Origin: Heterodontus francisci
Lineage: Eukaryota
NCBI RefSeq assembly: GCF_036365525.1
Contig: NC_090406.1
Coordinates: forward strand, 36,457,515-36,521,514
Length of the DNA: 64,000 bases
Direction of reading: 5' to 3'
Shown: piece by piece, positions 1 through 64,000 of the stretch
How the letters are laid out: the number at the start of each line of letters is the position of its first letter
Position numbering within the stretch: position 1 is the first letter of the stretch
Translations under genes and position numbers: made by a program
The notes under the pieces: generated by a model
What the model was told of the DNA's origin: nothing
What the model saw: only the letters and a program-made list of their open reading frames with translations
Databases searched by the model: none

Positions 1-232
1 CCCTTTTTTCTTCTCCTCCAACCCCTTCCCACCAATTGCATGACTAGTCAGCTAATTCACCAAGGGTTACCAAGTGTCATACCACAATATACTGTTAATT
101 CAATATTTTCTGCTGAAATTGTGGGTTAGATGTATTGCTCCAGTGAGGGTTACCTTGAATGGCTTTTGAAATGAGCCAAAAAGTGACCCAATTCTAATTT
201 TTTTTTTTTTTTTTTTTTTTTTTGTATTGCAG

Positions 233-598
233 CAGCTGGAATCCCAAACCCTAACCATGGCTCGCAGTCTCACCCAGCAACTGCAGACTACCTGCCTGAC
301 CGTGGTTTCAAATGTGCACGGCCTCCCTCAGCACATTCAAGACAAAGTACAACAGATCCGCAAAACAGCAGAGACCATTCACACCTCTTTCTCCTCTGTG
401 CATTCCTTCGGTGATCTCTCAGGGCAGCTCCTGGCACAAAGCAGAGAGCAAATGCTGAAGATTCGGGAGTCCATGGATGGGGTGATGGACTATGTACTTC
501 ACAACACTCCCCTTAACTGGATGGTGGGTCCTTTTGCCGCACAACTGGCTAAGTGCCCTCAGTCAGAGGAGATTGCAATGGATAAAATTCAAGAATAG
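233..598 (+). CDS. Perilipin gene A, terminal coding exon (C-terminal four-helix-bundle region); upstream exons lie before the window
   Basis: Poly-T tract plus ...TTGCAG acceptor (AG 231-232). Frame [18 protein letters not shown]...[17 protein letters not shown]...KIQE* (TAG 596-598). The NWxVGPF motif is the conserved perilipin C-terminal motif. Confidence 0.9.
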   Translation, partial: QLESQTLTMARSLTQQLQTTCLTVVSNVHGLPQHIQDKVQQIRKTAETIHTSFSSVHSFGDLSGQLLAQSREQMLKIRESMDGVMDYVLHNTPLNWMVGPFAAQLAKCPQSEEIAMDKIQE

Positions 599-2118
599 AT
601 TAAACTTGCCTATAACTATATATACTGTGAATGGTTGACTCACAGGGTTAGACTTGTATCTAATTTAGTATAGTTCAGTGAAGATTTAGCCCTATATGAA
701 AGCTGACCTGTCCATGCATAAACAGTATTAACATTCATTTGATTTCAGTTGAGCAATTGCTGTACCCAGCAATCATTTCCTGTAAAAGCTGCCTTTTTCC
801 TTTTGGATAATGCCATATTGTGCCCAAGTTGAATTTGTTGAACTAGACAAAGCTCCTTGCCTTAACCTTTTTCAATTAGACTATTAATTGCATTCACACA
901 TGCACTCTGAATTTGAAGGGATACCAGCCCTGATGACACCTGTTCAGTGAGAAGTTAAAACATTTCAGTGAATTAAAACTTGGAATACTGGCAAATTTCA
1001 AAAGTGGTTTCTTACTGGAATTTGGCAGAATTTACTGCAAAAAAAAAATTAAAATTCTATTCAAGCTTTTTACTCAGCCACAAAAGTTCTCCACCAATTC
1101 TGGCTTGCATATACCCAGTTTTACAGCCCAGCTAAAGATATGTGAAGATGTTGAACTGCCTTTGACATGTACTAAGTGAGAAATAGTGTGCATTCTGGTT
1201 AGCTCTCAAACTGGAATGTAAACAATTGTTTTCTCTAGCTACTGTTAAAGCATATTCATCTAGAATGTCTTGAGACTAAAGCAGAAGAAATGGTTTTGAT
1301 GTGCCATTGTGTATGGTGTATCTTGCTATTTATAATTGCATGATCATTCTGTAATCTAATCATTTTTGCTATAACAACTTGATCAAGTATTGTACACTAA
1401 TTAGCTGTAATTCATGCACCAATCTGACTTAATACCAGTCCAATAGCTAATGAGGAAAAGACATTGGCATGTAGTGTTTGTCTTTGGTGCAGCCTAGCTA
1501 GCATAACTTTGCTTCTGCCTTAGTGGTAAGAATGAGCAATGCTAATCTAGTTTACAGCAGGACCCAGCAAGTCAACTGCAACTCTATGGGTAAATATCTT
1601 TTTGGCCAAAAAAACAAACTTGCAAGGATTGAATCAAGGCTCTGTTAGCATAGGTAGTAATGCAAACTTTTTTCCTTATTTGCTCACTCTCTAGTTGTAA
1701 ACTGCACTTTGCTTTCAGCACAGGCATTAGTCTCCACCCTGGACACTACACAATATGGCTGGAAAGAATTATTGTGCACAAAGGTTAAATTTTGTATTGA
1801 GTAACATTATGTAAAAGGACTTGACGTGCTTCTGGGGAAAACTAGTTTTTATTCCCATTATGACTTGAGTATCTAAAGTAGAATGAAAAGGGGGCTGGAT
1901 TTTGTTCTTGGTAAAATAGATAGCATATGTAACCTTTCTAACTCTTTACTGGGGAACTTCAGTAACAAGTCACCCATGTTCAAATGCACTGTTCCAGTGA
2001 CCTTTCACTTCTAACCATCCAGAAATTTTAGATCTCTTTCCTACTCGAGTAAGAGTAGCACATGAAGCTTTGAATGTTCAAGATTTGTGTAACTAATTGG
2101 AATTGACTTGCCTTCTCC

Positions 2119-2124
2119 AATAAA
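2119..2124 (+). terminator. Probable polyadenylation signal of gene A
   Basis: AATAAA whose flanks align by eye with the AATAAA at 47278-47283 downstream of paralog C. Confidence 0.45.
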
Positions 2125-3499
2125 AATTTATAACTCTACCTCTGACTTTGTGAATGTGGAGTAACCTAAGCCAAAATGTAATTGTGAAGGCACATGCTCT
2201 GTTTAGGGCCAAACTGCACCATATGTGTGGACTTGTGGGGAGAGTCTCCTCCATTGTGCTCAATGTACTCATTCACTCACTTGAACATTGGCCTATTCTC
2301 CAACTGCTTGAGTCTACTCTTCCATTCATTTATCTCACAGCCACTTAACTTGCCATTTGTAAGGTGGATATGCAACTTTTTTCCTGTTTGTATATTGAAG
2401 GCTGAGGCTCCATTGTCTGGTGATACCTAGTCATTCTGGCATTTGAGTGCATATCCATTATCCCTAACCAATTCTGTATCCATGCCAATAGGTTTCCTCT
2501 AATTCCACATGCTTTCATTTGTTAACTCTAGTGAAACTTTTATTGAATGCCTTCTAGAAGTCAAATATACATAACCAGTGTAGATGCTCTTAACCATGTT
2601 AAGTGACCTACTTAGCTTGTTAAACATGACTTGTAAATGCAAGTCCATGCTAGGGTTTTCCTACGCAGTTTGTATTTATTTAAAAGCTTCATTTTGCCTG
2701 AATGGCACATTCTAAACATCTCTGCAATAAGTGCTGGAACTAACTGGCCTAAAATTTCTTGGTTGCTTTCTTCCCACCTTTCAATGGAGTGACATTGGTA
2801 GTTTTCCAATCCAAGAGAACCATTTTATGAAACACTTGGAGCATAACTGAAGCATCTGCAATTTCTTCACTTAATAGGCTGTTCAACATAATCTGAACAT
2901 TTTACAAAGTCACAGGCTAGTAATGTCTTTTGTATACTATGCTTTAGCCAAACTAATGTATTTATAGATCTAATTAAGGTTCCACCTGGAAGTTAATCTA
3001 TAACTCACTGATTTTGTATTTGACATTTTGTTTGGACTTCAGATTTCCAACAAGTGCAGGTGAATTTTAAAAAGCAAGATACCTACCAATATAAAACTTG
3101 TAACTAAGATTCACATGGGAATCTGAAGACTGGCTTCCATCACTCTTCCATATTGCATTTTTACTTTAGTCAGTTTTCTTACATTTTGCCTTTCTGTAAT
3201 TAATTGCAGTTAAAAGTCCAACCATAACTATTTTGTACCAGTTGGAGACAACTGCATGTATGTGAACATAATTGTTTTGAGTGCCAGTGACTGGTTATCC
3301 TAAGACCACCCCTTGAAGGTCAACACCATCCTACAGCTTCCACAGCAAATCAGTCACAGAATTCCTGAAGTTGTGAAATGGAACAACTGGTTTTAAGTGT
3401 GGCCTTTTCTTTTGCAAAGGAAGTTTATCTCTGCACTATGCAGGTTAGAAGGGCTAGGGGGAAAAATCTAGTCTGACAAGGATCATCTACAGGACCCAA

Positions 3500-4260
3500 C
3501 ATTATGACCAGGTAAGGGGTCTAGGGTTCCCTTTCAGCCTTCAGCTGGTCTTACCACAACAGGGTTTAATTTTTAACACCATGTTTTTAGCTTCTCCCTT
3601 GGTGAATCTTTGTTCACTGCTTTCCAATTATAAGCCAAAGAAACCAGCACAGACCAGTTTTAAGTTTAAAGAAAGGTTGCATATGTGATCTATGCAAATA
3701 GAGACAAAAGAGCTGAAGGAAAAAATAAAGTGGAAAGGTTTGAGGCAATATATAGAAATTTTGTTAGTTCTTTGAGCTCCCTGTAGAATCCTTGATTGTA
3801 AGTAGATCTTTGGGCCCCAGTATTCTTCAACCTTGTGTGCTGTAGGAGACTTTTCTCTTGGGGTTCATGTGGATTCAGAGACTTGTGGGGAAGAGATGGG
3901 AGCAAACGGTTTTTTCCAGTCCAGGAGAAAACAGTTCAAACTATGTGCACTTTAGAAAACCCCAGGTTGCCAAGTAGGTTAGTCATGTGACTAACTGGTC
4001 TGACCACATCTTGGATTGTATCATCTTAGTCTCTGGAATGCTCCTCTTACACAATACCTGGTGACAAAGGTCCATTGTGGGTTGAATGTGGCAGGGAATG
4101 GTCCTTTTGCCCTTCCAATCATCTGTTAATATGCAAATGTCTTCCAGCCATGGCTGATCTGTTTAACAAGTCCTTTCTTCATTCTAGTAACAGTTCAAAA
4201 TCAATGTTCATGACAAAATTAATGTGCCTTACTCTTGGCAAGTGATGGCCTAATACGACA
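3500..4260 (-). mobile_element. Solo LTR (Gypsy-type), same family as 14743-15665 and 32032-32918, inverted and decayed
   Basis: Its reverse complement matches the ends of the 32032 copy (...GAAAGGGAACCCTAGACCCC...CCTGGTCATAA; GCACATTAATTTTGTCAT...). Termini are mutated and no clear TSD is visible. Confidence 0.7.
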
Positions 4261-6926
4261 ATATCAATTCCTGATCTGTTCAAACTGATTTATTCAAAGC
4301 ACCAATAACCGTCTCCAGTAAAACAAATTAGATCGTAAAGGTTAGGGTCCCAATCTATTGCAAAGCTTCTAGCAAACTAGCTATTGGATGTTCTGCATTT
4401 ACATTCCAAATTTGCAGAGTATGTACCAAAATTTGTACCTGATCAGCTCCAACCAAGATATTCTGCCAGTTTATCAATGAATGGCTTGATCAAACCTAGG
4501 ATCTGATAAACCATGAGGTCTTCAGTACTGCATGCTGTCAGTTCTTGGACAGAAACGTTTTGGTGGTAAACAATGCAGAAGATTGTACTTGTGGATCTGC
4601 CTATGGAAGGAATGTCTACCAGGAGCCAGTACCACCGAAAACAGAAAGGAAGAAAAATAATTCACAAAGTTCAAGCTAAAAGATGACGTGGTGTGTCCTG
4701 GACTACTTGGTTTCCACTACTTAATCTCCTGATCTTAAATATTTTATAAGACTTGCTCATAGGGAAATGGACTGGAGGAAAATTATAAAACATATCATGG
4801 GATTCTTGCATTCATCTGAGAAGGCAGACAGGGCTTTGGTTTAACATGAATAAGAGCAGGAGTAGGCCACACGGCATTCAATATGGTCATGGCTGATCTA
4901 CGGCTTCAACTCCACTTCCCTACCCACTCTCCATATCTCTTGATACCCTTGGAGATCAAAAATTGTCTATCCCAGCCTTAAATATATTCAACGATGGAGC
5001 ATCCACCACCAACTGCAGTCCTAGATGATCGGCCCCTTATCCTGAGACTGTGCCCCCGAGTTTTAGATTCCCCAACCAGTGGAAACAACCTCTGTGTTTG
5101 CCCTGTCAAGCCCTTTCAGAATCCTGTAAGTTTCAATGAGATCACCTCTCATTCTTCTAAACTCCAGGGATCCTTGCTTAAATATGGAGACCAAAACTGC
5201 GCACAGTATTCCAGGTGTGGTCTCCCCAAAACCCTGTACAATTGTAGCAAGACTTCTTTATTCTTGTACTCCAATCCCTTTGCAATAAAGGCCATTGTGC
5301 CATTTGTTTTCCTAATTGCTTGCTGTACCTGTATGTTAAATTTCTGTGCTCCTTGTACAAGCACACCCAAGACTCTCAACATCAACATTTACAAATTTCA
5401 CCTTTTAAAAATATTCTGCTCTCCTACTCTTACAACCAAAGTGAATAACCTTACACTTTCCCACATTATACTCCATCTGTCACCTTGTTGCCCATTCACT
5501 TAACTTGTCTACATCTCTTTGCAGCCTCTCTGTGCCCTCCTCACTGCTTGCATTTCCACCTGCCTTTGCACCGTCAGTAAACTTAGATACATTACTCTCT
5601 GCCCCTTCTTCTAAGTCATTAGCATAGATTGTAAGTAGCTGAAGCCCCAGCGCTGATCCTTGTGGCACTCCACTAGTCACAGCCTGCCAACTTGAAAATG
5701 CCCCATTTATGCTTACTCTTTGCTTCCTATCCTTTAACCAATCCTCTATCCCTGCTAATATATTACCCACAACTCCATGAGTCCTTATCATGCCTATTAA
5801 CCTTTTGTGCAGCACATTATCAAATGCCTTTTGGAAATCCAGGTATACTACATCTACTGGTTTCCCATTATCTACCCTATTAATTAAATCCTCAGAAACA
5901 CTAATAAATTTGTCAAACATAATTTTCCTTGTGTAGAACCATGTTGACTCTGCCTGAGCAGAATATGATTTTCTAAGTGCATTGTTAAGACTTCCTTAAT
6001 AATAGATTCCAGCACTTTCCCGATGACTCATGTCAGGCTAACTAGCCTGTAGTTCCCAGTTTTCTCCCTCTGTCCTTTCTTGAATAGAGGTGTTGTATTT
6101 GCTTTCCAATCTGTTGGGCCCATTCCGGAATTCAGGGAATTTTGGAAAATCATAGCCACCGCATCCACTATCTCTGCAGCTATCTCTTTTAGAACCCTAC
6201 GGTGTAGGCCATCAGGTCTTGAAGATTTGTCAGATTTTAGTCCCTTAAGTTTCTCCAATACCTTTTCTCGTATGCAACTTGTGTCTTCTATTGTGAAGAC
6301 AGGCACAAAATATTTGTTCAATGTCTCTGCCATTTCCTCATTCCCAAAAATAATTTCTCCTGTTTACTTTAGCTACTGCCTTCCTTTTTTATATACTTGT
6401 AAATGTTCTTACAATCTGCTTTAATATTTCTAGCTAGTTTACTCTCATTCTATTTTCCCCTTTTTAATCAACTTTTTGGTGGCCCTTTGCTGGTTTTTAA
6501 AATATTCCCAATCCTCAGACTTGCTATTTTTGCAACATTGTAAGCCTGTTCTTTTAATCTAATACTATCCTTAACTTCCTCAGTAACTCACAGATGGATC
6601 TTTCTTGCTGACTTTTTATTTTTCAATGGAATATATTTATGTTTAACATTTTGAATTGTTTTTTAAAAGGTTTCTCACCATTTATTTACTGCCATATCTT
6701 TTACTCTACTTACCTAATCAACCTCAGCCAGCTCTTTCCTCATACCTATTCAATTGGCTTTGTTTAAGTTTAAAATTCTTGTTTGTGATTGGAGTATGTC
6801 ACTTTCAAACTTAACAATGGAATTCAGCTGTATTATGATCACTATTTCCCAGTGGATCTTTTACTATGAGATTACTAATTAACCCTGCCTCACTGTACAA
6901 TACTAGATCTAAAATAGCTTTATCCC

Positions 6927-7157
6927 CAGTCTTTGCTCCATTACCTTTTGGTCAGCTATTCTGTGACCTTGTCCTATCAACGCCTTCTCTTTTGTTAACT
7001 CTTGCCTCATCCCCGCTTTACTTGCTTAAAATCTTTTACATTTCTTATATCTGCCAGTTCTGGAGAAGGATCAGTGACCTGAAACGTTAACTCTGCTTCT
7101 CTCTCCACAGATGCTGCCAGACCTGCTGAGTATTTCCAGCATTTCTTGTTTTTATTT
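6927..7157 (+). mobile_element. Short retroposon fragment (Penelope-like/SINE-like 3' end) with degenerate hammerhead core
   Basis: Flanked by a 12-bp TSD TAGCTTTATCCC (6915-6926 / 7158-7169). The same sequence family recurs at ~24065-24150(-), ~33840-33980(+), 34017-34147(-), ~41855-41945 and ~60075-60160. Confidence 0.7.
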
Positions 7158-7469
7158 TAGCTTTATCCCTAGTTGGCTCCACAATGTATTGCTCCAGGAA
7201 ACTGTCACAAAAATATTCCCCAAACTCATCTTCTCGACCACCCTTGGCAATCTGATTGGCAGTCTATATGAAGATTAAAGTCCCCCAGAATTATTACATT
7301 GCCTTTGTTAAAAGCTCCAATAATTTCTTGTTTAATGCTCTGTCCAATGGTATAACTACTGTTAGGGGTTCTGTAAACTACTCCCACCAGTATTTTCTGA
7401 TTCTTGCTATTCCTAATCAAAGTAATTCATGACAACGCTACTTCATCGGAGAACGTCATCAGGATGCGC

Positions 7470-7710
7470 CGCGTTCCGCACATGCGCAGACGGTTTCATG
7501 CCCGTTGCGCATGCGCAGCGGTCCGACTCTCCAGGACTGATTTGCGCATGCGCAAAGGACGCGGTACGCGCATGCGCACACATTCTATTCATCTCTGCGC
7601 ATGCGCTGCGGTCCAACCTGCCGGTCAGGTTGTGCGCATGCGCAGATGACGTCATCGCGTTATTTCGTCAACCTCCCGACGCGCCAGTTTGGCCTCTGCG
7701 CATGCGTCAA
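7470..7710. promoter_or_regulatory. Cluster of GCGCATGCGC palindromes (NRF1-type motif) plus a CRE palindrome in the transposon left end
   Basis: About 7 copies of (T)GCGCATGCG(C) near 7477, 7506, 7543, 7567, 7596, 7633 and 7697; ATGACGTCAT near 7647. Confidence 0.55.
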
Positions 7711-7971
7711 AGCTTCGGCGCGGCTTTTTGAAAGTGGAAGGAGCGGAGGTTTCGTCGGGCACCTTATCTGAATTATTTATTCGTTTTGGAGACTTGCTTC
7801 ATTTTTATTTGACACAGGAGATTGTTCCAAGGTAAGTTGCTCTGCCTTTGTAAGTTGCTCTGAAAACATTTCCATTGTCTGGGCCACCGCATGTTCTCCA
7901 GTCCCTGTTGTGAGTTGCTCTGAAAACATTTCCATTGTCTGGGCCACCGCAGGTAGCAGGATGAAGGCACA

Positions 7972-8985
7972 GTGACTGTGATTTCTGGCGCCAAACAGTA
8001 CACACTGCAGATACATGATGGCCAGGCTACCTGCAGCTGCATCTTCTCCATTCAGATTTTGTTGCCCTGCAAACGTGCTGTTGTTGTGCAGAGGCATCTG
8101 GGTCTGCCTTTGGACAGGCTCGCCCCCAATTGTCGCTGGCGTGCATCTCAGACACCAACGACGACAGGCATGGCTGCTGCCATTGTGATTACAGAGGAAC
8201 AGCCAAGGCCCCTCAGCCACAATGAAAAATACCGCTTGCTTTCAGATCAATTGTACCAGCTGCAACAGGCCGTTCTGCAGAGTGGAACGGCAGCATTCAT
8301 GAGGAGACTGGACTGGCTGCGGCAACAGACTCTCCGCTGGCAGCAAGGACTGGCTGATGAGATGGAGCCATTTACTATGCCCAACAATTGCCCGGAAGCA
8401 CCTTCGGATGGAGGTGGCCGCGCGCTGGACATCAGTCACGTGTCACAAACCCTGGATCCTGAGCGTCTCACCCCCTGGCCTAATGATCTGATGGACCATA
8501 CATGTGCCTACCTGTCCAAATCTCCACTTCCCCTACCTGCGGTACCCTCTCCTTGCTGCTCAGTTACACAGTCACCTGCTCCTACACCCATCAGGGCAGT
8601 GCACATGGACACACAGTTACCTGCTCCTACACCCATCAGGGCAGTGCACATGGGCACACAGTTACCTGCTCCTACACCCATCAGGGCAGTGCACATGGGC
8701 ACACAGTTACCTGCTCCTACACCCATCAGGGCAGTGCTCATGGACACACAGCCACCTGTTACCCCATCCGACGTTGAAACAACCATGCAGAGCCTTGTGA
8801 GACTCCGCAATTGCCAGTTGCTGCCTGTCAAGCAGAGAGGGCGTCCAAAGGGGTCAAGCACTTGGGGAACATTCAGCAAGAAGAGACTGAGCACTAAAAG
8901 AAACAAGCATGCCGTGTCCAGTGGTAGCAGAAATGTGAATGCTCTTGCTGTGAACACAACTGGTGATAGTCGTAGGCAGGATTAA
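7972..8985 (+). pseudogene. C-terminal part of a MULE transposase-like ORF (SWIM zinc finger, Pro/Thr repeat, RGRPK basic motif)
   Basis: YTLQIHDGQATCSCIFSIQILLPCKR matches the SWIM pattern CxC-xn-LPCxH with H>R. KQRGRPKG is AT-hook-like. No DDE catalytic domain upstream; in-frame stop at 7954. Confidence 0.65.
8566..8760 (+). repeat. 45-bp coding tandem repeat (~4.3 copies; TQLPAPTPIRAVHMG)
   Basis: Unit ACACAGTTACCTGCTCCTACACCCATCAGGGCAGTGCACATGGGC repeated nearly perfectly. Confidence 0.95.
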
Positions 8986-9179
8986 ATGGGAATGGATGGA
9001 AAGACGCACGAGTAACATAACCACTGGCAGGGAACTGCTGGGCTAAATGGCCAGCTTTATGTTCATAGCCCAAAAGAAATGTGCTTCTTTTCCAGCACCC
9101 TCACATCATTCATGTTTTCCCTGAGAGCAGCATTGAACCATCACGAGATAGGGGCAGTAACATCATCCTGCCTCCGACA

Positions 9180-9625
9180 GCTGAGGTGGGTACTAATTGA
9201 TTCATTGGCGGTGTTATCAGTACATGCCTTTACCGCAGAACACAAAGCATGCTCAACAGTAATTTCATTGGAGGGAGGGAAGCTCTGACACTGATGTTCT
9301 TTCCTTATTTTCTTTCATGTAAAACGTGCCCTTGAGAAAACAATCCTTGACATTTAAGGACGGCATTCAAGCAAAGGAGGCAGTGCGGGAGAGGACGCAA
9401 GGATGTGCTGATTCCTGCATCTGAGGTGGGTAATAAGTGCTTCATTGGCGACGTTATCAATTGGTGCCTTCACTGCAGAACTTAAAAAGGTGTGCACAAC
9501 AGTAATTTCAGTGGATGGAGGGAGGCAAGCTCTGACTCTGATTTGCTTTATTTCTTTTCATGTAAAACATGCCGTCGAGAAAACAATCCTTGAGACTTAA
9601 GGTCAGCATTCAAGCAACGAAGGCA
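9180..9625 (+). repeat. Diverged ~240-bp tandem duplication inside the MULE
   Basis: CTGAGGTGGGTA...TTCATTGGCG...CAACAGTAATTTCA...GAGAAAACAATCCTTGA...GCATTCAAGCAA at 9181 and again at 9421. Confidence 0.85.
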
Positions 9626-10319
9626 ACTAGATCATGCTGCGGAGCTCATCACGATGTGGAAAGGAACATTGCATTTATGGATGAATTGGGAATGCACATT
9701 GGGATGCACTTGGGGAACATTCACCAAGAATAGACTGAGCTCAGACTCTTGTGACTTTGCCTTCTTCACATGGACAATACAGTAGTGGAATAGAGAGCCA
9801 AGCTTTTATTCACCACAAGGCTCTCCAGGAACAATCTCTTCAGCTGTGCATAGCAGAGAATCGGCCTGTCTAACGGGAATGCTGGACACAACACTCATGT
9901 ATCCATGCACAGCAGTTCCTCGGATACTTAATGAACTTAATAAAACTTTTCAATAATTAAACCCAGAATTGTTGAGGTTTTGATTTGCATGCTATTTCCC
10001 CGACTTTGCAACTGCACTTCAGATATTCAACTATGGTGGGGGGGCAGAGGGAGGGGTGTTTGAAGAGGGAGAGTGCGGGGAGGGGTGGGGAGAGGGAGCA
10101 TGCAAAATGCAGGGACCAAACAGTTGCAATGCCTGAAGTACTGAGGAGAAGTAGAGAAAGCAACTGGGTAGGGGAGAAAGCAACTGGATTGGGCATCCGC
10201 AGCTGGAGGGAACGGCTGAATGGAGAGGGCCGCGGGGAGCGAGCGTGCGAAGACCTTGGTGTCACCGGGTCCAGGGACTGGCCAGTAAGTCTTTTGCTGC
10301 ACTCCTCTTCCGTTCCGCT

Positions 10320-10642
10320 GCTCCCCCCCCACTCTCTCCCCTTCCTCCCTCTCCCCCCAGCTCTCCCCCTCCCCCCTTCCTTACCCCTCCCTCTCCCTCA
10401 TTCTCCCCCCCTCCCTCTTTCTCCCCCTCCCTCTCCCTCCCCCTCCCTCTCCCTCCCCCCCTCCCTCTCCCTCTTTCTCCCCCTCTCCCCTCCCTCTTTC
10501 TCCCCCTCCCCCCTCCCTCTTTCTCCCCCTCCCCCCTCCCTCTTTCTCCCCCTTCCCCCTCCCCCCTCCCTCTTTCTCCCCCTTCCCCCCTCCCTCTTTC
10601 TCCCCCCCTCCCTCTCCCTCTTTCTCCCCCCCCCCCCTCCCC
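10320..10642 (+). repeat. Polypyrimidine (C/T) low-complexity tract
   Basis: About 320 nt almost exclusively C/T, built from CCCTCCCTCTTTCTCCCC-like units. Confidence 0.95.
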
Positions 10643-10677
10643 GGCACCGCTACCGCTGGTCTCCCAGCGCTGCTCTC

Positions 10678-10917
10678 CCCGGCCCCCGCGCTGATCTCCC
10701 CGGCCCCCGCGCTGCCTTTCCCGGCCCCCGCGCTGATCTCCACGGCCCCCGCGCTGATCTCCCCGGCCCCCGCGCTGATCTCCCCGGTCCCCGCGCTGAT
10801 CTCCCCGGCCCCCGCGCTGATCTGCCCGGCCCCCGCGCTGATCTGCCCGGCCCCCGCGCTGATCTCCCCGGCCCCCGCGCTGATCTCCCCGGCCCCCGCG
10901 CTGATCTCCCCGGCCCG
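10678..10917 (+). repeat. GC-rich 21-bp minisatellite (~11 copies)
   Basis: Unit CCCGGCCCCCGCGCTGATCTC repeated with few substitutions. Confidence 0.95.
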
Positions 10918-11999
10918 CTCCACTCTCTCACTCCGGCCATTGTATTCTGCCACGTGTTTGTTAGGTTTCATCTCTGTGATTTTTTGAATAGCGCCATCTT
11001 TAGTCCTGGCAGCTGCAACAGTCGCAGGCTGTGACGTTTTCGTGGCACATGCTGTATCTGCGCATGTGCCAAAACAGCGCCACCTACCGATCGCGTTGTC
11101 AACAATTGCGGTCATTCCTAATCTCCACCCATACCAATTCTACTTCATGATCTTCAGAGCTAAGGTCCTTTCTCACCAATGCACATGTTATCCTTTACTA
11201 TCTGGGCTACCCCTCCTCCTTTGCCATTCTGTCTGCCTTTTCGAAATATTATGTACCATGGAATATTTATTTCCCAATCTTGGTCACCTTGTAACCATGT
11301 CTTTGTAATGGCTATTAGATCTAAACCATTTATTTCTATTTGTGCCACTAGTTCATCTACCTTATTGCAGATGTTTCATGCATTTAGATGAAGAATCTTT
11401 AATTTCAGCAGTTTTAGCAAAATCTGCCTACTTTTATGGAGAGCTGTGACTCACACCCAAGGTGCAACTGCTAACTCAGCTTCCTGCTACTGTAATTAAC
11501 ACCTATTCAACTGATTAACAGATAACTGCCACTGCCAGGCAGTTTTTGTTAATTAGGCTTCTTAACTAGCTTGCAGTTTTAAACTTCTAACTCATAGTCT
11601 GATGGTTAATCTAAATAGCTTGAGAAAAACTTACCAGAGATTTCAATTGCACCGAAATCCTCAGTCCTCAAAGCCCTCTGTCATCGGCTTATTCTGTGCT
11701 ACCTTACTCTCATCTCATCCAAAAGACACCGGGCTGGATTTTATGGCCCCCCCTGAGGGAGGGTCGGAGGCAGGGGAGGCCTGTAGAAATGCAGTGGAGG
11801 GTGCGGAGGACCCGTCGTCGCCCCGTCACCAGGCAACGTTCCCGGGGCGGAATAGACTGATGACTGTCTTCCTGCACAGAGGCCAACTGAGGCCCTTATT
11901 AACGGCTACTTAAGGGCCTCTTCTCCCTGCCACTGGGACTTAACCAGTGGCAGGGGAGGCCTCCGCCCCACGGGGAGGGCGCCTTGTAAAACAGTAAAA

Positions 12000-12900
12000 G
12001 GTTTATGAACTCATTTTACATCAACCTCTAATTCCTTTGCCATCCAGAGAGCTCTGGCTTTGGATGCTCCATCATTCTTCCTCAGGGGAATATGCTTGGT
12101 TTCTACTCAAATTATCTCAGCCTTGAAGGCCTGCCTTTGCTCATTCATTGTTTTCCTGGACAGTCTTTCTTCCAGTCCACCTGTGATAGATCCCTCTCAG
12201 ATCACTGAAATTGGCTGTCTTCCAGTTGGCTATTTTTACCTTTAGTTTTTGTTTGTCTCTTTCCACAGCTACTTTAAACCTTATTATATTATGATCACTA
12301 TTACCCAGATGTTCTCCCATTGCAATGCAGTCCACTTGCCCTACTTCATTCTCCAGAACTAGTGCCAGCACTGTTTCCTTCCTCATTGAGCTAGAAACAT
12401 ATTGATTAAGGAAGTTCTCCTGCATTTTCGGAAGTCTTCACCCTCCTTGCTCTTTATTCTGTTTTTCCCAGTTTACATTATATAGTTCCCTACTATTACT
12501 AGACTATTATTTTTACATTTCTCTGAAATTTGTCTATCAATTTGCTCTTCTATACCCTTGTCACTACTTGGGCATTTATGAAAAACATCCAAAAATGTAA
12601 CAAATCTTTTTCTGTTCCTTAACTGTAACCAAATAGATACAATTTTTGAACCTTTAGCATATCATCCCTTTGTAGAATGGCAATATAATCCTTGATCAAT
12701 ACTGACACCCCCACCCCCACCCTGTTGTTTTTCCTTCTCTATCCCTCCTGAATACATTGTAGCCAGGAAGGTTCAGTGCCCATTCCTTTCCATGTTTAAA
12801 CATGATCTTTGATATAGCCACTATAGCATAACACCAGGTGGCAACTTGCACCTGCAGATCATCAGCCTTATTTGGAACATTACAGCTCAGTAACCTCATT
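12000..12900 (-). mobile_element. Decayed CR1 LINE fragment (endonuclease region)
   Basis: Minus-strand peptides EHLGNSDHNIIRF and LNLPGYNVFRRDREG. Confidence 0.75.
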
Positions 12901-13034
12901 AGAACTTCATAGTGTTATATTATAAAATTATAGGGCTGAATTTTTGGGCCCACCAGGCAGGAACAGAGGCAGACGGGGCCTAAAAATACCCGCATCGTTC
13001 CCGGCGCCAGCCATTTTAGAGAAGTCTTTCCTCT

Positions 13035-13295
13035 AGCATAAAAGATCCCGTGACACTATTTCAAAGAAGAGCAGGGGTGTTATCCCTGGTGTCCTGGCCA
13101 ATATTTTCCCTCAATCATCACATAAAAAAGACAGATTATCTGGTCATATCACATTGCTGTTTGTGGGAGCTTACTGTATGCAAATTGGCTGTGTTTCCGA
13201 CAACAGTGACTATACTTCAAAAGTACTTAATTGACAGTAAAGCATTTTGAGATATCCTGAGGTTGTAAAAGATGCTATATAAATGCATGTCTGTG
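13035..13295 (+). mobile_element. Deu-domain SINE fragment (SacSINE1/AmnSINE-like) with L2-type tail
   Basis: AAAAGATCCCGTGACACTATTTCAAAGAAGAGCAGGGG...TGTCCTGGCCAATATT resembles the Deu core; ends GCTATATAAATGCA. Family recognised from memory. Confidence 0.65.
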
Positions 13296-14742
13296 TTTTT
13301 ATAAGATTTCCCTGTTATTTTTATAGAAGTTGACTCACGCTAACCTATATCTATGTGTACAGTTGCATAACCAAGGGGTGTACCCACTGTATCCTTTATC
13401 ATCTGAACTGGATATTTGTATCCTTCACATGTGTACTCCTTAATCTGTCTGAAGGCAGTTCGAGCAATCATTTGGTGAAACAAGGCTTGGTACAAGTTAT
13501 TAAACTGCTTTATTTCACAGTAAGATGACATACAGAGCCAGCACTACGATTAGATTCACTTAGTTCAATTGGTATAACTTGTATTCATATGATAATATAA
13601 AAATAATGAACACATTATGCTTCCTTACATTGATGAATTGTCTTGCTTGACTTAAACTAAAACTAATTTCTAAATTCTCTGAATTATTATCTTTTATGCA
13701 GCTTTTTTTTCTGGGTCTCGCTGCTTTATAGCTTTCTGCCTCAAAAATCTTTATCTGTTGTTTGTGTTTGTCTGTCTTTCTCTCTCTTTTTAATCTCTTG
13801 CTGTTCAAAGCCAGACTGCTTGCTGAATGCCCAGAGCCAATAACTCCCTAATGCAGGAGTTTATTGATTATTGAAACAAGTTAACAGATTGCTTTTTAGT
13901 CACAGTATATGAGGAGAAAACATCAAAACTAGCTCATTAGCAACTCAGATAACTATCATCTCAGAACGTTTTTTATCCTGTGTGAATATACTGGGGAAAA
14001 TGTTGGCTAAGCCTAAAAGTGGGCATGGGGATTATGGTACATGATTAACCACACCCCTTCATAGCCTTGCATTAAGTTGGTGGTACCTACTTTTTTAAGT
14101 GATTGCTGCGAGCAACCAGTGCTCCTGTATATTCATTGGCTGCATGCATCAGCAGTGGGCTGATATCACAAGGGGTGACGCTACTTAAAAGGCAGCTCGC
14201 ACCTCTTAAAGAGGAGGTGGATTGTGGTTGTAAGGAGTGGTGCAAGTTTTTTCAAAAGACAATCTGGGTTGAACATGCAAGAGAGCAAGCACTAAGGTTC
14301 TCAGATAATGCACTGGAAGTCTTGGTGCAAGACTTGCAGAGAAGCAGAGACATCCTGTATCCACAGGAGGCAGGAAGCCCCCCAGACACATGCTCAGAAG
14401 GCATTGGAAGACGTGGCAGCAGATGTCGATGTCTGCAGCAGGAATGTGGATGCAGTACAGGAAGAAGTTTAATGATCTGACACAAGTTGTGGCACCACAA
14501 ACCTCACTCACTGCTTAATTCACTACACCCCCATCAACGCCTACCAACAATCTCTATCTATCAGTACTCAACCCGAGAATTCATATACTTTACCTCACCC
14601 TTATATACTCAGCACTGTTGCAAGCCTTGCACTCAACTCACAGCTCATTTGATTTTACACTCACAGCCAGCAGCTCAGAGATCAACACTGAATATTTTAG
14701 AGCATTAAATAGAGGAGGAATCTTTTCTCTATTCTTCCATGG

Positions 14743-15665
14743 TATCATGAAAACCACACCTGCCAAAGTGAGACATATTGGTTTTGTCATACAGCACATT
14801 AATTTTGAACTGTTGCTGGACTGAAAAAAAAATGGCTTGGTTCAAAAGACCACTGAAACATGGCTGTGCATTTTGCATTCTAAAAGACAGTGGGAAAAAG
14901 GAGACAATGGGAATTGCTCACTGATTCAATCAACGAAGATTGGTCTGGGCAACCATGATCCATATCTTGTCTGTGTAAGAGATAGTACTACACCCCCCCA
15001 CCCCACCAAGAGCTTTGAAATGCATACAGGAGCAGTTGTCCCAAATAAGGGGTTAGTCACATGACTAACCTGCTGGCCAACTTGGAGTTTTGAATTGTGC
15101 TCACAGGACAGTTGGAATGGAGACTGCAATTTGAAGACAACAGCGAAGGAAGGTCTCTCCCTCTCTCTCTCTCTTGAAGTTCCAGGGGATCCACTGAAGC
15201 CACTCAAACCTCAAGAGAAGGATCCTGCAACTAAACAAGTTTGAAAGTGTGCATTGGGCCCCAACGAGAACTGCAAGCCAACTACAATCAAAGACTTTAT
15301 ATCAAACCCAAAAGACAGTAACTGAACTCCAGCTATTACTTTAAACCTTTTCCCTTCTTTCTCCTCCTCCGTCTCCATTTGCATGTGTGTTTATCGCGTA
15401 TGCACGCTAGCATGGTCACGTCGCATATTTCTAGTAGTTTTAACCGAATTAGAGTTTTAAGGTTAATAGATTTAAACAAGAAGGTTGTAAGTTTAAGAAA
15501 ACCTGTCTGGTTGATTTCTTTGTCATTACAATTAGAGAGTGGTGAACAAGGATTCACTGAGGGGAAGCTAAAAGCACATTGTTTTAAAAATTAAACCCTG
15601 TTATAGCCAAACCAGACAAAGGCTGAGAGGGGAGCCCTAGAACCCTGCCTCCCCTGGTCAGAACA
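14743..15665 (+). mobile_element. Solo LTR (Gypsy-type)
   Basis: Homologous along its length to 32032-32918. Termini TATCATG...CAGAACA (decayed TG..CA). 4-bp TSD ATGG (14739-14742 / 15666-15669). Confidence 0.8.
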
Positions 15666-16028
15666 ATGGGATGTGGACATCAATGGCAGGCCAGCATTTG
15701 TTGCCCATCCCTAATTGCCCTTGAACTGAGTGCTTTGCTAAGCCATTCCAGAGGGCAGTCAAGAGTCAACCACATTGCTGGGGGTCTGGAGTCACATGTA
15801 GGCCAGACCAGGTAAGGACAGCAGATTTCCTTCCCTAAATCAGATGGGTTTTTACAACAATCGATAATAGTTTCATGGCTAAGACTAGCTTTCAATTCCA
15901 GATTTTTTTTAATTAATTGAATTTAAATTCCACCAGCTGCCATGGTGGGATTTGAACCTGTGCCCCCAGGGCATTAGCATGGGCCTCTGAATTACTAGTC
16001 CAGTGACATTACCACTACATCACCACCT
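15666..16028 (-). mobile_element. tRNA-headed SINE (family also at 29092 and 55878)
   Basis: Reverse complement: GGTGGTGATGTAGTGGTAATGTCACTGGACTAGTAATTCAGAGG...GGTTCAAATCCC (A/B boxes); 3' tail AAGGGCAATTAGGGATGGGCAACAAATGCTGGCC...CCACATCCCAT shared with a local LINE. Confidence 0.8.
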
Positions 16029-17399
16029 CCCCCCAGACACCAGCCACAAGTGCGCAGGAACCAGGGCAGTGGGGGAGGGGGAAGGGTAGGGGCTGGTGAT
16101 TGCTTATATCTCCAGCAGCAGCTTGGAAGCAGCCAGACACAAAGGCCAAGAACCACGGATACCAAGGCTTCCACAAGCATTATTGGCCTTGTCCTACTTT
16201 AAGGCTACAGCTGTAGCTGCAGTAGTTGTCAGATTTCAGTTACAAACTCTTTTGTGAAGTGAGAGCGTGTCAAGCATTGGTCCTCACTGAAGTTGAGGTA
16301 AGGGAATTGATTCTAAAGACCCTTGGCGGATATGGCCTCCTGCTGAGAGCCCTTTGCCCCTTCTTCCTCTTCCCTCTTCTTGCAGCTTGTGCTCTTTTGG
16401 TTTCCCCAGTCATGCTGAATTCTCAGAGGATGCCCTACCAGGCCACTCCTGTCTGGAAGCAAATTGTTTCAACACAATCTTTGCAACCAACAGAAATGTA
16501 CTTCTGCACTAGCTAGACCACTCCGGGTAGACCATCCAAACTTTAGACATGTATAGGAAAGCTCCACAAACAGGTACAATGGCACCAGCAGCCAGAAGAA
16601 ATAATCCAGCAACTAACCTGTAAGTAGTTCATGATTCTTTCAAATACTGTTGGTAAGGGTCTTTCATTGCATTTAGTAGATGTTCAGCTGTGCAGGGTTA
16701 AGACAGGGTGTAGGCTGGAGCGTAGAGTTCGAAAATGGCAGTCCTGATGTCAAATGAGCAGTACACATTGTTTGACGTCATAATCTGCAGGCTCTGCATA
16801 CTGCTGGCGGTCATTAGATGCACACACGAAAACCTTTATATCAAGATGCCATGTGGCGCACTTCCTGTCAGAAGCTTGCAAGTGCATCTCACACTGCATT
16901 TTCAAACACTGGGAGGCTGTGTAACACCTAAAAGATGGACACAATTGATCCCAATTTCCTCCCACTATTTTTTAGCATGCAACATTTCAAATGACAATGT
17001 TTTCCAAATTATTTCTATTGAAAGATGATCACAAGATCTCAAAATGTGACATCTTGCCAAGCCCTTTAACATTCAGACCCACTGTAGCAGACCAGCTTCG
17101 ATCAGCTAACCACACAAACTAGCAATTTAACCTGCTACATTCCTGGACTGTGTAGTTCAGTACCACACCAAACAAAACTTTTACCTGCAAGAGATCTCCA
17201 TCTCTGTCATTTTCAACAACCCATTCCCTCTTTAATACTTCAGATGTTTGAAATACTCCTTAAAAATCCTTTTAATTGTCCTAGACACCTTTGCAATTTA
17301 TTAACATTGCTTTTGATTGGAATGGCCTGTGAATGATTGAAGTGTGATTAAAATTCTACCTCTAAGACTCTCAACATTGGTTGATGACAGCAAGTTGGT

Positions 17400-17525
17400 T
17401 AATTTTATGAATTTCTATTGGTTAGATTTACTGTCAGTATTAAAACAAGTGCCTTCATCTGATGGTATATAATGCATTGCATAAGCTATTGAAAGAAGAG
17501 TTAGAGAAGAATAGATTTGTAGAGA
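17400..17525 (+). promoter_or_regulatory. Core promoter and short non-coding exon 1 of perilipin gene B
   Basis: Inverted CCAAT (ATTGG 17417-17421), TATATAA 17466-17472, donor GTAAG at 17526. The block is conserved with 61680-61800 upstream of gene D. Confidence 0.65.
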
Positions 17526-17819
17526 GTAAGGATTTTTTTTTTAAAAGAAGAAATAATGTTTTTCTTCATATAAGACTTATGAGATGAATTGTGTTTTAAG
17601 CTTTATTTGAAAATAAAAAGTTAATGTGTTTGGTTTTTAGTAGACTGGCATTGAAGTTGTATGTGACTTGTAACTTATAATAAATTATAAGTTGCCTTGT
17701 TCTTGTGAGGGCTGTTCCTATTTAAATATTGTATGATTGTTATTAAGGTTAAGTGGTCATGTCTTAAAAACTGAAGTGAAATGCTTTGAACTCTTCCAGA
17801 GCAGGATTTTTAGCTCATC

Positions 17820-17879
17820 ATGGCATCGGCAGAACAAGTTTCCAACACTAAGGAAATCCAAGAAAATGGAAGCCAACAG
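17820..17879 (+). CDS. Gene B first coding exon (MASAEQVSNTKEIQENGSQQ)
   Basis: Kozak-like ATCATGG; CAG/GTAC donor at 17880. Homologous to 35027-35095 and 62128-62190. Confidence 0.8.
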
Positions 17880-20800
17880 GTACTTGATTGTGCTAACTTT
17901 GGGGGGGGGGGGAATTATTTTGGAAGTAAAATTCCTTTTTTCTAAAGGAAAACTGAATATGGCAATCTTATTGGAAGACAAAATTATAACTAGTAAACAA
18001 CAACTCTCTTGCCTAACTAACTGAAGATGTGACTAAATTTGGGCCTAGAACAAGTGGGTAGGGACTTCATTAATGTTCCACCCAAAAGAGGACTTCTGAC
18101 GACAGCATAGAAAAAAGTTTACATCATTAACTTGGATTAATGAAGGATAACTAGCATGGATTTATTTTTTTTTTTTTTAAATCATGCTTGACTAATCTAA
18201 CAATCCTTTGAAGTGACAGAAGGTTGAAGGGAATGGGCTGAAGACTGTTTATATGGATGAGTGTTTAAGGTACCACATTTATAAAAAAAAAACTTGAGGG
18301 TTATGGTATAATATGTGAAGTGAGGTGATGAATTTTTGGAAGTGATAGCAATATATACTTAATTGGTACAGTTCTAAAGTGTCTGGGACTAGAGGGACCT
18401 GGGGTTTTGTGTGTAGCAACCTTTTAAGGTGGTGGGACCTATTGAGTGTTTAGTAAAGCATATGGGATCTCTAGGATTTGTAAATAGAGGCCTGGAGTAT
18501 AAAAGCAGGGAAGGTACACTAAATTTTTATAAACCTCTAGTTAGGCCCCAACTGCAGTATTGCATCCTGTTCTGGTCACTACACTCTAGGAAGGATGAAG
18601 GCCCTTGAGAGGGTGCAGAGGAAATTTACCAAATGATTCCTGGGATAGAGGATTTTTAGTTACAAGGTTAGTTAGGAAAAGCTGGGTTTGCTCTTCCAAG
18701 GAGATTTAAGTGTACAAGATTATGACTGGCTTAGATAAGTTAAACAAGAAATCTGTCCTTAACTAATGGATTAAGGACCAGAGGGGAGAGATTTCCTTTT
18801 TTTTAGGCAAAAGGAATGAAGAACTTTTTATGCAGCGAGTGGTAATGACTTGGAAAACTCCCTCCCACAAAGGTGGAAGCAGAGACAATTAACTCAAAGG
18901 GATATTGGATGGTCAATTGAAAGACTTGCAAGGCTATGAGGATTGAGAAGGTGGGTGGGACTAAATGATTCAATGGAGAGCTGGCATAGTCTCAAGGAGG
19001 CTGAATAGTCTTTCTATGCTGCCTATCATTCTAGGTTATAATGCTGCCAAGACCACAACTTCTGAGCTTTGTTACCTTGAAAGGTGTGGTTTTTAAATAT
19101 ATGATTAAATGGCTTGGCTTGCTAGCCTATTAAGAGGCTACTGAGTAGCTTTTGACTAAAATTCTGTATAGGAAGTTCAGACTTTAGGTTAACAAGTTGT
19201 TTTTAAACAAATTATTTCATTTTTTCCTTTCTCCATTCCTGCCTGCTGAGAGGTCACAAATTACCTAATTTATTGTATTCAAGCTAGCAATCTGAGCTGT
19301 CAATCCAATACTACAAAAGTACTATACCCTTGAATGATGCTCAAACTCATGATCTCTACATTGGGTGAAAATTGTCCCTAGTTGATTTTGAGGGTTTTCT
19401 TATGCCCCTCCATCCCTAAATCACCTCTCCATAAGAATTTGGTAACTGGTGAGGATTTTTAAAAAGGTGGGATATTTTTATAATGAGAAACAAATAATTA
19501 TGTAATTGTTAATGTGGATCTATCAAATTGACTTGCATGTCTTTGTATTACAGGTCCTTGTTAAAACAAGGAATCCAGTCACACTGCCTGATGTGACAGA
19601 TACAGCAATTGAGGTTGTAAAAACTGCTGTACAAGACCAACTGGAAAGAACTAAAGCAATTGTGGTTGAAGGTGCCAGTGCTGTGGGTCAGCTGCTGGCT
19701 ACTAGTATGGACATTTCTCTCTCCAAGTCTGAGGAACTAGTTGATTACTATCTTCCTATGACCAAGGAAGAGCTAGGTAACTACAAACCCAAAGCTTTTT
19801 TAGTCTTTATAAATCACTTTTGTTCTTAGCTGTTAGACCTAAACTACTTTAGCTGCCTTTAAACTAGATCTTTAACTTGTGCCTATTTCAACAGTTATCT
19901 TCCTTTTTTCTGCTTTGCTTAGCCAAGCATTTTCTGTTGGCTTTACATCTGTGCTTTTAGAGAAATGGGGCATGTTAAATACAATCTCTATAGTCAACTT
20001 GAAGACTTGTATTTTCTGTTTCAGCTAAAGTGGCCACTCCCACTGAAGGCTCTGACACTGCAACAGTACAAGAGCAGAGTTATTATGTACGTTTAGGATC
20101 TTTATCCTCAAAGGTTCGCCATCGTGCATATGAGTATTCCATAACTAGAATTCAGAAAGCCAAGCAAAATGGACAGGAGACCCTATCTCATCTCTACAAG
20201 CTTCTTGAACTGGTAAGAAAACTGGCTTATTATCTACTTCAAGATCTGCAAGAATTCCAGTACAGATCTACATCTAGTAAAGCAATTCTTATGTTCTGAT
20301 CACACTTTTTAAGGGAAAACTAGATAAACAGTAAGGAGAAAATGGGTCATAATGATTTTGGGGGTGGGGTTAGATGGAGTCTCACTCCAACATGGACTAA
20401 CTGGATTGACTTTTTTTTTGTAATGTGCACTTTTATAGATGCTAATTACACACTCCCATTTTTAGTTTATTCCACCACTTCAAGTCTTTGTATGATGTGG
20501 TTTTTTTTTTTTAAAATTCCATGTGATCTTGCTCTACTGTAAGATCTCTATCTAGTGGTTCAAATTGTTCTCCAGCAGAAGAATCCAGGTAAGGCTAAGT
20601 CTTCATGATTACACTAGTAATTGGCTCTTCAATTCTGGGAGTGATGCTGTCTTCAATAGGATGCTTTTGAGTTCATAAACTGTGTTTCCTGTTTTGAAGC
20701 TGTAGATAAAATCAGCCCTTTTAACATGGCTGTTAATGTATTTCTAGATTGAAAGGGCAAAGAAAGGAGCTGAATCGACTCTGTCCAAACCAGAAGATAT

Positions 20801-23212
20801 TAAAGCAAACCTGAATCAGATCCTCCTTGACTGGAGAAAGCAGCAGCCAGGTCTTCATGCAGAAGAGGAGCTGTCAGAAAAACCTGAAGTAAGAAATTTT
20901 AAACATCCCATCATGGCATTGTTAACCTTTTTTGTCTTTTCGCAATGATTTTAAATTCATCTTGAATAGAAGATGAAGAGCAATCCCTCAATTTGATTTT
21001 TGTAGTGTTAACCAGAATTTATAACTAGGTCATTGCTCACTAATGAGCACATGATGCAGAAAATTTTTTAAAGTTTGTTTGGCTAATGCACCAATGACTT
21101 TCAAAGGTGAATGAGCTTATCAAATGCAAGTATAGCACCATTTTTAAAAATTGGCTTCCTTCAGCAGAGGAATCAAAGTAAAGCCTTTCTGTTCCCTTTG
21201 TTTTAAGGGGATTATAATTTCTTGGCCCTCCCCCAAGAGGGAAGTTTGTCTTGTCAAGGATGCAAATTCTTCAGTCATCACCCCAAAAACAATATCTAAT
21301 TAGCAGATCTATTTTACAGAAATTGGCTATACATACAAATATCCCAAGGCATTTCATGAGCATTAGCTACAGAATTTAGCACTGAGCCACAAGGAGCTAT
21401 TGGGAGAAATGACCAAAAGCTTGGTCAGGTATGTTTAAAGGAGGGAATTTCAGAGCTTGGGGCCCAAGCAGCTGAGGGTATGACTATGGTGGAGTTCCTT
21501 TAAATTAGGAATGGGAACAGAAATCCAGAAGTTAGTAGCATTTGTGGTTACATGATTGGGTGGGGGGGTGGAAGGATTTGAAAAGATGAGCATTCTAAAT
21601 TTTTGGATTGGCTTGTCTGACCATAGATCAGTAAGCACTGGTAATAGAAGGGGACTTTGCTGCTTGTGTACTTAGCAAGTTTTGAAAGTTCAATTTCAAG
21701 GTGGGCCAGGTGATTGTTGCCTTGAGAATTCACTTTTCAAACAAAGACATGGATGAGGGTTTCAGCAACAGATGAGCTGAAGTAGGTGGCCTTGATGATG
21801 GGAGTGGATATATGGTCAGAAGCTCCTATCTGGCAAAGATCAAAGTTGCCAAGGAGAGCTAATGTTGCCAACACTTGTGGTGGGGACCAAAGACAATAGC
21901 TCCAGTCTTCCAATATCTACTTGGAAGAAATTTTATTTTCATATGATTTCAGGATGTCAGATGAGCAGTATGGCCAATAGTGTGAAGTAGAGCTGAGTCG
22001 TTAGTGTACAAGTGGAGCCTCACTTGGTTATTGGATAACAGCAGCATGTAGATGACCACCACAGGTTTCAAGGTCTATTGCAATAGGTAAATGTTGGCTT
22101 TGTCAGTGATGCCCCCCCTCCCCATGAATGTGAGTGGGGGTAGGGGCTGAAGATGCATCCTTCCACTTAGAGTGGAAAGAGATTCCTTTTGCAGGTGGTT
22201 CTCTGTCTAATGCTGAATGGAGATTGGAACCAGGCAAGTCTGCTAGATGGCTAGCTGTTAAATTTATGTCGTCAACGATGTCCAAGGCTTCAGACTATTT
22301 GAAGGACAAGAGATAGTTTGCAGTCACCTATTTGTCTTCAAAGGATGCTTCTGTACTCCGACAAGGGCAGAAACTTTTTTTTTGGGGGGGGGGGGGAAAT
22401 TCAAACATGGGAGTTGAAAGATGGACCTCAATCTGAAGTAACAGCATGTTCAAGGACTTAAAGGGTGCTTGGAGATGGGACAGTAGTTTAAGGGGTCAGA
22501 TTTTCTTTAATGGAGAGGAGATAGCTCTAGGTACTCAAGAATTAATTGGCTTTAAATTCAAGCAAACTAAGTCTGTTCTAGCTTAATTTATTTTTTTTAA
22601 TGTCAGACAACTAATAGCTTGACAAGCTATTGCTGATCCTCTAATTTGGGGTGCAAACATTTTAAAATGGTTCCTAAATCAATTCTTTCCATAATTGGTT
22701 AAGAACTGGCTCTTGCAAATTCCAGGGGAGATTTTCAAGCACTTGACCTGTTGTAGGCTGTCTCTTCCTCCCGACTGCCCCACTACCCTGGTCTCTACTT
22801 ATATGGGATAGACAATTTTTTTTTTCTATTGCAGCAACTTGAATCTCAATCACTGGCCATTACTCGGAATTTCTCTGATCAGCTCCAAGCCATCTGCCAG
22901 TCGCTAGCTTTAAATGTTCGTGGTCTGCCTCAGAATATTGAAGATCAAGTGCAGCACATCTGTAAACTGGCAGAGGAGATCTACAGCTCTCTGTCATCAG
23001 CCACCTCCTTCCAAGAACTGTCCACACAATTCCTGACTCAGAGTAAAGAGAAAATGCTGAAGATCCGTGAGGCAATGGATGGGGTGATGGACTATGTGCT
23101 TCATAACACTCACCTTAACTGGCTTGTGGGACCCTTTATCCCACAGTTGACTGAAGGTCGGAAGCCTTTGTCAACTGAAATGAAGCAATCTGTAACTGAT
23201 CTACCTCAATAG
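17820..23212 (+). CDS. Perilipin gene B: PAT-domain-less perilipin-like protein, 329 aa; join(17820..17879,19554..19776,20025..20212,20748..20888,22835..23212)
   Basis: All introns are GT-AG and phases are compatible (0,1,0,0). 990 nt with no internal stop. Each exon is homologous to exons 2, 5, 6, 7 and 8 of gene C. AATAAA at 23490-23495. Confidence 0.8.
18045..19030 (+). mobile_element. Decayed CR1 LINE 3' fragment in intron 2 of gene B
   Basis: Remnants of SCLTNL, GLEYKSREGTLNFYKPLVRPQLQYCILFWS, LERVQRKFTK. Confidence 0.75.
19554..19776 (+). CDS. Gene B exon (shortened 11-mer-repeat region to LPMTKEEL)
   Basis: TTACAG acceptor; VLVKTRNP...SKSEELVDYYLPMTKEEL; G/GTAAC donor; 223 nt. Confidence 0.85.
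20025..20212 (+). CDS. Gene B exon ([10 protein letters not shown] motif)
   Basis: TTTCAG acceptor; CTG/GTAAG donor; 188 nt, same length as the gene C counterpart. Confidence 0.9.
20748..20888 (+). CDS. Gene B exon (IERAKKGAES...DWRKQQPG...EKPE)
   Basis: TTCTAG acceptor; GAA/GTAAG donor; 141 nt; homologous to 44170-44307. Confidence 0.85.
22835..23212 (+). CDS. Gene B terminal exon
   Basis: Poly-T plus TTGCAG acceptor; QLESQSLAITR...[20 protein letters not shown]...DLPQ*. Confidence 0.9.
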   Translation, partial: QLESQSLAITRNFSDQLQAICQSLALNVRGLPQNIEDQVQHICKLAEEIYSSLSSATSFQELSTQFLTQSKEKMLKIREAMDGVMDYVLHNTHLNWLVGPFIPQLTEGRKPLSTEMKQSVTDLPQ

Positions 23213-24699
23213 ATCAGGATTTTCCTTCCAGCACTTGCCAGGATGGGTATTTATCTAGAAATGTATAATCTTTAGTGTTTGTCATGATTACTGTAGGTTA
23301 TATTTAATGTATAACAGTTGGCCTGAAAAGGACAGTTCTGATGGCCAACTAGATGTAGCAAAGCTGTTGAATATTTACAATTGTTGTCCATATGACTAAT
23401 CTTAAACTTGTTACAGGTTTCCTACTAATATCTGACTACTAGAAGATGCTGACTTGATACTTCTCTGTAGTGCAATTTTCACTAATTGTAATAAACAAAT
23501 GCATCCAAAACAAATGAAATGTTACCTAAATTACTCCGCCTCTCTCATAACCCCTAAATGCATGACTCTAACTAGGATATTGGACACTTTTTTTTTATTC
23601 ACAAGACTTATTTGCAGCAGTCTATGCTTTTTTTAAAAAAAACTTCCAAGAGCAGAACCTGTTCTCCTCCTGCAAGGGCTTGAGTCTTAGAAATTGTATG
23701 TCTCCAATATTCTTGTAATCACTTCAGTTAACACTAATCCTTTTGGTGCAGAAACAGCTGCTGCACATTGGCTTCACCAAAGCCCCACCAGCTCTCAATG
23801 GAGCAAATCAAATACGAGTTTCATAATTTCCAGTCTTTGCTCTTTAGGGTGACCCAACTTTTAGCATACTGATCTACCTTTCTTCCTTTATACCATCTGG
23901 AATAGAATGCCAGCAATAGTTTATTCCAAGCCCCTCTCCTAATAGCTGGGTTTATAAAAAAAAAAAAATCATATTGACCCAGGGTGCAGCTTGATGTGTA
24001 ATACTCTGATTTAATAAAAAATCTGACTTCCCCCACTCACTTGTTCAATTTCCTAAAGTTTAAAAACAAGAAATACTGGAAATATTCAGGTCTGGCAGCA
24101 TATGTGGAAAGAGAAGCAGAGTTAATGTTTTGGGGTCAGTGACCCTTCAGAATTGTGTGCCTTTTTCTTCAGACAGTATATTCCATCAGTGTGATTAGTT
24201 TTAAACAAACTGACCAACCACAAAGCTACTGTTTAAGTGTTCCCTATGACTGGTGGCAAAGGGGGGGCAGCGGGGAAGATATTGGGGGAATCACGCTTAT
24301 TCCTGCCATCTATCTGGAATACTCAATATCGCTACAAGAAGTGTGGGGGTAGACATTGACTACTTTCAGCAAGCAAAAAGATGCCAGCTATCTCTCTCTC
24401 AATCAGTGTCCAACATAATGAGAAAGTAAGTCAATAAATTAATCTTTTAATCTTTAAAACTTCACAAATAGAGTTTTGATTTTAATAGCAACATTTTTTT
24501 AATGCTTTTATCTTTCCAAATTATCTCTGCTTTCTTCCCCTCCCAAGTAAGACAAAAATTGTAACTTTCCACCCCCCCCCCCCCCCCCCCCCCCACACCA
24601 ATCCAAAAGGTTGGACAACCCTGCTTTTATTCTTTCCCCTGCCCCCTGATTTCTCCTACTTTTTTTTTTGGACCATCCTTTTTAAATGTGTTCTGATTC

Positions 24700-25780
24700 C
24701 AGATCCCTTTCTGGAAAGAAATAAACTATCAAATCTGTTACCAAAAAAATTATTAACTCTCCTGCTCTATGGAGAATAACCCTAGCTTCTCCAATCTTTC
24801 CATGGAACTAAAGTCTCTCATCTGTGGTACTATTCTGGTCAATCTCTTCTGTGTCCTCTCCTAAAGTGTGGTACCCAAAATGCCACATGTCCAGATGGTG
24901 CCTAATCTGTCTGTGTGCGTGCATATTTCCTTGCTTTTGTACTCTATGCCTCTATTTCCAAAGACTAGGATTCAGTATGCATTTTTAATAGCTTCTCAGC
25001 TTGTCCTGTATGTACATCCCTAAGTCTTTGTTCCTACACTCCTTTAAAAGATATACCATTTATTTTAGATTCTCCTCTTTTCGTCCTATGAAAATGAATA
25101 GCTTCACATTTTTGTTAAATTTCATCTCCCATGCGTCTGTCTATTTCACCAGTCTGCTCTCCTGAAGATGGTTACAACCCTCATTGTTTACATTTGAGTT
25201 GTCATCGGCAAATTTTGAAATTATGCCCTGTATACCCCAGTCTGTCATTTTAATTTTTTTTAAAAGCTGGTGTCCTAACCCCAAGCCCTAGGGGTTGCTG
25301 CTGCACACATCCCTCTAATTTGAAAATAACCATTCACCACTACACTGCTTTGTGTCCCTTAGCCAATGTCATGTCCCTACAGCCACTTCCATGGTCTTCA
25401 ATTTTGCTAATGTGTGTATCATCTGATACTTTATCTGCCTTTTGAAAGTCCATATGTACACCAAATGCATTACTCTTCTCAACCCTTTCCATTACTTCAT
25501 CAAAGAACTCAATTAAGTTAGTCAAACACTATTTGCCTTCAAATTCCAAGTGCCAATTAACTTTTTGTCCAGGATTAATGTCTCAATGTTTCCCACCCTC
25601 AATGTTCGGGTGACTAGCATCTAATTACCAGGTTTATCTCACCCCCATGTTGAATAGGGGTGTAACACTTGCAATCCTTGGCCTTCTGACACTCCTATAT
25701 CTAATTTCCTCAGCAACTTAGGATGCAACCCATCCAGACCAGATGATTTTTCTATTTTGAGCATTGCTGACTTATTAGGT
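24700..25780 (-). mobile_element. Decayed CR1 LINE fragment
   Basis: Minus-strand LTNLIEFFDEV...MDFQKA remnant plus CR1-like 3' region. Confidence 0.7.
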
Positions 25781-25959
25781 ACCTCCTTTATTTTATGGTT
25801 TAATGGCGTGAATATTTAATAAAATGTGCAATCATACATCAACCATGTGTAAAAATGGATTGTTGCAAAGAAAATTTAGTCAGCAATAGTGCAATGCACC
25901 TTCAAAAGGAACAAGGTCCTATGACAAATCACCCTCTTGGATAGCCTGTAAGATTTTTT

Positions 25960-27370
25960 TTTTTTGTTCTTCCATGGGATGTGAGCATCACTGGTAAGGC
26001 CAGCATTTGTTACCCATCCCCAGTTGCTCCTGAAGATGGTGGTGAGCCACCTTCTTGGACCGTTACAGTCCATCTGGTGCAGGTGCACCCACTGTGCTGT
26101 TAGAGTTCCAGGTTTCTAACCCAGCAACAGTGAAGGAACAGCAATATATTTCCAGGTCAGGATGATGTGTGGCTTGGAAGGAATTTTGTGTGGTATTCCC
26201 ACACATCTGCCCTGGTGGTAGAGGTCACTGGTTGGTTTGAAAGGAGCTGTTGAAGCAGTCTTGGTGAGTTGCTGCAGTACATCTTGTATATGGTACACAC
26301 TATTGCTACTATGTGCTGGTTGTGGATGGGGTGCTGATCAAGCAGACTGCTTTGTCCTGGATGGTGTTGCACTTGAGTGTTGGAGCTACACTCATCCAGG
26401 CAAATAGAAAGTATTCCATCACACTCTTGGCTTGTACCTTGTAGATGGTGGATAGGCTTGGGGAGGCAGGAGGTGGGTTACTCACCAGAGTTCCCAGCCT
26501 TTGAACTACTCTTGTAGCCATAGTATTATATGGCTGATCGAGTTAAGTTTCTTGTCAATGGTAACTCCCAGCATATTGATGGTGGGGGAGTCAGTGAAGG
26601 TAATGCTATTGAATGTCAAAGGGTGATTGTTAGATTCTCTGTGGTTGGAGGTGGTCATTGCCTGGCACATGTGTGGCGCGAATGTTACTTGCCACTTAAG
26701 ATCTGGACACCATCCAGGTGTGGACTTGCTGCACACTGACAGACTGCTTCAGTATCTGAGGAGTCGTGAATGGTACTGAATACTGCAAGCATCCCCACTT
26801 CTGATTTTATGATGAACAGAAGGCCATTGACGAAGTAGCTGAAGATGGCTGGGACAAGCTTGCTACCCTGAGGAATTCCTGCAGCGAAGTCCTGGACTTT
26901 AGATATTTGGCCTCCAACAACCGCAACAATCTTCCTTTGTGCTAGGTATGACTCTAACCAATGGAGAGTTTCCCCCTGATTCCCACTGACATCACTCTAG
27001 AGTTCCTTGATGCCACACTGTCAAATGCTGTCTTGATGTTTACGGCAGTCACACTCATCTCACCTTTGGAATTCAGCTCTGTTGTCCAGGTTTGGATAAA
27101 AGTTGTAATAAGGTCTGGAGCAATGTGGCCCTGGCAGAACCCAAACTGGACATCGATCAGCGGGTTATTGCTGAGTAAGTGCCTCTTGATAGTACTGTCT
27201 GACACATTCCATCACTTTACTGATTATCAAGAATAGACTGATGTGATGGTAATTGGCCAGATTGTATTTGTCCTGCTTTGTGGACAGGACATTCCTGGGC
27301 AATTTTCCACATTGTTGAGTAGAAGCCAGTGTTGTAGCTGCACTGGAACAGCTTGGTTAGGGGTATATGC
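25960..27370 (-). mobile_element. Decayed LINE 3' part (family whose tail GATGCCCACATCCCATGAA is shared with a local SINE)
   Basis: Minus-strand QFGFCQGHIAPDLIT..WTTELNSKGE..AVNIKTAFD (RT) and STIYKVQAKSVMEY. The same family occurs at 38745-39280 and 60160-61030. Confidence 0.8.
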
Positions 27371-27849
27371 TTAAAGGCCCTCTCATGGCAAAGTCACAAT
27401 CTTGACAATCACCATACTCAGTCTTCTCATGGGTGACTTCATTAATGACTGAACTATGTGTCAGATATTTGTATTTCTGTCACCAGCTACCTACGAGCAC
27501 CCTATCTCTCCAGCTCTGACTGAAAGGGATGCAGATATGTTACTTATCTCCAGGGCGTTCTCCTGTCTGAGCTGCACTATTTGTGACAACATACTTCCAG
27601 TCCTGTCCATCTTTGCACTCTCTTCTGCAAGAACACAGACCTGCAAGTGAGGAAAAAGCAATGCATTCACCCAATAGATGCAATGTATTTGGTGAGAGTA
27701 ACTAAGACATAAGAATCACATTGTATAAGGGATTTGGCTGAGTGGATAAATGTGGAGGTGACGAAATGCACAGAAATTGAAGGCTGGGTACTGCTTAATG
27801 TTGAGTGGGTGCGAGGAGTGATGTGATGGAGAACACTTAGGAAGAAATG

Positions 27850-28100
27850 GTGAAAGGGGGTGGGCAGGATGTAGTTGAATTTGCAAATGTACTCACTTTT
27901 CCTGACTGCTTAGGTCATTAAACCACTTTCTACATTGCATCCATGACCTGGGCACAATGCTCCTACAGCTCACCTCAGCTACCTTCAATTACCAAGCAGC
28001 AGCTTTCCTCCTCCCATTGCTCAAGAAAATTGTGTCTTCCTGCTCCTGACTGTGCTCAGCAGTAATTCCAGAGAGGCATCATTGCGTCTGAGTGCTGCTC
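27850..28100 (-). mobile_element. Harbinger Myb/SANT ORF remnant
   Basis: Minus strand RSWMQCRKWFNDL, the same motif as at ~14450-14480. Confidence 0.5.
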
Positions 28101-29091
28101 TTGATATACAGGAAGAAAGAAATTGTATTTTTATATTGCCTTTCATGACCTCAGGATGTCCCAAAGTGCTTTACAGCCAATATAATACATTCGAACTGTT
28201 GTAATATTCAACATCCATCCAGTACACATCTAATTTCTATTTGTGGGCTGTCCCTTTAAATACAGATGAAATCATGTCAGAGTCTTGGGAAATTACAGTA
28301 TAGAAAGGAGTCATTCATCCCATTGTGTCTGTACTGGCTTTTTGAAAGAGAAATTGTGTGTGTTCCACATCCTCTCTTTTTTTTGTCTGTAACCCTGTAA
28401 GTTCCTCATCTTCAAGTATCTGCCCAACTCCCTTTAAAAATTTTTTACGGAATCTGTTTCCACCACCTTTTCAGGTAGATCCTGACAACTCCGAGGGAAA
28501 TTTTTTTTCTGCATTTCCCCTCGAGATCTAAATCTATGACCTATAGTTATTGGTCCACTTGCCACAGGGAATAGTTTTTCTATCTAATCTATCAAAACAT
28601 CTCATCATCTTGTAAACCTCTATTAGGTCACCTCTTAACATTCTCCTTTTCAAGGAGAACAGTTCTAACTTTTCCAACCTCTCCTGATAATGAAAGATCC
28701 TTAATTCTGGTAATGTCCTGGTAAACCTTCTCTGTACCCTTTCTAAGGCCTTTACATCTTCCCTGAAGTGTGGTGTGCAGAATTGTCACTGCTCCAGCTG
28801 AGATTTAACCAGTGATTCAATACGTTCGAGCATGATGTCTTTGCTTTTATGTTCTATTTTTCTATTATAAACCCAAGTAACCCATGTGACTCTTTTTCAA
28901 CCAGCTTATCAACTTACCCATGCCACCTTTAAGGATTTGTGTATATCGACACAAAGGTCCCTCTGACCATCTACACTTTTCAAAATTGTGCCATTTATAG
29001 TATACTATATTTTCATATTAGTCCATGCAAAGTCATAGTCCTGTGCTTCAAGTTCCATTGGTCGTGCTTCTGTCCATTTCACCATGGGAGA

Positions 29092-29795
29092 TGGTGGCAC
29101 AGTGGTAATGTCACTGTGCTAGTCATTCAGAGGCTCAGGCTAATACCCTGGGGACATGGGTTCAAATTCTACCACGGCAGCTGGTGGAATTTAAATTCAA
29201 TTTATTAATGAAAAAACATCTGAAATTGAAAGCTAGTCTCAGTAATGATGCCATGTCGATTTGTTTAAAAAACCATAGTCATACAGCACTGAAACAGGCC
29301 CTTCGGCCCACCGAGTCTGTGTCAATCAATAACCACCCATTTATACTAATCCTACGTTAATCCCATATTCCCTACCACACCCCCACCATTTTCCTACCAC
29401 CTACCTACACTAGGGGCAATTTACAATAGCCAATTTACCTATCACCCTGCAAGTCTTTGGCTGTGGGAGGAAATCAGAGCACCCGACGGAAACCCACACG
29501 GTCACAGGGAGAACTTGCAAAGTCCGTACAGGCAGTACCCAGAACCGGGTCGCTGGAGTTGAGGCTGCGGTGCTAACCACTGTGCTGCCCTGGTTCACTA
29601 ATGTCCTTTTAAGGAAGGAAATCTGCCATCTTACCTGGTCTGGCCTACATGTGACTCCTGACCCACAGCAATGTGGTTGACTCTTGACTGCCCTCTAAAA
29701 TGGTCTAGCAAGCCACTCAGTTCAAGGGCAATTAGGGATGGGCAATAAATGCTGGCCTGCCAGCGATGCCCACATCCCATGAAAGGAATTAAACA
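29092..29795 (+). mobile_element. tRNA-headed SINE, itself interrupted by an HE1-like SINE
   Basis: GGTGGCACAGTGGTAATGTCACT...GGGTTCAAAT head; tail GATGCCCACATCCCATGAAAG. Confidence 0.8.
29280..29590 (-). mobile_element. HE1/V-SINE-like SINE
   Basis: Reverse complement GGGCAGCACAGTGGTTAGCACCGCAGCCTC...TTGCAAGTTCTCCCTGTGACC...GAAGGGCCTGTTTCAGTGCTGTAT. Copies at 41082 and 48240. Confidence 0.8.
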
Positions 29796-32031
29796 AAAAC
29801 ATCCTGCCTATATCATCCTGAAGTCTATAACTATCCTCATCACTATCTACTACTTTGTCCAGATCCACGTCATCAGGAAACTTAATAATACTGCTCCCTT
29901 GACCCGAGTGTAGTTAGTTTATAAAAATTGAAAGAGTAACGGACCAAAGATTGACCCTTGGGGAACGCCGATGTCTGGAAAACATCCATTCACCACTTGT
30001 CACTGAGCTAATTTCATACCGATACTGCTACTTTCCCCTTAATTCCATTGTCTTCCATTTTCTTAATGAATCTCCTGTATTTTGTTGAATGTCTTCCCAA
30101 AAGTCCATATATACATTTACTACACTACCTTGGTCAACCTTCTCTGTTCACAAAGAATTCAATCAAAGTAGTCAGACATGATTTTCCTTCAACAAATCTA
30201 CATTGGCTCTCCTTGATTAACCTACATCTTTGCAAATGAAAGTTTATTTTGTCGCTGTTAATGGTTTCCACTAACTTCCCCACCACCAATGTCAGGCTGA
30301 TTGGCCTGTAGTTTCCTGGTTTATCCCTCTCGCCTTTCTTGAATAGTGGAATAACATTAGCAACCCTCCAGTCCTCTGGCACTGCTCCTGTATCTAATGT
30401 GGGTTGAAAGATTGTGACCAATGCCACTACTTTTGCTTCTTTCAGCTGCCTAGGATGCAGACCTATACAGACCAGGGGACTCACCAAATTTCAATAATAC
30501 TAAATCTTTTTAGCACATTTTCTCTATCTATTATTATCCTGTCCATAACTTCCCTCTCCTCATTCAGTGTAACCTTCACATCATCAGCTTTCTTTGTGCA
30601 AAGCACTCATTTAATACTTTAGTAATGTCCCTACATGAAGATTTCCCTCTGGGTCCTTAATAGGCCCAACTTTTTCCTGAGCTAGCCACTTATACTTTAT
30701 CTGTTTATTAAATTCTTGGCTGTTCAATTTAATGTTTCCTGATCTTTTCTCATAATCTCTCTTTGCCTCCCCTATTAACCTTTTCAATGCGCTCCTGTAC
30801 TTTCTGTAATAATCCTGGTTGTCAACTGAATCTTCCTCCTGACTTTTGTCATAAGCCTCCTTTTTTTGTTTTATTTGAAATCTTCTTTCCTTTGTCATCC
30901 AGGACACATTAGTTTTGGATACTCTTAAAATGTTCTCTTCAAAGGGATATGCCTAGTTTACATCTGAACTCTCTCTTCCCTGAATGCCCTTTATTACTTT
31001 GTTATTGCTTCACCCTGCAATCATCATTTCCAATAATACCTAACGGTCCCTTCTTAAATCACTGAAATTAGCTTTTCCCCCAGTTGAGCATTTTTACCTA
31101 CAATATTTTCTGGTCTCTTTCCATAATTATTTTAAACTGAATTATGTTATGGTTGTTGTTGCTAAATGATTTCCTACTGCAACACATCCATTTTCTAACA
31201 CACTCCAATTTCCCTACTTCATTTCCCAGGACCAGATCCTTCCTTGTTTGGACTGGAGACATATTGATTGAGAGAAGGTTCTTCTGTACACATCAGAATT
31301 TCCTCTTTCCCTAATCTCAGCACCATTTTTTCCCAGTCTGTATCAGGGTAATTAAAGTATCCTAATAGTACTCTTTATTTTTGTTGCACACTTTTTTGAA
31401 ATTTATTGACAAATTTGCACATCGGTTTCTTTCTCACTGTTCGGAGCTCCATTAAAAAAACTTCCAATAACGCAACAGCTCCCCCTCTGTCCCCCAACTT
31501 AAATGAATTCGATTCAGTCCTCAAACCATTTAGTATCTCTTTTCCATTCTTCTCAGAAGCTAGCCTTCAGATTAATATCAGGGCTATTGTTTCTATTAAC
31601 GGTTCTGCTCATGATGCACTTCATAACTGATATTGTCATGCACATCAATACAAAGCAATTTTGGGTGCACATCTGCAACAAGGCCAAAATTACTGCGGTG
31701 ATAATAGATGAATGCTTAACACTTTCTACTGACCTTCCTTTATTGGCTATGTTAACAGGGGATTAACCTAATAAATTTAAACAGGTTAACTAACCCCTCT
31801 GTTCGAATAGCAGACAGCTATTCCTATTATCTACAGCAATTTCTAATTTTGTGTTAAATTGTTAAATGTTTGAAATTATAGCAGGCTGACCAGAATCTGA
31901 GAAGTAAAAACATATGAAAATTTGGGTGTGACCCTACATGAAAATTCAGTTCTAAGATTTTGTTTCAATAATTCTGGTTCACCCTTATCCCTTCTGAAGC
32001 TACTGAAAAAATTAGTTTTTTTTTAAACAGT

Positions 32032-32918
32032 TGTTATGCAGGCCCCCACCTGCCAAAAATGATGCACATTAATTTTGTCATATAAACATTGATTTTAAAC
32101 TGTTACTGGTTTAAAAAAAATCACCTGACAGTTGGCTGGAAATTCATTTTTGCATACTAACAGACAGTGCTTGGAGGGACAAAAGAGCTATTCCTTGCTT
32201 CAATTTAACCCACAATGGACTTTGGGCACCAGATATTTTGTGTAAGAAGAGATATTCCAGGGTCAGCTAAGACAAGAGAATCCACAAACAGATGTGGCCA
32301 GACCAGCTAGTCACATGATTAACCTGCCTGGCAACCTGGGTTTTTCTGAATTGTACAAAGAGTTTGAACTAGAAAGACTGTTTGCTCCTGGAGTGAGAAG
32401 ACCTCTCCTGTCTGCTCCCATCTCTTTCTCACAAGCCTCTGGACCCGCTGAGGACACATGAACTTCAAGAGGGAAAAGTCTCCTACATCGAACAAGGTTT
32501 AAGAAGAATACTGGGTCCCAAGACCTACCTACAATCAAGGACTCTACAGCAAGCTCAAAGAACAGTAACCAAAACCATCTTTAGATATTGCCTCAAACTT
32601 TTCCACTTTATTTCTTCTGCTCTTTTCTGTCTCTATCTGCATGTGTGTATCGTGTACGCATGCTAGTGTGGATGCGTCATGTATCCGTAGGCGTTAACCA
32701 AATTAGAGTTGAAGTTTAATAAAGTTCAACCTTTTATCTTTAAACCTACAAAAACCTGTTTGGTTAGTTTTGTTGCCTTATAATTGGAAGTTAGTGAACA
32801 AAGATTCACTAAGGGGGAGCTAAAAAAAAAAGGCGTGTTTAAAATTAAACCCTGTTACAGTAAGACCAGGTGTAGGCTGAAAGGGAACCCTAGACCCCTT
32901 TCTCACCTGGTCATAACA
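32032..32918 (+). mobile_element. Solo LTR (Gypsy-type), best-preserved copy
   Basis: Terminal inverted repeats TGTTATG...CATAACA; 4-bp TSD CAGT (32028-32031 / 32919-32922); internal AATAAA near 32718. Confidence 0.9.
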
Positions 32919-34016
32919 CAGTTAATTCAGCATTTCTGTCAATCGTGAAATCACAATCATGATGAGGGATAGGAGCACATGCAATAGTGAACCATTTTTC
33001 TGTATGAAGAATGCATTATAGCTCATATTTACACATATCTGTTCTAAGATAGCAGTTTACAAATTAAGATGACATATCTAGGGTTAGATTTACTGGACCC
33101 TGTAAAGTTGGACCTGAGGTCCCTACACTTTAGTTCACTTTCAACATATCTGCAACCATTCCAGGAGAAATTGTATTTACCTTGAAAGGTCGAGTTACTA
33201 TCGGCTCCAAAATTCACCAAATAAAATCTGAAAAATCACAATTTCATGAAGATGCCACCAGGTCCCCACAGAAGATAAATGTTACCCCATCAGCATTCAC
33301 ATTTCCAATTCTAAATCCATCAATATGATAAACTGCAACTTCTAAGGTACAATTTTTTATCATCAATAACTATTGGTATACCTATACCTACAAGTCTGGG
33401 TCCCATTGCATTTTTAGTCAGACTCCATGTTTCCACAAGTCATAAGCTGTTTTTGGTCTGTCAGCTTTTGTCACTTTTCTAGATTGACTTTTCTGTGCCG
33501 CTGAATCCTGTTCTGCTTTACCAGTTTTTCACACTTCCCTTTCACCTGCCTATTAATCGCATAAGAAATAGGAACAGAAGTAGGCCATATGGCCCCTCGA
33601 ACCTACGCCACCATTCAATAAGATCATGGCTGATCTACCGCAACTCCTCTTTCCTACAGTATCCCATATCCTACACTCTATTTCCCCCATTCTTATAGCT
33701 GTTCACACACTCTCTATGTCTTTTATGTTCAACCATCTCCTGTTTTCCACAAGTATTTTATAGGTCATTCTATCATTTTTCACGTGTGTGTATTTTCCCC
33801 ATTCCCTTCCCCTTGTTCTGTTCCTTTTTAAAATACTATTTATTTGTAAAATTTTCTAGTTCTGACAAGAGTTCACAGTCTTAAAACAACTAGTTTATTC
33901 CATTCACAAATGCTGCCTCTGTGTTTCCAGCATTTTGTGTTCTTGTTTCAGATTTCCAGCATCTGCAGTATTTTGCATTTAGGTAGTTAAAAAGCAAAAA
34001 GGACTAAAATATGAAA

Positions 34017-34147
34017 TAAAAGCAAAATACTGCGGATGCTGGAAATCTGAAACAAAAACAAGAAATGCTGGAATCACTCAGCAGGTCTGGCGGCATCTGT
34101 GGAAAGAGAAGCAGAGTTAACGTTTCGGGTCAGTGACCCTTCTTCGG
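34017..34147 (-). mobile_element. Short retroposon fragment with hammerhead-like core
   Basis: 9-bp TSD AATATGAAA (34008-34016 / 34148-34156). Same family as 6927-7157. Confidence 0.7.
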
Positions 34148-34489
34148 AATATGAAAGTTCTTCATTCAGAGTGGTCAACAGACTCCCACTGCAGCCAAAT
34201 ACCCTGGAATCATTCCAGATCCAATTGGATCATGCAACGGGGAAACAAGGGGAAACTCAATGGGTGAACTAAGATGAGTCAAATGGTCTTCCTCCTCTAT
34301 AATTATCTTGTGACTGTGTACTTGTTCTGAGGTTAGCTGATAAAAGTATTACTGCTTTGTTACACTGCAGTCTTTTGTGTACCTTTCTCATCTATCAAAC
34401 TCTTCCCGGGTAACATGAAGTCACTCCCCCGCAGTCTTGTCAAATTGAGTCTCGGTTCAACCCTTGACATGATTGACATGAACCATACT

Positions 34490-34684
34490 CCGCCTCTGAA
34501 GTCCTTGATTGGTCCGTGTCTCATTCAATTTCATTCTTTCAATATTGATTGCTTAGATCCTTTGTCAATCAGTTAGTGTGCCGCACCCAGATAATGTTAT
34601 TAAAGGGTTTTAAATCCATTGCCCCGGAGCAGGAACTCAGTTGTAGAGGGCGTGAAGAGTAGTGTAAGTTACTGAGACAAGTTG
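34490..34684 (+). promoter_or_regulatory. Core promoter and non-coding exon 1 of perilipin gene C
   Basis: ATTGG at 34508, TATA-like TTTTAAA at ~34608 followed by TCCATTGC (compare TGCATTGC in genes B and D), local CpG enrichment, donor TG/GTAAGT at 34685. Exon 2 acceptor CCACCAG at 35010. Confidence 0.6.
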
Positions 34685-35026
34685 GTAAGTTTAGAAACTT
34701 TTTGCCTGTTTCCAAAAGTTTTAATTATTTTGTTTTGTAGGTTTCACTTGCGATTTTGTTCGAGAGTGTTCAAAGTAACTTTTACTGTTATAAGAACCTT
34801 CATTTCTGGTGTATTTTGTCACAGGCAGACTTTTAAACTTTTGATGGGATTCCACCCAACTTGAGTTAATAAATTCGTTAATGTAAAAGTTTTCTGATTC
34901 TACCCCAGTCGCTATCTTCACTAAGTTAAAAGTGATTTTTTTCCCCCCGGCACTATCCCACTCTCGGCAGTTACCGGATAGCTGACTTAATCCCAATTTA
35001 TCTCCACCAGACTTTTCCGATTTGTC

Positions 35027-35095
35027 ATGGCGTCAGAAGTGGCCGAAAACGTTGAAGTCTCCAACCTAACTGAGCACCAGGAGAGCGGAGAACAG
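35027..35095 (+). CDS. Gene C first coding exon ([23 protein letters not shown])
   Basis: GTCATGG Kozak context; CAG/GTACT donor. Confidence 0.85.
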
Positions 35096-38000
35096 GTACT
35101 TTACCCACTAGCTGTGGAAGAAAGTGTGTCTGTATTTCTAACTTTGACCTAGTAACCTGTAGACGGTTAACTAAGGGTGACTGGAGAAATCTTCTTGAGT
35201 AAGATAATGATTCATTAGCACGAGTTGGGGATCAGCAGTCCCGGAACTGCTTTCTGCTCCAGTTGAAAATGTAACTCACTTACTGACTCAAAGCATTCGC
35301 TGTTGTGACATTTGACCTATTTTGCAATAAACTAACTTTCATTGACTTGGATTATAAAGCTATACCATTCGAGTGTAGCTAAAAGACCATCTAGTGCAAC
35401 CAGAAAACGGTTAAAATTAAGGGTAGAAGCTGCAAATTTAGAATCTAGCGTTCATTCCAAACGGGCCCTCTTTCTTCCCCCTCCTTTTCTCTTCACCGAA
35501 GCACTTGACACTTTCCCTATTCCCAAAGACTTGCAGATGTTGTTTGTCCTCTTTATTTAGTGCTATGTTTATTCCGTTGAGGCCAAAACATTGCATTTAC
35601 AAAGGATATTGTTTATAAGGATCTTAAATGCTTCTAAATAGACATGTGGATCAAGGTGTGGTCTAAGGCCTAGACTAGTTGGACTGAATGGCCTATGTCC
35701 ATGTTGTAATTTCTATTGCCTGGTCTACCAAGAAATAAGATCAATATCCAAGTGGTTACTATATATTACTGGCTACTTTTGATCTACAACTGTGCTGTAA
35801 AGTTATTCCACTGGAAACTCAACTTTCTCTACCCCTTAAGTTGAGATCCCCATGCTAAATATACAAATTAATGTAAAACAATCCTTGCATACACATATTT
35901 AGGATGGTTGCTCAATCTTGTGGCATAAGTATTTCCCTACACTTGATTGCTATAAAAATCCAACTGTTCTCAATGGAACTGCACAGAGGGGTGCTCTCTC
36001 TGTCCCTTGAGTCATTGAAATGAATTACTGTGCAATGATCGGGTAATTCCATGATTTTGTGTTTCAGAATGTGGTGAACAGGGTGACTAGCCTGCCTCTT
36101 GTGAGCTCAGCCTATGACATGGTATCAGCTGTATACAACAGCACCAAGGAGAACCACCCATATGTGAAATCTGTTTGTGATGTTGCTGAGCAGGGAGTGA
36201 AGACCATCTCTGCTGTGGCTGTCAGTGGTGCCAAACCAATTATAGACAAACTGGAGCCTCAAAGTAAGATTGGAGTATCCTTCAGCTTATTTGGATTTAA
36301 AGGCTAAACTTTGCCTTAACAGTAACTGTACATTGAGTAAGATAATTGGATATGCTGCTTTAGGACCCCCTGGACATATTGGAAATAATAGCTTGTTCAA
36401 GCCTGTTTATTGGGCTGATGAAAAGTTAAGCTTGGTACCCAGCAATAATTTGAGAAAATTCTCTCAAATGCAAATTATATTCTCGTATTAAGTGATTCAA
36501 TACCTGGTTTAGAGATTTTAAAAACAAATAGTTGCCTAATATGATTGTTAGAAATTTCTAACAATTGCATGGCTCTACCCAAGTAAAAGAATAAGCATTC
36601 AAGTGTGAATTCCACCCGACTGAGGTCTAAAGTCTATCTGTGCCCTGAAGTAATTTTAAACTTTTATTTCTATCTGCCCTTCTGGAAGTCCCTGACTTAT
36701 GAAGTAGTCAGGATTGTCACTGTTTCAGATGAAACATCAAAACCTAAGGACTCAGGCTGCACCCCTGACTACCCCCAAACTCAGGTGGCTGTAAAAGATG
36801 CTTTTTGTTTCTGTAAAAGAACAGGGAGTTCTCTTGTCTCATAGTTATCCCTAAACTAACAGCACAGATTTAGTCACTGTTGGGACTTTGTATAGCTTTG
36901 CTATATTACAAGTAACTACTTTTGTTTTTCTGCCAAGAATACTTAAGTCACTTGTCATGTTGTCTACTGCTCCAGTAAACACTTCACTTAACTTTTTTTT
37001 TTTCTATTTTTTTAATGAAGCAATAATTATTTTGGTTGAGGGTTCTGTGGAAGGTGCAGATCACCAGATTTGTGTATTGGGTGAGGCCACGGAGGGATTT
37101 GAAAACTGGTATTAGAATTTTAAAATCAAGATGTTGCTTGACTGGATGCTAGTGTAGGTCAGTGAGCACAGGGGTGATAGGGGAATGGGACTTGGTTTGA
37201 GTTAAGACACTGACAGCAGAATTTTGGAGGGTAGAAGGTTGGAGACCAGCCAGGAGTACATTGCAACAGTCAAGTCTAGAGGTAACAAAGGTGTGCATGA
37301 GGGTTCAGCAGCGTATGAGCTGAGATACGGGTGAAATTGGGTGATGTTATAGGTGGTCTTTGTGATGGCATGAACATGAGGTCAGAAGAACATCTCTGGG
37401 TCAAATGTGACACCAAGGTTGCGAACAGACTGGTTTAATCTCAAACTGTTGTAAGGAGGAAGATTGGAGTCAGTAGCTAGGGAACAGAGTTTAGAATAGG
37501 GACCAAGCCAATAGCTTTAGTCCTTCCAATATTTAATTGGAAAAATTCTGTTCATCCAGTACTGGAAGTTAAGTAAGCAGTCTAATAATTTAGCAACAGT
37601 GGAGAAGTTGTGGTGGTGAAATAGAGCTGGGTGGCATCATTGTACACATGAACACATTTGTTTGGATGATGTCACCTAAGGGGCAGCATGTAGGTGAGAA
37701 ATGGGGCCAAGGATAGAACCTGAGATAATGGTGCGAGTAGGAAGAGAAACCATTGCAACTAGATTAACATTCAAAGGTATCTTGTGCACTTTCAAAGCTA
37801 TCCAAGCTCAACAGAAAATTGTCGTGTAGCTCTTGGCTGTGGTGCACTTGGGAATAAAATTGCAGCCCGGACACACTCTCTAGTTTGGCTACTGCTTTGT
37901 ATCTGTCATTGCAGCCATATTTGAATAGTGTGACATGCACCAAAGCAACAGCACTGGAGTCATTGCTGTAATTGTGGGTATTTACTATTGTATGGGTCAG

Positions 38001-41000
38001 TACAGTATTAAAATGTACATATACTATCCAACAAAGTAACAGTTCATGACCATGATTTTGTTTTATATTTTAAAACTAATATGTAAAATAAGGACAGACT
38101 CCCAGGTTCAGTCCTTCAATAACACTTATTTGGTAGCTTAAGTTAAATCTAGAATCAGCCAGATGAATCATCTGGCTCAATGTGGGCATTTTAGATTTGT
38201 TTGTCTCTAAGCAAAAGTTCTTCTGTACTCAGTTTCAGCAGCTAACGAATATGCCTGTATAGGCTTGAATAAACTGGAAGAGAAGCTTCCAATTCTCCAA
38301 CAGACCACACCCCAGGTAAGGAAATCATCTACAAAATGACCCTGCAGGTGGATTGTGTACCATGGTTATAGGAACCTCCAATCCACTGAACTCTTTTTTT
38401 TTTTTTTTACTATCGTGCTTGGTGAAACAAAGAACTTTGAAGTTCTATTTCCACTTGAAATATCTGCTTGGATGGCGTCTCAACTTGTGAATGCTAAGAT
38501 GCCTGACTACTAAGTGTAATGTCCATATTTTGTATGACTCTCTACCAAGGTATATTAAAGCCCTGCCTTTTAATTTCCATGTGCCCATTGCCAATTTCAT
38601 GTAGTCTATTAGTTGCTATGGTCAAATGTCCCAGAAATTGGTTTATTCTGTACAAATTAAAATATTTGACTAGGAATAAATGAATGACTTTCACTAAGTT
38701 CATGTGTGTGTAAGACCTCTAATTGCACAAATCCATCCAGAGTAAGTCGGAGGCTGGGAATTCTATGGCAAGTAACCCACCTCCTGACTCCCCAAAGCCT
38801 GTCCTCCATTTACAAAGCGCACGTCAAGAGTGTGATGAATACTCTCCACTTGCCTGGAGGAGTGCGGTGCCAACAACAAAGTGCAACATCGTCCAGGACA
38901 AAGCAGTCTGCTTGATCGGCACCCCATCCACCACCTTAAACAGTCCCTCATTCCACCACCACATCATGGCAGCAGTGTGTTCCATAGACCAGATACATTG
39001 CAGGAACTCGCCATGCCTCCTTCAACACTTTCTAAACCTACTACCTCTTCCACCTAAAGGACAAGGGCAGCTGATGTGTGAGAACACGACCATCTGCAAG
39101 TTCCCCTCCAAGTCACACACCATCCTGACTTGGAAATATATCTCTTTCTTCACTCACTAGATCAAAATCTGTATCTGCACCAGATGGACTGCAACAGTTC
39201 AAGATGGCAGCTCACCACCTTCAGGACAATTTGAATGGGCAACAAATGTTGTCATTCAGTGCCCACATCCTACGAAATAAAACAAACTTCACCAGTTACA
39301 ACTGCGCACACTTGTGAAATTGCCCTCTGTGTGGATTAGGGAGCTGGACAATGAAAACCTGAATTTTCATCTAGAACTGAATGTTTGCAGACTCTTCAAA
39401 GACTGGTCACACTAGTGCAGAGTTTATGTATTAATTTTTTTTTTTAATGCAGGTTGTTGCTGATACCAGAGAGCTGGTTTCATCCACAATAACAGGAGCC
39501 AAAGATGCAGTCTCCAACACTGTGACCGGAGCTAAAAATACCGTGACTGGTGTAGTGGACATGGCCAAGGGGGCAGTCCATGGTGGCATTGAAAAGACCA
39601 AGACTGTGATGGTTGAAGGAGTTAACACTGTCGTTTCATCCAGAGTAGGCCAGATGGTGACTACTGGTGTGGACAGTGCACTCAATAAATCTGAAGAGCT
39701 GGTTGATCATTATCTTCCTATGACTGAGGAGGAACTGGGTAAGTAAGAAATTACATATTTTCCTACCTCTACTTTTCTAGGATGCTTTTGTATCTGTTTC
39801 AGTGGTCCTAAAAATCCTAATTTTACCTGAGCGGTCAAGTTGGGTCTTGTACATATCAGTGATCGCTCTCTACTATCAACATTGAGCATGTGCACCCTCT
39901 GAATTTTAAAGATGGGTTCTGCAGGCTTGTGCTCTTGAGAAGTACGAAGTTTCTTCAGAAGTGCAGAATATTGTTTATAGGTACTGCTAACTTTTTAAAC
40001 TAAAAGCATCAAATTGCTTGTTGGCATTTAGTGTCATTAACAATTCACTTCCTGCTTTTCCCCCTCCCATGGTTTTAGTCAAATAGGTTTAATAGCTGAA
40101 CGATCCCAAAGTAAAATGGCTTCTGTAAAGGTCACAATTGCATTTCACCACTGTGAATGCTTGGAAGGGGAACTTCCTATTACTCCAAAACGAGTGCTTG
40201 CTTTGTCTCTAGTCCTCACACTTCCCAATGTACTTGTTGCCAGGAGCACAATCCTCCTGTATAGGAAGCTTGAGAAAGCATTAGTGCTAAGCAGCTCCCA
40301 CAGTGGACCGACTGATCTGTCTTCAGTTAGAAGTTAAAACTATTCTAAAGTTGTCATTTAAATGCAAGTTTGACTAAGTACATTCCATTTTATGCAAACA
40401 GTTTGATTTAAAAATCTTGATCAATTTCCTTGCACTCAAATCTAAACAGTAATGTGCATCACCAAACATGTAAAGCCTGTATAGACTAATAGCCTTGATT
40501 GTAAACCCTCTTGTTTCAGCTAAATTGGCCACTTCTGTTGAAGGCTTTGAAGTGGCCCCAGCACACGAGCAGAGTTACTATGTGCGCTTGGGATCGTTGT
40601 CTTCAAAGATTCGACATAGAGCATACCAGCACTCCACATCCAAGTTGCAGAAGGCTAGGCAAAGCAGCCAAGACATCATGGCTCAGCTTCACAAAACAAT
40701 GGATCTGGTAAGGATAAACACTGTTGCTGGGTGACTTTTTGGACATGGGCTGTATTCTATTCCTTGTCTCCAAGAATCCACCCTCAAATCAAGTGATGTG
40801 TAGCTCCAATACATCTTGATGAGCAAACTTGCTTTCTTGTTTTTACACTACACTACACTAGATATCTCAAGTTCAGTATGACCAACCATTTCTATCAGCA
40901 GACATTGTGCTCCCCCTTTTTACATGCCCAATAAATGATGGCTGACTAAGGCTCAGGAAAGGATCCTTCCTGTACACCACCTGGCAGGAATGTGCTCATC

Positions 41001-44000
41001 TTGCAATTTGACACCAGCTTTGAATCAGTGATTTTAATTCACTAGCCAGTTGAATAAAGTTTGCAATAGACTTTCTTCACTGGGCAGTGCAGTGGTTAGC
41101 AATGCAGCCTCACAGCTCCAGTGACCCGGGTTCAGTTCTGGGTACTGCCTGTGCGGAGTTTACAAGTTCTCCCTGTGACTGCGTGGGTTTTCTCCCACAG
41201 CCAAAGACTTGCTGGTTGATCGGTAAATTGGTCATTGTAAATTGCCCTTAAGGTAGGTGGTGGGGATGTGGTAGGGAATATGGGATTAATGTAGAATTGG
41301 TATAAATGGGTGGTTGATGGTTGGCACAGACTCTGGCCAAAGGGCCTGTTTCAGTGCTTTATCTCTCTGACCATCTATCAACTTTAAACCAAGGTTTACT
41401 TACATTACAATTGTCTAACCTAGTCTAAAATTGGACTTGGCTGCCAATAGTAAGAAACTGGCCACTGAATTGTTGATCGACAAGTGCTCCAGTTGATGGC
41501 CCTGTTGCCATTCAATGTCTTGCGCCTCTGGCTCTGGCCTATCCTTTGATCTGTAGCTTGGGTGCATATCAGCACTCCACATCCAAGATGCAGCAGGCCA
41601 GGCAAAATAGTCAAAACCTGTCTCTGCTTCACAACACAATAGATTTGCTAAGAATGCACACTTGCCAGATGCTGCTGAGTAGCATTGAACCACTATTTGA
41701 AATGGGCAGGATTCGATTTATGAGAAACATTTTTCACATCCAAACCCAATTCACCTTTTGAGCAGGCTATTTATATGCACTGGATATTTTTCTGATTCAG
41801 TGTCACTGGCCACTCTTGAGCAGATGTTGTGTCCCTCACAAAAGTGTAATAATCTGTTCTAATGAAAAGTCATTGACCTGAAATATTAACTCCTCCACAT
41901 GCTGTCAGACCTAATGAGTTTTTCTAGCATCTGCATTATTTTGCTCTTTTATAACAGCACCCGAGTTACTGGCATGGAATGTGCTGACAGATGATTCTCT
42001 TGATGTAAACTTTTTAATAAACAAATAACTGATTTTTCTACATAAGGTAGACAAACCTAAAATACACTTTTTTTACACTTGGGTGTCACTGTTCACAATC
42101 TAGCCTTTGTTTTTTTTTCTCCCCTCTTGTGGGAGGGAAGGGGCACTAACATTTTGTTCTGGTGTTCTGCTCAATGTCACTGCACTGGTGAGAGAAAACT
42201 GGAGCCTAGCTCCTTTTTGGACTAGCACTGATGCATGGATCACTTTCTGCTGTTTGAGACTGAAACTAGCCTCCATAATTATGCAAGAAGTTTCTGACCA
42301 CTGAACAGTTGGTGAGGACTCGCTGTTGCTGTTCACATCATTTTTCAAAGTCTCTAATAGCTCAAACAAAGCCCTGACCACAGACTGGGGCATGTGCTTC
42401 AATTGCTGTTCAAGTGGTTTGGGACCACCTGCAGCTATTTTTATCTCTTGCATTTGGAATAATTCATCAATATTCAATGTAGGCCTTCAATGAAGGATGC
42501 TGCAAATTTCTGCAGTGACTACCAAGTAGCACTTCAGAGATCCATTTGTGTAGGTTTTTTAAAAATTCACTGCTCTACAGTCCAAAAACTAATTGCTTCA
42601 CCATTTGGCAGCCATGCCTTCAGCTTAAGCCCTAAGCTTTGAAATCCTTTTTTTTTTCCTCTGCCCGTCCCCAGCAAGATATTCTCTTAATCTCGGTCAA
42701 AAAAGGTAAGTTTTAACATTCCTTGGGATATTTACTACATTTGAAGGCACTAAGTTCTAGCATTTTATTTCATTAAATCAGTGATGGGCAAGATCTGTAT
42801 TTGGTATAGACCAATATTAGTTGCTCCAAATCTATAGACTTGATATATCAAAGAACTTCAATTTTCTGCCTGAGGTGAACTTTGCCCTAAACTTCTGTTT
42901 AAATGTGTCAAATTAGCTCATTCTAAAGTGGGTACCCTCTAGTCGTTGAATGCCTTGCATTACTTGGGTCCCTAAATCTGATTTTTTTTTTTTTTAAATT
43001 AACACCTCTAGTTAATAGGGCTTTAGAATCTTTCCATGATATCAATTAATTTTTCATTAACAATGAAAGATTTCAAAGCAGAATATTGTCTCCACTAAAT
43101 ATTCCATTTATGAACTCCCCACCCCCCCCCCCCACACACACACACGCCCAGGCTTTGTCTAGGAATTTGAGCTATCCATTCCAAACTCAGTAGGATATTT
43201 ATGTTGCACTGAATGTAGTTTGTGTTCTCCAGCTCTAGTCAACCAGAAACATTGAACTCCATTTTTCTCTGCAGATGCTGGCTGGCCTGATTTATTTCCA
43301 GCCTACTCTTCTTTTTTTATTTCTGATTGCCTCTAAATGGGCTGCACTCAAATTCTAACTAACAATAGGGTAAATCTTCCCAGCCAGTGAGGGGAGTGGG
43401 GTCAGTGAGCTGCATCAGGATGGCTGCCAGCCAGCTTCTGTTCAGTAGATAGCCAATTCAAATTTAAGGCCAAAATTTGAGGTTTTCTCAAGCTCACTGG
43501 TATTTTGCTGGTGACTGAGCAGCCCCCTACTATATGGGGGGGGGGGGGGGGGGGGGTGCTGCCAGCTCAATGGAGGAAGGCTGTTGGGTGGGGGTGGGGG
43601 GGTCCCATTGGAGTCAGAGGGGCCTATCCACAACAATGGCCACATCCATGGCCCAAATTCTGCTGCTGGAGAAGTTCCCTCTGTTCCAAGGGGCCTACCT
43701 GCTTGGCCCCTCTGAATTTTCAGTACAATTTCATGCCTCTGCACTTTTTTTTTTTTTTTGTTTGTTTTCTAAGGCACCCTCTGTCTTCAACCTGCCTCAG
43801 CAGTGCCCACATGTCTTAGTGGGGCTGCTGGTCCTGTGATTGGGCTGGCAGCATCAGGAGCCCAGCCACTATCCTCGATATGACCATGAGTACTGAGGCT
43901 GCCTCGGGGTGGGGGGGGGGGGAAAACTCTCCAAGTCTGGCTCCCAGCAAGTGTGGGCTTGTGGGCGGTGGGGTTCCCATTTGGTCCTGAAGCCCATAGG

Positions 44001-46020
44001 AAAATCCTGCTCAATATTTAAGTTTTTAAATATTGGCTGAAGCATTTTAATGAATCACTTGCACTTTAAAGCTGAAGTGGGTTATGGAGAGACTGTGTAC
44101 CAGGAGCTGCTGGTCTTCGGTGAGTTCAATTTTCAGCATTTTATGAGCCACTATATATATATTTTGCAGATTGAATTGGCGAAGAAAGGAGTAGATTCAG
44201 CAAATCAGAAGCTGCATGATGTTCAAGAGAAATTGCATCAGACTTGGATTGACTGGCTGAAGAAACAACCAGAAGGTCAAGTGGAGGAAGGGGCTCCAAA
44301 ACCAGAGGCAAAAACTTATTTCTTTTTTAACTCTGCTCAGTGAGCGGTGGTGGGGGAATGCAGCTATTGAACAGAGCGTTACTGCCAAGGAAGGGAAACT
44401 AACCCAGGCATATTTTTATTCAAATAGCCAACATTTACATTTCTTATTTCCTGCAGTTTAATAAGATAAATCTGCAAAGCAATTAAAATTTAAATTTGTA
44501 TTCTACCTGGCTAGCTCAGACAAAGTGACACTGACAACTGCCATTGTGACTCTCATTAATGGATAGGTATTCAGTCCCTCTAAGTGTTCTCCTGAAGTGG
44601 AATATGGTAGCAAAACTTTTTACTTTTTTAGATATTTCTCCTGCTATGCTAGTAGTATAATTGGGTTATACTGTCACTAGTATCACTGATTTTGTGAATG
44701 GGATATTAGACTAATGCATTACTTTTTTTTTTTAAACTTCCAATTTCTTCCCTCCTGAAGATACTGACTCTTGTCTCAGCCAGCCCAAAGTGGCCATTTG
44801 TGCTTGGACAAACCAGTCAGTGGGCTCTTTGATCTAATGGAGGGCATTGTAGCTGAGCCTGAACAATGTGATTTTAAATTCTGGAACTGGCAAGACTATT
44901 GACAATCCTTGGATGCCTTGATGTGGTTGTGGACTGTTTTCTGAACCACTGCAGTCCTTGTTGATTAGGAATTCCAGAATGATGAGACTTGAGATGTTCA
45001 CCTGACATTACTCTTGCCTCCCCCCTCAACCAGCAAAAACAGACATTCTGCCAGAATAAGCTTGATAAAATGCTGCAATCTACTGGGAATGGATATTAAT
45101 CCAATGGCAGGAAGTACATAAAGTTAGCTAATCGATCCTGGAAGACATTGACTTTTATTGGCTGCCTGATTTGCATATTCTCCAATCACTTCTACTTTTT
45201 TGATGGTAGAGGTGGGCCAATCTTGGCTTCTTACAGCAGAGTGCTTATGGCTGGTCCCGTTTAGTCATTGTTGATTTTTTTTTTTATAGGAGAATGTATC
45301 AATGATATGGCCAAGCTTTATCTTTTGAGGTGGTTGTTCCCTGCCACTTGTATAGCATGATTGTTACCTGCCTCTTGTCAGCCAAAGCCTCCCTATTTCA
45401 GCAGAGATAACTGGATGGTGATCATGAGCTGGAACACCAGCTTTTCTTCCAGTTCTCATTCCACTAACAGCACAGGCCAGTAATCTAACTAGGCAACTTT
45501 GTAATGTGACTTCACCATACAAGATTGTATTGTATCCAATATAAATCTTGTGCTGTGCTGTGACGTGACCATTTTACTCAAAGTTCAAAACTCCTTGGAT
45601 GGTTCTGAAACCATCCCAAGTGACCAAGTTCTAATTGTCTTTGTTTTGCAGCAGCTGGAATCCCAAACCCTAACCATGGCTCGCAGTCTCACCCAGCAAC
45701 TGCAGACTACCTGCCGGACTGTGGTTTCAAATGTGCACGGCCTCCCTCAGCACATTCAAGACAAAGTACAACAGATCCGCAAAACAGCAGAGACCATTCA
45801 CACCTCTTTCTCCTCTGTGCATTCCTTCGGTGATCTCTCTGGGCAGCTCCTGGCACAAAGCAGAGAGAAAATGCTGAAGATTCGGGAGTCCATGGATGGG
45901 GTGATGGACTATGTACTTCACAACACTCCCCTTAACTGGATGGTGGGTCCTTTTGCCCCACAACTGACTGAGCACCCTCAGTCAGAGGAGATGCTTGAGT
46001 TGGATAAAGTTCAAGAATAG
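35027..46020 (+). CDS. PLIN3: Perilipin gene C: full-length perilipin-3-like (PLIN2/PLIN3 family), 442 aa; join(35027..35095,36068..36263,38233..38315,39453..39738,40520..40707,44170..44307,45652..46020)
   Basis: PAT domain ([14 protein letters not shown]...[14 protein letters not shown]...[10 protein letters not shown]), 11-mer repeats ([22 protein letters not shown]), [10 protein letters not shown] and NWMVGPFAP. 1329 nt in frame. The ~23-aa N-terminal extension and AVSGA motif favour PLIN3 over PLIN2; orthology needs a phylogeny. Confidence 0.85.
35138..35323 (-). promoter_or_regulatory. Two candidate DR1 / PPAR response elements in intron 2 of gene C
   Basis: Minus strand AAAAT-AGGTCA-A-ATGTCA (35306-35323) and TACT-AGGTCA-A-AGTTAG (35138-35154). 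AP-1 site TGACTCA at 35284-35290. Confidence 0.45.
36068..36263 (+). CDS. Gene C PAT-domain exon 1
   Basis: TTTCAG acceptor; NVVNRV...KLEPQ; A/GTAAG donor; 196 nt. Confidence 0.95.
37020..37760 (-). mobile_element. Decayed L2-like LINE fragment
   Basis: Reverse complement includes a YxDD-like remnant (ATGTGTACAATGATGCCACCCAGCTCTA) and VRNLGV-like CGCAACCTTGGTGTC. Confidence 0.6.
38233..38315 (+). CDS. Gene C PAT-domain exon 2
   Basis: ACTCAG acceptor; (I)[27 protein letters not shown]; CAG/GTAAG donor; 83 nt. Confidence 0.95.
38745..39280 (+). mobile_element. LINE 3' fragment
   Basis: [13 protein letters not shown] / EYSPLAW remnants; tail GCCCACATCC...AATAAAA. Confidence 0.75.
39453..39738 (+). 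CDS. Gene C 11-mer-repeat exon
   Basis: ATGCAG acceptor; [11 protein letters not shown]...YLPMTEEEL; G/GTAAGT donor; 286 nt. Confidence 0.95.
40520..40707 (+). CDS. Gene C exon ([10 protein letters not shown])
   Basis: TTTCAG acceptor; CTG/GTAAG donor; 188 nt. Confidence 0.95.
41082..41368 (+). mobile_element. HE1/V-SINE-like SINE
   Basis: GGGCAGTGCAGTGGTTAGC...GGGTTCAGTTC head, TGCGGAGTTTACAAGTTCTCCC core, AAGGGCCTGTTTCAGTGCT tail. Confidence 0.8.
41455..41652 (+). pseudogene. Degenerate intronic duplicate of the 40520-40707 perilipin exon
   Basis: [28 protein letters not shown] vs the real exon [29 protein letters not shown]. Donor mutated (TTG/CTAAG). The 5' half is only weakly similar (AAACTGGCCACT). 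Confidence 0.75.
43367..44012. mobile_element. GC-rich non-autonomous DNA-transposon-like (MITE-like) element
   Basis: GC-rich island with G-runs, bounded by imperfect inverted ends (GGGGTAAATCTTCC...GGAAAATCCTGCTC). Confidence 0.4.
44170..44307 (+). CDS. Gene C penultimate exon ([10 protein letters not shown]...GAPKPE), probable GC donor
   Basis: TTGCAG acceptor. Homology to 20748-20888 places the 3' boundary after KPE, where the sequence is GAG/GCAAAA. Confidence 0.75.
45652..46020 (+). CDS. Gene C terminal exon
   Basis: TTTTGCAG acceptor; QLESQTL...[10 protein letters not shown]...DKVQE*. AATAAA at 46611 and 47278. Confidence 0.95.
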   Translation, partial: QLESQTLTMARSLTQQLQTTCRTVVSNVHGLPQHIQDKVQQIRKTAETIHTSFSSVHSFGDLSGQLLAQSREKMLKIRESMDGVMDYVLHNTPLNWMVGPFAPQLTEHPQSEEMLELDKVQE

Positions 46021-47519
46021 ATGTATGCTGCCTGTAACTATATACTGTGAATAGTTAGTCCAAAGGGTCAAACTTGTATTAGATTTAGTATTTGGACTTT
46101 GATTTGACTTTGCTGTTTTAACTAAATTGTACTCCTAGGTTTTTCTGTCCTCTATATAACTGCCTTCCTTAAATGACATCTTGTGTCTGAAGTCTCTAAT
46201 AACATATCTAATTAATTGGAGAATCCCATCAGGACAATGCAAGCAATTTATAATTCACTTTCCCTACTGGAAGTGAGATGGGTCTGTCAAATATCCATTA
46301 CACTGATCCAAAAGAGAAAAATCTAGCATCTGTGGAGTGTTGATGTTGGACTTTTTTTCATAAGAAAAATTCTTATGTATCTGAATCATGAAAAGTGGAA
46401 TTCAAGTTGGAATCCACTTGGAATAAGACCTTACAGACAAAAGGTCTTTTTCCACAGATGTTGCCTGACTTGTTTCCAGCATCTGTTGTTTCAATTCTAC
46501 AATGCTGTGCTGTAAATTCAGTGCTGCTGAGCTCTAAAGTTACAAGTTCAGTTGCTATAATTCAGGACTTGATTCTTCTGCAACATGTGCCAACTTGTAT
46601 TCTGCCCAATAATAAAATTGTAATCCAGTCCTGGAGCTGAGTAAGAATGGACAATGTTAATCTAGACTGACTCCTTGGAACACAGTAGGTTATCTGTAGC
46701 CTCAGCATATATAAGGTTCAGAACCAGGTTAAATTGTTCGCATAGAGAGGCAGCAACATAATTAGCTCTTTTTTGGTTGCAACAAATCACTTGGCTTAGT
46801 TGTTAATTAATCTCTAGCACTTTCAGTACACTGATTTGATCAGGGCATAAACTATGGTTGGATAGGAGATTTTCATAAGGGTGTTGCTTTTTTTTTTTGT
46901 TTTGCAGTGTTCAAAATACTTCAACTAGTCCTGTCACTTTTTGAGCTGGTCCAATTCTTTCTCATATATTGGAGTAGCATCGTGTCACTTTTCTTTCAGG
47001 TTTTCATCTCATCTGAACCTATCCAAAAGTGAAATGGAGAGGTTACATTGGTTGGTAGGTAGAATGACATGCCATGTTGCCAAGGGTAAAGTGGGGCAAT
47101 GAATCACCAGCAATTGTGTTTTTAAAATACACTTAACTTCCAACTGCACAGAAACTTAGATTTAATATTTTCCCACACACCGTGCAGGAGTGTTACCAAT
47201 CTGAAATTGGCACAAAGAACTATGTTCTAGATTTTATAATGGTGTAGAATTGGTAGTCATTGGCTGTATGATTTTTCAATAAAATATAATTCAATCTCTA
47301 TGGAAGTGAGTAATTCTGCAGTTGCATGTGGTGGGATGCTATTGTTCAAGATGGATGCTTAGAATGTAAAATGCTAAATTACAAAATTGAGTATTGACAC
47401 TATCCTAAAAGGGGAAAAACTTGCATTTATGTAATGACTTTAACTTGCATGATGTGACAATCCCAAAGCAGAAGCCACTTTTCGTGCCATTAATAGGAAA
47501 TGTGGACACTAATTTGTAG

Positions 47520-48080
47520 AGTGAGAACATATAAATTAGGAGTAAGCCACTTGCCCCTTCAAGCCTATTCTGCTATTCAATAAGATCATGTCTGAACTGA
47601 TGCCTCCACTTTCCTGCCTACCCTGATACCCTTTCATCACCTTGCTTATCTAGAATTTATCTACCTCTGCCTTAAAAAAATATTCAAAGACTCTACTTCC
47701 ACTGCTGTTTGAGGAAGAGAGTTTCAGAGCCTCATTACCCTCTGAGGAAATTTCTCCTCATCTCTGTCCTAAATGGGTGACCAAGTTCTAGATTCTCCCA
47801 TAAGTGGAAACATCCTTTCCACATCCACCCTGTCATGACATTTCAATCATCTATGTTTCAATTAGGTCACCTCTTGCTCTTCTAATATCCAGTGGATAGG
47901 AGCCTAGCCTGTCCAACCTTTCCTCATAAGACAACCTGCCCATTCCAGGCATTAGTCTAGTAAACGTTCACTGAACTGGTTCCAATGCATTTACAACCTT
48001 CCTTTAAATAAGGAGACCAATACTGCACAAAGTACTCCAGATGTGGTCTCACCAATGCCCTTTATAACTGGGTCCTGCAA
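47520..48080 (-). mobile_element. CR1 LINE 3' fragment
   Basis: Aligns by eye with the CR1 3' end at 4850-5260 (GGAGACCAA..CTGC..AGTA.TCCAG.TGTGGTCTC). Confidence 0.75.
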
Positions 48081-48239
48081 TGTCATCATGACCAGAGAAT
48101 CTGTTAATGCTAGTTGAAGGATAAAGTCATTATTATAGAGCACAGAAACACACCCTTCGGCCTACCATGGCTCTGCCGGCCATCAAGCCTATCTATTCTA
48201 ATCTAAAGGCCTGCTCAAGTCTGCAAATGAAACCCGACT

Positions 48240-48582
48240 TTATTTTTACTTATTTATTTCGAGATACAGCACTGAACCAGGCCCTTCGGCCCACTGAGTC
48301 TGTGCCGACCAACAACCACCCATTTATACTAATCCTACATTAATCCCATATTCCCTACCACATCCCCACCATTCTCCTACCACCTACCTACAGTAGGGGC
48401 AATTTACAATGGCCAATTTACCTATCAACCTGCAAGTCTTTGGCTGTGGGAGGAAACTGGAGTACCCGGTGGAAACCCACGCGGTCACAGGGAGAACTTG
48501 CAAACTCCGCACAGGCAGTACCCAGAACTGAACCCGGGTCGCTGGAGCTGTGAGGCTGTGGTGCTAACCACTGTGCCGCCCA
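48240..48582 (-). mobile_element. HE1/V-SINE-like SINE
   Basis: Near-identical to 29280-29590. Confidence 0.8.
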
Positions 48583-50445
48583 TTGAGCCCTTTGATTTTT
48601 TTTTCCCGCACCCGACCCGACCACTGGAATAACGTTGATTATATTAGAGGTTGTGCTCCACCGAGGATGGAATCACTCACTGCAGAGTGTTTCCTGCCTT
48701 GATGTCCTGGCTGTCACTGAGTCTGACCTGACCTGGCCCAACCTGATCCCGAATGCTGGACCTGGAACAGCAACCCCGACCCAAAGCCAACAGGTCGTCG
48801 GGCCCGGTCGGGTTTGGGTTGGGTAGCCATGCTCTATTTTCAGCACTTGGCCTGTAGCCTTGTATGCTATGGTGTTTCAAGTGCTCAGCTAAATAACACT
48901 TAAATATTGTGAGGGTTCCTGCCTCTACCACCCCTTCAGGCAGTGTCTTCCAGATTCCAATCACCCTCTGGGTGGAAAAACCTTTTCCTCAAATCCCCTC
49001 TAAACCTCCTGCTCCTTACCTTAAATTTATGCCTCCTGGTTATTGACACCTTAGCCAAGGGAAAAAGTTTTTTCTATCTATGCCCTTCATGGATCTTTTT
49101 CGAGCACCTCGGGGCAGAGAGGGCTTTAGTTTAACATCAGTCAAACGATAGCATTTGACACTGCAGTATGTAGAAAGTGCTGCACTGTCGGACCAGATTG
49201 TGTCCAAATCTCTGGAATGGGACTTGAACCCACACCAAGGTGAGTGTGCTACCTCCACAGCCACAGCTGCCCTGCTTCAGCGTTTTCTGCTTGGATTTCA
49301 GAATTCCAGAAAATGTAGTTATATTTAAAATACAGCTATCTAATGTGTAAACTGTGGATGTGTTAGTAATTGTGTGACCAAGATTCACACAGAAATCTGA
49401 AAACTGGTTGCCATCACTACAAAATTATTTTTGGGGATGATTCAGTTAACTACATTGGATAGTGCTCAGTCTCCCATTAGGGGACAGTGTGTACTTGTAT
49501 GAAGAGTATGGTGGACATGCACCATGTTTGAAACCTGATCAAGAATTCTGAACGCTTGTACCAGGTGATCCAGTGCATTCTGGCCTTGTTAACTGTTTTT
49601 GCATGTACCACAGAGGTACATGGTTGTCTGTGCCAGGCAATCAGTTTCTGGATAGAATAGTTTCAGCACTTGTAGGTAGATAATGCAGAGAGATTATTCC
49701 TAGAAAATCTGTCTATGGCAGGGGTTCACGAAGAACCAGCATAACGGGAAATAGAGAAAAAGGCTTAATCTATCAATGTCTCTTTGTTTCCATCTGCCAT
49801 GTACACTATTTACTGTGCCACCTATCTTGGTGTCAGCATACCTGAATCTATGGCTTTCTATTCCTTCATCTAAAGTCACTTCTAAATATAGTGAAAAGCT
49901 GAGGGCCATGTACAGATCCCTGGGGAACACCACTAGTCACATCCTGCCAACTGGAATACATACCCATTATCCTACTCTGTCTCCTACCCATGTCAAAAGG
50001 TTTTCTTTTGCAGCTTTGTTGAATGTCTTTAGAATTCCATATAAATAATAATCCTAGACACTTCCTTATCTGCCACATTAGTTACCACCTTAAAGAAAAA
50101 AACAGTTTTGTTAGACATGACTTACCCTTTACAAATCCTTGCTGGTTCTGATCAGCTTATGATACTGAGTGTGTCATTGTTATTTACAGATGTGAATGTT
50201 TTTCTACTGGGCAATCAACTTTATGTTGGTTTTTGAATGCAGGAGATTGCAAAAGTGTTCCTGGGATATAAGGATTTGTAATTGTCCACAATGTTCTGCA
50301 TCTGTTTAACTTCCACATTATTTTCAATAGGCAGCAGTGCATCTACTCCAAAGATTGGGACATTACCAGAGGTATCAACTGTCCTGGAGTTTATGCTGAA
50401 ATTGTAGGTGCTATCCCATGCACCTGGTGCCATCTATCTATCTAT

Positions 50446-51291
50446 TGTCACCGACTTGTATTATTTTTCTCCTCTGATTAAAACAGTGTGCTTTTAAGAC
50501 TCTGTTAAAAACAATGCACCTTTAAAACAGGGAGAGAAGTTTGGGATTTCTGGAGGCACAGTGTGCCACAGCTGCATTTTGTTACCTAGGCAACAGCAGG
50601 AGAGGTCACATGGTACAATATTTCTACTTGTGTGTAAAACCGGCAAAAATCGGTCTGAACCAGTTTTGTTTGGAGACACTATCCAGCGAAGTGTACTGAA
50701 GAGAAAAGAGCTGTCCATTCTTTCTCAGCAGAAATACTACAAGGAGCTACAGGCTGAATTAATTGCTGAAAAAGGAAATAAGAGACCATTTGGTATTGCT
50801 GAAGGAACTGTCGATGCCTGCTGCAGCCTAAGAGTTTGAATGCTTATCAAACACAGACGGCTTCATCAAATCCAAGGGAAGACTTCGAGTGGCCTTTGAT
50901 TATTTTCACATTAGAATACCTCATCCATCAGGAACATAACCCACTAAGACTTACTTATTTATTTAATCTTAAGAAACAGCTAAATTTAAAAACACCACTT
51001 TTAAAACGGTTAACCACTGTTATTTTTGAGTGTGTGTGAGAGAAAGGGGAAGTTAAGTTAAAATAAGTTATAAGGTCTTTAGACATAGGTTTATCTTAAT
51101 AGTGCTTAAGATTTAGTTTTAATAAATAGTTAATTTGTTGTTGTCTAAAGATACCTGGATTACTCTGTTTTATTCTGCGGGCTACTAGGCATTGTTTTCC
51201 GGTTGGGTGGGAAAACCTCAAATAATATGCTGCGACCTGTGGAGTGACGGGACTGAATTGACAGTATGTTGCTCCTGCAGCGGTCATAACA
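50446..51291 (+). repeat. 5' LTR of the Gmr1-like element
   Basis: The first ~270 nt are repeated at 54803-55074 (about 90% identical by eye count); TG...CA termini. Confidence 0.9.
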
Positions 51292-51460
51292 TATTAATTA
51301 GGCGGCTCATCTGGGGATCAGAATCAGACTAATTGGAGGGCTTGCATTTGGAATCATATTAATTACTCATCTGTGGGATAACATATAAATTGGGATCTTG
51401 CGTCTGGCATCATATTAATTGCTCTTGCATCTGGGATCATATTAATTGGAAACTCGATTG
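51290..51460 (+). repeat. Tandem array of ~6 primer-binding-site-like units
   Basis: Repeated CATATTAATT followed by a degenerate (T)GGGGGCTCGTCCGGGAT, period ~28-35 nt. Confidence 0.75.
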
Positions 51461-54400
51461 TCGATAGCCAAATCTAATGCCTATTACGAATAAGTAAAAG
51501 GAACCAGGTATATTATATAATAAATGTACAGTCTATATCATCAGAATGGCATTAGCAGTTGCAGCAGAGTTTCTGGGAAAGGTGAATGTTTCCCTCAGTG
51601 AGTTGATAACTTTAACTAAGAATAAACTAAAACAATTGGAGGCAAAATTGGGGTTAGAATTGCAATCAGGTGCCAAAAAAGCAGTGATAATTGACTTAAT
51701 GGCCCAACATCTGGAATTAGAAGAAGATGAGGAACAAGAAGGTAGTATGTCAGAGAGTGATGCATGGAATTAGCCAGTTGGAAAGGGAAAAACTTAGGTT
51801 TCAACAGGAAACAGAAAAAGAAAAAGCAATAAGAAAACTTGAGGCTGAAAAAGAATTAAGAAAACTTGAATTGGAAAAAAGAGAGAAAATGAAAGAGAAG
51901 AAAGGGAATTTAAATTGAGAGATGGAACAAAGACAAAGGGGTAGTCTTGACTCCAGGGAAAATTTGGGCCAGGAAGAATCTGAATTCAGCCCAGGACCCA
52001 GCAAAAAGCTGTTTAAATTTATACAAGCTCATATAGATAACCTAAAAGTTTAGAAAGATAGGCAAGCAGCAGAGATTGCTGATGATTTTGAGCTTGTGAA
52101 TAAGACAAAACCTTTTGTCCATCACGCCCATAAACCCAAGAAAGGATAGAAAGTACAAGAGTGAAAGGAAGGCAAATAGCTGGGGACAAGAAGGAACAGC
52201 TGGGAATGCCCCAAGATCACCTCCTCAGGCCAGAAAGGAAGGTGCTGAGGGTAGAAGTGAGGTTCGCAAGCTGAAGTGTTATCATTGCCACGAAACAGGT
52301 CATCTTTGTTCAGAATGCTAGAAGTTGCGAGGTAAACCCATAGGACTTGGGGTTCACAAAGCTAATGCAGAGGAAAAGACTCTGACTGAGGGAATAGCAG
52401 ACCAGGCTATAGCTCTAACAGCAACTGTAAAACCAGATACAAAAACTAAAGTGAGTGTAGAGGTTAAGAATAAGATACCCAAAAGTTATAATGAATTTTT
52501 GTCAAAGGGGAAAGTAACTCCATATCCTTTAAGTGAGGCAGGAAAACCTATTATGCTAAGGGATACAGGAGCAACCCAAACACTCTTGCTGGGGAAAGAT
52601 ATAACGTTAAAGTTTTAGTTAATGAAAACAGATAGCCAAGTATCTGAAACCTTATTTGGGGATTTAGATAATCCAAATGAGATGTTTAACAGATATTCTA
52701 TCATTGCAGCACAGCAAGCTGATTCAGCGATATGCCGAATAGTACAGACGGCTCTGACAGAAGCGAAGGCGAAAGGAGTTCCAGAAGGCTATTATATGGC
52801 AAACGGGGTTTTGAGGAGGAAATGGAGACTGCCTCATAGACCTGCGGACGAAGACTAGACAGTTGTTGAACAGATAGTGGTACCACCTAAATATTGCCAG
52901 GGATTATTAAGGTTAGCACATGACATTCCTTTTGCAGGACATAAGGGAATTCGGAAGATCAAAGCATGTAAAGCCAACATTATTACTGGCCAGGCCTTAC
53001 AAAGGATGTAAAGCAGTTTTGTAGAGCTCAGTAACACCTTAAAGCATCCAAGCCAATATGAAAAAATGGGCAGACAAGAATGCAAAGCCTGCAATTTTCA
53101 ACCAGGGGATGAAGTATCGGTGTTGTTACCGTTACAGGGAGAACCATTACAAGCACAGAGCAGTGGCCCATATAAAGTGATCAAAAGAGTAAGAAAGGTA
53201 GATTACTTGATTGACACCCCTGATCGCCAGAAGAAGAACTTGTGTCACTTTAATATGTTCAAACCATATTACCGAAGGAAGGAGGAAAAGCCAGTACAGG
53301 TATGTCAGGTAATCGGGACTGTTGAGAAGAAAAAGGATAGTGAGGTTGAGGCAGAAGGAGGCCTAGACAATTCTCAGATTGAACGTTCAACTATCAGGTT
53401 AGCGAATACAGAATGGCTAGGAAAATTGGACAACATGCTTTTGCACTTAGAGGCAAAATATGAAGACCTAACCAAGCTTTTCAAAACATTTAAAAGAGTT
53501 TGTAAGGATAAGCCGGGATGTACAACCATAGCCACACATGATGTGGATATTGGGGGGGAACTGGTCCTTTAAAACAACATCCTTACCGCTTAAGTCCAGA
53601 CAAGATCCAGTATATGCTGGAAAACAATTTGATTGAACCTAGTCAAAGCAGCTGGAGTTCACCAATACTTCAACCAGGTTTTGTATAGACTACAGAAAAG
53701 TCAATGCAGTAACGAAAGCAGACTCCTACCCAATTCCACGTTTAGAAGACTGTATCGACAGAGTGGCAAGTGCTCGGTTTCTTACCAAGATTGGTTTGTT
53801 AGAAGGATACTGGCAAGTTCCTTTGATTCCTCGAGCCAAAGAGATATCAGCTTTGTAACACCTGACGGTCTTGATCAGTGCCGGGTGATGCCATTCGGGC
53901 TAAAATTGCCCCAGCCACTTTTCGAAGATTAATGAATCAGGGGGTAGCCAGTGTTCCCAACTGTGTAGTGTATTGTGATGATGTACTAATATACAGTAAC
54001 ACTTGGCAGGAACACTTAAACTAGCTAAAAATTTTGTTTAAAAAGTTACAAGCAGTGGACTTAGTGATAAATCTGGAAAAAGCGAATTCAGAAAAGCAAG
54101 AGTAACTTACCTCAGACACATAGTGGGGCAAGGACAGGTATTTGCTACAAAAAACGAAAAACAAAGTGGTATGGTCAGATGAATGTCAGGCAGCTTTTGA
54201 AAAGCTAAAGGCAATTTTAACTAATGAACCAGTGTTGGCTGCTCCAAATTTTGCTAAACCCTTTAAAATAGCGATCGATGTTAGTGACCTGAGGGTTAGT
54301 GCAGTCCTACTGCAGTACGACGAATCAGGCATAGAGAAGCCAGTAGGGTACTTTTCAAGAAAACTAAATTTCCATCAAAAAAAGTATTCCACTGTGGAAA

Positions 54401-54802
54401 ATGAAACATTAGGACTTTTGCTGGCTCTCAAACATTTCGAAGTATATGTCTACCAAGACTATAAAGAAATACTAATGCACACAGACCATAACCCATTAAC
54501 GTTTGTGGAAACATTTATAAACCGAAATGCTAGAATATTTAGATGGAGTTGTTGTTACAGCCTTATCATTTGAAAATTGTACATATTTCAGCGAAAAACA
54601 ATGTTATTGCTGACGCTTTGTCACGAATTGAACAATTTAAAGTTATATGGATGGCGATGGTACAAAGAAAATGCTGTAAATTATCAGTAGAGTGAATGGT
54701 GCGTGAATGTGAGAAAACGTTAGTATTTTTCCAGTTTCTTTTTTTTTGCATTGTAATGAAACGCATTTCAGGAATGGTGTTTCATTTCGCCAAGGGCGGA
54801 GG

Positions 54803-55074
54803 TGTCACAGACTAGTATTGTTTTTCCCCTCAGATTAAAACAGTATGCTTTTAAGACTCTGTTAAAAACAGTGCACCTTTAAGACAGGAGAGAAGTTTTA
54901 GATTTCTGGAGGCACAGTGTGCCACAGCTGCATTTTGTTACCTAGACAACTGCAGGAAAGAGAGGTCACATGGTACAATGTTTCCACTTAACTGTGTGTA
55001 AAACTGGAAAAAAACAGTCTGAACCAGTTTTGTTTGGTGAGACTTTCCAGCGAAGCGTACTGAAGAGAAAAGAG
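54803..55074 (+). repeat. 3' LTR (truncated) of the Gmr1-like element
   Basis: Direct repeat of 50446-50710, preceded by a polypurine tract. Confidence 0.9.
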
Positions 55075-55594
55075 ACTGGAAATCATGTCTGTAAACAAAG
55101 GCATGTAAAATTATAACAAGAAAATGGTTAAATTTGTACATACAATAATATTTGTGTTTGAAATGCCTGTGATATTTTTCATTGGAGCCCTGAGATCATA
55201 AAGAATCTCTAACCATTCACTATTAACCAATGAGACTGATGAAAGAAGGCTGCACTCCTAGCATGCACTTGTACATACAGCTGGAAATTCATTGAACCTG
55301 ATAGGACATGCTGTTTGTGAACCCTGCGATACTAGTTGAAAATGAAGAATTAATACCTCCAAGGAAACCATTTTAGCAGGGACTGGAGTATTGTTATCAG
55401 AGAAAGGTAAAACATCATCAACATCATCTTTTTCTGAGGTAAACACAAATGGTTATGCAAACATATTGGTTGATATCCTGAAACTACAATCAGCCATGTA
55501 CAAGGGAGCCAAGCACAGGTATAGTTGTGAAGAAAAAGAATGCAAATTGCTTGGAGCAGGTAGTTAGACTTTGTAATGTATTTTAAATTAGGGT

Positions 55595-56450
55595 CAGGCT
55601 TCACTTAGTGGTAGCAGTCTTGCCTCTGAGTCAGAAGGTGATAGTTTTAATCCCTAGTCCAGAAACTGGAGCGCACATTATAGATTGGCACTTCAGTGAG
55701 GTAGTCCTGGAGTAGTGGAGGTGCCATCTTTCAGATGTAATATTAAATTGAAGCTGCATCTGTTCCTTTAGGTAGATGTAAAAGAATCCACAGCCTATTT
55801 TAAGAAAATCAGGGGATTTCTCCCAGTGTCCTGGCTAAAACTAATCTCTCAACCTACACCACCAATAAAAAGGGGACATGGTGGTGTAGTGGTAATGTCA
55901 CTGAACTAGTAATCCAGACACCCAGGCCAATGCCCTGGGGACATGGGTTTAAATCCCATCACAGCAGCTGATGGAATTTAAATTCAACTAATTAGCAAGT
56001 TCAATTAATTAATAAAAAATCTGGAATTGAAAGCTAGCCTCAGTAATAGTGCCATGAAACTATCATCGATTGTCGTAAAAACCCATCTGGTTCACTAATG
56101 ACCTTCAGGGAAAGAAATCTGCCATCTGTACCTGGTCTGACCTACATGTGACTCTAGAACCACAATATGGTTGACTCTTAACTGCCCTCTGAAATGACCT
56201 AGCAAGCCACTCAGTTCTCAAGGGCAATTAGGGACGGGCAACAAATGCTGGCCTCATCAGTGATGCCCACATTCCATGAAAGAATAAAAACAAATTATCT
56301 GGTAATTTATCTCATTCCTATCTGTGGGACATGGCAGTGCACCAATTAATTGCTTTTTTTGTCTACAGTACAACAGTGGCCACGTTTCAAAAGTACTTCA
56401 TGGGCTGTGAAACATGTCACAATGTATTCACGATGTAATATAAATGAAAA
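55595..56450 (+). mobile_element. Deu-domain SINE with a second tRNA-SINE nested at ~55873-56290
   Basis: TAGTGGTAGCAGTCTTGCCTCTGAGTCAGAAGG head and Deu-like core (GTAAAAGAATCCAC...CAGGGGATTTCTCCCAGTGTCCTGGC). Resumes after the insert at ATTATCTGGT. Confidence 0.7.
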
Positions 56451-56802
56451 TTCATATTGTTAGTGGTTACTGCAGCTGCATCTATGACTTATGTTGAGAA
56501 AAACTTTTTTTTGTGTGTTGTGAATACAAATAGCACATTTTTGAAGCATTGGAGTTTGGAGAGAGATTTTGAATTAAAGTCCTGAATTCAAAATGTATGT
56601 TTAAGCTAGTTTCATAACACTAAATACAACTGCAGAGGTATTTAATAAAGAAGTAAAGTTAAAAAGTTGTAGCTTATTTCTTCATTATAAAGTTTTTGGC
56701 CTTCATTATAAAAAAAATGCAGTAAACAAAATGGGCAATAACAAGCATACATGCTGAGGAACAAAGGAATAACATCTTCCTGCAGTGGGGAAGGGAAATA
56801 CT

Positions 56803-57558
56803 GGCCAGAATTTTATGTTCAGGCAGTGGCCCTGCCCACCAGCTAAAAAGTTGGGTGCGAGCCCATTTCCACTGGGCCTGGAATCCACGCAGCAATTTTA
56901 CGTGACCTAGGCCCTTAATTGGCCCTTCTGAGGCAGGAAGGGGCCGGCAGCTCCTCAGTCCCAGCAGCGCCACCAGGTGCGGTGGCCACTGCTGGGATTG
57001 CACCTAACGAGAGAAGCCATGACGGACATCAGCCTCTGAGCAGGTAGGTGGGATCGGGCCTCACCAGGGACAATCAGCTGGGTCCTGACGAGAGGGTTGG
57101 GTGTCAGACTGTAGGCGGGGGGTGGGTTAGATTTAGCAGGGGCAGCCCGTATTTCTGGGTGGGGGGGGCCTCCATGGGGCACAGGGCGCCCGAACCTGAG
57201 GGACCACCACCCCCATCCTGCAAGGAAGCCGCCAGATATTACTGAGCGATCTCCGCAGTGGCCAAAGTGACCGTCCGTCACAAGTAAGATACAGTGGGGA
57301 CGGGAGGAGAACTTAAGTGGCATTTAATTGACCACTTAAAGACCTCAATTGGCCTGGGACGGGCAGGCCATTTGCCACCTCCCCCGCTGCTGGTAAAACA
57401 GCAGTGGAGGTGGGTAGGCAACGGGAACAGCATCCCCCACCTCCCACTCGATTTTACATTCCCCCCCCCCCCCCACCCCTGCCTCCCAGCCCACTCCCAG
57501 GTGGGTTGGGGGGGTTGGGTGGGGGGGGGGGGTGGGGTTTGGTGGTATAAGTCCGGCC
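56803..57558. mobile_element. GC-rich MITE-like element (possibly Harbinger-derived)
   Basis: Imperfect TIRs GGCCAGAATTTTATG...GTATAAGTCCGGCC. Similar left ends occur at ~11730 and ~12933. Confidence 0.5.
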
Positions 57559-59074
57559 ACTGCTTATATTTCAGGAATCAATTTTTTACAAAACAATTAT
57601 TTTGTTGCCTCTGGGGAGATCTCTTACAAACCTCTTTCCATTTTCTTTCAGTGGGGTGTACACCTCTCCCCTACTTGCTCACCATGAGAAATGCAAAGAG
57701 AGATCTGTTAATTTTATTCTATGCATAGGGCACGAAACAAAGGCTCCATCGGAACACAGTAAAATACTACACTATGCTTGTATGGAATTTACCACTACCA
57801 GTAGTGTTGACCCAAGGTTCAGCTGAGCTGTGTGCATTCTATGCATTCCGAGATGGCCAAATAAAATCATAGTGTTGGTAGCAGAAACAACACTGGTGCA
57901 ATGATGCACTTGAGCAATAAAACCTTTCAAATAAAATTAATTACTCTTTAGGCCTAAATTCCTGTTGGTTCTCCTTAAAAAGCGAAATAACAAATTTACA
58001 GAATTAAACAGCAGGCGCCTTATAGAATTTCCAACTGACACAATTTTAGGGAATAGACCAGACATTTCCCTATTATCCCATGTCTCAAACTGGACATTTA
58101 TGTCCTGGATTGCAGTGAATATTTTTTCCCTAAATGGGTAATGCGTCAATGGAGATGACCGTTTGAGTCAATTCAGACTAAACGTAAGCAGAAAATCTCT
58201 TATTAATGACAACAGACATTTACAAGTATGCACAATTGTGAAATATTTTGGCAGCAATATGGAAGACAACAATGGTTCTGACACTGTGCCCCAGAATATA
58301 TTTTAAACTGAGAAATTTTCCTTTTATTCTGGAAGCAGTAATTCTTGATGGAGTAAAGTTCCACACTCGTCAGATGCTCACTGGTATCATGAGAGAGTCA
58401 ACTTTCTCCAGGTCGGAACTCGGACAGTGAATATTCACAGATTATTACATACAGCAACAGAGTTCAGCCCGTGACAAGACCTTCCTCAGATGGCATCCAT
58501 GCGTACATCAATGATAGCCAGCTCTAGCTCTCCGGCTTCTCCTGTGGCCTCTGTGCTGTCACACTGTCCAACACCCAGACTTAGATGAATCACAATTCCC
58601 TTGAGTTAAACAATGGGAAGACTGACACCATTGTCTTCAGCCTCGTCGCAAACTGCATACTCTTGCCACCAACTTTCTCCCCTTCCCTGGCCACTTCCCT
58701 GTCACTGTCTCAGGCTAAATCAGCCTGTTCACAACTTTGGACTCCCTACTCAACTCCATGCTGAATTGAGGCCGTAGATCCTCTTAATCACAAAGACCAC
58801 CACTATCTATGTTTTAGTGACCAGGGCTAAAACATTCATCTATATCTTTCTCAACTTCAGATTTGACTATTCTAGTACTGGCCTCCCATCCTTCACCCTC
58901 CATAAATGTAATTCAAAACTCTGTTGCTTCTATACATTCATACACCAATCCAAGTAGCTCAAGACCATAGTTTTTGCTGATGTACATTGACTCCCAATTC
59001 TTCAACGCCATGAACTGAAAATTCTTATCTTTATGTTACATTTCCCCCGATGGTCTTGTTCCTCCTTATCTCAG

Positions 59075-59740
59075 TGTTACGACCGAGGTGGGAGGAGTGC
59101 AGTCTTTTCTAGTTCCACTTCTCCGCAGGTCACAACATAGATTTTAAAAATGTTTACCCAGTTACCAATTCGATCAATCATATACTCTACTCTTTATCCC
59201 AGAATGAAATAGACCAACCAGGTTTCTTTAATAAACAACAAAATTATCAAACAAGACTTATCCAGTAATGAAGCAAAGCATTAACACACAGATTGAAATA
59301 TAAAACTTCTCTTTTTAAATTCCTCCCATACACACATTCTGAAAAAAAACAGAAATTCTCTCTGCGGAGGTCTGTTACAAAAAAATACTTTGGCCAAATA
59401 CGTGCTAATTCTTTTAAAAAAAAGACATGGAAGGAAGTTAGTTGTCCCTTTTGGTCTGGTGTCTGGGTATACAGAGATGAGTTACTGGAATCTTTTCTAA
59501 AGCAGTTCTTTTCAGATGGCATTGAGAATTAAGCTGGCAGGTTTTTCCAGCTTCTCAGGAAAGATGCAGCACCAGGGATTTTAGCTCTCCCACACTGGAT
59601 CTTTGCAGGGTTTCTTCAAAGAGGTAGAGAAAGAGGTGAGTTGGGTGGTTTCTTTTTCCTTGGCAGGCAAAACACCAACTGTCTTCAAAACAGTTCACAC
59701 CCCAATTGAACTGAAAACAATATCTTCCTCAAACACAAAG
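59075..59740 (-). mobile_element. LTR fragment inserted in an L2-like LINE remnant (~58600-59074)
   Basis: Begins TGTTACGACC; its reverse complement ...GGTCGTAACA resembles the GGTCATAACA 3' ends of the other LTRs. Confidence 0.55.
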
Positions 59741-59741
59741 T

Positions 59742-60074
59742 CAAGTACAGAGCCTGGGAAAAGGAAGATGGTGGAGTTAAGCAGGATTTTAAAGGAGGAG
59801 AGTAAAGTAGCAAGGAGGAGGGTTTGATGAGGGCTATCAAAGCTTAGAGCCTCAATAGTTGATACTATGGCCATCATAAATGGGTGATGGAAAGAGTGGG
59901 GGGGGGATAAGCTCCATAAACCTTGACATGTGGCTTCTCTGTAAACATCTTCCCCAGGTCACCGAGGTTTCTGTTGTTTATTGAGCTTAAAGCTCCTCCT
60001 CCTTGCTACTTTACTCTCCTCCTTTAAAATCCTGCTTAACTCCACCACCTTCCTTTTCCCTGGCTCCGTACTTG
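59742..60074. repeat. 79-bp near-perfect inverted repeat with 175-bp spacer
   Basis: 59742-59820 vs the reverse complement of 59996-60074: 3 mismatches. Confidence 0.9.
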
Positions 60075-60159
60075 CTTATAAACTGTTAAATCTCTAACTT
60101 CTTCCAATTTTGATGAAAGGCTATCGACCTGAAACATTAACTTTGTTTCTCTTTCCACT

Positions 60160-61032
60160 GATGACCTCATTACTGCCTTGGTCCAAACATGGACAAAAGA
60201 GCTGAACTCAAGAGTTGAAGTGAGAGTTATTGCATTTGTCTAAGTGTGGCATCAAGCAGCCCTAACTAGATTGAGGGTAATGGAAATCAGGGGGAAAGCT
60301 CTCCACTGGTTGGAGTCATACCTAGCACAAAGGAAGATGGCTGTGGTTGTTGGAGGCCAATCATCTCAGCCCCAGGACACCTCTTCAACTGCTTCATCAA
60401 TGACCTTCCCTCCATCATAAGCTCAGAAGTGGGAATGTTCACTGATGATTGTAAGATGTTCAGTACCATTTGCAACTCCTCAGATACTGAAGCAGTATAT
60501 GTATCCATATGCAGCAAGACCTGGACAACATTCAGTCTTGGGCTGATAAATGGCAAGCAGCATTTGCACCACACAAGTGACAGGCCATGGCCATCTCCAA
60601 CAAGAGAGAATCTAATTGCTTGATTGTCACCCCATCCACCACCTTAAACATTCATTCCCTCCACCATTGATGCACAGTGGCAGCAAAATGGACTGCAACA
60701 GCTCACCACGCCTCCTTCAACAGCATCTTCCAAACCCATGACATCTTCCAACTAGAAGGACAAAGGCAGCAGATGCGTGGGACCACCACCATCAGCAGGT
60801 TCCCCTCCAAGCCACACACCATCCTGACTTGGAAATATATAACTATTCCTTCACTGTTGCTGGATCAAAATCCTGGAACTTCCTCCCCAACTGCACTGTG
60901 GGTGTACAGCAACAGATGGACTGCAGTGGTTCAAGAAGGCAGCTCGCCACCACCTTCTCAAGGATAATTAGGGATGGGCAATAAATGCTGGCCTTGCCAG
61001 TGATGCCCACATCCCATGAAATGAAAAAAAAA
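60160..61032 (+). mobile_element. Deleted LINE 3' part (same family as 25960-27370)
   Basis: FNCFINDLPS..GMFTDDC RT remnant; tail GATGCCCACATCCCATGAA plus poly-A. Confidence 0.8.
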
Positions 61033-61679
61033 ATTGCCTAGCCCACTCAGTGTTTCTAGAATTTTCTGTTTTTAATTTTGCATTTGCAGCATCTGCAGTA
61101 TTTTACTTCATCTTAAAATCTACATTTTTGACCAAATGTACCTCTCCAAAGTTCTCCTTCTTTAGCTCAGAGTCCTTTATTTTCTTATAGCTCTATGAAG
61201 CACTTGGAATGCTTTTCTACATTCATAGTGCAAATACACACAGGTTGTTGTTGTTTATCCTAACTTCCCTGTTACTACAAACAAACAATCTAATGGTTTC
61301 TGAATAGGGACCAGGAGTGGGGGGTCTTTGATTGTCATTTTTCTCCCACTTTAGCCCATTGTCAGAGATGCCCCTTATAGTACTCTAGCTGGCATCAGCT
61401 AACAGGTATTGAACCTCGGACCTTACTAAATAGATAGCTCAGTTACCACAGCGAGCAGTTTTCTTACTTACATCAAGAGATCACCACCTCTTTTTTTATA
61501 GCTCTATTCTTTTTTAATATTTCACTTGCTTGAATGCCTTTTAAGAATCCACTGAATTTCCCCCACCCTCTTCCTTGCAATTTATTTCCCTAGCATTTAT
61601 TGGATTGGTCTGTGTGTGATTGGCATGTGATAAACCCTGATTCTGAAGCTGGCTACAATTAGTGCATGCTGTCAGGTTG

Positions 61680-61797
61680 TTCCATTTTATGAATCTCTAT
61701 TGGTTAGTTTAACAAGTTCCCCCTCAGCTAATGGGTTCAGGTGTATAAATGCATTGCTCATGGCACTAATAAGAGAACAGGCTAAGTTTGTAGGAAA
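61680..61797 (+). promoter_or_regulatory. Core promoter and non-coding exon 1 of perilipin gene D
   Basis: TTTTATGAATCTCTATTGGTTAG (ATTGG 61699-61703), TATAAA 61744-61749 followed by TGCATTGC, donor GTAAG at 61798. Homologous to 17400-17530. Confidence 0.65.
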
Positions 61798-62127
61798 GTA
61801 AGGGGTTGTAAGTAGTTTTGATTTGTTTAGAAACTTTGAAAGTTATTTTTAATATTGTTAAACTTCTACTAGAACAATATTTAGTTTTTTTTTAATGTTA
61901 TAGTAATATTTCTGTATAGAAGTTGAGTAAATGGTAGATCTGTTAAGTTAATTAACTTTCAGGTTTATGTAAAGGCAGTCTATATCTGTTATGTTTTTGC
62001 CCCTTTTTAAGGAGAATCTTTCTTCTGTACTATCTAAAGTTTCTATAGTAGCTTTAGAAAATTAGTGTCATTAAAAAAACTTGGAAAAATTGTTTTTCTC
62101 TTTCTAAGATTTGTTTTTTGACTCATA

Positions 62128-62190
62128 ATGGCATCAATAGCAGAAAGTGTTGCCAACACTGCAGAAAGCCAAGAAAATGAAAACCAACAG
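62128..62190 (+). CDS. Perilipin gene D first coding exon (MASIAESVANTAESQENENQQ); the gene continues past the window
   Basis: Acceptor AG 62107-62108, CTCATAATGG start, CAG/GTAC donor. Clear homology to the first coding exon of gene B. Confidence 0.75.
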
Positions 62191-62599
62191 GTACAGTTTG
62201 TGTAGAGAATATTTGTTTGTGTATAATCTAATACAAATCTAGAAGTACTTTTTTAAAAAAAAAAAAAAATCATCTTTTACTTCAAAGAAAAGCTTCAGGT
62301 CTCCTAGATATAAGCATACTAGAATAACTGCCATAATGTTCCAATAATGACCAAATCTTTAAAATGGTTATGCTTGACCTTGCCTTTCCCCATATGAATG
62401 ATTTGCATCAAGCCACTATCTATCTACTTGCCATTGTTGTACATAATTGGCAAAGACTGCTAATCTCCAGTTAGAATCTTTTGTTGGGTATGATTACTTG
62501 GTTCTGTTGGTAATGCTATAGCATTTTCTCTTGATTACCCAATCACTTAACAATAGTACCCAATTAACTGATCTCAGGATTCAAAAGCCTTATTCTTAA

Positions 62600-63840
62600 A
62601 ATGTAACAAATTAGTTTTATTGCTAATAAACTTATCAATTTGACATCTGAGCTAGAATCTACTATTGAAGTAGTAGCAGGACATTTATCAAATGGTTTCA
62701 CAGTTTTATGAAGGGGAAATTGTTTGACAAATTTTATAAGTGTTCTTTTTTTGAAGCAGTAACAAGTGGAGTGGATAAGCGAATTAATAAATGTGGTGTA
62801 TTTGGCTTTCCAAAAGGTCTTCAATAAGGTGCCACATAAAAGGTTACTAGACAAGATGAGGGCAATATATCTGCATTAATAGAGATGAGCTAACTGATCT
62901 GGGATAAATGGGCATTTTAAAATTGGCAAACTGTAACTAGAAGTGCCACAGGGATCTGTGCTGGGCCCTCCATTATCTTTACAATTTATGAATGACTTGG
63001 ATGAAGGGAGTGAATGTATTGTAGCAAAGTTTCCTGACTATACAAAGATAGGAAAGCAAGTTGAAGACAAAGTATCTGCAAATGGGATAAGTGAGTACAA
63101 TGGGAAAATAAAGTTCCCACTTTTGGGAGTTGGGGGTGGATCAAAACAATATTTAAACGGCAGTACTGCTGTAGAGGGGTCTGGGTACATGAATGTTTGT
63201 ATATTAGTACAGCAAGTAATAGGGAAGGCAAATGGAATGTTCCCCTTTATTGCAAGGGGAATGGACTATAAAAGTAGGAAGGACTTGATGGGCTGAATGG
63301 TGGCCTTCTGTGTTGTAAATGATTAAGTTGACCTATAGATGTACAAGGTGTTGGTGATACCATACCTAGAGTGTACAGTTTTGGTCTCCAAGAAAGGATA
63401 TACTTGCTTTGGAGGCAGTTCTAGAGAAGGTTCTCTAGGTTGATACCTGGTATAAAGGGATTGCCTCAAGGAAAAGGTGGTCCTATACTCTTTGGAGTTT
63501 AGAAGAATGAGGTAATATCGAAATATACAAGATTCTGCGGGTGCTTTTTTTTTTTTCTCCCTTGTGGAGAATCTAGAACTGGGGGGCACAGTTTCAGAAT
63601 AGAGACTCCCTTAAGACTGATGAGAATTTTTTTCCTTGATTAATATTTGGATTTGTCTACACTGGAGTCTGTTGAATATATTTTCAGCTGAGCTAAACCT
63701 TTTCTTTGAGAGCATACAGGGTTATGGGGGCATGCAGCAAAGTGGCATTAAGGCCACAATCCGATTAGCCATTATTGCATTGACTGGTCAAGCAGGCTAA
63801 AGGGGTTAAATGGCCTACTGCTTCTATTTCTTGTGTTCTT
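62600..63840 (+). mobile_element. Decayed CR1 LINE 3' part in intron 2 of gene D
   Basis: VVYLAFQKVFNKVPHKRLL, PQGSVLGP..FMNDLDEG..AKFPDYTK, ANGMFPFIARGMDYKS. Confidence 0.8.
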
Positions 63841-64000
63841 CTGTTAACATGAAATGAGCTTAGGGGGTGTGATTTTTTTTTTTTTATTTTTTTTTTTGGG
63901 AGGCCAGCTAATTTGAACTGAATCTCAAGACCTACAAATATTGATTATCCTGCACTAATTTGACAACTGAATGTTGGTCCTCTATTTCTTGAAAGTAAAA

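Follow-up and report, generated by a model that had tools for sequence, protein, structure and literature searches.

A perilipin gene without PAT exons in the horn shark Heterodontus francisci

The horn shark, Heterodontus francisci, carries an intact, probably functional perilipin gene (gene B) whose product of 329 amino acids (aa) has no PAT domain at its N-terminus. This PAT-less gene is a real new variant within the known perilipin family, and no published description of a PAT-less shark perilipin gene was found in the literature. It lies in a stretch of 64,000 nucleotides (NCBI RefSeq assembly GCF_036365525.1, contig NC_090406.1, positions 36,457,515 to 36,521,514), hereafter called the window, in which no non-perilipin host gene was identified. 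In our opinion, there is about an even chance that B is a working gene of the PLIN3/4/5 lineage that lost PAT by genomic deletion and still acts as a weaker, diacylglycerol (DAG)-blind droplet coat. The analysis establishes the gene structure, PAT absence, ancestry and conservation of B.

A preliminary description made from the sequence alone had raised the possibility of a shark host and had recognized in B an apparently intact gene of 329 codons with all exons open, canonical GT-AG sites, a TATA/CCAAT promoter and an AATAAA signal. All of this holds: the recomputed gene has five coding exons and four GT-AG introns, its spliced product is identical, letter for letter, to RefSeq XP_067872003.1, and the promoter and polyadenylation motifs were located by position (a TATA box at 17466 and three reverse CCAAT boxes, at 17316, 17376 and 17417). 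The region from the promoter to the first intron of B is 60% identical over 885 columns to that of gene D (61353-62202), and no PPAR-element-like repeats were found near any of the three promoters. The features of B are as follows:

17060 to 17819, plus strand: promoter followed by a probable non-coding first exon, with its donor at 17526, and by the first intron, recognized by homology to the D region
17820 to 17879, plus strand: coding exon 1, 20 codons with a phase-0 donor, homologous to the first coding exon of D and matching the N-terminus of XP_067872003.1
17880 to 19553, plus strand: intron lacking both PAT exons (tblastn, blastn and HMM gave no PAT signal)
18306 to 18868, plus strand: decayed LINE retrotransposon remnant, recognized by similarity to other LINE copies in the window
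19554 to 19776, plus strand: coding exon 2, 11-mer amphipathic region (residues 21-72) and start of the alpha/beta subdomain, identified from Pfam Perilipin positions 125-187 and hydrophobic moment
20025 to 20212, plus strand: coding exon 3, alpha/beta strand and bundle helix 1
20748 to 20888, plus strand: coding exon 4
22835 to 23212, plus strand: last coding exon, with the closing beta strand and stop after bundle helices 2-4
23490 to 23495, plus strand: first AATAAA 3' of the stop codon

Three other perilipin genes lie wholly or partly in the window:

233 to 598, plus strand: last exon of gene A, a full-length C-type gene whose C-terminus matches XP_067872637.1
35027 to 46020, plus strand: gene C, full-length C-type perilipin of 442 aa (RefSeq isoforms XP_067872638.1 and XP_067872639.1), with a GC donor at the end of its sixth coding exon
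36068 to 36263 and 38233 to 38315, plus strand: PAT exons of C (196 + 83 nt, i.e. 93 codons)
62128 to 62190, plus strand: gene D (XP_067872004.1, 427 aa, with an intact PAT), of which only the first coding exon falls within the window

The PAT exons of C had been said to have no counterpart in the intron of B, and four search modes covering this intron and the sequence upstream confirmed it. When PAT was sought by tblastn and blastn with the PAT exons of C, only C's own exons were matched; tblastn with the PAT of D and a 50-sequence PAT HMM also gave matches only at the exons of C (128 and 38 bits). The best PAT score was 1.6 bits in 598-19553 and -0.6 in the intron of B, for a noise level (99th percentile of shuffled introns) of 2.1, and the intron contains no open candidate exon. 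The Pfam Perilipin profile (PF03036) matches B with 272.5 bits for a cut-off of 33, over positions 101-402 of 403, leaving positions 1-100, and with them PAT, unmatched. In simulations of a decayed first PAT exon (200 trials), detection reached 99%, 86%, 56% and 26% at 0.2, 0.3, 0.4 and 0.5 substitutions per site, respectively; since power drops with decay, a heavily decayed remnant could have been missed.

This loss of power, together with the fusion of RefSeq models of the cluster in three species (P0001, P0131 and P0133, in which gene order is kept), leaves a very slight probability that the PAT-less model is an artefact, the PAT exons being misassembled, decayed too far to be detected yet used, or supplied by read-through splicing from A. 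However, the window is free of any N and thus of gaps, B has its own promoter, six assemblies, independent of one another, and one intronless contig show the same junction of exon 1 to the repeat exon, and PAT exons still in use would stay conserved and hence detectable.

The junction 17879/19554 is in phase 0, and we propose that A-B and C-D derive from the tandem duplication of one unit of two genes (C-type then D-type), after which the D-type copy B would have lost both PAT exons by a single in-frame genomic deletion (phase 0 to phase 0, 279 nt). The intron does contain a LINE remnant, called CR1 in the preliminary description on the basis of its motifs; its matched span is only about 0.56 kb instead of the 1 kb first announced, with 57-62% identity to LINE copies at 5170-5471 (adjoining an RVT_1 open reading frame), 24765-24988 and 28530-29004. 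A LINE-mediated deletion of the PAT exons is unsupported: a LINE insertion or deletion breakpoint common to the introns of B and D was sought, and only poly-T/poly-A runs proved homologous. An Rfam search gave 0 matches.

The preliminary description compared B with C. We abandoned C as the comparator because, by both identity and tree, the full-length sister of B is D, which is 70% identical to it and keeps both PAT exons (its PAT being 75% identical to that of C). PAT-less relatives were seen in six of 13 shark species, belonging to four orders. As had been suggested, the PAT-less gene is lineage-restricted as far as the proteins examined indicate, occurring only in sharks. The galeomorph PAT-less copies form a clade (100/99) nested in the D-type clade (100/100). 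PAT loss is older than the split between the horn shark and lamniforms/carcharhiniforms. It may also be older than the hexanchiform split: when the last exon was omitted, all seven PAT-less rows fell in one clade (80/77), and in the full alignment a single PAT-less clade was not rejected (p-AU 0.30), although the Heptranchias PAT-less copy then pairs with its own D paralog (95/83).

In trees leaving out PLIN1, PLIN4, PLIN5 and PLIN6, a 100/100 split separates 44 rows, in which the shark cluster stands together with tetrapod PLIN3, from 4 PLIN2 rows. RefSeq labels several relatives PLIN2; we rejected PLIN2 orthology for B, which lies outside the vertebrate PLIN2 clade into which a shark PLIN2 (P0088) falls. 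A coelacanth protein of 331 aa without PAT hit (P0055) was dropped from the trees as a truncated model, since its start lies inside the second PAT exon. A search of 50% clusters also returned proteins of about 330 aa, possibly of human origin, matching the whole PAT-less profile, e.g. P0145 and P0193.

Several observations bear on whether B is maintained by selection. Across coding exons 2-4 of five PAT-less copies, 13 of 52 family-conserved columns vary versus 68 of 114 others (p 4.7e-5), much like matched D copies (10 and 54 variable columns). The last exon gives no such signal (12/37 versus 28/70, p 0.53). The repeat exon is 74-85% identical among PAT-less galeomorph orthologs versus 76-82% among D copies. 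Under neutrality, about 6 stops would be expected on the B branch, with a probability of finding none of about 0.003. The ratio dN/dS between B and C is 0.21 (95% interval 0.12-0.30, 272 codons, dS 1.4), a value given little weight because the path is mostly older than PAT loss; the last exon of A versus C (1.1, 0.38-4.2) and the first exon of B versus D (0.83, 0.24-4.6) have wide intervals. Furthermore, a 278-base contig (with P0135) crosses the junction of exon 1 to the repeat exon without intron, which points to a spliced PAT-less transcript in a lamniform-like shark and partly shows its splicing in a relative.

These data make it quite improbable that B is merely a superfluous duplicate in slow decay, with a frame kept open through chance and conversion by D. 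Gene conversion does affect the last coding exon, which is homogenized within species with the D-type paralog (four of the six species pairs have 87-89%), and B was not found in seven of the 13 sharks, in protein sets where pseudogenes would not show. However, exons 2-4 are not homogenized (exon 4 is only 47-61% identical to D in galeomorph pairs) and yet they are open, with purifying patterns; the promoter is kept, a spliced transcript is indicated, and neutral evolution should have left 16-18 stops in the galeomorph subtree, a figure biased by the annotation of open copies only.

Concerning the repeat region, the exon following PAT has 223 nt in B and 286 nt in C, so that the 63 nt difference first reported stands with respect to C. 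It is mostly common to the PAT-bearing D: since D and not C is the sister of B, the region is only 5 residues shorter (52 aa or about 4.7 11-mers in B, whereas D and the Heptranchias PAT-less copy both have 57 aa and C has 73), and it shrinks to 40-45 aa in two copies. Likewise, the two prolines reported as gained are present in B and specific to the horn shark; five of the six other PAT-less copies have none and the sixth has one, and we therefore rejected prolines as a derived feature of the PAT-less subfamily. The hydrophobic moment over 22 residues peaks at 0.42 in B, compared with 0.34 in D and 0.35 in C, and amphipathicity is only marginally above that of shuffles (B has p 0.04, the six other PAT-less copies 0.04 to 0.48). 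AF2 predicts a helix at residues 36-67 with low confidence (below 50 for residues 1-92).

Downstream of this region, the AF2 model agrees with B being, as first proposed, mostly a four-helix-bundle perilipin: the alpha/beta subdomain and bundle match the PLIN3 structure 1SZI over residues 72-312 (Foldseek E 7.8e-12; phmmer E 2.8e-53). The cleft strands of the bundle are conserved, and Leu230 of B stands where the cleft-rim residue S346 is expected (1 of 58 rows; mapped by hand through the 1SZI alignment). The LEPQI-type DAG-binding motif is absent from all seven PAT-less shark rows and, as B has no PAT domain, it has no DAG-sensing motif. We also considered PAT loss as loss of a chaperone-mediated-autophagy motif and rejected it, the PAT of A, C and D having no canonical motif under the usual rules for such motifs.

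The suggestion that B has no droplet targeting appears less likely, its helix being as amphipathic as those of full-length paralogs. In a preprint, human PLIN3 without PAT (AH-4HB) bound droplets stably in yeast and its bundle alone bound partially in HeLa cells; two papers point the opposite way, the PLIN3 11-mer repeats alone being cytoplasmic in cells (with binding that rose with repeat length) and the C-terminal half of Plin3 not binding droplets in Huh7 or HeLa cells. The isolated human bundle binds PE-rich artificial droplets, and bulky substitutions at S346/S347 abolished this binding. B is thus most likely a weaker, DAG-blind droplet coat rather than a non-binder. [quoted passage not shown] The shortness of the repeat region (52 aa), broken by the two prolines, counts against droplet binding, as does Leu230 at the S346 position.

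Somewhat unlikely, in our view, is a functional and mainly cytosolic B with little droplet contact, the bundle cleft carrying a fatty acid or phospholipid or binding a partner, which is close to the modulator proposed initially. It would fit a repeat region that is the shortest among shark paralogs, the cytoplasmic or non-binding PLIN3 fragments cited above, the conserved cleft strands, and the fatty acids reportedly bound in the cleft of the PLIN2 and PLIN5 bundles; it fits poorly with a repeat exon as conserved as that of D, with the retained amphipathic moment and with droplet binding by PAT-less PLIN3 constructs. We regard it as improbable that B is specialized, via the bundle, on some other lipid surface or on the export of lipids, whether at the plasma membrane, in lipoproteins or in the secretion of yolk or uterine lipid. 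Binding to charged liposomes and to the plasma membrane is reported for the PLIN2 bundle, and mouse mammary tissue and macrophages contain Plin2 truncated at its N-terminus, but B is of PLIN3 and not PLIN2 type, and the gene is found in egg-laying as well as live-bearing sharks.

B resembles vertebrate PLIN3 (TIP47) in its placement with tetrapod and coelacanth PLIN3, its putative 11-mer region, and its alpha/beta subdomain and bundle; it differs in lacking PAT and in its short repeat region (52 aa versus residues 114-204 in human PLIN3). The shark cluster, like the PLIN3/4/5 locus, is tandem-duplicated, the two duplications being independent. Mammalian PLIN4 (S3-12), accepted in the family despite having no PAT, descends from the same ancestral PLIN3/4/5 gene. 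However, its 29 33-residue repeats form a very long region offsetting PAT absence, and its bundle has no structured alpha/beta subdomain and did not bind droplets in one study, whereas B (329 aa, without any expanded 33-mer helix) is built the other way round, its helix being short and its subdomain intact. As PLIN4 is described as mammal-specific, PAT loss in sharks would be convergent, the trees having been built without PLIN4. Truncated Plin2 (the macrophage form cut at residues 40-44 and the mammary form) has also lost its N-terminus partly or wholly and still acts on droplets, giving smaller ones, but its source is a full-length PLIN2 gene, the truncation being proteolytic or found in mutant mice, whereas B is a separate PLIN3-lineage gene with a fixed genomic loss. 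Finally, shark D-type genes (XP_067872004.1; chimaera XP_007899323.1) share with B a homologous promoter, first exon and shortened repeat exon, and differ by keeping both PAT exons.

The respective roles of PAT and bundle in droplet targeting are disputed, papers disagreeing on binding by the PLIN3 bundle, and the evidence consulted rests on engineered truncations or on PLIN4, where the comparison is confounded by a huge repeat region. In sharks, B and D form a natural pair, about 70% identical, differing mainly by PAT and under selection since at least the Jurassic, with which DAG sensing, recruitment to the ER, turnover and binding by the bundle can be tested directly. Perilipin evolution also gains a chondrichthyan branch from this gene, the text of a published perilipin phylogeny containing neither 'shark' nor 'cartilag'. 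It is conceivable, if doubtful, that B is a minimal coat reaching lipid surfaces mainly via the alpha/beta subdomain and bundle, retained from before the hexanchiform split, some 280 million years ago, for a store peculiar to sharks, e.g. the very large oil droplets of the liver, and that it lost PAT independently of PLIN4 at the same locus, with the opposite solution. If so, B would be a natural example of a perilipin driven by its bundle, bearing on the disputed role of the latter.

The plus strand of the window carries four tandem perilipin genes (A, B, C and D). RefSeq already has protein models for B and the rest of the cluster; they are predictions with the generic labels perilipin-2-like or perilipin-3-like. 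These genes and the other elements of the window are:

233-598, plus strand: last exon of gene A (XP_067872637.1)
5480-5995, minus strand: LINE reverse-transcriptase fragment
7957-10916: region of a 342-codon open frame without Pfam match that holds a 45-base tandem repeat, with 243-base and 21-base tandem arrays behind it; probably what is left of a transposon
17820-23212, plus strand: gene B, whole
18306-18868: LINE-matching stretch in B's intron, which matches other LINE copies
35027-46020, plus strand: gene C, whole (XP_067872638.1 / XP_067872639.1)
50446-55074: remains of an LTR retrotransposon, with RNase H and integrase-associated fragments; its two terminal repeats, 50446-50710 and 54803-55074, share 89% identity
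62128-62190, plus strand: first coding exon of gene D (XP_067872004.1)
62721-63047: LINE reverse-transcriptase fragment within D's intron after the first coding exon

Gene B comprises five coding exons, all its introns are GT-AG and its open frame has 329 codons. Its spliced product is identical to the 329-aa Heterodontus francisci protein XP_067872003.1, in agreement with the intact gene proposed in the preliminary description. Gene C is made up of seven coding exons with 442 codons in total; its two PAT exons (196 + 83 nt, Pfam Perilipin positions 7-97) are flanked by two phase-0 junctions and therefore removal of both keeps the frame. In the full B protein, the Pfam Perilipin match begins only at position 101. 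The gene D protein, whose PAT domain is complete, is 70% identical to B, and C is 56% identical. The donor of coding exon 6 of gene C (44170-44307) is GC, weak and non-canonical, and the RefSeq isoform X2 protein agrees with this boundary. The following intron holds a partial, frame-broken copy of gene C's coding exon 5 (41564-41662, 79% identical), about 0.9 kb downstream of that exon.

The PAT exons had been described as having no counterpart in B's intron, and tblastn with those of C over 598-19553 indeed gave no match. Within the window, only C's own exons were matched, whether the query was C's PAT exons (tblastn and blastn), D's PAT (tblastn) or a 50-sequence PAT profile run in all six frames. 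PAT scores peaked at 1.6 bits across 598-19553 and at -0.6 within B's intron, both under the 99th percentile of shuffled sequences (2.1). That the PAT-less gene is an artefact is hardly credible, since the window has no gaps. B's PAT-less intron is 1674 bases long, versus 4357 for the corresponding span in C. A simulated decayed first PAT exon was recovered in 99, 86, 56 and 26% of cases at 0.2, 0.3, 0.4 and 0.5 substitutions per site (200 simulations per level). The promoter and non-coding DNA of B and D are 60% identical across 885 columns, a divergence that we estimate, as a lower bound, at roughly 0.2 substitutions per site per branch. The PAT exons of B were therefore more likely removed by deletion than decayed in place.

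A profile search scored 8000 candidates, of which 787 passed and the best 120 were listed; 58 rows were built from its named matches. Of 263 candidates, 42 were returned in a search with B's last exon, and the 329-aa Heterodontus francisci protein was one of them. PAT is absent from eight of the 58 rows, seven being shark B-type proteins and one a coelacanth model, which begins inside the second PAT exon and was dropped. The B-type rows come from Heterodontus, Heptranchias perlo, Scyliorhinus torazame, S. canicula (second half of a fused model), Mustelus asterias (two copies) and Cetorhinus maximus, i.e. 6 of 13 shark species among the matches listed, which we take to belong to four orders. 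In six of the seven, the same first exon leads directly to the repeat exon; the N-terminus differs in one Mustelus model. Among the matches listed, no B-type was seen in the annotated proteins of five orectolobiforms, Carcharodon, Pristiophorus, four rays and a chimaera, which is weak evidence since the search covered annotated proteins alone. Among the same matches, the four rays have C-type proteins only and the chimaera both C- and D-type; there are hints that the D/B lineage may have been lost in rays. Both Mustelus copies (P0006 and P0008) carry a Gly-to-Glu change in the closing beta strand, and Heptranchias has two near-identical D-type genes (P0011 and P0126) beside its PAT-less copy. 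In the lamniform D copies of Carcharodon (P0015) and Cetorhinus (P0018), PAT is 58-61% identical to that of C, versus 72-81% in other D copies, and shows small deletions and an altered DAG-binding motif; this PAT domain itself appears to be eroding.

The region after PAT was used for a tree of 48 rows, which are the 58 less two incomplete models and eight redundant rows. In this tree, the shark cluster joins coelacanth and tetrapod PLIN3 against PLIN2 (support 100/100). A chimaera protein with a PAT domain is sister (99/97) to a clade that unites B-type and D-type (100/100). Support is 100/99 for a clade of the six galeomorph PAT-less rows, and the Heptranchias PAT-less copy pairs with its own D paralog (95/83). 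Within a species, the last exons of B and D have been homogenised and are 87-89% identical in four of six pairs, whereas exon 4 of B and D is 47-61% identical in galeomorph pairs. Without the last exon, all seven PAT-less rows fall in one clade (80/77, 26 rows), and the full alignment does not reject a single PAT-less clade (p-AU 0.30). These alignments favour a single origin of PAT-less perilipins. The accessible part of a preprint (10.64898/2026.02.13.705779) places most shark interordinal splits in the Early-Middle Jurassic and the hexanchiform split at about 280 million years. Fused RefSeq models show a C-type gene immediately ahead of B (S. canicula) or of D (S. torazame and Chiloscyllium punctatum). 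This is the A-B, C-D order of the window, which suggests that a pair of genes may have been duplicated as one unit to give the cluster. The last exons of A (233-598) and C (45652-46020) are about 96% identical at silent and replacement sites alike, and C-type pairs cluster by species in Heterodontus, Heptranchias and Pristiophorus (48-row tree), pointing to ongoing gene conversion.

Gene B is very probably real and under selection. In exons 2-4 of five PAT-less copies, family-conserved columns (defined from 32 full-length references) are less variable than other columns (13/52 vs 68/114, p 4.7e-5), which makes a decaying gene very improbable. In matched D copies, the same test gave 10 and 54 variable columns; in the last exon, the contrast is absent (12/37 vs 28/70, p 0.53). 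Horn shark B shares 75-77% identity with its orthologs in galeomorphs, and D 75-79% with its own. Under neutrality, B's branch should have gathered about 6 stops (a stop-free branch has a probability of about 0.003) and the galeomorph subtree 16-18, the latter a figure biased because annotation takes in open copies alone. Between B and C, dN/dS is 0.21, but much of this path is older than the PAT loss.

A short-protein search with B residues 1-125 found one of eight candidates, P0135, a 70-aa partial protein from a 278-base contig. It is labelled bacterial but is likely a shark perilipin fragment contaminating the database: all of its 70 residues align with the basking-shark B protein, at 91% identity, and its first exon continues into the repeat exon unbroken. 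The simplest reading of this one short record, which is no evidence for the horn shark itself, is a stray cDNA of a lamniform-like shark, in which case splicing in vivo would produce the PAT-skipping junction. If it were instead a retrocopy or the result of intron loss, a transcript would be implied as well.

An AlphaFold2 model of B (17-row alignment, mean pLDDT 59) has a disordered N-terminus, a low-confidence helix (36-67), alpha/beta elements (79-117 and 301-305) and bundle helices (123-294); the one structure that it matches significantly is 1SZI, the C-terminal domain of TIP47. The shortening of the repeat exon relative to C is real (52 vs 73 aa) but not specific to B, as 16 of the 21 missing residues are already missing in PAT-bearing D (57 aa). 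Likewise, the two prolines reported as gained in this region are confined to the horn shark and do not characterise PAT-less perilipins. The peak hydrophobic moment of B's repeat region (0.42) is not below that of D or C, though it is just marginally above shuffles. The cleft strands are conserved; leucine at position 230, equivalent to human S346 (mapped by hand through 1SZI), is found in B alone among the 58 rows.

In the accessible excerpts of the studies cited here, DAG sensing and ER recruitment are assigned to PAT (PMC10694602, PMC10238389, PMC13753571), and human PLIN3 has its expanded PAT at residues 22-116 (PMC10694602 / PMC10238389), a length close to that of the 93-codon block missing from B. 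According to the same excerpts, the isolated bundle binds PE-rich droplets via its cleft (PMC13382019), truncated Plin2 remains active on droplets, which become smaller (PMC12921128; PMC9500548), and any two PLIN3 domains are enough in a membrane-anchored assay (PMC10350540). We infer, with about even confidence, that B may act as a weaker, DAG-blind droplet coat. Against droplet binding, these excerpts report that 11-mers alone remained cytoplasmic (PMC10694602 / PMC10238389), that Plin3-C lacked droplet localisation (PMC6589688) and that bulky cleft-rim residues abolished bundle binding (PMC13382019). A mainly cytosolic role is possible, if rather unlikely, and action at another lipid surface is improbable.

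Among the matches listed in a literature search with most subscription journals outside its scope, nothing was found on shark perilipins or a PAT-less paralog except PLIN4; the words 'shark' and 'cartilag' are absent from the accessible part of a vertebrate perilipin phylogeny (PMC5342826). PLIN4 likewise lost PAT at the same ancestral locus and is a precedent for B, but its compensation for this loss is opposite to that of B. The PAT-less shark perilipin can be viewed as real, old and testable, with a precedent in PLIN4 and a function that we infer.
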